Source of the DNA: an uncultured Gammaproteobacteria bacterium
Lineage (GTDB): Bacteria > Pseudomonadota > Gammaproteobacteria > Arenicellales > DRJH01
NCBI GenBank assembly: GCA_964415515.1
Contig: CAYQAP010000002.1
Span: forward strand, 28,443 to 92,442
Length of the DNA: 64,000 nt
Direction of reading: 5' to 3'
Shown here one piece after another: positions 1 to 64,000 of this stretch. Every line of letters starts with the position of its first letter. The first letter of the stretch is position 1. Made by a program: the position numbers and the translations under genes. The notes below the pieces were generated by a model. That model saw nothing but the letters and a program-made list of their open reading frames with translations, was not told where the DNA came from and ran no database searches.

Positions 1-299
1 TCCATGCACCCTGTACCCTGCAGCACAGTCTGCAGCAAGCCGGACAGGTGGAAGAACTTTTGCAGCGCTTGGGTTTTTCCATAACGCCTGTTGTGGATGC
101 TCACCTATGTTGTGGCTCGGCAGGGACCTATTCTATTTTGCAAAAAAGTCTGTCCGAACAGCTATTGCACAACAAGATCACTGCCTTGGAAAACAATGAG
201 GCCGAACTCATTGCCACAGCAAATATCGGCTGTCAGCTGCACCTGGCTACGGCCACCAAGCTGCCCGTGGTCCACTGGATAGAATTGCTGGAAAGCTAG
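1..299 (+). CDS. glcF: Glycolate oxidase iron-sulfur subunit GlcF, C-terminal fragment (5' end outside window)
   Basis: The frame is open from the window edge (codons from nt 3: HAPCTLQHSLQ...) to TAG 297-299. Cysteine motifs PCTLQH, HLCCGSAGTYS and NIGCQLHL are typical of the GlcF/CCG-domain C-terminus. Confidence 0.7.
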   Translation, partial: HAPCTLQHSLQQAGQVEELLQRLGFSITPVVDAHLCCGSAGTYSILQKSLSEQLLHNKITALENNEAELIATANIGCQLHLATATKLPVVHWIELLES

Positions 300-321
300 G
301 AGCCTGTCTGAGGCGACTTAT

Positions 322-1335
322 TCAAGGCAATCCATCCGGATTCTGCTGTTGCCAGCGCCAGGTGTCCTCACACATTTGTAGCAGATTTTTCTCTGCTGTC
401 CAACCCAGCTCCTGCTGTGCCAAAGCGGCATCCGCGTAGCAACTGGCAATGTCACCGGGCCGACGTTTTGTGACCTCATAGGGAACCACCTTGCCCGAAG
501 CACGCGCAAATGCCGCCACCAGCTCCAGTACCGATACCCCGCTGCCTGTACCCAGGTTATGGATCATACAGCCAGGATTCTCGGTCAGTTTTTGCAATGC
601 CTTGATATGCCCCCGGGCAAGATCTACAACATGTATATAATCCCGCACGCCGGTTCCGTCTATGGTTGGATAGTCATTGCCAAATACCGCCAGATGAGGC
701 AGTTTGCCCACGGCCACCTGAGAAATATAGGGCATCAAGTTGTTGGGTGTGCCCTGCGGAGACTCCCCAATCAGCCCGGAACAATGAGCACCGACAGGAT
801 TGAAATAGCGCAAAATGGAAATATTCCATGCAGGATCGGAGCGGTATAAATCCTGGAGTATCGCCTCGATCATTAACTTGCTCTGACCATAGGGATTGAC
901 CGCACTAAGTGCAAAGTTTTCTTTGATCGGCAAGGATGCCGGTTCACCATAAACGGTGGCCGAGGAGCTGAAAACAAGCTGACAAACACGATATTTCTGC
1001 ATAATTCGCAACAAGTTTACAGAGCCGCAAACATTATTTCGATAATATGCCAGAGGCTGTTCGATCGACTCACCCACAGCCTTGAGCCCGGCAAAATGCA
1101 GTACGGCCGCAGGCCGATGACTGGAAAAGACCTCTTCCAGCGATTGGGTATCAAGCAAATCAGCCTGCACAAAAGACGGTGCCTTCCCTGTGATGCTGCG
1201 GATACGTCCCAGCACACTGGGCCTGCTGTTACTGAGATTATCCACTACCACCACGTCGTAACCTGCTGCCATTAATTCGACACAGGTGTGCGAACCGATG
1301 TACCCCGCACCACCGGTAACAAGGACTGTATTCAT
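322..1335 (-). CDS. galE: UDP-glucose 4-epimerase
   Basis: 337 aa. N-terminal Rossmann motif VLVTGGAGYIGSH, catalytic YGQSK, and full-length GalE-like sequence (FNPVGAH, DYPTIDGTGVRDYIHVVDLA). Confidence 0.92.
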   Translation of the reverse strand: MNTVLVTGGAGYIGSHTCVELMAAGYDVVVVDNLSNSRPSVLGRIRSITGKAPSFVQADLLDTQSLEEVFSSHRPAAVLHFAGLKAVGESIEQPLAYYRNNVCGSVNLLRIMQKYRVCQLVFSSSATVYGEPASLPIKENFALSAVNPYGQSKLMIEAILQDLYRSDPAWNISILRYFNPVGAHCSGLIGESPQGTPNNLMPYISQVAVGKLPHLAVFGNDYPTIDGTGVRDYIHVVDLARGHIKALQKLTENPGCMIHNLGTGSGVSVLELVAAFARASGKVVPYEVTKRRPGDIASCYADAALAQQELGWTAEKNLLQMCEDTWRWQQQNPDGLP

Positions 1336-1571
1336 CCCGACAACCTACCTCATCATGAGAAACTGCGCTGCTGTAGACTATAATCAGCCAACCCACAGCC
1401 AGAAAATGCTATGGTTACAGTATATCGCCTCACTGAGATTGATGAAAATAATCATTCGCCGACCTGTGCATGTTGCAACTGAGTATGTTGTGATCACATT
1501 GCGCAACCTGGCCAAGCGTTGTTTTCCCTTTTATCCTGGCCAGCCTGGCAGAGCAGGAGAGAGTTGACCGC

Positions 1572-2006
1572 ATGACAGCAGATACCAATACAACGGTTCA
1601 GGGAATCCGCAACGATCCTTTCGTAAAAGGCATGCTAAAACGTCTGCCCACAGAACAACGAAGCAGCTTCAGTGAGGAACAATTGCTGGGACTTAAGGTG
1701 GCGCTTGGCGCAAGGACATGGGGTACCCACCGCATTGACCTGCGTTGGACCATGAAGTTATGGAAAAAAAGCTACTATATTGTCATTATTGCAGGCGTCA
1801 ATCGAAGGTCCCCCAACCGTCGACAGCAGAAGCTGGCAAGATTAGGAAAGGCCATATTTTTGGCAACACTCTTTCTTATTCTCAGTGTGTTTAGTCTCCT
1901 CCTGCTATACATTATTAAATCTGCACTTGGTATCGACTTGATAGATAATTTTTCTCTCGGTATTTGGTCTGCTATTAAGAATCTTGTTAATGGAGGCCTG
2001 TACTAA
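1572..2006 (+). CDS. Hypothetical small membrane protein
   Basis: 144-aa ORF with a soluble basic N-terminal part followed by two hydrophobic segments (YYIVIIAGV; AIFLATLFLILSVFSLLLLYII). No family recognised. Confidence 0.45.
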   Translation: MTADTNTTVQGIRNDPFVKGMLKRLPTEQRSSFSEEQLLGLKVALGARTWGTHRIDLRWTMKLWKKSYYIVIIAGVNRRSPNRRQQKLARLGKAIFLATLFLILSVFSLLLLYIIKSALGIDLIDNFSLGIWSAIKNLVNGGLY

Positions 2007-2026
2007 GAATAGGTGTACCGGCTATA

Positions 2027-2051
2027 AGTAGTCAGTTTATTCCTGACTACT
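2027..2051. terminator. Hairpin between convergent genes (9-bp stem AGTAGTCAG / CTGACTACT, 7-nt loop)
   Basis: A perfect 9-bp inverted repeat read directly from the sequence. It overlaps the stop codon of the wzy-like gene. There is no U-tract on either side, so terminator function is uncertain. Confidence 0.3.
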
Positions 2052-3215
2052 ATGCAAAGTGTGCTTATAATCAACGGATTTCACTAGCATCATGGTGAGA
2101 ATTTGATAGGTAATATATATAATTGTATTGTCAGTTGGTAATAATGTCATACTGAAAATAAAAACTAATACACTGAAGCAGTTTCGAATAATAATCGTCC
2201 AGATTGCAAGAATGTATAATAATAATCCTATAATACCATATTCGAATTGCAATTTCAGGAAATCATTATGGGGATTATCAAAAATCAGGTAAATAACCTG
2301 TAATGTATTATCTGCAGAACCAATGCCGTGCCCAAATAGAGTTGAAAATATCTCGGTATTTGATACAATACGATTTAATTCACTTTGAATGGCTATCCTG
2401 CCTTGCAGAAAGTAATCTGCAGAAACATCATAGTAGTGAAAATAATTAAGGATAATCCTTGCAAGATAAGCAATATTCATTGCAATTAGATATAGGATAA
2501 TTACATAGATCACAGCAGTAAATAATGATTTTCTATATCTCTGTGTATTCAGGTATTCTCTGGGCTTGAAACCAAATAAATACAAATATGCGCCTAAAGA
2601 TGCCAATAGGGCAAAAAATGCAATTCTCTTAAAAATAATGCCATTCATAAATAGACTGATTGTCATCCATTTATAGTCTTTACGATAAATGAAATATAAT
2701 GAAAAAAGTGCAAACTGGAATGCATTATCTTCTTGCAAGGCAATTGAATCTACCAAATATGATCTTACGTTGAAACTGACATTAGTTTTAAAGGTAAACC
2801 CTACTAATGAATTGATCACAAAAACAATAAACAGGGTTTTTATCATTTTATCTGAAATCGCAACTACGGGTATAAAAGTGATAAATACAGCGCTAATAAT
2901 TAGAAAATCCCGGTAGGAAAAGAATGTTGCATATTGAAGGCTTAATAATGAAAATATAACAGCAATAATATATAAGAACAGCCCCAAAACCATTTTTTTA
3001 TCAAAAAGTATTACTTTTAGGATGACACTATTGAGAATTCCTGATACAAGAGAAATATATGGTAATATGTAAATAAGTTGTTGCAGCCCGGGAATTATAT
3101 TTCTTAAGGTAAATAAGATAGCAAAACTTCCACATACAACCCATCCTTGCCTGATCTTTAATAGTGCTAAAGCATCAGCTCTGGGATCAGAACTTGGAGT
3201 ACAAGATATTACCAT
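2037..3215 (-). CDS. Wzy-type polysaccharide polymerase / O-antigen ligase family (Wzy_C) membrane protein
   Basis: 392 aa, almost entirely hydrophobic segments, very AT-rich codons. The motif HNDFLKLQFEYGIIGLLLY matches the Wzy_C signature (compare HNDYLEFLLETGLIG in 10296..11723). Confidence 0.7.
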   Translation of the reverse strand: MVISCTPSSDPRADALALLKIRQGWVVCGSFAILFTLRNIIPGLQQLIYILPYISLVSGILNSVILKVILFDKKMVLGLFLYIIAVIFSLLSLQYATFFSYRDFLIISAVFITFIPVVAISDKMIKTLFIVFVINSLVGFTFKTNVSFNVRSYLVDSIALQEDNAFQFALFSLYFIYRKDYKWMTISLFMNGIIFKRIAFFALLASLGAYLYLFGFKPREYLNTQRYRKSLFTAVIYVIILYLIAMNIAYLARIILNYFHYYDVSADYFLQGRIAIQSELNRIVSNTEIFSTLFGHGIGSADNTLQVIYLIFDNPHNDFLKLQFEYGIIGLLLYILAIWTIIIRNCFSVLVFIFSMTLLPTDNTIIYITYQILTMMLVKSVDYKHTLHSSQE

Positions 3216-3426
3216 TTTGGTTGCACTTTAAGTATTATACTCTATTAATAAGTTATCAGTATAATTATGGGCTATAATGTATGTTTACAGTTACATCGCA
3301 TTTCACAAAAAGCCAAGTTAATTGATCCATCAGTACAGACTGATTGTAGGCTCATGATCGTGCTATATTTAATTTCAGTTGAATATCATCACATAAACTA
3401 TATTGAGACTAACATATTAACACAAC

Positions 3427-3435
3427 ACTATAATG
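3427..3435. repeat. Left copy of putative 9-bp target-site duplication (ACTATAATG)
   Basis: Directly abuts the left inverted repeat. Matches 8/9 with ACTAAAATG at 4182..4190. Confidence 0.6.
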
Positions 3436-3453
3436 CATATCGTTACCGTTATC
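3436..3453. repeat. Left terminal inverted repeat CATATCGTTACCGTTATC
   Basis: The reverse complement of 4164..4181 is CATACCGTTACCGTTATC, with one mismatch at position 5. Confidence 0.8.
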
Positions 3454-3769
3454 TCGGAAATGGCAATTTCGCTGGACACGGCAAAAATGAATCTGATCTA
3501 ATGCGCTTCAAATCACACCGGAGAGCCCCATGGATGTCCAGCACCTGCCGCAGAAAATCTGTAATCGCCTCTTTGATGCCCAGGCACTGGCCCAGATTCG
3601 TCATATTGTTCATGTTTGCTGCGAGCAAGCCAGCAGGCACAGGCGCCACGGTGCCCCGTTACCGATCAAACAGATCTGGCTGTACCCACTTGCGCAGGGA
3701 TGTTCGCAAACGCTTGTGTGCTCCGCTGCCGCCACTGCCGGTGCTCACCCACTCCGTAGCGGGTTCGAC

Positions 3770-4168
3770 ATGAAGACGGTGACCGCCATTGAACCGCAAA
3801 CAACCCAAACCCTGGCGGATGAGACCCTGGGTATCGAGTTGGGCGACAAACGACTAAATTGGCGTGCCGGCAAGGCGATCGAGCAACTGGGTCGTCAGCC
3901 GCGCAGCAGCATTCCCTCGGCCAACCGGGGCGGGAGTGAACCACGTTCCGCCTATGATCTATTCGCCCATAAGAACACCGAAGCACAGAAGATTCTGCAA
4001 CCGCATTATCAATCGACGCCGGAACGCATAAAACCGCATCCACGGGTGCTGGTGGCTCAAGCCACCACGGAACTGGACTACACCGGCAGGAACGATATTG
4101 TTGGCCTGAAAAGATGTCGAGATTTTGTGTTAGGTATTGCCGCACAAAAAGCAATCGATCAGCGATAA
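3770..4168 (+). pseudogene. Truncated IS4-family transposase (N-terminal DNA-binding region fused in frame to the extreme C-terminus)
   Basis: 132 aa. LGDKRLNWRAGKAIEQL...SIPSA...AYDLFAHKNTEAQKILQPHYQST...VLVAQATTELDYT parallels Tn5 Tnp LGDPRRTARLVNVAAQL...AYRFIRNPNVSAEAIRKAG...LLAIEDTTSLSY. The first DDE Asp position reads QATT instead of (E/Q)DTT. The tail VGLKRCRDFVLGIAAQKAIDQR resembles IS4 C-termini (GLQRLTDFAAG...). The stop codon lies inside the right IR. About 330 aa of the catalytic core are missing. Confidence 0.75.
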
Positions 4169-4181
4169 CGGTAACGGTATG
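4164..4181. repeat. Right terminal inverted repeat GATAACGGTAACGGTATG
   Basis: Reverse complement of the left IR (17/18). Confidence 0.8.
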
Positions 4182-4190
4182 ACTAAAATG
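4182..4190. repeat. Right copy of putative 9-bp target-site duplication (ACTAAAATG)
   Basis: Directly abuts the right IR. Matches 8/9 with 3427..3435. A 9-bp duplication is the size produced by IS50/Tn5-type elements. Confidence 0.6.
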
Positions 4191-4207
4191 ACATAAAGGA
4201 CATTCAC

Positions 4208-4966
4208 TTGTACGATCCTAATCCTCTATTTTTTACTACTTCCTGGGACGATGGCCATCCTATGGACAACCGCCTTGCAGAACTACTTGCAAAATATGAT
4301 ATTCAAGGAACATTCTACATTCCAGCGACTAATATTGAGGGTAGAAGTACACTTACCGAAAAAGATATTATTTCCCTTTCCAGCTCATTCGAAATTGGTG
4401 GCCATACTTATAGCCATATTTATTTGGATAAATTAAGTTCTGATAGAGCCTGGCATGAAATTGTAGATGGTAAAGAGTATATCGAGCAAATACTTGGTAC
4501 TAAAATCTCTGGCTTTTGTTATCCTGGTGGAAAATATAATTGTTCACTAAAACAACTTGTTAAAAATGCTGGATTTGAATATGCCAGAACAATAGCGAAT
4601 TTAAGCATCACACCTGGATATGATCCCTTTCAACTTTCGACAACACTACAATTATATGATCATAGCAAAACTGTATATTGCAGAAATTATCTAAATAACT
4701 TATATCGTGAAAAAGCAAGCTTCGCACTTCTTCTAATATGCTTGAAAACTAACACATTATCACAACGGTTACATAATTGCCTTGACTTCGCACTAAAATC
4801 AGGAGGAATCTTTCACCTCTGGGGCCATTCATGGGAAATTGAAGAATATCAAGGCTGGAAAATACTTGAAAACTTTTTTATGGAAATCAATGGTGTTCTC
4901 GATAAAGACTCAAGAATAACCAATTCTCAAACCGCACAACTATTGGCTAATAATACTATATTATGA
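4208..4966 (+). CDS. Polysaccharide deacetylase (NodB-homology/CE4) family protein, no signal peptide
   Basis: 252 aa with a TTG start preceded by AAAGGA. Motifs TTSWDDGHP (TFDDG-like) and EIGGHTYSH (H-S/T-x-x-H). Confidence 0.75.
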   Translation: MYDPNPLFFTTSWDDGHPMDNRLAELLAKYDIQGTFYIPATNIEGRSTLTEKDIISLSSSFEIGGHTYSHIYLDKLSSDRAWHEIVDGKEYIEQILGTKISGFCYPGGKYNCSLKQLVKNAGFEYARTIANLSITPGYDPFQLSTTLQLYDHSKTVYCRNYLNNLYREKASFALLLICLKTNTLSQRLHNCLDFALKSGGIFHLWGHSWEIEEYQGWKILENFFMEINGVLDKDSRITNSQTAQLLANNTIL

Positions 4967-5772
4967 TGTTCAAAACTCTACTCAGAGCAACATTGGGACC
5001 TGTGATGTTGCCACTGCTTTCTCTATATAACCAACGAGTACATCCCTATGCAGTCATACTTCTTTATCATTCAATATCAGATGAATCAAATATAACTGAT
5101 CCAGTTAATATCTCTGCTTTTCGACAACATATGCAATTCCTGGTACAGAATTATACTGTTATTCCACTCAATTCAATTCAAAAGGCCTTGTCTTCATTTA
5201 ACAAAGGCAGCAAACCTTATGCAATTATTACTTTTGATGATGGATACCTTGATAATTATACCAACGCATTGCCAATTCTCGATGAATTTCATTTACCCGC
5301 CACTTTCTTTCTTGCTACTTCCGAAATAGGAAGTGAAGCTAATCCCAGACTCCGAAGTCAATATGGCATTGAAATCCCAATGATGGATTGGCACCACATT
5401 AAGCAGCTGTTAGCAAGGCATCACTTGATCGGCTCACATACTGAATCACATCATACTATGTTAACTTTGTCGGAAGGACAAAGGATTATTGAACTCAAAA
5501 GATCACAAGAACTGATTCATAGAAATACTGGAGTGCTGACAGAGCTATTTTCTTTACCCTATGGGGACAAATACAGCTACACATACCAGGATTGCATGCA
5601 AGTTTCTAAGTATTATAGAATCTGTTGTAATAATATCCGAGGGAAGAATAGTAAAAAGAATCTTGATCTCATTAATCTTTACAGATATTCAATCACTGGA
5701 TCTATGTGTATAAATCAATTCAAAATGGAGCTAAAAGGTTGTTATGACATTTTGGAGATATTCAGGATTTAA
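4963..5772 (+). CDS. Polysaccharide deacetylase (NodB-homology/CE4) family protein
   Basis: 269 aa. Motifs AIITFDDGYLDNY, LPATFFL and IGSHTESHH. ATGA start/stop overlap with the upstream gene. Confidence 0.8.
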   Translation: MMFKTLLRATLGPVMLPLLSLYNQRVHPYAVILLYHSISDESNITDPVNISAFRQHMQFLVQNYTVIPLNSIQKALSSFNKGSKPYAIITFDDGYLDNYTNALPILDEFHLPATFFLATSEIGSEANPRLRSQYGIEIPMMDWHHIKQLLARHHLIGSHTESHHTMLTLSEGQRIIELKRSQELIHRNTGVLTELFSLPYGDKYSYTYQDCMQVSKYYRICCNNIRGKNSKKNLDLINLYRYSITGSMCINQFKMELKGCYDILEIFRI

Positions 5773-5776
5773 ACAA

Positions 5777-6949
5777 ATGAGGAAATCAACACACTGCGAT
5801 TCTTCGGTGCTTTTTATTGAGCGTATCGTTCCCGCTTACCGGGTCCCCTTTTTTCTTGCTATGTACGAGCTGTTACGGCGTGCATCAATTAAGCTTGCTG
5901 TCGTTGGTGGCGCCTGCATGCCGTCTGAATATCTGACTAACTCACTTGTTGAGCTTCCCTTTGGCCATCCTATCCATAATCACTATCTCTTTCGCAGTAT
6001 TTACTGGCAGTCTGGTCTGTTGCAACTAGCGAAATCATCCCAGCTTATTATCACTGGACAGGAAAATCGTTCCTTAACAACTAACATGATAGTGCTGCGA
6101 CGAAGGCTCACCCGGAGACCACCACTTATTGCCTTCTACGACCATGGCCCAGTATCAGCCGGTTCTTCGCTATACTCATCCCTCAACTATGCGCTGAAAA
6201 AATCTTTAAGCCTGCGTGCAGACTGGTGGTTTGCCTATACAGAACTCAGTAAAAGTCGTCTCATCCAAGCAGGCTATAACCAATCTAGAATCACGGTCGT
6301 AAATAATGCAATTGATACACTGAAACTTTCAGAAGCTGTTGAGAAGATTACCCCTGAAGAATTGACTTCTCTATACAACAAGCTATTTGGAGAAAATATT
6401 ACCTCAACCGATAGTGTAGTAATTGCTATATCCTGTACACGCCTTATTGCAGAAAAAAAAATCAAGGCCCTATTGACTGCATTGGACATGATTTATGCCA
6501 CAACCTCACATTTTCGAATGCTTGTGATTGGCGACGGCCCGATGAAAAGCGACCTTCAGAATTTCTGTCGATCACGATCCTGGTGTAAATATCTAGGAGT
6601 GCTTTATGGAAAAGAGCGTAACCAATATTTTGCTTTGGCTGATGTCTGGTTAAATCCTGGAACAGTTGGCCTCACGGTACTTGATGCCTTTGCTTCCTCA
6701 GCCCCATTGTTTACCACTACATCTCCTTCACACGGGCCGGAAATTTGCTATCTCGAGCACAACAACAATGGAGTGATCACAACTGATGATGTAACTCAAT
6801 ACGCAAACTCCGTCACACAAGTCATTCAAAACCCTAAAGAATTACAACGAATGCAGGCATCGGCAAGACAATCAGCATTACATTATAGTCTCGATTCCAT
6901 GGTCAATCACTTTTCCTCTGGCATCGTGAAAGCCCTGTCAGCGGGTTAA
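5777..6949 (+). CDS. Glycosyltransferase, GT-B fold (GT4/GT1-like)
   Basis: The ORF runs 5744..6949. The ATG at 5777 just after the upstream stop is the likelier start. The C-terminal half (VIGDGPMKSDL..., ADVWLNPGTVGLTVLDAFASSAPLFTT) looks like a retaining GT-B sugar transferase. Confidence 0.65.
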   Translation: MRKSTHCDSSVLFIERIVPAYRVPFFLAMYELLRRASIKLAVVGGACMPSEYLTNSLVELPFGHPIHNHYLFRSIYWQSGLLQLAKSSQLIITGQENRSLTTNMIVLRRRLTRRPPLIAFYDHGPVSAGSSLYSSLNYALKKSLSLRADWWFAYTELSKSRLIQAGYNQSRITVVNNAIDTLKLSEAVEKITPEELTSLYNKLFGENITSTDSVVIAISCTRLIAEKKIKALLTALDMIYATTSHFRMLVIGDGPMKSDLQNFCRSRSWCKYLGVLYGKERNQYFALADVWLNPGTVGLTVLDAFASSAPLFTTTSPSHGPEICYLEHNNNGVITTDDVTQYANSVTQVIQNPKELQRMQASARQSALHYSLDSMVNHFSSGIVKALSAG

Positions 6950-8253
6950 TGTTCATCATGAAGCAGGAAAACAAAAAATACCGGCTGTTCAATATTGTTC
7001 AAGGCACTACCCTATCGGTGATCGACCACGCCAGCTTATCTGCCTTGAATTTTCTACTCGGACTTGGTTTCATTAATTTTGGCAGCAAAACAGACTATGG
7101 CAATTACGCGCAGTTATTTGCTTTTATGATACTGATACAGAGTATTTTTCATTCTCTGGTTTATGAGCCGCTATTGACGCTGGCAGCCAAAAAAAGCCCC
7201 ATCAAAACCGCCAGAATGGAGTCCGCGCTGCTCTGGTATCTCACAAGCAGCGCACTTCTTGGCTCTTTCCTGATCTACCTGCTGTTACTCGCCGCCATCC
7301 GATTGCAGTTCATAACGGAACTCAGTACCTCAACCGTATTGCCCTTCTCCTTGGCTATATTTTCCCTTCTCATGCGTGAGTACGTCAGGACCGTATGCTT
7401 TTTGCGCCGTCAACCGGCACGATCTTTACAGGTGGATTCGATTTATGCAATCAGCCTCTGCCTGGGGTTATTGTTTTTTGCCATGACCACTGGATTTGTT
7501 CTTGGTGCGGTTTTCAAATCCATGATCATGGCTAATATCATGGCAGTGATTTTTGGCCTGTTACGGCTACGAATTGAGCCTATCTATCCGCTGCGAGATT
7601 TTCGCCAGGTCATTTACGAAACCTGGAACTGTGCAAAATGGTCGCTGCCACGCTCTGTTGTCACTTGGCTTCTCGCCAACACCTATCTGTACATTACCAG
7701 TTTTTTCTTTGGCTCAGTTATCGTGGCCGAAATTGCTGCTGCGCGACTGTTTATTATGCCCCTGGGGCTATGTTTGACCGCCTGGGAAAAAATCTTTTTA
7801 CCCCGGGCAAGCCGCTGGCTTTCTCACAATGACGTACTTAGGGTCCAGCAGACAGCCCTCTTTTCAGCAAGGATATTTCTGGCACTTGTGTTACTGTATT
7901 TTCTGTTACTTGTCGTCTCCTTTGAGAAAATACAGTTTTATTTATTGGCGAATAACTACTCAAACATTTTACCGTTTGTTTTGCTTTGGGGGGGCTGGGC
8001 TCTGGTCAATTCCTTCCGTACCGTGGCTACAAATTTACTACTCGCCGCCTTAAAGTTTCAGCAACTCTTTCACTATGCAACGATTGTTGCTCTTTTGTCT
8101 TTACCAATTACCGGCATTGCCGCTTTCATTTTAGGCCCAGAGGCCACCCTGGTTACTTATATTCTCTCTGAAGTACTCTTCACCTACCTAACATGGTATA
8201 AAGGCTGGAGCAATGTTCGCAAGGTGCTTCAGACCACAAACACCAGCCCATGA
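6949..8253 (+). CDS. Wzx-type oligosaccharide flippase (MOP superfamily) candidate
   Basis: 434 aa with about 12 or more hydrophobic helices, embedded in the glycosyltransferase operon. TAATG overlap with the upstream gene. Assigned by architecture and context, not by a strong motif. Confidence 0.55.
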   Translation: MFIMKQENKKYRLFNIVQGTTLSVIDHASLSALNFLLGLGFINFGSKTDYGNYAQLFAFMILIQSIFHSLVYEPLLTLAAKKSPIKTARMESALLWYLTSSALLGSFLIYLLLLAAIRLQFITELSTSTVLPFSLAIFSLLMREYVRTVCFLRRQPARSLQVDSIYAISLCLGLLFFAMTTGFVLGAVFKSMIMANIMAVIFGLLRLRIEPIYPLRDFRQVIYETWNCAKWSLPRSVVTWLLANTYLYITSFFFGSVIVAEIAAARLFIMPLGLCLTAWEKIFLPRASRWLSHNDVLRVQQTALFSARIFLALVLLYFLLLVVSFEKIQFYLLANNYSNILPFVLLWGGWALVNSFRTVATNLLLAALKFQQLFHYATIVALLSLPITGIAAFILGPEATLVTYILSEVLFTYLTWYKGWSNVRKVLQTTNTSP

Positions 8254-9455
8254 ACATCCTCATAGGTCACACTAACTATATCGTAGCTGGCGGCGAAGAC
8301 TCCAGTGTTCTCGCCGAGACAGCGTTGCTTCAGGCACATGACCATCAAGTGCTCTTCTATGCCAGAGATAACCATGAAATTCAATCGTATTCTTTGCTCC
8401 AGAATTTAGGACTTTTCTTTACCACCCGCTGGTCACAACATACATACCAGCGTATCTATGATTTGTGCTATAAGCAAAAACCCGATATCGCCCACTTTCA
8501 TAATACATTCCCTCTCCTTTCTCCTGCTGTTTACTACGCCTGCCAGGATGCAAAGGTACCAGTTGTTCAAACACTGCATAATTATCGACTTATCTGTCCG
8601 GGTGCATTACTGCTCCGAGATGGCAGAGTCTGTGAACAATGTCTTAACCAGTCTCTCTACAAAGCAGTGCTACATGGTTGTTATCGGAACTCTGCCATAC
8701 AGACTTTGGCTGTCTCCAGAATGCTATCTTACCACCGTAACAAAAACACCTGGAATAACAAAGTTGATCAATATATAGCTTTAACCAATTTTGCCAAGAC
8801 AATGTTTGTTCGAGCTGGCCTTCCGGAACAACGAATAACCGTTAAGCCTAATTTCACAGCCGACCCCGACAACCTCGTTTTGCCTCAGCAGCGTTGTGGT
8901 GCGGTGTATGTTGGCCGATTAAGCCAGGAAAAAGGAATCATAACGCTACTGAGGTCCTGGAAAAATATAGCTCAGCCACTTAACGTTGTCGGTGGTGGGC
9001 CGTTACTGAACACTGCCCTGAGCTCAGCTTCTTCATGTGTAAAAATTTTAGGCAACCTCCCCAGGGACAAGGTTTCTTCAACTATGCAAGAGGCGCTGTT
9101 TCTCGTTTTACCCTCCGAGTGCTACGAGGGATTTCCCCTGGTCATTGCAGAAGCTTTCGCCCATGGTCTCCCCGTTGTTTGCTCAAGGCTAGGGGGCATG
9201 CAGGAAATTGTTAAAGATCACCTTACTGGCTTGCACTTTACGCCGGGTGATGCACAAGACCTGGCCGTAAAATGCCAGTGGCTTTTTGACCACCCGGAGG
9301 AGCGTTTAAACATGTCGGAATGTGCCCGTGCTGAGTACCTCAAACATTACACTCCAGAAACAAACTATAACCTTCTCCTGGATATCTACCGATCAACAAT
9401 TATGCAGTACCGCTCAAACCAGGAAAACCCGCATGATTCTTCAGGCCACTCATGA
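8250..9455 (+). CDS. Glycosyltransferase family 1/4
   Basis: 401 aa. LSQEKGI, ECYEGFPLVIAEAFAHGLPVVCSRLGGMQEIV (E-x7-E region). ATGA overlap with the upstream gene. Confidence 0.85.
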   Translation: MNILIGHTNYIVAGGEDSSVLAETALLQAHDHQVLFYARDNHEIQSYSLLQNLGLFFTTRWSQHTYQRIYDLCYKQKPDIAHFHNTFPLLSPAVYYACQDAKVPVVQTLHNYRLICPGALLLRDGRVCEQCLNQSLYKAVLHGCYRNSAIQTLAVSRMLSYHRNKNTWNNKVDQYIALTNFAKTMFVRAGLPEQRITVKPNFTADPDNLVLPQQRCGAVYVGRLSQEKGIITLLRSWKNIAQPLNVVGGGPLLNTALSSASSCVKILGNLPRDKVSSTMQEALFLVLPSECYEGFPLVIAEAFAHGLPVVCSRLGGMQEIVKDHLTGLHFTPGDAQDLAVKCQWLFDHPEERLNMSECARAEYLKHYTPETNYNLLLDIYRSTIMQYRSNQENPHDSSGHS

Positions 9456-10213
9456 TTCCTTCGGTCAATATTCTTGGAACCCTGGTATCGGCTGTTAATT
9501 CAGAACTGGCCATTGCCACGATTTGCCACTGGATCGAAACCGGGGTTAAAGCCTATGTATGCGTGCGTGATGTGCATGGTATTATTCGCGCCCTACACGA
9601 TCCCGAATTCAAGAAGATCCAAAACCAGGCAGGAATGTGTGTTCCGGACGGAATGCCCACTGTACTGGTCGGGAGGTATTATGGACATACTAAAATGTCC
9701 AGAGTTCGTGGTGCTGATTTTATGAATCAGCTGTCAGCAGTATCCGTCGTCAAATCCATCAGGCATTTCTACTATGGTGGCAAGCCGGGGGTTGCTGATC
9801 TTCTCAAACATCGCATGCAGGCACGATTTCCCGGTTTACAGGTTGTGGGAACCTATTCACCGCCTTTTCGCCCACTCTCATCATCACAGAAAGCCGCGTT
9901 TATCGCCCAGATCGAAGCGCTCGCACCGGACATTATCTGGGTTGGGCTAAGCACCCCAAAACAGGAATCCTGGATGGCAGAATATCTTGAGCTACTCAAT
10001 GTCAAGGTATTGATTGGAGTAGGAGCCGCTTTTGATTTTCACACCGGGTTGGTCAAAGAGGCACCTAAGTGGATGCAAAAGTCCGGATTCGAATGGCTGT
10101 TCAGACTTTTTTCGGAACCTCGCAGGCTGTGGAAGCGCTATTTTTACATTATTCCACTTTTCCTGTTTCATTTGTCCTGCCAGTTATCTGGACTGCGTAA
10201 ATACAAGCCCTGA
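9452..10213 (+). CDS. WecB/TagA/CpsF family glycosyltransferase
   Basis: 253 aa. VNSELAIATI..., ADGMP, YGGKPGVA, WVGLSTPKQE, GVGAAFDFHTG, EWLFRLFSEPRRLWKRY are typical of this family. ATGA overlap with the upstream gene. Confidence 0.85.
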   Translation: MIPSVNILGTLVSAVNSELAIATICHWIETGVKAYVCVRDVHGIIRALHDPEFKKIQNQAGMCVPDGMPTVLVGRYYGHTKMSRVRGADFMNQLSAVSVVKSIRHFYYGGKPGVADLLKHRMQARFPGLQVVGTYSPPFRPLSSSQKAAFIAQIEALAPDIIWVGLSTPKQESWMAEYLELLNVKVLIGVGAAFDFHTGLVKEAPKWMQKSGFEWLFRLFSEPRRLWKRYFYIIPLFLFHLSCQLSGLRKYKP

Positions 10214-10295
10214 TCTGCAATGAACTCTTCTGCTTTTAACCACCCCATTAGCGCCTGCCCATGACACTGATCTCACTATTCAGGGAAATTTTGCA

Positions 10296-11723
10296 ATGAG
10301 CCAAAACCAACCTGCCGACAAAGGTCTATTTTATGGCTTTTTGGCACTTCTTTATTGGCTCCCTTTGCCTCTGGGCAGCAATCGGGGCTTTGCCATCATG
10401 ATTTTTGTACTTGTGGTTTGCCTGCTCAGCCTGTGGTGGTTGATTCTTTACTGGAGAAACAGGGTTCGTATTTCTTCAGCCTTCAAAAATACCTGGCCCT
10501 TGCAATTTCTTTTAGTACTATTTCTTGGCTACATTCTTCTGCAGCTACTCCCAATACCATCACCCTGGCTCGCAGCGCTGTCACCGGGATCATTCACCCA
10601 CTGGAACTCAATAAAAATCTTTAGGCCAGATAAAACCTTCGCTGCTCTATCACTCTCCCCTGATGACACATCATGGTTTCTCCTGAAAAGTGTTGGCTAT
10701 GTCCTGCTTTTCAACCTGACATTATTGATGGTCCGTAGTCATTCGCGGATCCGCCTATTACTCTTGACTCTGGTGATCAGTGGAACCTTACAGGCCATCT
10801 ATGGAAGCCTGATGATGTTATCGGGTACGGAATTTAGCTTCTTTGCAAAAAAAGCGGCATATTTGGGTTCGGCAACAGGTACTTTTGTTAATCGTAATCA
10901 CGTAGCCGGTTATCTGGAAATGTGCCTGGCAGCTGGCATCGGCCTGCTGATCATGAGCCTTGACCCACACAACAGTACAAACTGGCGTCAGCGCTTTGCC
11001 AATTTCCTGCGCCTGGTACTAAGCCCCAAAATCAAGGTCAGAGCTGCACTCGCCATTATGGTCATCGGCATGGTTCTCACCCATTCGAGAATGGGAAATG
11101 CTGCTTTTTTCATCAGCCTCATCATTACCGGAATTCTCTGGATGCTGCTCTCTGGACAACGGCCTGGCAAGCCCGTTTTATTACTGTTGACCAGTCTTTT
11201 TGTTATTGACCTCTTCATTGTCGGCAATTGGTTTGGTGTCGACAAGGTAGTAGAGCGTATAGAAAATACCCGGGCCAATGCTGAGACACGCGATGAGGTG
11301 GTCCGTGACAGTATAGTCTATGCAAAAAACTTTCGACTAACAGGCAGTGGTGGCGGGACATTTGCCACAGTGTACCCCATCTTCAGGCAAGCAGATGTTC
11401 AAGGTTTCTATGATCACACCCACAATGACTACCTGGAGTTTCTGCTCGAAACCGGACTTATCGGTACCGCTCTGTTAGGTATCTTTACCGCCAGCAGTGT
11501 GCTCGCCGCTTTGCTCTCGATCCGTAAGAGACATCAAGCTGTAATGCGTGGAACCGGCTTTACTGCAACGATGGGGTTGATCGCGATCCTGATTCATTCC
11601 CTGGTTGATTTTAATCTGCAGATTCCTGCCAATGCAGCATTATTTATGGTTTTGTTAGCCTTGGCCTGGATCGCGTTATTTCTCGGTCGCCATCAACGAT
11701 TGCAAAAATCATCTACTTCCTGA
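10296..11723 (+). CDS. O-antigen ligase / Wzy_C family membrane protein
   Basis: 475 aa, polytopic. Contains a large loop with the HTHNDYLEFLLETGLIG signature. Confidence 0.75.
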   Translation: MSQNQPADKGLFYGFLALLYWLPLPLGSNRGFAIMIFVLVVCLLSLWWLILYWRNRVRISSAFKNTWPLQFLLVLFLGYILLQLLPIPSPWLAALSPGSFTHWNSIKIFRPDKTFAALSLSPDDTSWFLLKSVGYVLLFNLTLLMVRSHSRIRLLLLTLVISGTLQAIYGSLMMLSGTEFSFFAKKAAYLGSATGTFVNRNHVAGYLEMCLAAGIGLLIMSLDPHNSTNWRQRFANFLRLVLSPKIKVRAALAIMVIGMVLTHSRMGNAAFFISLIITGILWMLLSGQRPGKPVLLLLTSLFVIDLFIVGNWFGVDKVVERIENTRANAETRDEVVRDSIVYAKNFRLTGSGGGTFATVYPIFRQADVQGFYDHTHNDYLEFLLETGLIGTALLGIFTASSVLAALLSIRKRHQAVMRGTGFTATMGLIAILIHSLVDFNLQIPANAALFMVLLALAWIALFLGRHQRLQKSSTS

Positions 11724-12364
11724 ATACCCTTGACGCGATAACATAGATACAACTTAAGGTTATAGTGTTTGACCACCTTGATCAGGCGGTCTGGGTCAAT
11801 CCTGACCAGTCTGTTGATCTGTTGCTCCAGTCTTCTTCTCTCCTCAGCATGGAGCTCCGACAAATGGCTAAAATATATTTGTATCCCTCCTATTAGTACG
11901 GTCGGCTCATAGCCTCCCAACTCATCCAATTTCCGCATCGCGGTATGAAACTGTGCATCCCGCTGACCCAGCTTGTCCTTGACTATTGCATAGGAAAGCC
12001 AACCGTAAACATAGGCCGGACGTTGAACTACGGCTCGCGTGTATAAGGTGAGAGCCCGCTGTAAAGCCTGATTGCGAGCTGATCCCGATATTTCAAGTGT
12101 TGACCTCCAAAGAAAAAGATCCCCACCAAGTTGTAACAAGGAGGGACTCGAAGCGTGCCAATAGCTTGCCTTATCAAAAAAGGTATTAGCCTTCTGCCAC
12201 TGCTTGTCCGTCGGACTTTTTCCAGCCTGATCCCAACTGTCTGTATACGCCTGCAAAAAATATTGGTTGATAGAAGCCATTCCCAATCTTACTGCGACAT
12301 AGCCCGTCACCAGCAAAAGGATCACAACAAACAGCAACAGTACTTTTTTAGCCAGTATAGACAT
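11693..12364 (-). CDS. Hypothetical membrane-anchored helical-repeat (TPR-like?) protein
   Basis: 223 aa with an N-terminal TM anchor (VLLLFVVILLLVTGYVAV), then an alpha-helical-looking repeat region. Its 3' end overlaps the convergent ligase-like gene by 31 nt. Confidence 0.45.
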   Translation of the reverse strand: MSILAKKVLLLFVVILLLVTGYVAVRLGMASINQYFLQAYTDSWDQAGKSPTDKQWQKANTFFDKASYWHASSPSLLQLGGDLFLWRSTLEISGSARNQALQRALTLYTRAVVQRPAYVYGWLSYAIVKDKLGQRDAQFHTAMRKLDELGGYEPTVLIGGIQIYFSHLSELHAEERRRLEQQINRLVRIDPDRLIKVVKHYNLKLYLCYRVKGIQEVDDFCNR

Positions 12365-12388
12365 CAGGGTGAAAATCCCTGCTAACCA

Positions 12389-13117
12389 TTACAGACCAAA
12401 ATGTACCGCACTGATAGCTGCTGGCATCTCCTGAAAAAGCCTCACTGCTACCCCTTCTCCGGCGTGCTGACAAACCATATCAAACGCAGCTTGCAATCGT
12501 GGTGGTCGATGCACTAGGTTGTGTGCATCTGTAGCCACCACATCAATCCAGCCACGTTCCAGCATTTGCAGTGCTCGCTTTTTTGCATAAGGTCCAAATC
12601 CTCCAGTAATAGAGCGCGCAGTCACTTGCAGCATTGCCCCTGCTTCCCTAATCGGTTCAATTTTTTCCAGATGGGTCAAAACAGCTTTATTTCGTTCGGG
12701 ATGAGCGACCAGTGGCCTGATGTTATGTGACAATAAATATTTAATAAATTTTACTGTGCCTGGCAAAATCATTGAGTGAGGAAATTCCAGCAGCAGGATT
12801 TTATAGCCACCCAGCTTACCCAAAAAAGGGATTTTATTGCCGGCAATCATGGTCATGACCTGTGGATCAATTCGAACCTCGGCCGCAAAAGCAATGCGCA
12901 ATGGGATGCTGCGTGCTAACAGCGCTTGCTGCAGAATCGTATAAGCCGCCTGTATCGAATGGACGTCATTATCGTACCGATTCAAATGAATATGTGGTGT
13001 GATCACTGAGTGGGTAATACCGTCTTCGACAGCAATTTCCACCAACTTCAGCGCATCATCCAGATCGACTGCACCATCGTCGATACCTGGCAAAAGATGG
13101 CTATGTAAATCGATCAT
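12389..13117 (-). CDS. PHP-family protein-tyrosine phosphatase (CpsB/CapC type)
   Basis: The ORF extends to 13153. The internal start MIDLHSHLLPGIDDGA mirrors the S. pneumoniae CpsB N-terminus (MIDIHSH...DDG). Further His-rich metal motifs are present (TPHIH, AHPERN, ATDAHN). Confidence 0.85.
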   Translation of the reverse strand: MIDLHSHLLPGIDDGAVDLDDALKLVEIAVEDGITHSVITPHIHLNRYDNDVHSIQAAYTILQQALLARSIPLRIAFAAEVRIDPQVMTMIAGNKIPFLGKLGGYKILLLEFPHSMILPGTVKFIKYLLSHNIRPLVAHPERNKAVLTHLEKIEPIREAGAMLQVTARSITGGFGPYAKKRALQMLERGWIDVVATDAHNLVHRPPRLQAAFDMVCQHAGEGVAVRLFQEMPAAISAVHFGL

Positions 13118-13258
13118 ATCACTCGGCAGATTAATTAATAACCAGGGAGACATCCTGAATGTGGAGTTTTTGCTATCAACCCCTTAAGCTGCTTTCAGCA
13201 TAGCAGTCGGTCAACCAGCTGAACAGCCCAGTTTTATCGGTATCGATCGAACTTACGA

Positions 13259-15481
13259 TCAGTCATGGTGATAACCCTCATAGGAACCATAATAGCCATA
13301 ATTATAATTGTAGTAACCTTTGTCACTCTTGCCTTGATCATGCGGAATGTCATTGAGTATTCCGCCGATAATATTGGCACCAATGCGACGTAAGCGTTTG
13401 AGGCCTTCCCGAACGGCCGGAATCGGAGTAGACTCAGATTTGACCACATAGATCACACCACTGGATTTGCTAGCCACTACCAAAGAATCACTTACGGCCA
13501 ATGTTGGTGCAGTGTCAATCACAATGGTGTCAAAGACCTTGCTAAAGGTCTCGAGCATTGCACCGAAACGTTTAGAGGAAAGAAGGGCAACCGGGTTGGG
13601 GGGGATTATCCCGGATGGCATCACATGAATATTGCTGTCATCAATTCGATGTATGCATTTACTGATAGTTGCTATACCAGATACATATTCGGATAAGCCC
13701 GGAGCTTTAGAATCAATACTCCACACTTTAGCTACTGTAGGGCGGCGCATATCGGCATCAATCAGCAGTACTTTGGCAAACTCCGCCAGTGAACTGGCAA
13801 GGCTCCCAGAGATAGAGCTCTTACCTTCCCCAGGTACCGAAGAGGTCACCATGATCACCTTGTAAGGATTGTCCAGACTGGAAAGCAACATCCCGGCACG
13901 GATAGTCCTGATTGATTCTGAATAGTAGGACTGCTGGTGCTCCTGCATATAATTGATTGGGTTTTCACCCGCATTCGTTTTTAATTTCAAGTGCGGTAAA
14001 GTGCCCAATTCGGTCATCTGCAGACGACCCTCCAGATCACCCGTACGACGCAATGTATTATCAAGATGCTCATGCAGGAAAGCCACGAAAATACCAAAAA
14101 ATAATCCCAGGATAGTCGCAATAGAAATAATCAATCCTTTCTTGGGTTTGATCGGCTTCAATGCCGGAACTGCAGGATCGGCAATTCTTGCGCCGGGTTT
14201 GATCAGACCCGTTTGCTTGGTTTCCTTGGAGCGATTTAGAAATAATTCAAACAGCTTTTTATTCGATGCCACATCCCGCATCAGCACACCCAACTGATAA
14301 CTTTTACGACTGGTGGACTGAATAGTGTTCTTGGCAGAATTGATTGCTGACAGCAGGGATTGCTCACTGGTTTTAGCAACTTGATAACTTTTCTGAATAC
14401 TTTCCAGGACCACTCGAACCCGTCGATCGACCGCAATCTTGGCGGCCTTGAGGTCGGCCTTGGCCTGAATTAATTTTGGATGCTTGGGCCCATATCGTTT
14501 GCGCAGGGTTTGTAGATTGCGTTGTGAAACTTCTTCAACCTGCTTTAATTTCCCTAGCAACTGATCATTCAGGACTGCAGGCAGGGTACTCAATTTTTCA
14601 ATTGACCCGCCTTTGAGCCTTTTTACCTGCCGCAGTGCAGTTTCAGCTTCCACCCGTTTCTGGCGAGTCAGTATTAATTTGGTTTGCAATTCCTGAAGCT
14701 GCCTGGAATCGAGCGCCCCTACATCATTGGATTCAAGTAAACCCTGTTTTTCACGGTATTGCTGTAATGCAGTTTCAGACTCCTGCAACTTGTTTTTTAA
14801 TGTTTTCAGGCGATCATCCAGCCAAGTGGAAGCCAGTGTGGTTAGTTGCAACTTGGCATCCATATCATTTTCGATATAAGCCTGAGCCAGTGAGTTGACA
14901 ATTTGAGCAACCAAATTTCGATCGTTGGCCTCAAAACTGATCTTTACCAACTGGCTGGAATTGATGGGAATGACCTGAATACGTTGTGTGACTTGATTCA
15001 CCGTTTTCTCAAAGGTCATATTCGCATTGGCTGGTGGTTTGGCAGTTAGTGATGCAGGTAGCCATGTTGGAAGCCAGCTGCGCCAGTCAAAATCAACCAA
15101 CGGTTTCTTACGATCGACAAATTCCGGATTATTGGTCAACTGCAATTTCTTAACAACCTGTCCAACCAGTTTTCTGGATTTAAGTAGTTCATACTGGGTC
15201 CGAAAATAATCATTCCCCCCTAAGCCGTAGACCTCCTTGATGGAAACCACATTATTCTTGTCTGGAGAAATCAGGAGTATTGCAGACGATTGGTAGATAG
15301 GCTTCATGGAGTAAACAACCAACGTCGCCAAAATAGCAATCATCAGGGTCAGTGTAAGAATACTCCACCGGTGTCGCTTAATGACCTGACCGTACTCACG
15401 AAGGTTCAGCTCACCCTCGTCAGATTTGAGCACAGTTGCAGTCTCGTTCTGCTTTATCTCAGTCAATCTTGCTGTCCTCAC
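13259..15481 (-). CDS. wzc: Polysaccharide co-polymerase / tyrosine autokinase (Wzc-type BY-kinase)
   Basis: 740 aa with a GTG start. Two TM segments flank a long coiled-coil periplasmic domain. The C-terminal P-loop domain has SSVPGEGKSS, LLIDADMRRP and IVIDTAP, followed by a Tyr-rich tail GYYNYNYGYYGSYEGY. Confidence 0.9.
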   Translation of the reverse strand: MRTARLTEIKQNETATVLKSDEGELNLREYGQVIKRHRWSILTLTLMIAILATLVVYSMKPIYQSSAILLISPDKNNVVSIKEVYGLGGNDYFRTQYELLKSRKLVGQVVKKLQLTNNPEFVDRKKPLVDFDWRSWLPTWLPASLTAKPPANANMTFEKTVNQVTQRIQVIPINSSQLVKISFEANDRNLVAQIVNSLAQAYIENDMDAKLQLTTLASTWLDDRLKTLKNKLQESETALQQYREKQGLLESNDVGALDSRQLQELQTKLILTRQKRVEAETALRQVKRLKGGSIEKLSTLPAVLNDQLLGKLKQVEEVSQRNLQTLRKRYGPKHPKLIQAKADLKAAKIAVDRRVRVVLESIQKSYQVAKTSEQSLLSAINSAKNTIQSTSRKSYQLGVLMRDVASNKKLFELFLNRSKETKQTGLIKPGARIADPAVPALKPIKPKKGLIISIATILGLFFGIFVAFLHEHLDNTLRRTGDLEGRLQMTELGTLPHLKLKTNAGENPINYMQEHQQSYYSESIRTIRAGMLLSSLDNPYKVIMVTSSVPGEGKSSISGSLASSLAEFAKVLLIDADMRRPTVAKVWSIDSKAPGLSEYVSGIATISKCIHRIDDSNIHVMPSGIIPPNPVALLSSKRFGAMLETFSKVFDTIVIDTAPTLAVSDSLVVASKSSGVIYVVKSESTPIPAVREGLKRLRRIGANIIGGILNDIPHDQGKSDKGYYNYNYGYYGSYEGYHHD

Positions 15482-15725
15482 ACATACAAGACGTAGTGCT
15501 TAAAAAAACATGCAATACGGCGCACCCAAAAATTTTCGAGATATCACCCCACCAGTGTAGCAAACTATTCACAGCCACCCATCCTGCCACTATGGCCTCA
15601 AACAAGCAAAATCTTGAATTAACTTTAGTTCTTCAGTGCAGTTTATTGTTTTTACTTGACCATTGCAATACGACAAACTTGTCAGTCAAAGAAAGCTGGC
15701 ACAGTAGCCCCAAGCCTATTGGGCA

Positions 15726-16301
15726 TTAGAAGAAGCTACGCTTCACAGTGATCACGTCACCAGGTGTTACCAGGGCACTTAATGTAACCTTGGCAGGAGT
15801 AGCGTCAGGAGTTTTACCGGGAACCACAACAATATTTTCCCGATCAGCACGCTCATTGAACCCGCCGGCCAGGGCAATGGCCTTACGAACTGTCATTCCG
15901 GGCTGAAACGGGTAACCACCTGGTATCTTTACCCAGCCGTTGACATAGAAATTACGATACTGCAGTAAGGATACCGTGACAATAGGATCCACCAAATAAG
16001 GGCCTTTGAGCGTGTCGGTGACGAACTTCTCCAGTTCCGCAGCCGTCATGCCCTGGACCTTGATCGCACCGAGAAATGGATAGGAAATTGTTCCACTATC
16101 ACTGACCAAGGTTTCGATGGTCATATCCGGCTCACCGAGCACCTGTATCTTGATTTTATCACCAGCACCAAATTTGTACTCGGTTTGTGCATCAGCTGAT
16201 GTTGAAAATACCAGAAACATAAATGCTAACAACAGGATAAACCCACTACTGATGAAGCCAGAATTGCTGTAGAACAACCACCTTGTTCGATCCACGGTCA
16301 A
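15726..16301 (-). CDS. Polysaccharide export protein, short Wza/EpsE-like (Poly_export + SLBB)
   Basis: 191 aa with a TTG start and a signal-like N-terminus ending STSADA. GDKIKIQV, YPFLGAIKVQGMTAAELE, YVNGWVKIPGGYPFQPGMTVRKAIALAGG. Confidence 0.8.
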   Translation of the reverse strand: MTVDRTRWLFYSNSGFISSGFILLLAFMFLVFSTSADAQTEYKFGAGDKIKIQVLGEPDMTIETLVSDSGTISYPFLGAIKVQGMTAAELEKFVTDTLKGPYLVDPIVTVSLLQYRNFYVNGWVKIPGGYPFQPGMTVRKAIALAGGFNERADRENIVVVPGKTPDATPAKVTLSALVTPGDVITVKRSFF

Positions 16302-16477
16302 AGCACCTGAGTCACTATGATTTCACTCCCGATACCACATTAATTATTGCTCTGATTTAATAGTACCTATCAGGACCATACCCCCGATACAGATTAATAT
16401 TCTCCCAAGCCAATATAGCAGATCTCTATGCTTGGTGTTGTGCTCTATCGTGTGTCCGAGAATATCTGTTTTCATCT

Positions 16478-17875
16478 TCAGTAAGCATTCTTGCCAGTAA
16501 AGCCCCGAAAAACTGTCATCACGATTATTTTCATGTCCAGCCAAGTGCTCCAGTTCTGGATATACCAGAGATCACACTTGATTCGCTCTTCCATCTTGTC
16601 CTGAGTTTGTGTTTCCCCACGCCAGCCATTAACCTGAGCCCAGCCGGTAATCCCAGGCCTTACCGCATGACGCAACATATAGCCTTTGATTCGCAAGCGA
16701 TAATACTCGTTATGTACGACCGCATGGGGTCTGGGCCCTACAATCGACATTGTACCGGCCAGGACATTAAAAAGCTGGGGGAGTTCATCTAGCGAAGTCC
16801 GGCGGATAAAAGCGCCGACTCTGGTCACTCTCGGATCGTTACGTACTGCCTGTGTTACGATACGATCGTTCTCTCGTGTTGTCATGCTGCGAAACTTCCA
16901 TACCGTAAATTCTTTGCCATCCATCCCATAACGCTTCTGTCTGAATAGCACCGGACCTGGAGAGCTGATTTTTACCGCCACTGCTATCATCAGCATGACC
17001 GGGCTGATAAGGATCAGAATCAACATCGATAACACCATATCCTGCACTCGCTTCAGAAACAGTGCTGCGCCTGTAAACGGAGTTTGAAAGACACTAACCA
17101 TAGAAATGTCATCGAGTGCCTGCCATTGTTGCCCATGAAACAAGTTGAAGGTAAACAAATCCGGGATTATAAATACAGATGCCGTGGTATCGGATAATGC
17201 GCTGAGCAACTCAACAATACGCTTTTTGGCATTGATCGGTAACGCAATATAGATCTGATTAACTTCCCCATTTCGGGCTTTCTCGATTATCGTCTCGAAA
17301 TTACCATCAATCTCGCAGGATGAATTGATCCGTTTTTGTGCAGGCTTTCGGTCATCATAAATACCAAGCAAATCATAGCCGAAATTAGGATGACGCTGGA
17401 TGGCCTTCACCAGATGCATACCCGCATCACTTGCACCCAGGACCGCAACTTTTTGCCGATCATACCCTTTACTACGGGCATAGTACATGATGGTGCGGGT
17501 CAGCCTGCGCCACAGCAACATCGGTACCGGTGTGACAATAAACCAAAAAACTGTCGCCAGACGAGAAAAATTCTCACTCTGTTTGGTGGCATACAAACCA
17601 ACCAACAATACCAACGCTGCAATCACCCAGGTGGTAGTAACCAGCGTGGCCTCGTAAGCAAAGGGAATATTACGCCAAGATCGATAAAGATTGAGCACCT
17701 CTGCGACAATCAGGAAAATTGCAACTGCAACAATATCGAGAAAAATATAGAGTGGTTTATTGGCCACATAGGAATAGGCTTGCAAGGCCACCTGCAAAGA
17801 CAAGTAGATGGCCAGCGCATCAAACAATTTGAAAAGTGCGGACACCAGCAATGACTGATTGTGCTCGCTATTCAT
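16478..17875 (-). CDS. Polyprenyl-phosphate hexose-1-phosphate transferase (WcaJ/WbaP-type priming glycosyltransferase)
   Basis: 465 aa. N-terminal TM bundle, central Rossmann-like region, and a C-terminal bacterial sugar transferase domain (PGPVLFRQKRYGMDGKEFTVWKFRSM, DELPQLFNVLAGTMSIVGPRP). Confidence 0.9.
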   Translation of the reverse strand: MNSEHNQSLLVSALFKLFDALAIYLSLQVALQAYSYVANKPLYIFLDIVAVAIFLIVAEVLNLYRSWRNIPFAYEATLVTTTWVIAALVLLVGLYATKQSENFSRLATVFWFIVTPVPMLLWRRLTRTIMYYARSKGYDRQKVAVLGASDAGMHLVKAIQRHPNFGYDLLGIYDDRKPAQKRINSSCEIDGNFETIIEKARNGEVNQIYIALPINAKKRIVELLSALSDTTASVFIIPDLFTFNLFHGQQWQALDDISMVSVFQTPFTGAALFLKRVQDMVLSMLILILISPVMLMIAVAVKISSPGPVLFRQKRYGMDGKEFTVWKFRSMTTRENDRIVTQAVRNDPRVTRVGAFIRRTSLDELPQLFNVLAGTMSIVGPRPHAVVHNEYYRLRIKGYMLRHAVRPGITGWAQVNGWRGETQTQDKMEERIKCDLWYIQNWSTWLDMKIIVMTVFRGFTGKNAY

Positions 17876-18079
17876 GCTTTCAATGGCCTCACAGGTTATA
17901 AATCAGCGTATCGGCTACCTCCTCAACCGACAGTATAGATCAAAAAACCGACTATTTGAGCAGCATCTACTTCTGTGATCTGCCAAGTTATGGGTCAACA
18001 GTGGCCAACTCACAACTGTGGCCAATTTTTCATCCAGCAGCTAAAATAGCCTCCCCACACCGAACATCCTCCTGTGAAC

Positions 18080-18820
18080 ATGACACGACCCAGCCAGCGC
18101 GCGCACAATGAACTGCGCCAAAGAACGCTACAACGCCATTATACCCGGCATGCGGAAGGCTCTGTTCTGGCCTCATTTGGCGATACCCGGGTGTTGTGTA
18201 CTGCTTCCGTTGAAAACAAAGTCCCCCCCTTTCTGCGTGGCAAGGGTAAAGGCTGGATCACTGCCGAATACGGCATGTTGCCCCGCGCAACCAATACCCG
18301 TACCGGACGTGAAGCGGCCCGTGGCAAACAATCCGGACGAACGCTCGAGATTCAACGCCTGATTGGCCGCTCCCTGCGCCAGGCCGTTGATCTAAAAGCC
18401 CTGGGTGAACGCTGTATTCGAATTGATTGTGATGTACTGCAAGCCGATGGTGGCACTCGTACAACAGCGATTACCGGTGGCTTTGTGGCTCTGGCTGATG
18501 CCATATACGGACTCAGCCTGTCAGGCACTCTTAAAAGTAGCCCGTTACGCCACCAAATTGCTGCTGTTTCAGTGGGTATCTATGCCGGAGAACCGGTTCT
18601 TGATCTAGACTATGCGGAAGACAGCAACGCTGAAACCGACATGAATGTGGTCATGAATGACAGTCCGGGTTTTGTAGAAATCCAGGGTACCGGGGAATCC
18701 GCTGCATTCTCACACGACCAGTTGTTGGCCATGACGGCACTGGCCAGCAAGGGTATTCAGCAATTGTTTACCCTGCAACGCGAAACCCTGGGTGATGATT
18801 TGCTTTTGAATCAGCCATGA
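18080..18820 (+). CDS. rph: Ribonuclease PH
   Basis: [13 protein letters not shown]..., [33 protein letters not shown]. The ORF opens at GTG 18074, but ATG 18080 is preferred. Confidence 0.93.
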
Positions 18821-19461
18821 GCAAGGCTAAAAAACAACGACTGGTCCTAGCGACGGGCAATGCCGGCAAACTCCGCGAAGTTCAGGCCCTGCTGCAACCT
18901 TTGGGCTATGAGCTTCTGTCGCAAGCCGATTTTGCTGTGACCGAAGCAGACGAAAATGGCCTGAGCTTTGTCGAAAACGCCTTGATCAAGGCCCGAAATG
19001 CGGCCCACCAATGCGGACTCCCTGCACTGGCGGATGACTCTGGACTGCTGGTTGATAGCCTGGACGGTGCACCTGGGATTCATTCCGCTCGTTATGCCGG
19101 GGGAAACGGCGATAAGGCCAATAACACACGCCTGCTTGAAGCGCTAAGCAATGTTCCTGAACAACAACGAACCGCGTCTTTTCAATGTGTCATGGTCTTC
19201 GTACGCATGCCCTCGGATCCAGTCCCGTTGATCGCACAAGGGCGTTGGCAGGGCCGGATACTCACCGCATCACTCGGTAAGAATGGCTTTGGCTACGACC
19301 CGCTGTTCTGGCTTGAATCGGAGAATAAAACGGCGGCACAATTATCCCCTGCACGAAAGAATCAGCTCAGCCACCGTGGTCAGGCACTGCGTTATATGGC
19401 CGAACAACTGGCTGCCAACCCACCTTTACCCATCCCAATACTGGATACACAGGAGTCCTGA
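18817..19461 (+). CDS. rdgB: dITP/XTP pyrophosphatase (RdgB/HAM1 family)
   Basis: 214 aa. [49 protein letters not shown] overlap with rph. Confidence 0.92.
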
Positions 19462-19462
19462 T

Positions 19463-20200
19463 ATGCCCCAAATCGTCCTGGTCCGACATGGCCAGAGCCT
19501 CTGGAATCAGCAAAATCGATTCACCGGCTGGGTTGATGTAGATCTATCGGGAACCGGTATCACCGAAGCTCGGGATGCCGGGAAATTACTGCTGGAAAAA
19601 CAGTTCCAGTTTGATATCGCCCTGACTTCGCGGCTGAAACGGGCAATCCGCACGCTCTGGCTGATTCAGGAAGAAACCAACCAGATGTGGCTGCCGGTCC
19701 ATACTGACTGGCGTCTTAATGAACGCCATTATGGCGCTCTGCAGGGGCTGGACAAAAAGGAAACCGCTGCCAAACATGGCTCGGAGCAAGTTCAGCGCTG
19801 GCGTCGTGGCTATGCCATTCGTCCCCCGGCCCTGGATCTGACTGACCCCATGAATCCGGCCCGTGATCCACGCTATCGGGAGGTTCCTGAGGTGCCATTA
19901 ACCGAATCCCTGGCCGATACGCTGGTCCGGGTAGAGCAGTGGTGGCAGGAGCGGTTAATCCCACTGTTACGCGCTGGTCTAAAACCGCTGATTGTTGCCC
20001 ATGGGAATAGTTTACGGGCGCTGGTCAAATATCTGGATAACCTGTCCGAACAAGAGGTCATCAATCTCAATATCCCCACGGGATTACCCCTGGTCTATGA
20101 GCTCGATGAAGATTTTTCCACCATCAGTCATCGCTACCTGGATGACCCGGAAAAAGTGGCTGCAGCAGCCAGTGCGGTTGCCAAACAAAGCCAGGTATAA
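19463..20200 (+). CDS. gpmA: 2,3-bisphosphoglycerate-dependent phosphoglycerate mutase
   Basis: Internal start MPQIVLVRHGQSLWNQQNRFTGW. RLNERHYGALQGL, VAHGNSLRAL. The longer ORF from 19283 overlaps rdgB and is rejected. Confidence 0.93.
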   Translation: MPQIVLVRHGQSLWNQQNRFTGWVDVDLSGTGITEARDAGKLLLEKQFQFDIALTSRLKRAIRTLWLIQEETNQMWLPVHTDWRLNERHYGALQGLDKKETAAKHGSEQVQRWRRGYAIRPPALDLTDPMNPARDPRYREVPEVPLTESLADTLVRVEQWWQERLIPLLRAGLKPLIVAHGNSLRALVKYLDNLSEQEVINLNIPTGLPLVYELDEDFSTISHRYLDDPEKVAAAASAVAKQSQV

Positions 20201-20256
20201 CAACACGGGCTCCTGACCCATACATTGGCAAACCCCCGGAGAACGAACCCCTTCAC

Positions 20257-20799
20257 ATGACAACTTGCCACACTACCAGCAGCTTCCTTGTCGCTACCCT
20301 GGTCATGGCAGCCGTGGTCACCGCTTCCAATATTTTGGTGCAGTTCCCCATCAACAACTGGCTGACCTGGGGCGCTTTCAGCTACCCGATCAGCTTCCTG
20401 GTTACCGACCTAATTAACCGCAAGGCCGGTGTACAAGGGGCCAGACGTGTTGTTTACGTTGGTTTTGCCACCGCCGTTGTGGCCTCACTACTGCTCGCAA
20501 CACCACGGATCGCCCTGGCTTCAGGAACGGCTTTTCTGGTCGGGCAACTGCTGGATGTCACCGTTTTCAACCGCCTGCGCCACTTCAGCTGGTGGAAGGC
20601 ACCGGTCATTTCATCCACCCTGGCTTCCCTTGTTGATACCCTGCTGTTCTTTTCCATCGCCTTTGCCGGCACCACCATACCCTGGATGAATCTGGCTGCA
20701 GGGGATTTCGGGATCAAAATGCTCATGGCCCTGACCCTGCTGGTGCCATTTCGAGCCATGATGAATATCATCCGACCACAACCGGAATTGATCCGCTAG
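20257..20799 (+). CDS. VUT-family queuosine-precursor transporter (YhhQ-like)
   Basis: 180 aa with about 6 TM segments. The FSYPISFLVTDLINR and VGQLLDVTVFNRLR motifs are typical of YhhQ/VUT. Confidence 0.7.
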   Translation: MTTCHTTSSFLVATLVMAAVVTASNILVQFPINNWLTWGAFSYPISFLVTDLINRKAGVQGARRVVYVGFATAVVASLLLATPRIALASGTAFLVGQLLDVTVFNRLRHFSWWKAPVISSTLASLVDTLLFFSIAFAGTTIPWMNLAAGDFGIKMLMALTLLVPFRAMMNIIRPQPELIR

Positions 20800-20825
20800 G
20801 ATGCCCGAAACAGTTTATTGAACCC

Positions 20826-20853
20826 AATGAGGATATACCGGTATATCCTCATT
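20826..20853. repeat. Perfect 28-bp palindrome AATGAGGATATACCGGTATATCCTCATT
   Basis: Read directly and verified as self-complementary. Lies in the convergent intergenic region between yhhQ-like and prmC. No flanking U-tract. Confidence 0.85.
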
Positions 20854-21092
20854 GACATGGCGTTTCTTGAGCGGGTATGTGATGCACGCAACCGAGCCAA
20901 GGATTGCTTCGCCAGACACCACCAAAATTCACCACCAAATTAGTCAGCATAAAAATCAAGAATGATTTATTGAATGTTTTTAAAGTGCAAGCCCAACTGG
21001 ATGGGGTGCCATACAAGAGAAGAAGTAAACTACTGATGCGGGAATGGTTGAAAAGCAGCGTTCATTTTCATTGCTAAGAACAACGGCTGTAT

Positions 21093-21938
21093 TCAGTTTT
21101 TCTGACCCAGGCTAACCCGGGGATTGCCAGCCAGATCAGCCACGGTTTGGATTTTCGTATAAGACTGTGCAAGCAAATAATCACACACCACGTCGGCCTG
21201 TTCCGCACCGTGTTCAAGCAACAACCAACCGCCTGATCGCAAACAGGCCCAGGCCGAGGCAACTATAATCCGGATCGCATCGAGGCCGTCAGACCCTGCG
21301 ACCAGGGCTAGACGAGGCTCAAAGCACACGCCATCACCGGCCAGATGGGGGTCATTCTCAGCAATATACGGGGGATTGCTCAACAGCAGATCCAGACTGG
21401 CTGGCCGCAAGGCCTGGCACCAGCTGCTACGACAAAACCGGATATTTTCCAGCGCATACTCTTGTGCATTCTGTCGTGCAACCCACAGAGCCTGGACGCT
21501 GGTATCGGTTGCCAACAGCTGCCATTGAGGGCGTTCCCGGGCCAGCACCAATGCGATCGCACCACTGCCGGTTCCCAGCTCAGCCACGTGCCAAGCCCGG
21601 TCGTTGTGGGGCAAACCCAAGGCAGTCTCGACCAATATTTCGGTATCGGCCCGTGGCACCAGAACCCCTTCGCCAACCTGCAGCTGCAGATCCCAGAATG
21701 CTTGTCGACCCGTAATATAGGCCATCGGTTCACCACAGCTGCGACGCCTGACCAAGGCTTCAAGAGCAGACCACTGCTCGGCGCTTAGCTCCGATTGCTC
21801 TCGCAATATCAATGCTGCCTCACCGCAGCCGAGCACCTGCCGAACCAGCAAACGAGCATCCAGATTCGGGCTGACAGAATTGGTTAAGCGCTTGCGGATT
21901 TGTCGAAGCCGATCTGCTATGCGCAGCGTTTGACTCAC
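21093..21938 (-). CDS. prmC: Release factor glutamine methyltransferase
   Basis: 281 aa. GTGSGAIAL and the NPPY motif (LLLSNPPYI). ATGA-type overlap with prfA upstream. Confidence 0.92.
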
Positions 21939-23020
21939 CCGCCCGACATGGCGGCCAGTTGATCCGCCTGGTACTCATTGATTAACGGCTTAATCACATG
22001 ATCGAGTTGGCCCTGCAGTACCTCATCCAGTTTATATACCGTCAAGCCGATACGGTGATCGGTGACTCTGCCCTGCGGGTAATTGTAGGTCCGAATACGC
22101 TCCGAGCGATCACCACTTCCCACCAGGTTTCTGCGGGTTTCGGCCTCGGCTTCATGCTGGCGACGTATTTCCTGCTCCAGCAGGCGTGAACTCAGTACCG
22201 ACATGGCCCGGGCCTTATTCTTGTGCTGTGAGCGTTCATCCTGGCACTCTACTACCAGGCCACTGGGTAGATGGGTGATACGCACTGCCGAATCGGTCCG
22301 ATTAACGTGCTGCCCACCCGCCCCGGAAGCCCGGTAGGTATCGATCCGTAGATCTGCTGAATTGATCTCAATATGGTCGATGGCATCCACCTCGGGCAGA
22401 ATAGCGACAGTACAGGCTGAAGTATGAATACGGCCCTGGGCCTCGGTTTCTGGAACCCGTTGTACCCGATGAGCACCAGATTCAAACTTCAGGTAAGAAT
22501 AGGCACGGTGGCCAACAACCCGGGAGATGATTTCCTTGAACCCTCCATGTTCGCCCGTACTCTGGCTAACAACTTCCACCTGCCAATGCCGCTGCTGGGC
22601 ATACAGACTATACATCCGAAACAGGTTACCGGCAAACAATGCCGCTTCATCCCCACCCGTTCCGGCACGGATTTCCAGAAAGATATTGCGTTCATCCTTG
22701 GGATCTTTCGGCAATAACAAGCGCCGCAAACTGTCCCGCAGCTGGTCACTGCGCTCGCGCAATAGCGGCAACTCGTTCTCTGCCAACTCCTGGATACTGG
22801 CATCCGGATCGTGGCACATGGCTTTAGTTTCAACCAGCTCCTGGCGGATCGATTGATAGCGGGAAAACAGCTCCACGACCGGCGAAATGTCCGCGAGTTC
22901 AATCGATAACTGTCGAAAACGTTGTTGCTCAGCAATTACCCCGGGATCCGACAGTAAACGATTGATTTCTTCCTGACGCTCTCTTAGCTGTTGCAGTTTG
23001 CCAAGCAGTGAAGGATTCAT
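21935..23020 (-). CDS. prfA: Peptide chain release factor 1
   Basis: 361 aa. PxT-type tripeptide region (ILPEVD...), GGQ motif (SGAGGQHVN). Confidence 0.95.
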
Positions 23021-24288
23021 CCACTACCATCCTGTTTTCGGTCCAGGGCAAACAATTTACGAGTGGCCTTGAGCAAAGTCGGGTCACCCTCCAAATCTGC
23101 GCGACGCAGAGCATTTGAGGGCTGATGTGCAAATTTGTTGGTCAAACTGCGGCTCAATTGGCTGACAACATCGGCCGAGTTAGCTCCAAGCTCCAGCTTC
23201 CTTAGCGCCTTTTTAAGTTCCGCCTGTGCGGTACACTCGAGCTGTTGGCGTAACTGCCGAATCGTCGGTACAGCATCCAGAGAGTGCAGCCAGTGCATAA
23301 ATTTTGCCACTTGTAACTCTATGATTTCTTCCGCTTCAACAGCCGCCTGTTGGCGAGATTGGACCCCGGTCGCAATCACATCCTGAAGATCATCGATCGT
23401 GTATAGATAGACATTATCGAGCTCCCGTACCTGTCCCTCAATATCCCGCGGCACGGCCAGATCAACCATGAATATCGGACGATGCTTGCGGGCTTTCAAT
23501 GCACTCTCAATCAACCCTTTTCCCAGGATTGGTAATGGTGCTGCCGTTGAAGAGATAATGATATCCGCCTCGTGCAGGCGCTCCGCTAACTGCTGCAGAG
23601 AAATGGCTTCCCCAAGGATTATGTCGGCCAGCCACTGCGCCCGTTCGACTGTGCGGTTGCTGACAATCATCTGGTGTACACCCTGCTCCAGCAGGTGCCT
23701 GGCTACCAATTCGATGGTTTCCCCGGCACCAATCAACAACACTGTCTGATTGCCCAGATTGGCAAAAATTCTGCGCGCCAGCTTGACTGCCGCATAGGCC
23801 ACAGATACCGCACTGGCACCAATAGCCGTATCCGTACGAATCTGTTTGGCTACCGAAAACGTATGCTGAAACAATCGATTGAGAATTTTTCCCGTGGCCC
23901 CAACCTGGCTGGCACAGGAGAATGCCTGTTTCATCTGCCCGAGAATCTGAGGCTCCCCAAGCACCATGGAGTCTAAGCCACAGGCAACTCGGAACGTATG
24001 CTGTACGGCCGCTTGATCGGGGTGCTGATACAGGCATTGCTGGAGATCCATAGTCGTCAGGTTGTTATAGCGACTGATCCAGTCGATCACTGCCTCATTG
24101 CGTACATTCTGGCTGCGGCAATAGATTTCAGTACGGTTGCAGGTGGACAAAATCGCCGCTTCTTCCACCCCACATGACGCACGCAGGCTGCTTAAGGCAT
24201 CCGGCAAGATGTCTGTACTAAATGCGGTTTTTTCCCGCAAAGCAACCGGTGCCGTTTTATGGCTCAGTCCGAGGGTCAGAAGATGCAT
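23017..24288 (-). CDS. hemA: Glutamyl-tRNA reductase
   Basis: 423 aa. [28 protein letters not shown]. Confidence 0.95.
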
Positions 24289-24336
24289 GGATGATCCATC
24301 ACAAATATATCGGTGGGAACAGCTGCAGGACTACAG

Positions 24337-25995
24337 TTATCGCAACAACAAGTTGATTTTTGCAGGTGTTTTGTTAGCCGCAATGCGCAATTTCCGCCAA
24401 CACTGCAAACCAGCCAACATGAGCCAGCTGCCGAGCAGTAACAGTACAGCGTACAACAATTCATGCGGCTGCCAGTAATCCGTGTGTTGCAATAAGCCCT
24501 GCAAACCGGCCCATTGTCCTACGCCCCACACCAGCAACCCCATGCTGAGCGCAAGTCCGCCAGCACGTTGTTGGCGCGATAATGCCAGCCCAATCATCAC
24601 CAACAATCCAGCTGATACCAAAGCACTCGCAACACCCCACGCCACCCACAATGCGGTAAGACCATGGCCGGGTAGTATAAACAATGCCAGACCTGCCGTG
24701 AATGCCGTCAACAGCAAAGAGGACAAACGAAAACTGTGGTTTGCCATGTTTTTTATCGCGTCGTTGAGTAATATTCTTTGACCACGAAGCCCAGCCTGCA
24801 GTGCCGCCATAAGCAAGACGATTGCGGTAAATCCGGCAAACCCCAAGCTGCTGGCACTGGAAATACCCAACTGACTGATCAGATCAGCCACCTGAGCTAA
24901 AGCACCTGAAAAAGCATATTGCAGGCTTTGTTGGGACTGCCAGGACAACGCCGTGCTCTGGGCATCACCAACGCCGATCATGACCAACCATATCAAGCCT
25001 GCCAGAACAGCTACCGTGATACCGACATAGCTGTGTAATGGGGTCATACGTTGTTGGGTTCGGGTACTCCCCACCACAGAAATCATATACCAGGCTCCGA
25101 AAGTGACCGCTGGTAAACTGATCAGTAGCCCGGGCAATATAGGGACAGGGGCCACTGTGGTGATACGCGGTATCACCATGATTGCCGAAATTGTCAGCAT
25201 ACCTAGCATTGCAGACAACAGCAGCAGCATACACAGGACACCGACAGCCAATCGATACCGTACCACCGCCTCATGGCCCTGACGTAACATCAATCCATAC
25301 AACATCACCAGTATGAACAACCAGAGGGTTGAGGGTTGCACCACAAACTGAGTATCACCACTGCCGAGCAAATAAATTTCTCCCACCAAACGCAACGGCA
25401 AGATACTGGCAATCGGTAACAGCAGCAGCCATAATACTGCCAGCACGATGATCGAACCGGTGTCTGAGCGCCACAATCGCGTCTTTCTCAACACTACAAA
25501 AGGCACCCAATGCAACAGCACCAGGCTGGCTGCAACCGGGAATAACGCCATAAGCTGACTCGCCACAACCAACAGCAGGACATGAATCAGCGTCGCTGCA
25601 ATCTGTAATAACAGCGCCATAGACCTGGACCCATGCCGGCCTAGCAAATCCTTGCTGACCGCTGCGAACCCATCCAGTGGATAACGACCATCAAGAAAAT
25701 GCAACCCTGCAGCAGTCATCCCGCAAACCCCAAGTCCACCCACCAGCAACCACAACGCCACCGGCCCCCACCCCCAAAACGAAGCCAGAGGAATACTGAC
25801 CAGTAACCCGCCACCCAGTAAAAGAACCGTTTGGTTAACGGTGCAAACCACGGCAGCGCGACCACCAGGGGCAGCAATGGCTCTCGGCAGCAATGTTGTG
25901 GCAGGAAAAAACCAGCGGCCGAGAAAACGGCCCAGAAAGTGCCAACCGACCCCGACCAATAACAACATAACCGCTAGCATCCACCACGGACTCAC
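24337..25995 (-). CDS. Hypothetical polytopic inner-membrane protein (~14 TM), family not recognised
   Basis: 552-aa ORF (GTG start; alternative ATG at 25980), hydrophobic throughout and Leu/Gly/Ala/Trp-rich. It ends 48 nt upstream of hemA on the same strand. Confidence 0.6.
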   Translation of the reverse strand: MSPWWMLAVMLLLVGVGWHFLGRFLGRWFFPATTLLPRAIAAPGGRAAVVCTVNQTVLLLGGGLLVSIPLASFWGWGPVALWLLVGGLGVCGMTAAGLHFLDGRYPLDGFAAVSKDLLGRHGSRSMALLLQIAATLIHVLLLVVASQLMALFPVAASLVLLHWVPFVVLRKTRLWRSDTGSIIVLAVLWLLLLPIASILPLRLVGEIYLLGSGDTQFVVQPSTLWLFILVMLYGLMLRQGHEAVVRYRLAVGVLCMLLLLSAMLGMLTISAIMVIPRITTVAPVPILPGLLISLPAVTFGAWYMISVVGSTRTQQRMTPLHSYVGITVAVLAGLIWLVMIGVGDAQSTALSWQSQQSLQYAFSGALAQVADLISQLGISSASSLGFAGFTAIVLLMAALQAGLRGQRILLNDAIKNMANHSFRLSSLLLTAFTAGLALFILPGHGLTALWVAWGVASALVSAGLLVMIGLALSRQQRAGGLALSMGLLVWGVGQWAGLQGLLQHTDYWQPHELLYAVLLLLGSWLMLAGLQCWRKLRIAANKTPAKINLLLR

Positions 25996-26156
25996 CGGGG
26001 ACCTCGGGAATTGTATGTCGCTGTATGCTCCACCCTAAACCATAGTCTTTACACTTCGTCTGAATAACGTAATAATCAGGCCCATCTCACCAACTGGTAA
26101 CTGCATCACTGCGCAGCCCCCCCGATATGCCCAACAACGGGCTATAGTATCGCATA

Positions 26157-27881
26157 ATGACATCTATCCTTCACCTCATCGCGCTCCCCCGGTTGGCTTT
26201 AGCTCTGCTGACGCTGCTGCTGACTGCCTGTGTCAGCACCCCACCACCTGTTGTTCCGGTGACTCCTCCCGCCCCGGCACTACCCGCCATTAAACTGGAT
26301 CAAAGCTTGTTGTACGATTTTCTGCTCGGGGAAATGGCTCTACAGCGCGGCTATGATGATATCGCTGTCGATGCCATGGCCCGGGTCGCCATGGCCTCCA
26401 GAGACCCTCGCACCGTATCCCGCGCGGCTCAGGTTGCCAATGCCAGGAAAAAGTACAGTCAAGCCTTGGTAATTGCCAATCTGTGGTTGAAACTTGCCCC
26501 TGATGCCGCAGAGCCCTTGGGGATTATTGCGGTTGCCCAGTTACAACTTGGACACCGCAATGTTGCAGAAAAAGCCCTTCGTACACAACTCGAGAAAGGT
26601 CAGCCGAATCTAAAACTGGCCTATCGAAAACTCGCCGCTGTTATGCTTCAAGTTGTGGTTGATCAACCTGCCCTGGCCATAGCGGTGATGAAAAAACTGG
26701 TTGCTTTGCATCCCAAGTCTGCTGATGCATGGCTCATGCTGGCTTTGGTTGCGGAACGCGCCAAAGATCGCACTGCAATAATGTATGCCCTGGATCAGGC
26801 GCTGATCGTTCGACCTGATTGGGAGGATGCTGCATTGGCAAAATTTTCCCAACTCAGTCAAGCAAAAAATACGGATGCCGAGAAATTCATAAAAAACTGG
26901 CTCACCAGCTACCCGAATTCTGGTCAAGTCCAAACAACCTATGGCCAATATCTGTTAAAAAAGGGCCGCAAAACTGCTGCCTTGCAGGCCTTCGAAGTCG
27001 CCACCAGGCTGCTGCCAAACAACCTGGATGCCCATTACGCTGCTGCGTTACTCAGCTTTCAAACCAAGAAATTTGCCACCGCCACCGTGCATCTACAACA
27101 GGCTCTAAAACTTCACCCAAATGACCCGATGCTACAGATTATGCTGGGTCAATCGTATGCTTCCCTGCAACAATACCCACAAGCACTGGATATTTTCAGC
27201 GTTGTAAAAGGCGACAAACCTTCTTTTCAGGCTCGTTTGCTGTCTTCCGAAGTACTGATCAAGCAAGGAAAAACTACCCAGGCACTTGAGCTCCTCAGCC
27301 AAACATTGACCAGCAGTCCCGATCAGGAAATTCAATTGATTCTGGAAAAGAATCAGCTGTTCAGGAAATTAAAGGCCTGGAAAAGCAGCAAAGCGATGCT
27401 TGATAAAGCCATCCTGCGCTACCCCGAAGACAACCGCCTGCTCACCGCCCATGGCCTGGCAGCTGCCGAATTGCGCATGGTGGACCAAGTTGAACAGGAT
27501 ATGCGCTTGCTGATCAAACGTGAACCGAATAACGCCCAGGCATACAATTCTCTCGGCTATACCCTGGCCGACCAGACTGATCGTTATGCTGAGGCTCTGA
27601 TTCTGCTGCAGAAAGCCAACACCTTATTACCACAGAATCCCTTTATCCTGGACAGCCTGGGCTGGCTGTACTTTCGTATGGATCAAACCGATAAAGCGGT
27701 CGACTTTCTGCAACAGGCCCTGACGCTACGTCAGGATCCTGAAATTTCAGCCCACCTGGGTGAGGTATTGTGGAGTATTGGACAACAGCGAAAAGCACGT
27801 GACATATGGCAAAAAGCGTACCGGCAAGCCTCTGATAACAGCGTTCTGAATGCTACTATCAAACGCTTTATCAACCCCTGA
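26157..27881 (+). CDS. TPR-repeat lipoprotein (counterpart of the conserved TPR gene upstream of lolB in pseudomonads)
   Basis: 574 aa. Lipobox LLLTAC, multiple TPR-like repeats (AxxxLG, NAQAYNSLGYTLAD, NPFILDSLGWLYFRM). Conserved position before lolB-ispE. Confidence 0.8.
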   Translation: MTSILHLIALPRLALALLTLLLTACVSTPPPVVPVTPPAPALPAIKLDQSLLYDFLLGEMALQRGYDDIAVDAMARVAMASRDPRTVSRAAQVANARKKYSQALVIANLWLKLAPDAAEPLGIIAVAQLQLGHRNVAEKALRTQLEKGQPNLKLAYRKLAAVMLQVVVDQPALAIAVMKKLVALHPKSADAWLMLALVAERAKDRTAIMYALDQALIVRPDWEDAALAKFSQLSQAKNTDAEKFIKNWLTSYPNSGQVQTTYGQYLLKKGRKTAALQAFEVATRLLPNNLDAHYAAALLSFQTKKFATATVHLQQALKLHPNDPMLQIMLGQSYASLQQYPQALDIFSVVKGDKPSFQARLLSSEVLIKQGKTTQALELLSQTLTSSPDQEIQLILEKNQLFRKLKAWKSSKAMLDKAILRYPEDNRLLTAHGLAAAELRMVDQVEQDMRLLIKREPNNAQAYNSLGYTLADQTDRYAEALILLQKANTLLPQNPFILDSLGWLYFRMDQTDKAVDFLQQALTLRQDPEISAHLGEVLWSIGQQRKARDIWQKAYRQASDNSVLNATIKRFINP

Positions 27882-28599
27882 GTCTACCCGCATCGTTCCG
27901 GTTAGATCCAATGTTCTGATCGGAGGCCTGTTGCTTGCGATCCTGCTGACTGGTGGTTGCAGCCCGCAGGTGGTACGGGTTGACCATCCCACGACGCTCT
28001 GGGACATTCATGCCAAGCAACTAAGAACCATCAGTAACTGGCAGATCAAGGCACGCATGGCCGTACGTTCAAACCGCAAAGGTGGCCAGGTCACGGTACA
28101 CTGGAAGCGAATGAATAATTCTCATGCCCTTGATTTATACGGCCCCTTTGGCAGTGGGCGAATGCGCCTGCAGCAAAACCCCGGTCAAGCCACCCTGGTT
28201 GACAGTAAAAAATACCGCTACACAGGCCGCTCACTGCAGCAGTTGTTATTTCGTCGGGTTGGCTGGCAGGTCCCATTCTCCAGCCTGCAGTACTGGATCG
28301 TGGGCTTGCCGGCACCTGGAAAACCGCAGCAACAATGGGACAAGCGAGGGCGATTGCGCAGTTTGCGACAAAATGGCTGGGAGATCCAATACAATGAATA
28401 CCGTAAAGTTGGCCGCTATGAGCTGCCCGGCCGACTGCAGCTGGATGCACTACCGGGAACCATTCCGGGTCTCACATCAGACTTCGCATGGCTAGAAGAT
28501 CACCCCGGGACTTTGCAGCAGCCTTTATTCAGAATCAAGCTGATCATCCGCAGCTGGCAGCTTGCCAAAAACCCGGCTGCTGGGGTATCAAACCCATGA
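27850..28599 (+). CDS. lolB: Outer-membrane lipoprotein LolB
   Basis: Lipobox LLTGGC, WQIKARMAV...G.V.W, LDLYGPFG. Conserved position before ispE. The start is uncertain: ATG 27850 overlaps the TPR gene by 32 nt. Confidence 0.8.
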   Translation: MLLSNALSTPESTRIVPVRSNVLIGGLLLAILLTGGCSPQVVRVDHPTTLWDIHAKQLRTISNWQIKARMAVRSNRKGGQVTVHWKRMNNSHALDLYGPFGSGRMRLQQNPGQATLVDSKKYRYTGRSLQQLLFRRVGWQVPFSSLQYWIVGLPAPGKPQQQWDKRGRLRSLRQNGWEIQYNEYRKVGRYELPGRLQLDALPGTIPGLTSDFAWLEDHPGTLQQPLFRIKLIIRSWQLAKNPAAGVSNP

Positions 28600-29435
28600 T
28601 TCAATGGTTTGCTGCTCCCGCCAAAATTAACCTTTTCCTGCATATCCTGGGCCGCCGTGCGGATGGTTATCATACCCTGCAGACCGCCTTTCAGTTTCTC
28701 AGCCTTGAAGACCGGATCGGTCTGCGTTTGTGTCAGCACAGTGTTTACCGAGTGGGTGAAAATCAGGGCATTGCTGAACAAGACGATCTGACCGTGCGTG
28801 CAGCCCGTTTACTGCAAGAACACTGTGCTTCTGCGTGCGGGGTCGAAATCCATAGCAAAAAGCTGATCCCCATGGGTGCTGGCCTCGGTGGCGGCAGTTC
28901 AGATGCCGCTACCGTATTACTCGCCTTGAACCATCTCTGGGATTTGCACTGGAGCCTGGATCAACTGGCGCAACTCGGTCTCATGCTTGGTGCCGACATT
29001 CCAGTTTTCATACGCGGTACCGCGGCCTGGGCTGAGGGAATTGGCGAGCAGCTCACTCCCATCGACCCCACAACCGGCTGGCTGCTTGTTGTGGTACCCA
29101 CCGTGCATATTGCAACCGCCGAAGTGTTCAGGAAATGTACATTGACAAGCAAACCGGTGCCCATCAGAATACGCGGTTCGCAACCAGGTTTCGGCAGGAA
29201 TGACTTGCAGTCAATGGTAGTTGCGCATTATCCGCAAGCTGCTGCAGTGCAGGCGTGGCTCTCGACTTTCGGTGTCACCAGAATGAGTGGCAGCGGTGGT
29301 GCCTTCTTTTTGGCTGTTACCAATCAGCGAGAGGGGCAACGCATCCGGCAGCAGTGCCCTGCAGCCTGGTCGTGCTATGTTGTCCAGACCCGCAATCGAC
29401 ACCCTTTGTGGGAACAGCTGCAAGCCGGTCATTGA
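28596..29435 (+). CDS. ispE: 4-diphosphocytidyl-2-C-methyl-D-erythritol kinase
   Basis: Internal start [26 protein letters not shown]. GHMP kinase motif [14 protein letters not shown]. ATGA overlap with the lolB stop. Confidence 0.93.
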   Translation: [279 protein letters not shown]

Positions 29436-29443
29436 TATACGAA

Positions 29444-29518
29444 TGGGGCGTAGCCAAGTGGTAAGGCACCGGATTTTGATTCCGGCATTCCCAGGTTCGA
29501 ACCCTGGCGCCCCAGCCA
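29444..29518 (+). tRNA. tRNA-Gln (anticodon UUG)
   Basis: 75-nt cloverleaf folded by hand. Acceptor TGGGGCG/CGCCCCA, anticodon stem CCGGA/TCCGG with loop TTTTGAT, T-arm CCAGG-TTCGAAC-CCTGG, encoded CCA. Confidence 0.93.
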
Positions 29519-29751
29519 TTTATCCACAATACGTTGTACTTTGGAGTCGATAAGAAATAACATGGGCTATCTACATCCACCCCTCACCCCGGCTTGCCGC
29601 GCTGCTCAAGCACCACAATACTCAATGTGGAACCACCATATTTTGTCTTTCACTCCATCGCATTACGATACTCTGACACAAATACTGGCGCCTCATGGTC
29701 TGTATTGTTTCTTCATGACTCCTTTGCATAAATCCGTATAACGGGAAAGCC

Positions 29752-30702
29752 ATGTCCACTGAAAATATGCTTGTTTTTAGCGGCAATGCCAATCCGGCAT
29801 TGGCGCAGGCTGTGGCAAAACACCTGAATCTGCCGCTGGGCAAAGCTACCGTCACCAAGTTCAGTGATGGTGAAGTAAGCGTAGAGTTGCTTGAAAATGT
29901 CCGGGGCAAAGATGTTTTCGCACTCCAGCCCACCTGCCATCCGAGCAACAACAACTTGATGGAGTTGCTGGTTCTGATGGATGCCATGCGACGCGCTTCG
30001 GCACAACGCATTACCGCGGTAATTCCCTATTTTGGCTATGCCAGACAGGATCGCAGACCACGAACTGCACGGGTCGCGATTACCGCCAGACTGGTTGCGG
30101 ATTTGATCACCGTCGCTGGTGCCGACCGAATTCTGACCTTTGACCTGCATGCGGATCAAATTCAGGGCTTTTTCCGAATCCCGACCGACAACATCTATGC
30201 TTCCCCGGTACTGCTGGGTGACATCTGGCGACAACGTATGCCCAATCTGTTGGTGGTCTCCCCCGATGTCGGGGGTGTGGTACGCGCCCGAGCCATTGCC
30301 AAGCAACTGGGTGCCGGCCTGGCCATTATTGACAAGCGCCGCCCGCAACCAAATGTGGCCAAAGTCATGCACATCATTGGCGATGTGGACAACCGCAGTT
30401 GTGTTCTGGTTGACGACATTGTCGATACCGCGAATACTCTCTGTGAAGCGGCTGTCTCCCTCAAGGAAAATGGTGCCGTTAGAGTTGCCGCCTACTGTAC
30501 CCATCCGGTTCTATCCGGTACCGCACTGCAACGGATTGCAGACTCACAGCTCGATGAACTGGTGGTCACCAACACCATCCCATTATCTAAAAAAGCCCGG
30601 GATTTACGCAAAATTCGGCAAGTGAGCATCGCCGAGCTGCTGGCTGAAACCATGCGACGAATCGCCGATGAGGATTCGGTCAGTAACCTTTTTATGGATT
30701 GA
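29752..30702 (+). CDS. prs: Ribose-phosphate pyrophosphokinase
   Basis: 316 aa. [45 protein letters not shown]. Confidence 0.96.
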
Positions 30703-30751
30703 ATATGCTTGTGTTCTAACACGGCACTCACAACTACAGGAGAAATGAAGC

Positions 30752-31393
30752 ATGAGCACACACTATGAATTGAACGTCCAGACTCGCAATGAAAAAGGCA
30801 CTGCAGCAGGCCGCCGACTGCGGCATCAAGGCCGGTTGCCAGCCGTGGTGTATGGTGGCAAAGGCAAGAATACCGAGATTTCCCTTAACCAGCTGGAAGT
30901 TTTACTAAAGCTCGAAGACTCCAGCTTCCGCTCTTCGGTAATTGCTCTGCGCAATGGCAAGAAACGCGAAAAAGTGATCATTCGTGATCTCCAGATGCGG
31001 CCGCAAAAACACCAGATATTGCATATCGATTTTCAGCGCATCAATGCCGGCGAAGCCATCCATCTGCCCGTCTCGCTGCACCTGTCTGGCGAAGAGCAGT
31101 CCCCAGGCTTGTTGGAAGGTGGGCTGTTGTCTCATTTAATAACGGAAGTCGAAATCTCCTGTCTACCTGGTGATTTGCCCGATCAACTGACCATCGATAT
31201 CTCTACACTTGAAATCGGTGATACGCTGCACCTCAGTAACATCGAACTGCCAGAGACTGTAGAACTGACCGCTTTACAAGGTGATGGTGAGAACCTGGCT
31301 GTAGTGACTATCATGGCGCCAAAAACTGCTGTCGAAGAATCTGAAGAAGATGAGGATAATGAATCTGAGGCTCCAGAGATACTCGAAGACTGA
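30752..31393 (+). CDS. rplY: 50S ribosomal protein L25 / general stress protein Ctc
   Basis: 213 aa. RRLRHQGRLPAVVYG, long form with an acidic C-terminal tail. Confidence 0.9.
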   Translation: MSTHYELNVQTRNEKGTAAGRRLRHQGRLPAVVYGGKGKNTEISLNQLEVLLKLEDSSFRSSVIALRNGKKREKVIIRDLQMRPQKHQILHIDFQRINAGEAIHLPVSLHLSGEEQSPGLLEGGLLSHLITEVEISCLPGDLPDQLTIDISTLEIGDTLHLSNIELPETVELTALQGDGENLAVVTIMAPKTAVEESEEDEDNESEAPEILED

Positions 31394-31434
31394 CTGACCA
31401 GCCCTGTAGACTCCCGGGATTCGGGGTTTTCAAC

Positions 31435-32001
31435 GTGATCAAGGTTATTGTCGGGCTCGGCAATCCGGGCAGCAAATATCAGCAGACCCGACATAACGCC
31501 GGGTTTCAGTTCGTGGATCGTCTCGGCACCAGCGGCTGGCAGCATCTGCACCGTTACAATACACTGGCCTGTTCCCTATCCTGGCACGGCCATGATCTGC
31601 AGTTACTAAAACCACTAAGCTTTATGAATCTCAGTGGGGGCCCGGTCGCCGCCTATCTGCATTATTATCGGCTACCCGTGGAATCGCTGCTGGTGATACA
31701 CGATGAACTCGATCTGAAGCCAGGCATAATTCGCTACAAATTTTCTGGTGGGCATGGTGGTCATAAGGGGCTCAAAGACCTGCATACGAAACTTGGCAGT
31801 CCCGACTTTCATCGCCTTCGCATCGGTATCGGGCATCCCGGATCGGCTCAGGAAGTTGCTAGCTATGTACTGAGCCAGGCAACACCAGAGCAGCGATTGG
31901 CGATCTCCGATGCCATCGAGCGTGGCCTGCAGGCCCTCCCGGAGCTGCTCACAAACCAACCAGACGCCGTTATGAACACACTGCACGCACCCGTCGCCTG
32001 A
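31435..32001 (+). CDS. pth: Peptidyl-tRNA hydrolase
   Basis: 188 aa with a GTG start. [43 protein letters not shown]. Confidence 0.94.
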
Positions 32002-32023
32002 ACTCTTCGCGTGGAAACGACAC

Positions 32024-33115
32024 ATGGGATTTAAATGCGGTATTGTTGGCCTACCCAACGTAGGTAAATCGACACTTTTCAATGCTTTGACCGAGTCTGG
32101 GGTAGAAGCTGACAACTACCCTTTTTGTACCATTGCACCCAATACCGGTATTGTTCCGGTGCCCGACCCAAGAATCGACCGTCTTGCGGCCATCGTTCAT
32201 CCATCACGGCTGGTGCCGACAACCATCGAATTTGTCGACATCGCCGGATTGGTCAAAGGGGCCTCAAAAGGGGAAGGACTGGGCAATCAGTTTCTGGCTC
32301 ATATTCGAGAAGTTGATGCCATCGCACACGTGGTTCGTGCCTTTGAAGATGACTTGGTGACCCACATCGATGGCAGTATCGACCCGATCCGGGATATCGA
32401 GGTCATCGACACCGAGCTGGCGCTGGCCGATCTGGATACCGTGGACAAGGCTTTGCTGAAGGCTGGCAAGTCTTCAAAAGCTGGTGATGAGGAACTACGA
32501 CGCCTGTACAACACACTGCAACAGGTTCGTGAACATCTGGATCAGGGCGTTTCGGTACGGGCCCAGGAGCTGACCGCAGAACAGCGCGAACTGCTCAAGC
32601 CGCTGTTTTTATTGACCGCCAAACCGGCAATGTATATTGCTAACGTGGCCGAAGATGGTTTCACCAACAATCCTTTGCTTGATACCCTGCAACAACATGC
32701 CCAGGCTGGGAATACCCGCGTGATCACCTTATGTGCTGCTGTGGAAGCCGAGATTGTGGAACTTGATCGGCAAGAGCGCCAGCTCTTTTTGGATGATCTG
32801 GGCTTTGCTGAACCAGGATTGAATCGAATGATTGTAGCCGGTTATGAACTCCTTCGCCTGCGCACTTTTTTCACTGCTGGACCCATGGAAGTCAAGGCCT
32901 GGACGATTGTCGCGGGTGCCACAGCCTCGCAGGCGGCAGGGGTAATTCACACAGATTTTGAAAAAGGTTTCATCCGGGCAGAGACGATCGCATGCATCGA
33001 CTTCATCAAATTTCAGGGGGAACAAGGAGCTCGTGAAGCTGGCAGACAGCGCCTGGAGGGCCGCAACTATGTGGTGCGGGACGGCGATGTCATGCATTTT
33101 CGTTTCAACGTTTGA
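32024..33115 (+). CDS. ychF: Redox-regulated ATPase YchF
   Basis: 363 aa. [39 protein letters not shown]-terminal TGS domain. Confidence 0.96.
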
Positions 33116-33206
33116 CAAAAATCCACTCGGAACTTCTCGCCGAGAGTCGATCCTCGCCGGCACTCCAACAATCAAAATATGATGACTTGTGCGTTAATGT
33201 GTGCTG

Positions 33207-33491
33207 TTACAGTACCCCACTAGCCACTTTCTGAACAAATCGGATATCCGGCTCCTCAACCACACCGGCTGCCCTCATCGCCTCCTGCAATTCAGGCGAC
33301 GCCATAAAACGATGCGCATTCTCTAGATTATCCCATTCGAAAACCACTGAGATATTGTTACCATCGTCTTCTGCTTGAAATATCCGAAACGATTTTTCCC
33401 CTGCGGCCCGTCTGGTATCGACAAATGCGTCGAAAGCTTCTTTCCATGTTTTGTACTGATTAACACGATGCCTAATAATGATCGTTGCCAT
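33207..33491 (-). CDS. Small alpha+beta barrel (ABM/Dabb-like) protein, function unknown
   Basis: 94-aa ORF with the pattern of dimeric ferredoxin-like stress/monooxygenase-type proteins (HRVNQYKTWKEAFD...VVFEWDNLENAHRF). The family call is tentative. Confidence 0.5.
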   Translation of the reverse strand: MATIIIRHRVNQYKTWKEAFDAFVDTRRAAGEKSFRIFQAEDDGNNISVVFEWDNLENAHRFMASPELQEAMRAAGVVEEPDIRFVQKVASGVL

Positions 33492-33710
33492 TCTGGTCTC
33501 CTCGGGTGGTTGATCCGGATGGGGGCTGATAAGGGTTTGCAGACTTTAGATGGCTTGGTCGAGTGTGAATTTACCTCAAACCAGCCACTGTATAGACGCA
33601 GTGTATATCAGTAGTATAGCTTAATCAATAATATTCAGACGTAGTCTAAGCATTGTAATGATCTCTGGCAACAACCTTAGAACCAACCTGGCTGTACTTT
33701 TCCTGGCACG

Positions 33711-35219
33711 CTATGCTGCCATACGCCAATAGTCATCAAGCCACTGTTGCAACTGGGTAAGCTGTTGCTTACTGAGGTGCAGACCAAGGCGGGTCCGGCG
33801 CCAGAGAATGTCTTCTGCAGTACGTGCCCATTCTTTATCCAACAGGTAGCGGACCTCAGCCTCATAAAGATTGGCACCAAAATGTCGACCCAGTTCTTCC
33901 TGGCTGCTGGCCTTGCCCAGTACGTTGTAGGCCCGGGTACCATACAGCCGGGCCAAACGATGTACTGTGGCTTTCGGCAACCAGGCGTATTGCTGGACCA
34001 GCGTACGGTCGAACTCGACGAAGTCTGTCAGATCACCCCCCGGCAATGGATGACCAGGCTCACTGGTCCAGGTGCTGGTTTTTGTTTTCATGGCTGGTAG
34101 CAACTTGGCCAGGGTGTGCTCCGCGACCTGGCGATAGGCCGTTAACTTGCCACCGAACACACTGATCAGCGGGGCCCGACCATCGCCATTATCAAGCGCC
34201 AGAATGTACTCACGACTGACCGCAGAGGCGCTCGATTCAGCATCATCAAACAAGGGCCTGACACCGGCGTAGGTAGAAACCGCATCCTGTGGTCGGGTCT
34301 GGGTTTTAAAGTAGCTGTTGATGACCCCACAAAGATAGGCTACTTCATCCTCTGACATAGAAACCTGGGCTGGATCACCGTCGTAGTCGACCTCGGTGGT
34401 ACCAACCAAACTGTAATCCTGTTCAAAAGGGATCGCAAATACAATCCGCTGATCACTGTGCTGCAGGATATAGGCATGATCGTGCTCAAACAATCGCGGT
34501 ACAACCATATGACTGCCCTTGATCAGCCGGATCCGGTACGCTGTCGGTATTTTCAGGGCATCATCGATGAATGCATTAACCCAGGGTCCGGTAGCATTGA
34601 CCAGAGCCCGAGCCGTCACATCAAAACGCCGACCGGTAATGGTGTCCTGCAATGCAGCGACCCAGTGATGCTCCTGACGACGTGCCACCAAACACTTGGT
34701 ACGGGTCAGAATGCTGGCTCCATGCTCAGCCGCATCGATGGCATTGAGCACCACCAGGCGACTGTCGTAGGTGGCACAGTCCGAGTAGATAAAGCCTTTG
34801 CTGCTGTTGTCTTTTAGGGCACTGCCAGCCACGTGCTGCGATAGATTAATACATCTCGAGGCCTTGAGGACTTTGCGACCGGCCAGGTAATCGTACAAAA
34901 ACATGCCAGCTCGTATCATCCAGACCGGGCGCAGGTTTTGGTTATATGGCAATACAAAGCGCATCGGCCAAACCACGTGTGGCGCCATAGACAACAAAAC
35001 TTCCCGCTCCCGTAGCGCCTCGCGTACCAACCGAAACTCGTAGTGTTCCAGATAACGCAAACCACCATGAATAAGTTTGGTACTGCGGGAAGATGTTTGA
35101 CCAGCCAGATCACCGCTTTCACAGAGCAGAACTCGCAAGCCACGCCCGGCTGCATCCCGGGCCACCCCGCAGCCGTTGACTCCACCGCCGACCACCAACA
35201 GGTCATAGATTTCAGACAT
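33711..35219 (-). CDS. glpD: Aerobic glycerol-3-phosphate dehydrogenase (FAD)
   Basis: 502 aa. YDLLVVGGGVNGCGVARDAAGRGL, TSSRSTKLIHGGLRYLE. Confidence 0.94.
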   Translation of the reverse strand: MSEIYDLLVVGGGVNGCGVARDAAGRGLRVLLCESGDLAGQTSSRSTKLIHGGLRYLEHYEFRLVREALREREVLLSMAPHVVWPMRFVLPYNQNLRPVWMIRAGMFLYDYLAGRKVLKASRCINLSQHVAGSALKDNSSKGFIYSDCATYDSRLVVLNAIDAAEHGASILTRTKCLVARRQEHHWVAALQDTITGRRFDVTARALVNATGPWVNAFIDDALKIPTAYRIRLIKGSHMVVPRLFEHDHAYILQHSDQRIVFAIPFEQDYSLVGTTEVDYDGDPAQVSMSEDEVAYLCGVINSYFKTQTRPQDAVSTYAGVRPLFDDAESSASAVSREYILALDNGDGRAPLISVFGGKLTAYRQVAEHTLAKLLPAMKTKTSTWTSEPGHPLPGGDLTDFVEFDRTLVQQYAWLPKATVHRLARLYGTRAYNVLGKASSQEELGRHFGANLYEAEVRYLLDKEWARTAEDILWRRTRLGLHLSKQQLTQLQQWLDDYWRMAA

Positions 35220-35252
35220 TCAATACACGGTTCATAAAAAGAAATTACATGA

Positions 35253-35272
35253 TAAGTTCGATTATGAACATT
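35253..35272. promoter_or_regulatory. Candidate GlpR operator TAAGTTCGATTATGAACATT upstream of glpD
   Basis: 17/20 match to the E. coli glp operator consensus as recalled (WATGTTCGWTAWCGAACATW). Lies 34-53 nt upstream of the glpD start. Further TTCG/CGAA-containing repeats occur at 35276-35295 and 35326-35339. Confidence 0.55.
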
Positions 35273-35382
35273 ATATTTTCGATTTATCCCCGAAACAAGA
35301 TCATTATGCAATATATTGGTGTTATCCGAACAATTCGAATGGAGGTAAAGCACAAAGACTGCGATTTACTCATAGATTCAGC

Positions 35383-35733
35383 TTATCGGTTCACTGTCAC
35401 CAAGGCGGTCATACCATCGTGGACCATGCAACGGATCTTGTATTTACCCGGTTTGCTGAATTTGAAGTTTGTTTCATCGTTGGGTAATTCTTTTTTAGCC
35501 TTCAATACCACAGTCCCTTCACTACCATCTGCATTCAGTTCACTGATCCGTGAATTGTGAAAAAAAGGGTCTTTATTGACCAAATGCAGTGTCTGGCCCA
35601 GTTGCAGGGTAATCGCATCCGGTGCATATTCGATATCGCGTTCCTGTACAGTAATAACATTGCCGCCGGCCACTGCCAGATTGAACCAGAGTAAACCAGG
35701 TATGAGTCCTAAAAACTGTGTATATTTTTTCAA
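35383..35733 (-). CDS. Amicyanin-like type-1 copper protein (cupredoxin), periplasmic
   Basis: 116 aa with a signal peptide ending LAVAGG. Ligand pattern VNKDPFFHN ... GKYKIRCMVHDGM (C-x2-H-x2-M) aligns with amicyanin INREAMPHN ... GTYDYHCTPHPFM. Confidence 0.8.
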   Translation of the reverse strand: MKKYTQFLGLIPGLLWFNLAVAGGNVITVQERDIEYAPDAITLQLGQTLHLVNKDPFFHNSRISELNADGSEGTVVLKAKKELPNDETNFKFSKPGKYKIRCMVHDGMTALVTVNR

Positions 35734-35812
35734 TGGAAACCCCTCCTGTTAGCAGGAAAAAGGCAGTGTGTGACATCACGAACAGACCACACACTGCCGG
35801 TGATTGGCTGAA

Positions 35813-36931
35813 TCAGTTACTCTCGATCTTCAGATTACCGAACATGACATGGAAGAACGGCATACCGAACATTCTGCCTGCTGCCATCTCTTCCTGGACA
35901 TGTTTCTTGGTTTTACCCATCAGCTTCTTGGCGTCCATCAGCCTGGCCGCGGCTGCTTTCTTGGCCGGCCCATCGGGCATGGCCATGATTTTCTTGTTGG
36001 CCTTCATGATACTGGCCTTGACCTGCGGGAAAGGGATATAACCACTTTTCAGCGGTGCAGGAGCCAGGCCTTTGGGAGTCACCTTGAACGGCGGCACCAT
36101 CAGATGAAGCACTTTGCCGGTACTGCCTGCTCCCACATCACCATCAAAACCCAACTTATTGCCGTCACCACGCACAAACTCGGTGATCATCATATGTACG
36201 AGCTGATTGTCATTGACCAGTCGACCATCCGAATAGATCTTGCCGATCCCCCAGAAAGCAGCATAGGTGTATTCCGTAGGCATCAAATTGGTCCCAATAC
36301 CGGTCACACCATGCAACAAGATATCGGTGACCACACCACCAAAGGTTGGGAACAGCTTGCCATGGGGCATGGGCTTGTCGACCACGACCCGGTAGGTATG
36401 GGATTTATCCGGTGCATCAAAGGTGGCCTCAAAACTGATTTTGTCTTCCGTAACCTTACCGTCGATGGCAGTCACATCTTTCAGGGTCATAGTAAGATCC
36501 CCGACACCGACCACCATCCAGTCACTGAACGGCGTGGCATGGTCGGCAATGGTGTATTTGCCATCACGCTGCTGGCGCAATTTCAAGGAGACTCCCGTCA
36601 ACGGAAAAGGCCCCTGCTGCCAGCCATTCGGGTGCTTGGGATCACCGAAAACTGCAGGGTCCATAGCCCGGGGCCCGGGTAAAGCCCAGCGAATCGAGCC
36701 TTGTTTTTGTGAGGCGGTCACCGTCACAGTGCCCCCCAGGCGCCGTGGTGGGGTGGGGTTCTTGGCATGGGACTGGGTATAGGCGCCCAGTCCAACCATG
36801 GGTGCCTTGGCGGCCGCCATTTTGTCGTCCTGTGTCGTTCCCGCTGTGGCACAGCCAGCCACCAATAACACTGTGGAAGCTGCCGCCACAACCCGAGATA
36901 GTCGTCTTGTCGGAAGTGCTGTAGTTTTCAT
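35813..36931 (-). CDS. Hypothetical Tat-signal lipoprotein with His/Met-rich motifs, family not recognised
   Basis: The ORF extends to 37030. The likely start MKTTALPTRRLSRVVAAASTVLLVAGC combines a twin-arginine motif and a lipobox. The mature ~345 aa contain no Cys. HMM, HLM, HVM and MAMP-type motifs are concentrated toward the C-terminus. Confidence 0.6.
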   Translation of the reverse strand: MKTTALPTRRLSRVVAAASTVLLVAGCATAGTTQDDKMAAAKAPMVGLGAYTQSHAKNPTPPRRLGGTVTVTASQKQGSIRWALPGPRAMDPAVFGDPKHPNGWQQGPFPLTGVSLKLRQQRDGKYTIADHATPFSDWMVVGVGDLTMTLKDVTAIDGKVTEDKISFEATFDAPDKSHTYRVVVDKPMPHGKLFPTFGGVVTDILLHGVTGIGTNLMPTEYTYAAFWGIGKIYSDGRLVNDNQLVHMMITEFVRGDGNKLGFDGDVGAGSTGKVLHLMVPPFKVTPKGLAPAPLKSGYIPFPQVKASIMKANKKIMAMPDGPAKKAAAARLMDAKKLMGKTKKHVQEEMAAGRMFGMPFFHVMFGNLKIESN

Positions 36932-37134
36932 AACATTCCTCTGTCTGTTGGTCTTTGCATATAGGATTACTTGCGTTGGGAGATCGGTAATGTTGCAACC
37001 TGCCGCTGTGGCCCGGATACCCTGAGACACACAAAACAGCTTAGGATTCGAACCTCCCTCCGCACGCTATAGACCGTACCGGACCCACTAAGTTCCTGCA
37101 CTGTCTAAAAGGGTCATTCAAAGCAGCCAGAAAA

Positions 37135-37911
37135 TCAATCCGCAATATACAGTTGTGTACCGGAGTCTGTGATCAAGGAAACAAAATCTTCGGACAGTGC
37201 TTGGTCGGTAAAAATGGCATCGACAACAGAGATATGCCCCAACCGAACCATCGCGTTACGACCAAATTTACTGTGATCCACAGCCAGATAAACGGTACGA
37301 GAATTGGCTACAATCGCCTGTGCAACCTTGACCTCACGGTAATCAAAGTCCAGTAGCGAACCATCATTTTCGATCCCGGATATACCGATAATAGCGTAAT
37401 CAACCTTGAATTGATTGACAAATTCCAGTGTGGCCTCTCCGGTAATTCCCCGATCCCGGTGGCGCACCACACCACCAGTAATAATGACCTCGAAATTCTG
37501 GTAACGACTCAAGATATAGGCCACATTGAGATTGTTGGTAATCACCCTCAAGCCCTGGTGATCCTTTAAGGACATGGCGACCTGTTCATTCGTGGTGCCG
37601 ATATTGATAAAAAGTGAGGCGTCATTGGGAATATGGCGTACCAGCAGATTTGCAATCCGCTGCTTTTCTGCCAGACAGAATATCCTGCGCTCCTGATAGG
37701 CGACATTCCGCACACTCGAAGGCAAGCCGGCGCCACCATGATAGCGTGTCAAAAGACCCAGGGTTGCCAATGCATTTAGATCACGGCGAATCGTCTGGGG
37801 CGTCTTTTGAAAATACTGGACCAGAAATTCAATGGACGCAAACCCCTGCTGGCGAACCAGTTGCTGGATTTCCTGTTGACGCTTGTTCAACGGTGGTTTG
37901 TCATCACTCAT
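37135..37911 (-). CDS. glpR: DeoR-family glycerol-3-phosphate regulon repressor
   Basis: 258 aa. N-terminal HTH (RQQEIQQLVRQQGFASIEFLVQYFQKTPQTIRRDL), C-terminal DeoR sugar-phosphate sensor domain. Located between glpD and glpK. Confidence 0.88.
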   Translation of the reverse strand: MSDDKPPLNKRQQEIQQLVRQQGFASIEFLVQYFQKTPQTIRRDLNALATLGLLTRYHGGAGLPSSVRNVAYQERRIFCLAEKQRIANLLVRHIPNDASLFINIGTTNEQVAMSLKDHQGLRVITNNLNVAYILSRYQNFEVIITGGVVRHRDRGITGEATLEFVNQFKVDYAIIGISGIENDGSLLDFDYREVKVAQAIVANSRTVYLAVDHSKFGRNAMVRLGHISVVDAIFTDQALSEDFVSLITDSGTQLYIAD

Positions 37912-38050
37912 AACACGATCTCCGTGATTCGGACACTGACATTACCCTGCGGGTTAGGTTACCATTTCAATACTGTCGATATTGCCCCTGGGCAACCCTT
38001 ATGGCGCAATACCGGTATTTGATTCGCTACTTTGTCAGGGAGAGTCTGGA

Positions 38051-39541
38051 ATGTCAAAAAATCCTGTGTTGCTCGCCATCGATCAGGGTACCAGCAGCAG
38101 CCGCGCGATCCTTTTCAATCCTGCCGGACAACCGCTGAATATCGCCCAACAGGAGTTTAGCCAAATCTACCCCGATAGTGGCTGGGTAGAGCATGACCCG
38201 GAGCAGATCTGGGAAAGCAGCCTGCTGGTCACCCGCAGGATGGTCGATGCAGCACGCGCTGACGCACAAACCATTGTCGGCATCGGCATCACCAACCAAC
38301 GAGAAACCACAGTAGTCTGGGACCGCCAAACAGGGCAGCCCCTGTACAACGCCATTGTCTGGCAAGACCGCCGCACCACCCGGTATTGTGCCCGCCTCAA
38401 GCTGGATAGTCTTGAAGCCATGATACGGGAGAAAACCGGGCTGTTGCTCGACCCCTATTTCTCGGCCACCAAGATCCGCTGGATTCTGCAACATGTTGCG
38501 GGGGCAAGGAATCTGGCGCAGCAGGGTCGTCTCGCATTTGGCACCACGGACAGTTTTTTGATCTGGCGCCTGACCAGTGGCCAGGTTCATGCCACGGATG
38601 CCACCAATGCCTCACGCACGCTGCTGTTCAATATTCACCAGCAATGCTGGGATCTGGAGTTACTGCAGCTGTTCGAAATCCCTGAGTCCATGTTGCCAGA
38701 GGTCAAAAACAGCGCCGATGACTTTGGTTGCACCGATCCGGCTGTTCTGGGGCAAAAGATTCCTATCAGCGGTGTGGCCGGTGACCAGCAATCCGCTGCT
38801 TTAGGGCAGGCTTGTCTGGCCCCCGGGATGGCTAAAAGCACCTACGGTACCGGCTGTTTTGCCCTGATGAACACCGGTACCACGGCCGTCACCTCAGAGC
38901 ACAAATTGTTGACTACGGTTGCCTATCGCATAGCTGGCAAAGCATATTATGCGCTGGAAGGCTCGATCTTTGTTGCGGGTGCCGCCGTACACTGGCTACG
39001 TGATCGCCTTCAAATCATCCGGTCGGCCGCCGAAACCGAGGTGCTGGCCGCCAGCCTGGACAGCAATAAGGGGGTTTATCTGGTCCCGGCCTTTACCGGC
39101 CTTGGGGTGCCCTACTGGGATCCGGATGCCCGTGGCGCACTGACCGGCCTGACTCGAGACAGTGGCCGGGCGGAAATTGTGCGTGCAACACTGGAGGCTG
39201 TCTGTTATCAAACCCGCGATCTGATCGATGCCATGCAGGCCGATGGTGCCGACTTCACGGCTTTACGGGTCGATGGAGGGATGGTCGCCAATCGCTGGCT
39301 TATGCAGTTCCTGGCGGACATCATCCAGGTTCCGGTTGAAGTACCGGTGGTGACCGAAACTACAGCGCTTGGTGCCGCCTTTCTGGCCGGCCTGCAACTG
39401 GGTGTGGTGCCTTCCACGGCCGCTATTGGCGCCAGCTGGCAGAGCCAACATCGTTATCTACCCCACATGGCTGATACACAAAGACAACAATTACTGGCCG
39501 GCTGGGATCGGGCGGTTGCCCGGGTTCTGGTGAAGCCCTAA
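38051..39541 (+). CDS. glpK: Glycerol kinase
   Basis: Internal start [60 protein letters not shown]. Confidence 0.95.
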
Positions 39542-39545
39542 TCCA

Positions 39546-39567
39546 CCCAGGCGACCAACCGCCTAGG
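39546..39567. terminator. Hairpin between convergent glpK and glmS (CCCAGGCG-ACCAAC-CGCCTAGG)
   Basis: An 8-bp stem with one mismatch, read by eye. No clear U-tract. Confidence 0.25.
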
Positions 39568-39572
39568 CTCGC

Positions 39573-41414
39573 TTATTCAACCGTAACGGACTTTGCCAGA
39601 TTGCGTGGCTTGTCCACATCGGTCCCCTTGATCAAAGCCACATGGTAGGCCAGCAACTGTAACGGAACCGCATAAATGATCGGCGATAAAAGATCGTCCA
39701 CCGAGACCACCTGGACCACGGTAATGTCGTTATATTGTTGTATTCCAGCGGCCTGATCGGCAAAAACCAGCATTCGACCGCCACGCGCGCGCACTTCCTG
39801 AATATTGGATTTGAGCTTCTCGAGCAAGGGGTTGTTTGGCGCTACTGCAATCACCGGCATTTTCTCATCAACCAACGCCAGAGGGCCGTGTTTGAGTTCG
39901 CCGGCCGGATAGGCTTCGGCGTGAATATAGGAGATTTCCTTGAGCTTGAGCGCACCTTCCAAGGCAATCGGAAAATGGCTCCCCCGCCCCAAAAACAGGG
40001 CGTGTTCTTTGGCTACAAAGCGCTCCGCAATGCTCTGGATCTGCGGTTCCAGTGCCAGTGCCTGCTCGATCTGCTGCGGCAAGCTGGTCAATCCTCGTTG
40101 AGCCAGGTGCAAACGCTCGGGATCATAACCACGAGCCTGTGCAAGACTCATGGTCAACAAAAAGAGCCCGATCAGCTGGGTGGTGAAAGCCTTCGTAGAA
40201 GCCACCCCGATTTCGGGTCCGGCACGCGTCAAAAGCACCAGATCTGCTTCTCGAACCAGTGCACTTTCAGCCACATTACAAACCGCCAGGCAAGGCCCAA
40301 AACCTCGTTCTCTGGCAGCCTTGACTGCCGCCAGAATATCGACGGTTTCACCCGACTGGGAAATGGCCACGAGCAGATTGTGCTGTGGAACAACGGGCTG
40401 GCGATAACGAAACTCACTGGCAATTTCCACATCACAGGCGATACCAAAACCTTCCATCCAGTTTTTGGCCACCAGACCGGCATGATAACTGGTTCCGCAG
40501 GCCAGAATTTTGACGTTTTCAACCCCGACAAAGATCGCCTCAGCGGTCGGTCCAAATACCGCAGCCGGCACTTGTCCATTGATGATCCGGCCTTCCAGGG
40601 TATTACTAGCAGCAAGTGGTTGCTCGCAGATCTCCTTGAGCATGAAATGTCGATACCCGTTCAGACCGATACTTTCTGGGCTCATATCCGTTTCTGTGAC
40701 CGGCCGAGTTTCACGCCCCCCCTGGGCGTTCTCGATCTCAACCCGATCACGCCAGAGAGTGACCATATCTCCTTCCTCGAGCACCTGGAAGCGTCGGGTG
40801 TAATGCAATAATGCGGTCATATCCGAAGCCAGGTAGTGGCTGTCTTCTCCCAGGCCAACCACCAGTGGGCTGCCGCGTCGGGCAGCGACAATCAAATCCG
40901 GCTCCACTTGACTCAAGATGACCAACGCGTAGGAACCTTCCAGCATGGCGATACTGCGCCGACAGGCCTCGACAAAGTTTCTGCCAAGCCGTTGCTGAGC
41001 CACCACCAGATGACAGATCACTTCGGTGTCGGTATCGGAAGTAAAGGCAAACCCCTGCTCTTGCAGTACTGAGCGCAAGGCCTCGTGGTTCTCAATAATG
41101 CCATTGCAAACCACGGCCACACCCTCATCACTGAGGAGTGGGTGTGCATTGCGCTCACTCGGGACCCCGTGAGTGGCCCAGCGGGTATGGGCTATCCCGA
41201 CTTCCCCGAGAACCGTATGCCCGACAAGCGCCTGCTCCAGATCCGCTACTCGCCCGGCACTGCGCACCCGGAATAATTGACCCCGTTGCACTGTCCCTGG
41301 CTCAATCAAAGCCACACCGGCCGAGTCATAACCTCGGTATTCCAGACTATGCAGACCGGCCATCAGCACTGGCAACACCGGGCGAGGTGCCAGTGCAGCA
41401 ACGATTCCACACAT
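39573..41414 (-). CDS. glmS: Glutamine--fructose-6-phosphate aminotransferase
   Basis: 613 aa. MCGIVAA N-terminal nucleophile, two SIS domains, C-terminal KSVTVE. Confidence 0.96.
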   Translation of the reverse strand: MCGIVAALAPRPVLPVLMAGLHSLEYRGYDSAGVALIEPGTVQRGQLFRVRSAGRVADLEQALVGHTVLGEVGIAHTRWATHGVPSERNAHPLLSDEGVAVVCNGIIENHEALRSVLQEQGFAFTSDTDTEVICHLVVAQQRLGRNFVEACRRSIAMLEGSYALVILSQVEPDLIVAARRGSPLVVGLGEDSHYLASDMTALLHYTRRFQVLEEGDMVTLWRDRVEIENAQGGRETRPVTETDMSPESIGLNGYRHFMLKEICEQPLAASNTLEGRIINGQVPAAVFGPTAEAIFVGVENVKILACGTSYHAGLVAKNWMEGFGIACDVEIASEFRYRQPVVPQHNLLVAISQSGETVDILAAVKAARERGFGPCLAVCNVAESALVREADLVLLTRAGPEIGVASTKAFTTQLIGLFLLTMSLAQARGYDPERLHLAQRGLTSLPQQIEQALALEPQIQSIAERFVAKEHALFLGRGSHFPIALEGALKLKEISYIHAEAYPAGELKHGPLALVDEKMPVIAVAPNNPLLEKLKSNIQEVRARGGRMLVFADQAAGIQQYNDITVVQVVSVDDLLSPIIYAVPLQLLAYHVALIKGTDVDKPRNLAKSVTVE

Positions 41415-41417
41415 CGC

Positions 41418-42830
41418 TTATTTCTCCTGTTTATGCTGGCGCTTGCTCGGGGGCAGCCAGTTTTTTAGCGTCTGCAGCTGCGGTCTACTCAGGGTCAATG
41501 CCTCGGCTTGAGCATCTCGGGTCAGTGTCGTACCGGCTCCGATGGTTGCGCGAACGCCAATCTTGACCGGTGCCACCAATTGGCAATCGGAGCCGATAAA
41601 GGCACCATCACCAATTTCGGTGCGATGCTTGTTTTGCCCGTCGTAATTGCAGGTAATCACTCCGGCACCAACATTCACGTCCTGGCCGATACCGGCATCC
41701 CCAAGGTAGCTCAAATGACTGGCCTTGCTGCCCTGGCCCAATCGAGTGTTCTTCAGTTCGACAAAGTTACCAACCCGCGAATTGGCTTCCAGAACCGTGC
41801 CGGGGCGGATGCGGGCAAAAGGACCCACCTGGGCACCACGATGGATTTCTACTTTTTCGATCACACTCATCGGCTGAATAATGACATCAGCCGCCATTGA
41901 AGAATTACGAATGATACAGTTGGCTCCGATCCGCACACGATCACCCAACCTCACGTTGCCTTCGATAATAACATTGATATCGATGAAGCAATCACGTCCA
42001 TGTTGCAACTGCCCGCGCAGATCGAAACGCGCCGGGTCAGCCAGTTGTAGCCCTGCCTCAAGAAGCCTTTGACCTTGTCGCAACTGATAGACCCGCTCAG
42101 CCTGGGCCAATTCAATATGGCTGTTAATCCCCAGAACATCCGTGTTATCTGTGGCAACAAAGCTATGGACCGTGATCTGATCTCGTACCGCCATAGCGAT
42201 ACAGTCGGTCAGATAAAGCTCGCCCTGGCTGTTCTCACAGGACAACTGGTTCAGCCAGCCACGCAACAACCCGGCCGGCGCTGACATCACCCCGGTATTG
42301 ATTTCCCGAATTTCCCTTAGCTTTGGGCTGGCGTCACGATGTTCGACAATCGCCCTCACAGCCGCATCCGGGCCACGCACAATCCGACCCAGACCATCGG
42401 CTTGTTCTACCACCGCGGTCAGTAGCGCCACCGTCTGCCCTAATGCGGGGTCCAGTAACGCCAACAGCGTTAGTTTGCGAAGCAGAGGCACATCACCGTA
42501 GAGCACCAGAACCCGGGCCTTGTCGGGAATATCCGGCATGGCCTGAGCAACGGCGTGACCGGTGCCTTTCTGCTCCGGCTGCAACACCCAATGGATCTTC
42601 GAATCGGCTATTTTCTGCTGCACGCTGTCTGCCTGATGGCCGACCACGCAATGAATTGTTTCAGGTTCAAGCTGGCGCGCGACATCCAGTACATAGTGCA
42701 AGACCGGCCGTCCAGCCAACAATTGCAATACCTTGGCCACATCCGAATGCATGCGCGTACCCAAGCCTGCCGCCAATACAATAACATGCAATGGGACTGA
42801 ATCAGCGCTGCTGAATATAGGCTTTGACAT
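41418..42830 (-). CDS. glmU: Bifunctional UDP-N-acetylglucosamine pyrophosphorylase / GlcN-1-P acetyltransferase
   Basis: 470 aa. VLAAGLGTRM, left-handed beta-helix hexapeptide repeats in the C-terminal half. Confidence 0.95.
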   Translation of the reverse strand: MSKPIFSSADSVPLHVIVLAAGLGTRMHSDVAKVLQLLAGRPVLHYVLDVARQLEPETIHCVVGHQADSVQQKIADSKIHWVLQPEQKGTGHAVAQAMPDIPDKARVLVLYGDVPLLRKLTLLALLDPALGQTVALLTAVVEQADGLGRIVRGPDAAVRAIVEHRDASPKLREIREINTGVMSAPAGLLRGWLNQLSCENSQGELYLTDCIAMAVRDQITVHSFVATDNTDVLGINSHIELAQAERVYQLRQGQRLLEAGLQLADPARFDLRGQLQHGRDCFIDINVIIEGNVRLGDRVRIGANCIIRNSSMAADVIIQPMSVIEKVEIHRGAQVGPFARIRPGTVLEANSRVGNFVELKNTRLGQGSKASHLSYLGDAGIGQDVNVGAGVITCNYDGQNKHRTEIGDGAFIGSDCQLVAPVKIGVRATIGAGTTLTRDAQAEALTLSRPQLQTLKNWLPPSKRQHKQEK

Positions 42831-42945
42831 CAGTGAATTATATCAGGCCTGGTGAAAATACAGGAGAGTGGAATCGACTATCCAGCTTTCTCCACTGATG
42901 GAACAATCGGCGGATTATGTGGTGGTCTGGAAAGTTCCAATGTAA

Positions 42946-43434
42946 CTACTGCAAAAGCGGAGGGATTTCCTCGACTTTTCCGGTCACAATTTCCTGGGTT
43001 GAGGCCTTGCGAATCGCCTTGACTGTGACTTCATAGTGAATATTCTTGCCCGCTAGGGGATGGTTGGCATCTACAGTAAGCGAGTCGGCAGTTATTTCAA
43101 CCACACGAAAGTGCATAACTTTACTGTCCGCATTCTCCGCTTCAAACTCCGTGCCCAACTGTCGCAGATCTTCCGGGACATTCTCGATCGAATCAGTAAA
43201 AGTCAGACCCGGGTCATGCGGTCCAAATGCTTCATCCGCGGTCAAATCAACTGTCACACTATCTCCCACCTGGCAGCCTTCCAGGCTGGCTTCAAGCTTG
43301 GGAAATAATTCCCCTTTACCGCCATGTACGTAGTCCACTGGCAAATCACGGTATTCGAGCAACTGTCCCTGCTCGTCCCTGATGGAATAACCGATCGATA
43401 CGACCGTGGCGGGGCCGACGCGCTGTGTAATCAT
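42946..43434 (-). CDS. FKBP-type peptidyl-prolyl cis-trans isomerase (SlyD/FkpB-like, no His-rich tail)
   Basis: 162 aa. VSIGYSIRDEQGQLL..., insert-in-flap region, DANHPLAGKNIHYEVTV. Confidence 0.8.
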   Translation of the reverse strand: MITQRVGPATVVSIGYSIRDEQGQLLEYRDLPVDYVHGGKGELFPKLEASLEGCQVGDSVTVDLTADEAFGPHDPGLTFTDSIENVPEDLRQLGTEFEAENADSKVMHFRVVEITADSLTVDANHPLAGKNIHYEVTVKAIRKASTQEIVTGKVEEIPPLLQ

Positions 43435-43443
43435 GTTAGATTT

Positions 43444-43860
43444 CTACTTGCCACCTCGCAACTTGCGCAAGGTCTGTAGTTCAGCTACCGCAATGGCCAG
43501 CTCCGCCTTGGCTTTGGCGTACTCAATCTTCGAGCTGTTATCGCGCATCGCATGTTCTGCATGCTGCTTGGCCTCGAGAGCCGCAGCCTCGTCGATATCA
43601 TCACCACGGATTGCTGTATCAGCCAGAACAGTGACCATATGTGGCTGTACTTCCAGCAAACCACCGGAAATTACCACCATTTCTTCGTTGCCATCAAGCT
43701 GTACTCTGACGATACCGGGTTTGAGCCGGGTCATCATCGGGGTATGGCGGGGAGCAATCCCCACCTCGCCCATTTCTGCGGGCGCAAACACCATATTGGC
43801 AGTGCCCGAGTATATGGCTTTCTCGGCACTGACAATATCCACCTGAATGGTCATAGCCAT
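43444..43860 (-). CDS. atpC: F1 ATP synthase subunit epsilon
   Basis: 138 aa. Last gene of the atp operon. [13 protein letters not shown]...[11 protein letters not shown]. Confidence 0.93.
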
Positions 43861-43870
43861 CTACTAGTCC

Positions 43871-46163
<2,293 letters not shown>

Positions 46164-46188
46164 GAACTAACTCCATGCGTACTCAGTA

Positions 46189-47736
46189 TTACCAGGTGCC
46201 ATTGGCTTTGAAATCATCCAGTGCCTTGCTCAGGCTGGCGACGACTTCGTCAGTGTACTTGCAGTGCTCATTGATCTCTTCCAGTAACGCCGGGTAGCTC
46301 GCTTTCACGAAACTTAGCATGGACTCCTCAAACGCCACCACTTTTTGTACTTCCACATGATCCAGATAACCCTCGTTCACCGCATACAGAGAAATCGCCA
46401 TTTCCGCCACAGACATCGGTGAATACTGTTTCTGTTTCATCAGCTCGGTGACCCGCTGGCCACGCTCCAGCTGATTGCGAGTCAGCTCGTCCAGGTCGGA
46501 GGCAAACTGGGCGAATGCGGCCAGTTCGCGATACTGGGCGAGAGCAAGTCGTATCCCGCCACCGAGTTTTTTGATGATACCGGTCTGTGCGGCACCACCG
46601 ACCCGGGATACCGACAAGCCGGCGTTAATCGCTGGACGTATACCGGCATTGAACAGGTCTGACTCCAGAAAAATTTGGCCATCGGTGATCGAAATGACGT
46701 TGGTGGGTACAAATGCAGACACATCACCAGCCTGAGTTTCTATGATCGGCAAAGCCGTCAACGAACCGGTACGACCCTTGACTTTACCTGCGGTACGTTT
46801 TTCCACATCCTCGGCATTAATGCGGGCAGCCCGTTCCAGCAGGCGAGAATGTAGATAGAACACATCGCCAGGGTAGGCTTCACGCCCTGGGGGTCGACGC
46901 AGCAGCAAAGATACCTGGCGATAGGCCCAGGCCTGTTTGGTCAGATCATCATAGACGATTAATGCATCTTCACCGTGATCGCGGAAATATTCGCCCATCG
47001 CACAACCGGCGTAGGGAGCCACATACTGCAAAGCCGCCGAGTTGGCTGCTGATGCCGCCACCACAATAGTGTGGTCCATGGCATCGTGCTCTTCCAGCTT
47101 GCGGACCACCCCGGCAATACTCGATGCTTTCTGACCCACCGCCACATAGATACATTTGACCCCAGTGTCCTTTTGATTGATGATGGTATCAATACCCAAC
47201 GCAGTCTTGCCGGTCTGGCGATCACCAATAATCAGTTCGCGCTGACCACGTCCGATGGGAACCATGGAGTCGATGGACTTGAGACCGGTTTGTACCGGCT
47301 CGGAAACGGACTGCCGGGAGATCACCCCTGGCGCCACCTTCTCAATCGGAGAGGTCTCCGTGGCGAGCACTGGACCCTTGCCATCAATCGGCATACCGAG
47401 CGAATCGACAACCCGGCCCAATAGGCCTTCCCCGACCGGGACTTCCAGTATTCTGCCGGTACACTTGACGGTGTCACCTTCGGACAAATGGGCATATTCG
47501 CCCAGCACCACAGCACCGACCGAATCTCGTTCCAGGTTCAAGGCCATGCCGTACGTATCACCAGGGAACTCGAGCATTTCTCCCTGCATGGCTTCGGCCA
47601 AGCCGTGGATACGGGCAATACCATCGGTCAGACTGACAATCGTGCCTTCAGTACGCGCTTGGGCGACGGCTTCAAAATTTTTGATCCGTTCCTTAATCAG
47701 CTCACTGATTTCAGACGGCTTCAATTGCGTGGACAT
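46189..47736 (-). CDS. atpA: F1 ATP synthase subunit alpha
   Basis: 515 aa. GDRQTGKT Walker A, full-length alpha subunit. Confidence 0.96.
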
Positions 47737-47777
47737 AAGTGTATTCCTCTAAAATACTGTTCTGGTCGCCAAAAAAA

Positions 47778-48314
47778 TCAATGCACCAAACTGTTCGTCA
47801 GTTGCTGAACCCGGGCTCGGGCCGAACCGTCAATGACCCAATCACCAGCGCGAATAATCATGCCGGCAAGTAGTTCTTCATTCACGCTGCTGTGAAGACG
47901 CACGGTGCGCCCGAAGTGTTGCTCCAAAGCCGCGGAAATCATCTGCTGTTCATCCTTGTTAATGGCGTATGCCGATTCCACGGTGGCTTCGATTTGCTGC
48001 TCTGCCTCCGCCCGCATGGCTTCGAACTGCCGCAATAATTCGGCACCAATATCCAGCCGGTCATTCGCCACCAGCAGGCGCAACAAGGTTTGTGTGGCCG
48101 CTGTAATCAGTGACTCAGAAACCGCCAGCAATATCTCGGTGAGTCGCTGCTTGTCGATATTGGGATCACCAATTCGCTGCTTGACTTGTTCATCATCCAG
48201 CACCGTGGCGATTACCGTAAGTTGTTCAGACCATTGCGCTAAATTCTGTTCTTCACTGCCGATTCTGAATACTGCTTCCGCATAGGGCCGGGCCAGTGTT
48301 TGCAGTTCTGCCAT
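47778..48314 (-). CDS. atpH: F1 ATP synthase subunit delta
   Basis: 178 aa. LARPYAEAVF. Operon position. Confidence 0.9.
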   Translation of the reverse strand: MAELQTLARPYAEAVFRIGSEEQNLAQWSEQLTVIATVLDDEQVKQRIGDPNIDKQRLTEILLAVSESLITAATQTLLRLLVANDRLDIGAELLRQFEAMRAEAEQQIEATVESAYAINKDEQQMISAALEQHFGRTVRLHSSVNEELLAGMIIRAGDWVIDGSARARVQQLTNSLVH

Positions 48315-48323
48315 GGTTCCGAC

Positions 48324-48794
48324 CTACAACTGGGTCAAAAGATCGTTGAGCATTTTATCGTGCGTCGTCCGATCAATTTCCCGTTCCAGAATTTTTTCCG
48401 CACCGAGTACCGACAGTTCTGCAACCTGGCCCCGCAATGACTCCTTGGCCTTGTTGAGCTCGGTTTCGATCTCGGCCCGGGCGGCTGTCAGAATCCGCTT
48501 GGCTTCTTCTCGGGCATCACTTTTTGCCTGATCGACAATCTCTGACGCCCGTTTCTCACCCCGGTTGACCAACTCAGCTGTCTGCAGCTTGGTTTCCCGC
48601 AGCAATTCCGCAGCTTTCTGTTCCGCCAGGCTCTGTTCACGTTTGCCGCGCTCGGCGGCTGCCAACCCATCAGCAATCCGGATTTTGCGCTCATCCAGCG
48701 CGGCCATGATCGGAGTCCAGACGAATTTCATGGTAAACATGACGAAGACGGCGAAGACCACCATTTCAATCAGCAATGTGAGGTTTATGTTCAT
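48324..48794 (-). CDS. atpF: Fo ATP synthase subunit b
   Basis: 156 aa. N-terminal TM followed by a long charged helix. Operon position. Confidence 0.9.
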
Positions 48795-48830
48795 TTCAAT
48801 ACCTCATGTGTCATTCGTAGGGTCGGATAA

Positions 48831-49100
<270 letters not shown>

Positions 49101-49124
49101 TTAAAAAACCCAGTGATGACGATA

Positions 49125-49997
<873 letters not shown>

Positions 49998-50387
49998 CTA
50001 AGAACCCGTACTTTCATCAATTGTCGTGCCGCAGAACAGAAAGCCCACTTGCATGACAACAAAACCCAAAACAATTAAAGGCAAAGGCCAATGTAGCACC
50101 AATCCCCCGACCGCAATACCTCCTGCCACCAACAAAAACTTGTTCACCAGACCGGCATACAATGGCAGCATCCCAAGCCCTTTACTTCGTTGCAGCGCCC
50201 GACTGGCACGCTGCACCGACCGACCTGTAAGCAGGGTATTAACCATTCCCAGCACACAGCCCAGCGCAACTGCGTAGAAATCCACACCCCACCAACCCGG
50301 CACCAGCAAAGTAATCACCAGTACTAACGCGGCCATCATCACCTGCACCACCAGAACCCGGCGTCGACAGTGCCGCAGATCACTCAC
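49998..50387 (-). CDS. atpI: ATP synthase protein I
   Basis: 129 aa, hydrophobic. First gene of the atp operon. Confidence 0.7.
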   Translation of the reverse strand: MSDLRHCRRRVLVVQVMMAALVLVITLLVPGWWGVDFYAVALGCVLGMVNTLLTGRSVQRASRALQRSKGLGMLPLYAGLVNKFLLVAGGIAVGGLVLHWPLPLIVLGFVVMQVGFLFCGTTIDESTGS

Positions 50388-50557
50388 CCTTTGGCGCCCA
50401 TCTTACGGGTACCTCAAAATGGCGCGGTAGTATAAAATAGACATATCAACAGGTCAACGGTTTATATGATACCACTCTCACCAATACAAAAACATCGTTG
50501 GCTAAATGGTATGTCGGAGAAAGAACAAGAAGCTGTTTGGGTTTGCTCTACCTTCGC

Positions 50558-51436
50558 TTAGTGAATTCGTGCCAAAATTCCTTCCAGCTCTTCCAGACTG
50601 TGGTATTCAATCATCAACCGACCTTTTTTTGGTCCATGCTGGATACGCACCCGGGCCTGGATACGCTCGGATAATGTCGTTTCCAGATGACGAATATCCG
50701 TATCATACGCATGATTTTCACCGGGTTGGTTTCCTGGTCCGGCTGCAGACAACAGTTGCTGTACCAGCTTCTCTGTGGCCCGGACCGACAGGTCCTTGCG
50801 AACAACCTGGCGTGCTATCACCAAGCGCTGTGCTTCGGGCAAGCCCAACAACGCTCTGGCATGACCCATATCGAGTTGCCCCTGCTCCACCAGTTCCCGG
50901 ATCTCCCGCTGGAGTGCCAACAAGCGCAGTAAGTTGCTAATCTGGGCCCGAGAGCGACCCAGGTAATTGGCAATCTGCTGATGGGTCAGCTTGAATTCAT
51001 CAATCAATCGCGAAATACCTGTGGCCTCCTCAATGGGGTTAAGGTCTTCTCTTTGGATATTTTCAATCAAGGCCATCGCCACTGCCGCCTCATCAGCGAC
51101 TTCCCGCACCAGCACCGGAACCTGTTCCAGACCGGCCAGTTGAGCCGCTCGCCAACGACGCTCTCCAGCAATAATTTCATACGCTCCTGTGCCCAGCTGT
51201 CGAACCAGTATCGGCTGGATGATGCCCTGTGCCCGGATCGATAGAGCCAGGGTCTGCAAAGCATTATCATCCATATGACTGCGTGGCTGGTAGCGCCCGC
51301 GCTGTAATTGTTCTATCGGCAGCTGCGACAAGGTATGATCCGGGATCAAACCAGAATCATTTTTCGAAGAGGCTTCCCCGAGCAGTGCATCAAGCCCTCT
51401 ACCCAAGCGGTTTTTGGTGAGGCGTTTGGCGTTCAT
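50558..51436 (-). CDS. parB: Chromosome partitioning protein ParB
   Basis: 292 aa. LGRGLDALL, QPRSHMD, IIQPILVR, YEIIAGERRWRAA. Confidence 0.95.
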   Translation of the reverse strand: MNAKRLTKNRLGRGLDALLGEASSKNDSGLIPDHTLSQLPIEQLQRGRYQPRSHMDDNALQTLALSIRAQGIIQPILVRQLGTGAYEIIAGERRWRAAQLAGLEQVPVLVREVADEAAVAMALIENIQREDLNPIEEATGISRLIDEFKLTHQQIANYLGRSRAQISNLLRLLALQREIRELVEQGQLDMGHARALLGLPEAQRLVIARQVVRKDLSVRATEKLVQQLLSAAGPGNQPGENHAYDTDIRHLETTLSERIQARVRIQHGPKKGRLMIEYHSLEELEGILARIH

Positions 51437-52197
51437 TGACGTTCCCCTTGTAAAACTTCAGTGGCCAACGCCCGATAAGCCACGGCACCGGCACAGTTCT
51501 TATCATAGTGAATAACCGGTCTTCCATAGCTTGGGGCCTCGGCCAGGCGAACATTGCGTGGGATTACGGTGCGGTACAACTTCCTGCCATAGTGTTTTTC
51601 CAATTGTTCCGACACCTCATTGGTCAGAGAATTGCGTGGATCAAACATGGTCCGCAACAACCCTTGTATCCGGATTGTTGCATTCAGCTTCTGCCGCACC
51701 CGCCTGACAGAAGTCACCAATGCACTTAACCCTTCCAGTGCATAATACTCACATTGCATCGGGATCAATACAGCTGAAGCAGCTACCAACGCATTCACGG
51801 TCAATAAGTCCAGGGCCGGAGGACAATCGATCAGAATGAAATCATAGTGCCCGTGAATGGTCTGCAAGGCTTGTTGCAGGCGCTTTTCACGCTGTGTCGC
51901 CTGTACCAATTCAATCTGAGACCCGGCCAGGTCGCGGGTCGCCGGCAACAGTGCAAAGCCCCACTCCAATGATATGACTGCTGCGGCCACAGATGAATTT
52001 CCCAGCAACACCTCGTAGACTGTTGCTGCCAGATCCGCACCCAGCACACCACAACCTGTGCTGGCATTGGCCTGTGGGTCAAGATCCACCAGCAGCACCC
52101 GCTGCCCCACGGCGGCCAGTGTGGACGCCAAGTTGATACTTGTGGTGGTTTTACCAACACCCCCCTTCTGGTTGGTAATGGCGATAATTTTACCCAT
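51433..52197 (-). CDS. parA: Chromosome partitioning ATPase ParA (Soj)
   Basis: 254 aa. Deviant Walker A NQKGGVGKTT. ATGA overlap with parB. Confidence 0.95.
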   Translation of the reverse strand: MGKIIAITNQKGGVGKTTTSINLASTLAAVGQRVLLVDLDPQANASTGCGVLGADLAATVYEVLLGNSSVAAAVISLEWGFALLPATRDLAGSQIELVQATQREKRLQQALQTIHGHYDFILIDCPPALDLLTVNALVAASAVLIPMQCEYYALEGLSALVTSVRRVRQKLNATIRIQGLLRTMFDPRNSLTNEVSEQLEKHYGRKLYRTVIPRNVRLAEAPSYGRPVIHYDKNCAGAVAYRALATEVLQGERQ

Positions 52198-52217
52198 AGA
52201 CAGCTATCCCTGGACCC

Positions 52218-52862
52218 TCAAGCACGTACCAGTATCAGCAAACGACGATCGGCTGCCACACCAGGTACCGATAAAACAATATTGTGCTGCAATTGCCAGC
52301 CTCCAGGCAACTCCTTTAACTCCCTGTCAATCGGCCAGTTTTTCAAAGCCAACACCCGCCCCTGTGCGCTGCATAAATGCCCGGAATACTCCAGCAACCT
52401 CGACAAGGGGGCAACAGCGCGGGCAGTAAGCGTATCAAATTCTTCTTCGGGCTGGTATTGTTCTACACGTGCCGTGATCACCACCACATTCGCTAGTCCC
52501 AGCTCCGTTACTGCCTGTTGCAGAAAGCGAGTACGTTTGCTCCGACTGTCCAGCAGAAAAAAATCGTGTTCGGGCCGCATGATTGCCAGCGGTATTCCCG
52601 GCAGCCCCGCCCCACTGCCAATATCCAGTACCCGCCGACCTGCCAACCAAGGCAGCAGCGGGAGACTGTCGAACAGATGCCGATATACCATTTGTTGTGG
52701 TACGGTCACTGCAGTTAGATTGACTGTACGACTCCAGCGTTGCAGCAGTCGTAAAAACAGCAGCAGCTGCTGCTGTTGCAGCACCGAGGAAACAATGCCG
52801 AGCTGCTGCAGACCCGTGCCCAAGCTGTCGGCTGCCTGCTGCCAGGCCGCTTCAGGCTTCAT
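52218..52862 (-). CDS. rsmG: 16S rRNA (guanine527-N7)-methyltransferase
   Basis: 214 aa. DIGSGAGLPGIPLAI. Conserved position upstream of parA. Confidence 0.92.
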   Translation of the reverse strand: MKPEAAWQQAADSLGTGLQQLGIVSSVLQQQQLLLFLRLLQRWSRTVNLTAVTVPQQMVYRHLFDSLPLLPWLAGRRVLDIGSGAGLPGIPLAIMRPEHDFFLLDSRSKRTRFLQQAVTELGLANVVVITARVEQYQPEEEFDTLTARAVAPLSRLLEYSGHLCSAQGRVLALKNWPIDRELKELPGGWQLQHNIVLSVPGVAADRRLLILVRA

Positions 52863-53650
52863 GGGTGAGCCACATCAACAAGAACAACGGTAATATTGTC
52901 CCGGCCTCCGGCCAAGTTGGCCAAATCCAGCAACCGATACACCGCCGTCTTGGCATCTTTAATAGTGGCCAAAGCAAGCGCGATTTCCCTGTCCTCAAGC
53001 ATGTCATGAAGACCGTCCGTGCACAAAATATAGCGATCCCCCGCCAACATTGGGTGATGGCCAACCTCGGCCCGAGCCCTGGCCTCGGTTCCCAGTGCCC
53101 GAGTAATGATGTTGTCCCCCACAGCGGCTGCAGCCTCCACAGGTGAACAGATGCCCTGATCGATTAGCTGCTGTCGCAAAGTGTGGTCACGGGTCAATGG
53201 TGTCAAGGTCGATTGCCGCCATCGATACAAACGGCTGTCCCCGATATGTGCCAACCACAGATTCTGAGCGTGGAATACTGCTGCCACAGCAGTCGTTGCC
53301 ATACCCTGGCAGTCTGCGTCCTGTCTGGCGGTGTCAAGGATGGCATGGTTTGCGGCATTCATCGCCGCCTCCAGAATATTGTTCACTGCTCCGGGCCAGC
53401 GTCCTCCCGCAGTCCGCCATTGATTAGCAAGACTGCGGACAATTTGACTGGTTGCCACGGCGCTGGCCACTTCGCCAGAACGATAGCCGCCAACCCCGTC
53501 AGCGATGACCGCCAGGCCCATCTCGGGGAGCCAGGCCGAACTGTCCTCATTGTGGTCACGTAACTGGCCAACATGGCTTGCCTGGACTGCTGAGAAGCTC
53601 AATATGGATGGAGACAACCCAGTTACGGCATCGTAATGCGGCGTATTCAT
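52859..53650 (-). CDS. PP2C-family (PPM) serine/threonine protein phosphatase
   Basis: 263 aa. GQLRDHNEDS, AVIADGVGGYRSGEVAS, LCTDGL, GGRDNITVVLV. The stop overlaps the rsmG start (ATGA). Confidence 0.88.
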   Translation of the reverse strand: MNTPHYDAVTGLSPSILSFSAVQASHVGQLRDHNEDSSAWLPEMGLAVIADGVGGYRSGEVASAVATSQIVRSLANQWRTAGGRWPGAVNNILEAAMNAANHAILDTARQDADCQGMATTAVAAVFHAQNLWLAHIGDSRLYRWRQSTLTPLTRDHTLRQQLIDQGICSPVEAAAAVGDNIITRALGTEARARAEVGHHPMLAGDRYILCTDGLHDMLEDREIALALATIKDAKTAVYRLLDLANLAGGRDNITVVLVDVAHP

Positions 53651-53754
53651 AGGATGGAATTGTACATCAATGTTGCCGGGTACTCTGTCACAACCCGGCT
53701 TTGCTGTAGAATCCTTCCTTTAGCAACCCGGTTCTGCTCATTCTACGTCTTCCT

Positions 53755-54462
53755 ATGTCTGATTCTTGTAAAATCTCTGTGATAATGCCGGTTCTCAATG
53801 AAGCGACCGTACTGAATAGTGCACTCCCCAAACTGATTCATGACCAATGTTTCAAGGAGGTCATCGTCGTTGATGGTGGCAGCACGGATTCAACGATCAC
53901 AATCGTAGAGAAATTTATTGCTGACCATCCTGACCTTGGCTTGCAACTGCTCCACTCGATTGTCGGTAGAGCGCGACAGATGAACGCCGGCGCTGCTGTG
54001 GCAAAATCACCGATCCTGTTATTCTTGCATGCTGACAGCCGTTTACCCACACACACAGTTCCAGCCATTTGTGCCACCTTGAATCGGCATAATTGGGGCT
54101 TTTTCCGGATCCGTATTGACAGCCCTCAGCTGCTATTGCGGGTAGCCAGTCAAATGATGTGCTGGCGTTCTGCGCTGACCTCAATCGCGACAGGAGACCA
54201 GGCTCTGTTCATCAAGACAGCACTTTTCCAGAGACTCGGTGGCTTTGCCACGATACCCTTGATGGAAGATATCGAACTGTGCCACCGGCTGAAGGGTACA
54301 GGCCGGCCTGCTTGCGTTCTGCGTCCGGTACAGACTTCTGCCCGCCGCTGGCAGTCCCATGGCATGGTACGAACCATTCTACTTATGTGGTCATTACGTT
54401 TTGCTTACTGGCGGGGTGTTGACCCTGCTACGTTGTCGCGCCGTTACCACCATGCCCGCTAA
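53755..54462 (+). CDS. Family-2 glycosyltransferase of the DUF2064-associated type (TIGR04283-like as recalled)
   Basis: 235 aa. ISVIMPVLNEA, VIVVDGGSTDST, GRARQMNAGA, LFLHADSRLP, GDQALF, PLMEDIEL, TSARRW. Confidence 0.8.
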   Translation: MSDSCKISVIMPVLNEATVLNSALPKLIHDQCFKEVIVVDGGSTDSTITIVEKFIADHPDLGLQLLHSIVGRARQMNAGAAVAKSPILLFLHADSRLPTHTVPAICATLNRHNWGFFRIRIDSPQLLLRVASQMMCWRSALTSIATGDQALFIKTALFQRLGGFATIPLMEDIELCHRLKGTGRPACVLRPVQTSARRWQSHGMVRTILLMWSLRFAYWRGVDPATLSRRYHHAR

Positions 54463-55138
54463 GCCCGGTACCCAACCGGAATCATCCGGGTCACCTCAAT
54501 TGCATATTCTGGCTCGTCAGCCTGTAGCAGGTTGCTGTAAAACACGCCTGGAGACACACTGCAGTGCTGAGCAGGCTGCGACTATTGCTGCTGTCTTATT
54601 GCAGGAAACCGTAGCCATCGCCTGCAGCGGCTGGTCAGGCGGGGTATTCCTGCATGGCTCACCGGATTGCCATCACCCACTATTTGCCAGCTTGGCTGCG
54701 CAGTATTCACTCAGCCTCGCCGACCAACAAGGGAAAGATCTGGGACAGATCCAGGCCAATGCGCTGGCGGTATCCCTGAATATTGGTCATGCGGCTGCAG
54801 TAATCGGTTGCGACCTGCCCGGCCTGGAAAAGCAGCTGTTGCAGGAGGCCTACAACCGCCTCCAGCAAGGGGAAGCCTTGCTTGGCCTGTCTCCAGATGG
54901 CGGATATTACTTGCTGGGAGTACCGCACTTGCCACCCGGGTTGCTGCAGCATATTCACTGGAGCAGTACTGAAGTCTCTTCACAGCTACTTCGCAATGCT
55001 CGGGCCTGTCATCTTAACATAGCCTGTGATCTACCTCTTATCAATGACGTCGACACCTGGCAGGATCTGCAGGCAGCGGTTGCTGCAAAACCAGGCCTGG
55101 GACAGCAGCTGCATGCCTGCCTGCCAGCGCTGTGGTAA
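54452..55138 (+). CDS. DUF2064 / CofC-MobA-like putative nucleotidyltransferase (TIGR04282-like as recalled)
   Basis: Internal ATG 54452 overlaps the GT2 stop by 11 nt. ILARQPVAGCCKTRL parallels the family motif AKAPxPGxVKTRL. IGCDLP and DGGYYLLG are further family-like motifs. Confidence 0.7.
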   Translation: MPAKPGTQPESSGSPQLHILARQPVAGCCKTRLETHCSAEQAATIAAVLLQETVAIACSGWSGGVFLHGSPDCHHPLFASLAAQYSLSLADQQGKDLGQIQANALAVSLNIGHAAAVIGCDLPGLEKQLLQEAYNRLQQGEALLGLSPDGGYYLLGVPHLPPGLLQHIHWSSTEVSSQLLRNARACHLNIACDLPLINDVDTWQDLQAAVAAKPGLGQQLHACLPALW

Positions 55139-56079
55139 AAGAGCCCAGGATGCCTCCGCCTGCTAAGACCGCTTCGACCCGGGCCTTGTTAGCCCCAGGT
55201 TACTGGCCAACCTGGCTGGGGCTAGGCTGCCTGCGCTTGCTCAGACTGCTGCCATTACCCGTATTGTGGGCCTTGGCCTCAGTGCCGGGTTATCTGTTGT
55301 ACGGGCTGATCTTCTCAAGGAGGCGTGTCGTGCTACGCAATCTTGAAACCTGTTTCCCAGACTGGAGTCGAAAACGGAGACAACAGGTAGCGCGCAAGCA
55401 TTTCCATTATGCTACCTTCATGCTGTTGCTTGAGGGTTACGTGTGGTGGGGCAGTCCGCAGCAGCTGCAACAGATCGGCCGGTTCCACAACCGTCAGTTC
55501 TACGATCAGGTCATTGCCCAGGGCCACAATATCATTTTACTCGTACCACATTTCCTGGGCTTGGAAATCGGTGGTTTGTTACTCGCACTGGAACGCCCTA
55601 TGAGCAGCATGTATCAGTACAGCAAAAATCAGCTGCTGGATAGGGTGGTGCATCAAGGTCGGACCCGTTTTGGTGGCCAGCTGATTGAACGCAAAGCCCC
55701 GCTGAACGTACTCATACGCAGCCTGCGCAGTGGCAAGCCGTTTTATTATTTACCGGACCAGGATGCCGGCCTCCGCAAAGGAGTATTCGCCCCTTTTTTC
55801 GGTACCCCAGCGGCCACTTACCCGCTGCTAGGAAAATTCGCCCGCTTGGGCAAAGCAACGATCATCCCTTGCTACACCCGATTGCTTGCGAAGGGCAAAG
55901 GTTTTGAGGTGGTTTTTTTACCCCCGCTGCAAAATTACCCAACCGGTGATGAATTGTCCGATACCACGACCATGAATGCGGTGATTGAACAAATGGCCAC
56001 AGCTGAACCCGAGCAGTATTTCTGGTTACACAAACGCTTCAAGACTCGCCCCCCCGGGGCAACGAAATTTTATACCTGA
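55132..56079 (+). CDS. LpxL/HtrB-family late (lipid A-type) acyltransferase
   Basis: 315 aa (GTG 55132, alternative ATG 55150). N-terminal TM anchor, LLVPHFLGLEIGG (H-x4-E/D region), YYLPDQDAG, FGTPAAT. Confidence 0.8.
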   Translation: MVKEPRMPPPAKTASTRALLAPGYWPTWLGLGCLRLLRLLPLPVLWALASVPGYLLYGLIFSRRRVVLRNLETCFPDWSRKRRQQVARKHFHYATFMLLLEGYVWWGSPQQLQQIGRFHNRQFYDQVIAQGHNIILLVPHFLGLEIGGLLLALERPMSSMYQYSKNQLLDRVVHQGRTRFGGQLIERKAPLNVLIRSLRSGKPFYYLPDQDAGLRKGVFAPFFGTPAATYPLLGKFARLGKATIIPCYTRLLAKGKGFEVVFLPPLQNYPTGDELSDTTTMNAVIEQMATAEPEQYFWLHKRFKTRPPGATKFYT

Positions 56080-56109
56080 GTGGCACCCAGGTAGAAACCC
56101 GGTGCTTGT

Positions 56110-57996
56110 TCATCCAGAGCTCTTTTTCAAATAGACCAACAGCAGCGATATCGCTGCTGGTGTAATACCCGGAATTCGGGCCGCCTGACCCAAGGTTCGC
56201 GGTTGCTGTTGTTGCAGCTTTTGTTGTACTTCAGCCGATAACCCCCGAACCTCAGAATACCTGAACTCTACCGGCAACTGCATTTGCTCATGCTGTTGAT
56301 GGCGCTCAATTTCCCGGTGTTGGCGTTGCAAATAACCCTCATAACGTGCTTTTATTTGCAATTGGGCAATCGCCTCAGAATCCTTAAGCCCGGGGTTAAA
56401 GCCCGGCAACATTCCCAAACCCTGGTAGTCGACTCCAGGGCGTTTGAGCAGCTCGAACAAATGTGCTTCACGTTTCAGGTGCTGACCAAACACTTGCTGT
56501 TGCACTTCATTCGGGATCTGTTCGGGGTGCACTACCGTAGCCCGCAGGCGCTTGACTTCCGCCGCCACCGCATCCCGCTTGTCACAAAAGCGCTGCCAGC
56601 GCTGATCATCCACCAGACCCAGCTCACGACCGATGGGTGTCAAGCGCAGGTCTGCGTTGTCCTCTCGCAGGCTCAGTCGATATTCGGCGCGGGAAGTAAA
56701 CATCCGATAAGGCTCAGAGGTCCCACGGGTAATAAGATCGTCGATCATGACCCCAATATAGGCTTGATCACGGCGCGGATACCAGGGGGCTTTCCCGGTC
56801 ACACGCAAGGCCGCATTGAGTCCGGCAATCAACCCCTGGCCGGCGGCTTCTTCATAGCCGGTTGTGCCGTTGATCTGGCCAGCAAAAAACAACTGCCGGA
56901 TGGCCTTGGTCTCGAGCCATGGCTCAAGATCACGTGGATCAAAATAATCGTATTCTATGGCATAGCCAGGCCGGGTGATGTGGGCCTGCTCAAATCCGGC
57001 AATGCTGCGTACGAACCGTAGCTGTATATCATAGGGCAGGCTGGTGGATATGCCATTGGGGTAGAGTTCAGTGGTCTCCAAGCCCTCCGGTTCTACAAAG
57101 ATCTGGTGCGAATCCCGATCAGAAAAACGCACCACCTTGTCCTCGATGGAGGGACAGTAACGTGGACCAACACCTTCAATCCTACCACTATACAGTGGAG
57201 AACGATCCAGGGCATTGCGGATCACTGCATGGGTTTCGGGATTGGTTTGGGTAATGTAACAGGGCACTTGCCGGGGATGATCGCTGGCCTGCCCCATAAA
57301 CGAGAATACCGGCACCGGCTTATCACCCGGCTGTACGGTCATCCGGGAAAAATCCACTGAACGGCCATCGATACGTGGCGGAGTACCGGTCTTGAGCCGA
57401 TCTACACGCAGCGACAATGCCCGCAAACGTTGCGCCAAAGCCTTGGCAGGCTGGTCTCCAGCCCGCCCGCCCGCATAGTGCGTCAACCCGATATGGATGA
57501 TTCCACCAAGAAATGTGCCGGTCGCCAACACTACGCAATAACCGCGTAAAATCAGGCCCAGTTCGGTCTTTACTCCGACCACTTTGCTGCCTTCAACAAC
57601 CAGATCTTCTACCGACTGCTGTAACACCTGCAAGCCAGCCTGGTGTTCCAGTTGCCACCGAATGTGGTGCTTGTAAAGTGCGCGATCCGTCTGTGCCCGT
57701 GTCGCCTGTACTGCAGGGCCTTTGCGGGCATTCAAGGTCCGCAACTGAATGCCGGCATGATCTGCCGCCTGTGCCATACTGCCACCCATGGCATCGATTT
57801 CCCGAACAATATGCCCCTTCCCGATACCACCAATCGCCGGATTACAGGACATCTGGCCCAGGGTTTCAATATTCTGACTGATTAAGAGTGTCTGTGCCCC
57901 TATTCGTGCAGCAGCCAGCGCTGCCTCTGTCCCGGCATGCCCACCCCCGACTACGATGACTTCGTAATTCTGTGAAACAGCTTGCTTGCCGCGCAT
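56110..57996 (-). CDS. mnmG: tRNA uridine 5-carboxymethylaminomethyl modification enzyme
   Basis: 628 aa. [16 protein letters not shown], full-length GidA. Confidence 0.96.
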
Positions 57997-58417
57997 TGTT
58001 CACCTTTTGCAGTACACAGGAGTAGTCACCGTTCGCCAGTAATTCCGGCATTAGCGGCAGTTCCTGTCGGCCAGGAGCCTGCAGGAGGAGTTGACTTGCT
58101 ATACCATTGTACGTAAATCTCTTGCTCGACGCACTCTCACATTGAGTTGCTACCCACTACAAGCTCCCACATTTCATAGCCAACCGATGATACTCGCCTT
58201 ACTGCCCCTCACAAAGCAACCATAAAATGCACTGCGTATCTCCGCCGGCAGAGAAGCTGATTCAATACACGGGTGATGTGCTCTGCCACAATGGCGTGCT
58301 ATGCTTATTGTTCTGTGCTTACCAGCTTGCAACACTGGCCGCAGCAATAACTTGGTGGGTAAAACGCAAACCGACTTCGCTACCCAGAACACTATAGCCT
58401 CCTTATAAGGATCCGGC

Positions 58418-59515
58418 ATGGACATTACCCAGTATCTGAAACTTATGGTAGACAAATCTGCCTCTGATCTGTTTTTCAGCACCGGAGCACCGGTGGGTAT
58501 TAAAATTGAGGGCCTTACCCGACCTGTAGGCAAAAAAAACCTGGCTCTTGGCATGGTCAAAGAAATCGCCTACTCGATCATGACAGATCAACAACAGAAG
58601 GTGTTTGAGGCTACACTGGAGATGAACCTTGGTCTTTCCATTAATAGTCTGGGTCGCTTTCGTATCAATGTTTTCAGACAGCGTGGCGAGGTTGCCATGG
58701 TGATTCGCTACATCAAATCCTCTGTGCCTTCGCTTAAGGCCCTGGGTCTGCCAGCGACGTTAAGTCAACTCATTATGCTTAAACGAGGCCTGGTGCTAGT
58801 CGTGGGTGCAACCGGATCAGGCAAGTCCACTTCGCTGGCGTCGATGATAGATTATCGTAATAACCGCAGCACAGGACATATCCTTACCATCGAAGATCCC
58901 CTGGAATTTTTACACGCGCACAAAAAAAGTATCGTTAACCAGCGCGAAGTGGGGCTTGATACCAAGTCCTATGGTGAGGCGTTGAAAAATGCCATGCGCG
59001 AGGCCCCCGATGTGATTCTGATTGGTGAAGTCCGTGATCGAGAAACCATGGAACACGCAATTCATTATGCCGAGACAGGGCATCTGTGCCTCACTACGCT
59101 ACATGCCAACAACGCGAACCAGGCGTTGGACAGAATCATCAATTTCTTTCCCGACTCGTCCCACCATCAGTTGCTGCTGGATCTGTCACTGAATTTAAAA
59201 GGTATTGTTTCACAGCGCCTGGTGCCAGGCCTGCAATCTCGACTGGTCCCTGCAGTTGAAATCTTGCTCAATTCTCCCTATATCGCCCAACTCGTCCAGG
59301 ACGGCAATATCCAGGAAATCAAGACTATTATGGAACAAAGTACCGACAACGGTATGCAAACCTTTGATCAATCTCTGTTCTCTCTTTATTCCAACAAGCA
59401 AATCAGCCGTGAAGAAGCGTTAAAGAATGCCGATTCAAGAAATAATCTTGGCCTGAAAATACGTATGATGGAAGGGGTTACCACAGAAAATCTAGATCCC
59501 ATGCTGATCAGCTAG
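58418..59515 (+). CDS. pilU: Type IVa pilus retraction ATPase, PilU-like
   Basis: 365 aa. LVVGATGSGKSTS, GHLCLTTLHANNANQALDRIINFFP and MQTFDQSL match PilU better than PilT. Confidence 0.85.
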   Translation: MDITQYLKLMVDKSASDLFFSTGAPVGIKIEGLTRPVGKKNLALGMVKEIAYSIMTDQQQKVFEATLEMNLGLSINSLGRFRINVFRQRGEVAMVIRYIKSSVPSLKALGLPATLSQLIMLKRGLVLVVGATGSGKSTSLASMIDYRNNRSTGHILTIEDPLEFLHAHKKSIVNQREVGLDTKSYGEALKNAMREAPDVILIGEVRDRETMEHAIHYAETGHLCLTTLHANNANQALDRIINFFPDSSHHQLLLDLSLNLKGIVSQRLVPGLQSRLVPAVEILLNSPYIAQLVQDGNIQEIKTIMEQSTDNGMQTFDQSLFSLYSNKQISREEALKNADSRNNLGLKIRMMEGVTTENLDPMLIS

Positions 59516-59526
59516 GCGATTTATCC

Positions 59527-60378
59527 ATGTCCACTCTGGAGGCATTTCTGCAGCAGCAAGTCCTGCCATGGGGTAGCCGGATCATTCTTGCGGTCGTAAT
59601 TTTTCTGGTCGGTAAGTGGTTGGTGCGCATTTTATGCCGGGTATTGGCCCGGCTGTTGCAGAAGCTCGACCTGGACCCCATTCTGGTCAATTTTGGCCAG
59701 TCGATTGCTCATGGCCTGTTACTGTTGCTGGTCTTTATCGCAACCCTCAATCAATTGGGAATTGATACAACCTCGCTGATCGCGCTGATTGGTGCGGCTA
59801 GCCTGGCGGTCGGCCTGGCACTGCAGGATGCATTGAAAAATCTCGCTTCTGGTGTTGTCCTGATCATAACCAGGCCCTTTGCCAGCGGTGACTATATCGA
59901 GGTTGCCGCCACCAGTGGCACAGTCAAACGCATGGAAATCTTCAATACCATACTACACACAGGAGACAATCGTGTCGTGATGATCCCAAACGGTAAAGTC
60001 CTCGGCTCCATCATCACCAACTACTCGGCTCTGGATCAACGGCGGATCGATCTTGACGTAGGTATCAGTTACCAGGATGACTTGCAGAGGGTCAAAGCTG
60101 TGCTGCTGGAAAGGTTACAAAACAGCCCACAATTACTCCAGCAACCTGCGCCTGTTGTACTCGTTGACTCTTTGGGAGAATACAGCATGCAACTGATTAT
60201 CCGGGTCTGGGCCAAGACCTCAGATTATTCGACCGCCCGTACTGAGTTGCTTGAAAACATCACTCTGGATTTCGACCGTGCCGGGCTGTCTTTGCCCTAT
60301 CCCCAACTAGGCATTCACCTTGATGAAATGTCTCCAGATCGATTGGAGCTTGGAAAATCAGATAAAACCACAGGATAA
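59527..60378 (+). CDS. Small-conductance mechanosensitive channel (MscS family)
   Basis: 283 aa. Three N-terminal TM segments, then LALQDALKNLASGVVLIITRPFASGDYIEV and a beta-domain. Confidence 0.88.
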   Translation: MSTLEAFLQQQVLPWGSRIILAVVIFLVGKWLVRILCRVLARLLQKLDLDPILVNFGQSIAHGLLLLLVFIATLNQLGIDTTSLIALIGAASLAVGLALQDALKNLASGVVLIITRPFASGDYIEVAATSGTVKRMEIFNTILHTGDNRVVMIPNGKVLGSIITNYSALDQRRIDLDVGISYQDDLQRVKAVLLERLQNSPQLLQQPAPVVLVDSLGEYSMQLIIRVWAKTSDYSTARTELLENITLDFDRAGLSLPYPQLGIHLDEMSPDRLELGKSDKTTG

Positions 60379-60576
60379 ATCACCAACTTCTTGCTCTGGA
60401 TCAAGATCTGTGTCAACTCTTCGTCCTTACTACTAGCGCCCTAACATTACCGTAATTATACTCCTGTTCGTCTTCAAACCAGCTGTGTGGAAATTGCTCT
60501 TCGCTCTGTTTTGTAAGCAACTACCAATAGCCCTCGACAGGGGGCTAACAATTGAAATATCTTGAGGATTAATGAC

Positions 60577-61014
60577 ATGAAAATGAAGAAACTAGTTGCC
60601 TCTATGGTGTGTGCGTCCGGCATCACCATGTTACTCGGCGCTCCTGCTGCGCAAGCAGACTCCACCATTCTGGCCAGTATGTGGGACCGTGGCGGTGCCA
60701 TGGGCTTTACCTTGAGCCAGGCTACGGCCACAGCCGGTAAAGTGACCTTCCAGGTCACCAATGATTCAGAAGGTATGGTACATGAACTGCTGGTTTCTCC
60801 TGTCAAAACCTTCATGAATTTCGGCTACACGCCAGATACCAAAAAAGGTCGAGTTGATGAAGACTCGATGCATATTATTGGAGAAACGCATGGTATGAAA
60901 CCAGGCACATACAAAGCGCTTACCCTTGACCTTAAACCCGGTAAATATATGATTGTTTGTAACAAGCCAGGGCATTTTGGTGCCGGTATGTTCGTGCCAT
61001 TTGTGGTGTATTGA
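60577..61014 (+). CDS. Periplasmic cupredoxin-domain protein (plastocyanin-like loop)
   Basis: Start MKMKKLVASMV. Signal peptide ending AAQA. GKVTFQVTNDSEGMVHELLV and GKYMIVCNKPGHFGAGM (C-x4-H-x4-M). Confidence 0.8.
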   Translation: MKMKKLVASMVCASGITMLLGAPAAQADSTILASMWDRGGAMGFTLSQATATAGKVTFQVTNDSEGMVHELLVSPVKTFMNFGYTPDTKKGRVDEDSMHIIGETHGMKPGTYKALTLDLKPGKYMIVCNKPGHFGAGMFVPFVVY

Positions 61015-61044
61015 TACATCAGTAAATCACTACTGCGTCAGCAA

Positions 61045-61072
61045 GGGGGGGCACAACTGCCTCCCCTTTTTT
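61045..61072 (+). terminator. Rho-independent terminator downstream of the cupredoxin gene
   Basis: GGGGGGGCA-CAAC-TGCCTCCCC stem (9 bp including one G-U pair) followed by T6. Confidence 0.7.
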
Positions 61073-61122
61073 CTTGCTATTTTCGGCCCAGTCACGCAAC
61101 AACCCCCCCCTGGTAGCGACCG

Positions 61123-63645
61123 CTAAAAAAGCTTGTTAGCGGCTGCGGGTGTACTGCCGGTTTGATTGCCGTTTGTCTTTACGCCATCCTTCGCTTGTGG
61201 TTGAGTACCCATAATAAAGTAGTCCGTATAGCTTTGCGGACTAGCTGCCGGGACGGCAAGGCCAGTCTTCTTGTCGACAACCACCGGCACCACATTATCT
61301 GGCATTAGCAAGGGCCTTTCCGGCATTCCGTGCAAAGCGGTTTTCATATAATCAATCCAGATCGGCAATGCTGCCCTGGAGCCTGCTTCTCTGCTACCCA
61401 GGTCTGCAGGCTGATCAAAACCAACCCATACAGATGTTACAACATCGGAATTAAACCCGGAAAACCAGGCGTCACGAAAATTATTGGTCGTGCCGGTTTT
61501 CCCTGCCAGATCATGTCTTCCCAACACCCGGGCACGAACCCCGGTCCCGGTACGAATAACTTCCCGCATCATCTCCGTAATCTGGTAAATATACTCGGGG
61601 CGGACAATCCTGGCCGCCCGAGACAATACGCCGGGAGGCTCGGGCCTTGCATTTTGTTCTGGGGCAGTTCGCTTCAGTGGCTGAATGCAGTAGCGGCATG
61701 CTAGTGGGGGCCTGACCTGCTCCAGTACCCGACCCGTACCGTCTTCGATACGCTCGATCAGCTGGGCCTTTATTCGATAACCACCGTTGGCCAAAGCTGC
61801 ATATTTGCTGATTAAATCCAGCGGTGCGATGCTCAGTGTCCCCAGTGCCAGCGACAGACCATGCGGCAGATCCTCAGCCCTGAAGCCAAAGCGCTGCAGA
61901 TAGCGAACCGTATAGTCAACTCCGACATTGCGCAACAACCGAATCGACACCAGATTCAGGGATCGTTTCAAGCCTTCACGCAAGCGCACCAGCCCAATAA
62001 ACTTTCCACTGTAATTCTCGGGTCGCCACACACTATCCAACGAAGTATCTTTGAGCACTATCGGTGCACCGGAAACCAGGGTAGTCGGTGTAAACCCTTT
62101 TTCCAGCGCTGAAAGATAGATAAAGGGCTTGATATTTGAACCTGGTTGGCGCTTGGCCTGCACACTGTGATTGAATTTGTTAAAGTAATAATCGAAACCA
62201 CCGACCAACGCCATAATATTCCCATTATTCGGGTTCATTGAAATCAGTGACCCAGATACGGCCGGTATCTGGCTGAGAACATAGGGTGTTTTATTGCCTG
62301 GCTTGATATAAATGACGTCACCACTCGTAACAATTTGTGCTGCTTTGCGGGGTTTCTTCCCCCGTTTGCGGGCACTAATATAAGGCCGGGCCCAGGCTAA
62401 TGCCGGCCAATTGAGCGTTAGCTGCTGGCCACTGCGAGTATAGACCCGAATGGACTTATCCTTCACCCCAAGCACCAGTGCCGGTTTAATATCTCCACTG
62501 TAAGGCGTATCGATCAGTATTTTTCTGATCTCTTTGGCGACATCTCCTTCGATATCAAATGGCGTACTGGTTGCCTTGGTCAGCAGCTCGGGGTGTTTTA
62601 GGATGGCTCCTCGAAAACCGTGTCGTTTATCGTACGCCAGCAGACCCGCACGCAAAGCTTCCCTGGCTTTGCGCTGCAGGTCGGCTCGTACCGTGGTGAT
62701 TACGCGATAACCAGTAGTGTAGGCTTGCGCACCAAAGCGATCAAACATCTCCCGTCGGACCATTTCCGCCACATACGGCGCTTTAAGTTGGGTTTTCAAT
62801 GTGTGCCGACTGGCGCTCAAATCACTGGAAACCGCCTGCTCATAGCTTGGTTGGTCGATTTTATTAAGTTCCCGCATGCGCTCGAGCACATAGTTGCGGC
62901 GCCTTAGGGCCGCTGCAGGGTTGGCAAGGGGGTTGTTGTGAGAAGGTGCTTTGGGCAACCCGGCCAGCATGGCGAACTCTGGTAACGCAAGTTCGCCCAG
63001 AGTACGCCCATAGTACGTTTGTGCCGCTGCAGCAAAACCATAGGCACGTTGGCCCAGAAATATCTTGTTCAAATACAACTCAAGGATCTGGTCTTTACTC
63101 AGCAAATACTCGAGTCGAAATGACAGCAGTATTTCCTTAAACTTGCGCGTATAGGTTTTCTCGCTGCTTAAAAAATAGTTCTTCGCCACCTGCATCGTGA
63201 TCGTACTGGCACCCTGCCCGCGTCTGCCACCACGGAGGTTAGCAAGCAAGGCACGCAGCAAACCCTTGGGATCAACCCCAAAGTGATGATAAAAATTACT
63301 GTCTTCGGCAGCCAGAATGGCATCAATCAGGGTTTGTGGTGTGTCTTGGGTTCGAACGGGAATCCGACGCTCTTCACCAAACTCAGCAATTAGCTGCAGG
63401 TCATGACTGAAAACCTTCAGTGGCACCTTGACCTTAAGGTCCTGATAGGATTCGATTTTTGGCAAACTCGGCCAAACCTGATATGCCACTATCGCCAGGA
63501 CCAATCCACCGATCACTGTACTGGCCAAGCCCAGCACCAACAGTCGTATCAATAATCGAAACAGCCACACGGTATTGTTCCCAGTAGATAACTGTTGCCA
63601 GTCTATCACAGCTGCCCTCTCATTATGTAGCACCTGTGTCGACAA
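61123..63645 (-). CDS. mrcA: Penicillin-binding protein 1A (bifunctional transglycosylase/transpeptidase)
   Basis: 840 aa (TTG start; alternative GTG 12 nt downstream). EDSNFYHHFGVD, GASTITMQVAKN, RKFKE, transpeptidase SxxK/KTG motifs (GSNIKP; KTGTTN). Confidence 0.94.
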   Translation of the reverse strand: MSTQVLHNERAAVIDWQQLSTGNNTVWLFRLLIRLLVLGLASTVIGGLVLAIVAYQVWPSLPKIESYQDLKVKVPLKVFSHDLQLIAEFGEERRIPVRTQDTPQTLIDAILAAEDSNFYHHFGVDPKGLLRALLANLRGGRRGQGASTITMQVAKNYFLSSEKTYTRKFKEILLSFRLEYLLSKDQILELYLNKIFLGQRAYGFAAAAQTYYGRTLGELALPEFAMLAGLPKAPSHNNPLANPAAALRRRNYVLERMRELNKIDQPSYEQAVSSDLSASRHTLKTQLKAPYVAEMVRREMFDRFGAQAYTTGYRVITTVRADLQRKAREALRAGLLAYDKRHGFRGAILKHPELLTKATSTPFDIEGDVAKEIRKILIDTPYSGDIKPALVLGVKDKSIRVYTRSGQQLTLNWPALAWARPYISARKRGKKPRKAAQIVTSGDVIYIKPGNKTPYVLSQIPAVSGSLISMNPNNGNIMALVGGFDYYFNKFNHSVQAKRQPGSNIKPFIYLSALEKGFTPTTLVSGAPIVLKDTSLDSVWRPENYSGKFIGLVRLREGLKRSLNLVSIRLLRNVGVDYTVRYLQRFGFRAEDLPHGLSLALGTLSIAPLDLISKYAALANGGYRIKAQLIERIEDGTGRVLEQVRPPLACRYCIQPLKRTAPEQNARPEPPGVLSRAARIVRPEYIYQITEMMREVIRTGTGVRARVLGRHDLAGKTGTTNNFRDAWFSGFNSDVVTSVWVGFDQPADLGSREAGSRAALPIWIDYMKTALHGMPERPLLMPDNVVPVVVDKKTGLAVPAASPQSYTDYFIMGTQPQAKDGVKTNGNQTGSTPAAANKLF

Positions 63646-63842
63646 CCTGTGCTGACGAATTGCTCACCCAGACCAGAAGTTTAAGGCTTCCTTTTGCTGG
63701 ATTTGCACCGGCTTCTATTAGCGTATTTTCTGAATGCCCACGGTACAGGCCTGTTTTTTTTTTAGATTCTGGACTATAGTTGTCCTGTTAATTCATCCAG
63801 TATGGGATATTGTGTCCCTAAACACAGGGAAAATAGAATATT

Positions 63843-64000
63843 TTGTCCTTGTTCAAGAAAAAATATCAGCCGCTGATCGGTATTGATATCAGCTCGGTAG
63901 CCACCAAATTTGTGGAATTATCGCATAGTGGTGATCATTATCGTGTGGAACACTTTGCCGTCCACGCATTGCCACCAAATGCAATGACAGAAAATGCGAT
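63843..64000 (+). CDS. pilM: Type IV pilus assembly protein PilM, N-terminal fragment (runs off window; not in the supplied ORF track)
   Basis: Hand translation from TTG 63843 gives (M)SLFKKKYQPLIGIDISSVATKFVELSHSGDHYRVEHFAVHALPPNAMTENA. This parallels P. aeruginosa PilM [27 protein letters not shown]... The divergent ponA-pilM arrangement is classical. Confidence 0.8.
   Translation, partial: MSLFKKKYQPLIGIDISSVATKFVELSHSGDHYRVEHFAVHALPPNAMTENA

Follow-up and report, generated by a model that had tools for sequence, protein, structure and literature searches.

The three genes at positions 53755 to 56079 of the window (the whole 64 kb stretch of DNA analysed here) form a compact and probably co-transcribed operon, which we consider likely to consist of two functionally separate units: a TIGR04283/TIGR04282 pair, encoding a GT2 glycosyltransferase and a DUF2064 protein, and the gene of an LpxL-type acyltransferase. 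Because the lpxL-type gene follows the pair in one lineage only, the trio probably reflects gene order rather than a new pathway. Taken at face value, these genes would mean an envelope-lipid pathway not yet characterised, and a first-pass annotation had read them in this way, as a self-contained route to an acylated glycoconjugate or a lipid A modification. Of that interpretation, the families, the membrane anchor, the compact block and the absence of a radical SAM gene stand; the supposed rarity of this absence and the shared pathway are not supported.

Organization of the locus

The three open reading frames, confirmed at the coordinates first given, are preceded by a single promoter-like site:

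53685..53712, plus strand: promoter-like site, with -35 CTGTCA, a 16 nt spacer and -10 TAGAAT, some 43 nt ahead of the start of GT2
53755..54462, plus strand: GT2 glycosyltransferase, TIGR04283, 235 aa, GT-A fold, no transmembrane segment
54452..55138, plus strand: DUF2064 protein, TIGR04282, 228 aa, CofC/FbiD-like nucleotidyltransferase fold
55150..56079, plus strand: LpxL-like lipid A late acyltransferase, PF03279, 309 aa, from ATG 55150 (alternative GTG 55132)

The frames overlap or abut, all in the same orientation, and the compact block that they form, already recognised in the first-pass annotation, is flanked by a PP2C gene (52859-53650) and by mnmG (56110-57996), both on the minus strand, with 30 nt between the end of the acyltransferase gene and the convergent mnmG. 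The likeliest start of the DUF2064 gene is the ATG at 54452, which gives an 11 nt overlap with the GT2 stop; an alternative TTG at 54419 (239 aa, 44 nt overlap) is used by the JGI gene calls on near-identical contigs. The acyltransferase gene begins 11 nt past the DUF2064 stop if its ATG is taken, or overlaps this stop if the GTG is taken.

The promoter-like site is the only one on the plus strand within 53400-56400. It is weak evidence, since the promoter and terminator scan gave counts no better than those of shuffled sequence, and only the position of this single site is suggestive. When upstream spacers of the clade described below are aligned, the -10-like TGTAGAAT is retained in loci L116 and L090 and partly in L001, the remaining spacer diverges, and no conserved operator, such as an ArsR site, is evident beyond this element. 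An Rfam search found no riboswitch upstream of the operon, a single tRNA being its sole match in the window. Given frames that overlap or abut and one promoter-like site, upstream of GT2, the trio is likely co-expressed and probably constitutes one operon.

In agreement with the first reading of the locus, no radical SAM gene was found in the 64 kb window: no real open reading frame contains CxxxCxxC, and among the remaining window genes that were scanned, Pfam shows neither a radical SAM nor an arsenic gene. An ArsS-type partner (radical SAM plus DUF3641) is likewise missing within the 64 kb, and no ArsS, DUF547, methyltransferase or phosphorylase gene lies near the pair.

The GT2/DUF2064 pair

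Profile searches place both proteins in the families to which they had first been assigned, and the E-values of the family matches of the trio are far beyond chance. The GT2 protein scores 256.8 bits against TIGR04283 (cutoff 182, E = 1.6e-76) over positions 1-221 of the 221 in the profile, and also matches PF00535; all the motifs by which it had been recognised (GRARQMNAGA, LFLHAD, GDQ, PLMEDIEL and TSARRW) are found in the 235-aa frame. Its Kyte-Doolittle maximum is 1.18. The top PDB matches of its AF2 model (pLDDT 91.5) are generic GT-A enzymes, for example 6YV7 (TM 0.69), and the fold search does not point to an acceptor. This search returned generic GT-A folds at TM about 0.6-0.7, and the expectation that it might point to a polyprenyl-phosphate glycosyltransferase was given up.

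The DUF2064 protein, in which the motif quoted earlier, ARQPVAGCCKTRL, is present, passes TIGR04282 narrowly (138.5 bits, cutoff 134) and matches PF09837 at 74.4 bits (cutoff 25.8). Against the CofC profile TIGR03552 it reaches 23.8 bits for a cutoff of 105, and therefore is not a CofC. Its earlier description as CofC-like is borne out by this weak match, by a sequence match to PDB 3CGX (E = 4.8e-15) and by an FbiD-type fold in a low-confidence model. The fold search ranked 3CGX first, followed by FbiD (6BWH) and 3-phosphoglycerate guanylyltransferase (7P97); these matches are only indicative, because the AF2 model, built on a shallow alignment, is of poor quality: its pLDDT is 63.8 and falls below 50 in the C-terminal half. 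A homologue search returned at least five proteins, with no fusion proteins among the matches listed.

The product of the pair had been called unknown, which is out of date: NCBIfam now names both families arsenosugar biosynthesis glycosyltransferases, by association only. ArsS itself converts DMAs(III) to DDMAA (PMC13598754). In the literature searched, the pair appears in annotation-level mentions only (PMC13077682, PMC8801600), and no experimental work on either member was found.

An LpxL-type acyltransferase

The third protein is, as first proposed, an acyltransferase of the LpxL family and has an anchor at its N-terminus. It matches PF03279 at 236.6 bits (E = 4.7e-70), residues 17-305 aligning with profile positions 6-295 of 295. 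Near its N-terminus, a hydrophobic stretch of roughly residues 19-54 aligns with the N-terminus of E. coli LpxL. The catalytic H-x4-E dyad is present as H134-FLGL-E139, aligned with HFGTWE of A. baumannii LpxM (5KN7; E127A is the mutant structure 5KNK). Compared with the E. coli enzymes, the protein is closest to LpxL (35% identity, 185 bits), then to LpxP (165 bits) and LpxM (142 bits). Every curated NCBIfam cutoff for LpxL, LpxP and LpxM was missed, namely those of NF006432 (253.1 bits, cutoff 384), TIGR02207 for LpxL/P (248.7 bits, cutoff 297.8) and TIGR02208 for LpxM (233.5 bits, cutoff 336.05); we therefore file the protein as LpxL-like within PF03279, and not as a proven LpxL equivalog. 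We infer a role in lipid A synthesis.

In a protein search, homologues from the clade are 75% identical or more, and those from outside it 56% or less. More than 100 of them lie at 48-56% identity, several being named KDO2-lipid IV(A) lauroyltransferase by their source, which indicates a normal orthologue group. On three contigs, homologues at 54-56% stand in a glnA-like / lpxL / glcD-like context from which the pair is absent, and two short metagenome contigs carry homologues at 53% and 62% with neither the pair nor mnmG as neighbours. A metagenome scan with the acyltransferase gave 20 loci, of which two are clade contigs already found and the rest are short or distant. The acyltransferase evolves like the surrounding housekeeping genes: it is 78% identical to its counterpart in L001, where ParB, ParA and MnmG reach 78, 81 and 82%, and it has a dN/dS of 0.11, where the pair has 0.26-0.27.

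The acyltransferase might instead be a second, condition-specific enzyme of the LpxM/LpxP type, distinct from the primary lpxL and co-regulated with the pair through a shared promoter only. Many Gammaproteobacteria have two PF03279 paralogues, and an unrelated metagenome contig (L103) carries two such genes 2.6 kb apart. The missed LpxL cutoffs, and the nearly equal scores with the LpxL/P and LpxM profiles, would also fit. However, LpxL is the best E. coli match, the homologue set at around 50% identity is large and bears the lauroyltransferase name, the evolutionary rate is that of a housekeeping gene, and there is no other PF03279 open reading frame in the 64 kb window. We regard this reading as unlikely.

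The pair in other genomes

For comparison, confirmed TIGR04283 hits in species-representative genomes (at least 598) were ranked by score and the best 80 taken, a diverse sample limited to the less distant members of the family. Up to 10 kb to either side, or as far as the contig reached, was searched with the LpxL HMM at E <= 1. The DUF2064 gene lies directly downstream of GT2 in 64 of these 80 loci, as it does in the window. ArsS is found within the locus in 49 of the 80 and is absent from 31, so that the linkage is frequent but not obligatory. If the count is limited to loci whose two flanks each extend 5 kb or more, 17 of 52 have no adjacent radical SAM gene. A pair devoid of this partner, which the first-pass annotation had considered unusual, is thus found in roughly one third of sampled loci.

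A PF03279-like neighbour was found in none of the 80 loci (best 80 of at least 598), all outside the clade, and tblastn likewise gave none. No Lip_A_acyltrans gene occurs among the flanking genes of the 31 ArsS-less loci, and PF03279 is also absent near the pair in the outgroup loci L004, L006, L117 and L118, the outgroups including Psychrobacter arcticus and Sulfuricaulis. The neighbourhood check for LpxL-like partners, proposed with the first reading, therefore came out against a conserved association. An envelope link through the lipid A genes (eptA, PAP2, DAGK) beside the Psychrobacter ArsS operon was also considered and rejected, these genes being divergently transcribed and the pattern not recurring elsewhere.

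Conservation within the clade

The trio is confined to an uncultured marine-sediment gammaproteobacterial lineage, in which every member seen has the order atp-parB-parA-rsmG-PP2C, trio, mnmG. GT2 identity to the window falls from 90% (L116) to 70% (L001-L003) and 64% (L090), and a further locus, L115, is about 99.7% identical to it in nucleotide sequence across the trio region. The arrangement persists even where synonymous sites have reached saturation (dS above 1.5). Retention of the trio therefore cannot be counted apart from the synteny of the region as a whole, which every clade member seen also keeps. Purifying selection acts on each of the three genes: compared with L116, dN/dS is 0.27 for GT2 and 0.26 for DUF2064, and compared with L001 the pair has values of 0.10-0.17, similar to rsmG and PP2C. 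In a neighbour-joining tree, GT2 of the clade is sister to four loci (L006, L013, L018 and L118), three of which are ArsS-linked.

One pathway or two units

A single pathway would start with activation of a sugar or phospho-compound by the DUF2064 protein; GT2 would then join the activated compound to lipid A/Kdo or another lipid, and the product would be acylated by the PF03279 enzyme. Several features of the locus are those expected from such a pathway, among them the tight packing of the frames behind a single upstream promoter-like site, retention of the trio in clade members whose GT2 is only 64% identical, and purifying selection on each of the genes; the lack of an adjacent ArsS, despite its presence in the sister group, would fit co-option of the pair. 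Yet the in-clade conservation is confounded by that of the whole region, no PF03279 gene stands beside the pair in the sampled loci or in the outgroups, and beyond the clade the closest homologues of the acyltransferase occur in unrelated contexts. Nor does the acyltransferase display any acceleration or divergence hinting at a new substrate, given its low dN/dS, its 48-56% identity to many LpxL-annotated proteins and its collinearity with E. coli LpxL. A PDB sequence search with the acyltransferase at E <= 0.01 matched LpxM only; PatA, which has a structure in the PDB, was not matched. We therefore hold a single pathway to be unlikely.

A more specific version, in which a pair derived from an ArsS-linked ancestor was co-opted together with a translationally coupled PF03279 acyltransferase to build or decorate an envelope lipid, appears unlikely. 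The lipid would be either an acylated glycolipid or lipid A in glycosylated or pentosylated form. If true, co-option would offer the first functional handle on the role of the pair apart from ArsS. An envelope-lipid pathway being unlikely on the comparative data, the locus is not worth prioritising on that basis.

That the pair is a functionless, decaying remnant of a lost ArsS operon, as the lack of ArsS, ArsM or any other arsenic gene in the 64 kb window and a 1-nt insertion inside GT2 of L115 might suggest, is very improbable, since all family-invariant residues are kept in both proteins, both genes are intact throughout the clade and under constraint akin to that on rsmG and PP2C, and the insertion may be an assembly error, the L115 contig bearing 15 ambiguous bases.

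The preferred reading remains that of two separate units within one operon. In the first unit, the CofC/FbiD-like DUF2064 protein would use an NTP to activate a phosphorylated small molecule or a sugar-1-phosphate, and GT2, as a soluble or peripheral inverting GT-A enzyme, would move the activated moiety onto an acceptor. In most relatives, the pair would act beside ArsS, its presumed substrate being the 5-deoxy-5-dimethylarsinoyl-ribose unit from the ArsS product, and the output would be beta-ribofuranoside arsenosugars. The second unit would be an ordinary LpxL-type enzyme with its N-terminal helix anchor and H-x4-E dyad, whose predicted substrate is Kdo2-lipid IVA or a compound closely derived from it. 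In a single clade, the pair may have become the immediate upstream neighbour of lpxL, in the interval from PP2C-rsmG to mnmG, an order that would then have been inherited along with the remaining local synteny.

The pair is widespread, with at least 598 confirmed hits, and its arsenosugar name is given by association only. A clade that keeps it in a core-genome operon near the chromosomal partition genes parAB, away from arsenic genes, offers a possible test of a role independent of ArsS.

Comparison with known systems

The precedent behind the idea of a single pathway is the mycobacterial PimA/PatA system, in which a glycosyltransferase and a PF03279 acyltransferase make acylated phosphatidylinositol mannosides, so that a PF03279 enzyme acylates a glycolipid from an adjacent glycosyltransferase. 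PimA, however, is a GT4 enzyme of GT-B fold and not a GT2, and the window acyltransferase groups with LpxL-annotated gammaproteobacterial proteins and has LpxM as its sole PDB match (E <= 0.01). The resemblance of the DUF2064 protein to CofC/FbiD (6BWH, 7P97) is at fold level only, in a model of pLDDT 63.8, and its partner is a GT2 rather than a CofD/FbiA transferase.

A closer parallel to the pair is the operon of Psychrobacter arcticus 273-4 (CP000082.1), which runs radical SAM plus DUF3641 (ArsS), DUF547, GT2, DUF2064, methyltransferase, with a PNP_UDP_1 phosphorylase nearby. The window GT2 is about 50% identical to its counterpart there, passes the same curated HMM and is likewise directly followed by DUF2064. 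In contrast, the window pair has no ArsS, DUF547, methyltransferase or phosphorylase beside it, and an lpxL-type gene follows.

For the acyltransferase, the nearest known system is E. coli LpxL (b1054), with which it aligns collinearly over its full length (residues 10-308 against 8-306, at the 35% identity given above). Unlike E. coli lpxL, the window gene stands behind two unrelated genes in one block; with both E. coli LpxL and A. baumannii LpxM (5KN7), its product shares the PF03279 domain, the N-terminal anchor and the H-x4-E motif.

Layout of the locus

The first-pass annotation had placed a GT2 and a DUF2064 protein, without their usual radical SAM partner, in an operon with a lipid A-type acyltransferase. 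ORF inspection bears out this arrangement: three plus-strand ORFs occupy 53755-56079, with minus-strand genes on both sides, and the motif CxxxCxxC occurs in no real ORF of the 64-kb window.

53755-54462, plus strand: GT2, 235 aa
54452-55138, plus strand: DUF2064 protein, from its most plausible ATG, with an 11-nt overlap with the GT2 stop
55150-56079, plus strand: acyltransferase, from an ATG 11 nt past the DUF2064 stop, or from a GTG at 55132 overlapping that stop
52859-53650, minus strand: PP2C phosphatase, sharing 4 nt with the start of rsmG, past which come parA, parB and the atp operon
56110-57996, minus strand: mnmG, only 30 nt past the acyltransferase stop
53685-53712, plus strand: promoter-like site upstream of the GT2 gene, the sole plus-strand site of the region

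JGI gene calls on near-identical contigs start DUF2064 at an alternative TTG, 54419. Promoter-like sites are no more numerous in this region than the shuffled expectation; within the spacer, only the -10-like TGTAGAAT is conserved across the clade, that is, the window's own uncultured marine-sediment lineage. Given the packed layout and the single plus-strand promoter-like site upstream of GT2, we infer that the trio is very probably one transcription unit. Together with PP2C, it stands between mnmG and rsmG-parA-parB, which are usually together in Gammaproteobacteria, and this insertion is conserved throughout the clade.

Elsewhere in the window, the genes scanned with Pfam are ordinary chromosomal ones (an EPS/capsule cluster, rph, prfA, hemA, lolB, ispE, pth, ychF, glpD, glpR, glpK, glmS, glmU, the atp operon, parAB, rsmG, mnmG, a pilT-like ATPase, mscS and PBP1A), neither arsenic nor radical SAM genes occur in the 64 kb, and the acyltransferase is the only PF03279 ORF there. 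Four long ORFs have no Pfam match at E<=1e-5.

1-17900: EPS/capsule cluster (Pfam), with an epimerase, two polysaccharide deacetylases, GT4 enzymes, WecG, a Wzy_C-type protein, CpsB phosphatase, a Wzc-like kinase, Wza and a Bac_transf initiating transferase; GC is as low as 38% at 2-6 kb; 3530-4168 encodes a transposase DNA-binding fragment
24337-25995, minus strand: ORF of 552 aa
2037-3215, minus strand: ORF of 392 aa
6949-8253, plus strand: ORF of 434 aa
35813-37030, minus strand: ORF of 405 aa, possibly spurious, overlapping an ORF on the opposite strand

Identity of the three proteins

The family identifications were correct. The GT2 matches the full TIGR04283 profile (256.8 bits, cutoff 182) as well as PF00535. 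It has no hydrophobic segment by hydropathy, and its AlphaFold model, built with 120 homologues, is a confident GT-A fold (pLDDT 91.5), closest in the PDB to generic GT2 enzymes (TM about 0.6-0.7), a match that does not identify the acceptor. The DUF2064 protein passes TIGR04282 narrowly (138.5 bits, cutoff 134) and matches PF09837 (74.4 bits) and PDB 3CGX (E 4.8e-15); its CofC match is sub-threshold. In a low-confidence model (pLDDT 63.8), fold similarity ranks 3CGX before FbiD (6BWH), 3-phosphoglycerate guanylyltransferase (7P97) and CMP-Kdo synthetases. The label 'CofC/MobA-like nucleotidyltransferase' is reasonable, and the NCBI name 'glycosyltransferase' is less well founded.

The acyltransferase gives a full-length PF03279 match (236.6 bits), falls under the curated cutoff of every NCBIfam LpxL/LpxP/LpxM model, and carries an N-terminal hydrophobic segment. 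Its alignment with E. coli LpxL is collinear (35% identity, 185 bits) and outscores those with LpxP (165) and LpxM (142); it also aligns with A. baumannii LpxM (5KN7), whose catalytic H..E is conserved as H134-x4-E139. Homologues are 95-75% identical within the clade and at most 56% outside in the protein search; since more than 100 proteins lie at 48-56%, several of them named KDO2-lipid IV(A) lauroyltransferase at source, the gene seems to belong to an ordinary group of orthologues. On three contigs (up to 4 Mb) with 54-56% homologues, the gene lies 3' of a glutamine-synthetase-like gene and 5' of a glcD-like oxidase, and the pair is absent. Neither the pair nor mnmG was found beside the 53% and 62% homologues, which are on short contigs. 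One marine-sediment metagenome contig (L103) bears two PF03279 paralogues 2.6 kb apart (3337-4344, plus; 6970-7944, minus), 33% and 30% identical to the window protein.

Conservation within the clade

All close relatives seen carry the trio in the same extended synteny: L115 (about 99.7% nucleotide identity over the trio region), the JGI contig L116 (GT2 90% identical), L001-L003 (70%; the marine-sediment MAG GCA_011052285.1, "Gammaproteobacteria bacterium", and metagenome contigs) and the JGI contig L090 (64%). The synteny extends over the whole region, so this conservation is no independent evidence of coupling.

Identity to L001, and dN/dS against L116 (the 90% relative)
Gene; identity; dN/dS
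acyltransferase; 78%; 0.11
GT2; 70%; 0.27
DUF2064; 65%; 0.26
MnmG; 82%; 0.09
ParA; 81%; -
ParB; 78%; -
rsmG; -; 0.23
PP2C; -; 0.20

Purifying selection acts on all three trio genes. By these rates the acyltransferase behaves like a core gene and gives no hint of altered function.

Two irregularities were seen. L001 and L002 encode an identical GT2 and differ past mnmG, where one has pilT-like/MscS/cupredoxin genes, as in the window, and the other relA/spoT-rpoZ-gmk, by either strain rearrangement or chimeric assembly. In L115 (JGI contig 3300002231, 60 kb), a 1-nt insertion (A) at about codon 48 of GT2 (L115:4779-5100, window 53897) leads the gene caller to report only 196 aa; as the contig has 15 ambiguous bases, this may be an assembly error, not a real frameshift.

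The pair outside the clade

Species-representative genomes were scanned with a GT2 alignment, and the best 80 of at least 598 confirmed relatives were retained (GT2 42-52% identical to that of the window; Psychrobacter, Halomonas, Oceanisphaera, Nitrospira, Methylomirabilota, beta- and alphaproteobacteria among them). DUF2064 follows GT2 in 64 of these 80. ArsS, a radical SAM/DUF3641 enzyme, is encoded at 49 of the 80; of the 52 loci that have 5 kb or more on each side, 35 encode it. About one third of loci thus show the pair with no radical SAM gene next to it, so the absence of this partner here is a common feature, not an exceptional one. An HMM from LpxL homologues (E<=1, up to 10 kb each side) found a PF03279-like ORF at 0/80 loci, and tblastn agrees. 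The operon with lpxL is real, but confined to one lineage.

At the 31 loci devoid of ArsS, the genes on either side of the pair mostly encode pyridine-nucleotide disulfide oxidoreductases (a few of these fused to DedA/VTT domains), dCTP-deaminase-like proteins, methyltransferases or SDRs; no Lip_A_acyltrans is among them. PF03279 is equally absent from four further outgroup loci: Psychrobacter arcticus, with the pair in an ArsS operon; Sulfuricaulis, with the pair alone; the gammaproteobacterial MAG L117, with a long ArsS operon; and L118, where a convergent ArsS fragment follows the pair. In a rough NJ tree the sister of the clade comprises four loci, L006, L013, L018 and L118, which belong to Sulfuricaulis or to unclassified Pseudomonadota contigs; the pair is linked to ArsS at three of the four.

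The L117 operon (GCA_018819845.1, L117:1-13609) reads rSAM/DUF3641, DedA(VTT)-pyridine-nucleotide disulfide oxidoreductase fusion, DUF547, DedA, GT2, DUF2064, Pyr_redox_2, methyltransferase, peroxiredoxin and PstS-like ABC transporter, with MbnB/BufA1 (bufferin-type) genes upstream. Such recurring DedA/oxidoreductase partners seem undescribed so far. In P. arcticus (CP000082.1, L004:381-7080), the operon ArsS-DUF547-GT2-DUF2064-methyltransferase is divergent to eptA, a two-component system, diacylglycerol kinase and a PAP2 phosphatase, all lipid A/phospholipid modification genes; as the pattern does not recur elsewhere, we consider this link to lipid A a coincidence.

Two units or one pathway

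The best-supported reading is that the operon consists of two units. The first is the known TIGR04283/TIGR04282 pair, for which full-text searches on DUF2064, TIGR04282 and TIGR04283 returned no experimental study, only annotation-level mentions (PMC13077682, PMC8801600). Its CofC/FbiD-like enzyme may produce an NDP-activated intermediate, which the inverting GT-A enzyme would then transfer. The product of ArsS is 5'-deoxy-5'-dimethylarsinoyl-adenosine (PMC13598754). Where the pair neighbours ArsS, its likely substrate would be an arsenoribose unit. Arsenosugars are beta-ribofuranosides, the configuration that an inverting GT2 would yield, judging from established GT2 stereochemistry. The second unit is a putative LpxL-type lipid A late acyltransferase, and its juxtaposition with the pair probably reflects inherited, clade-specific gene order.

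The first-pass annotation had proposed instead that the trio forms a self-contained pathway. Likely co-expression of the trio, and the loss of the ArsS neighbour by this pair, speak for such a pathway; however, no support for it was found outside the clade, where the pair is not linked to PF03279 at the 80 loci or the four further outgroup loci and the closest acyltransferase homologues occupy other contexts, and we regard it as improbable.

In the nearest outgroup (L007-L009, about 4600-6930), lpxL is likewise part of an operon with unrelated genes: the orthologue comes immediately after a glutamine-synthetase-like gene, whose 3' end it overlaps in two of the three contigs, and is followed by a glcD-like oxidase. 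The window locus combines known kinds of gene in a new order.
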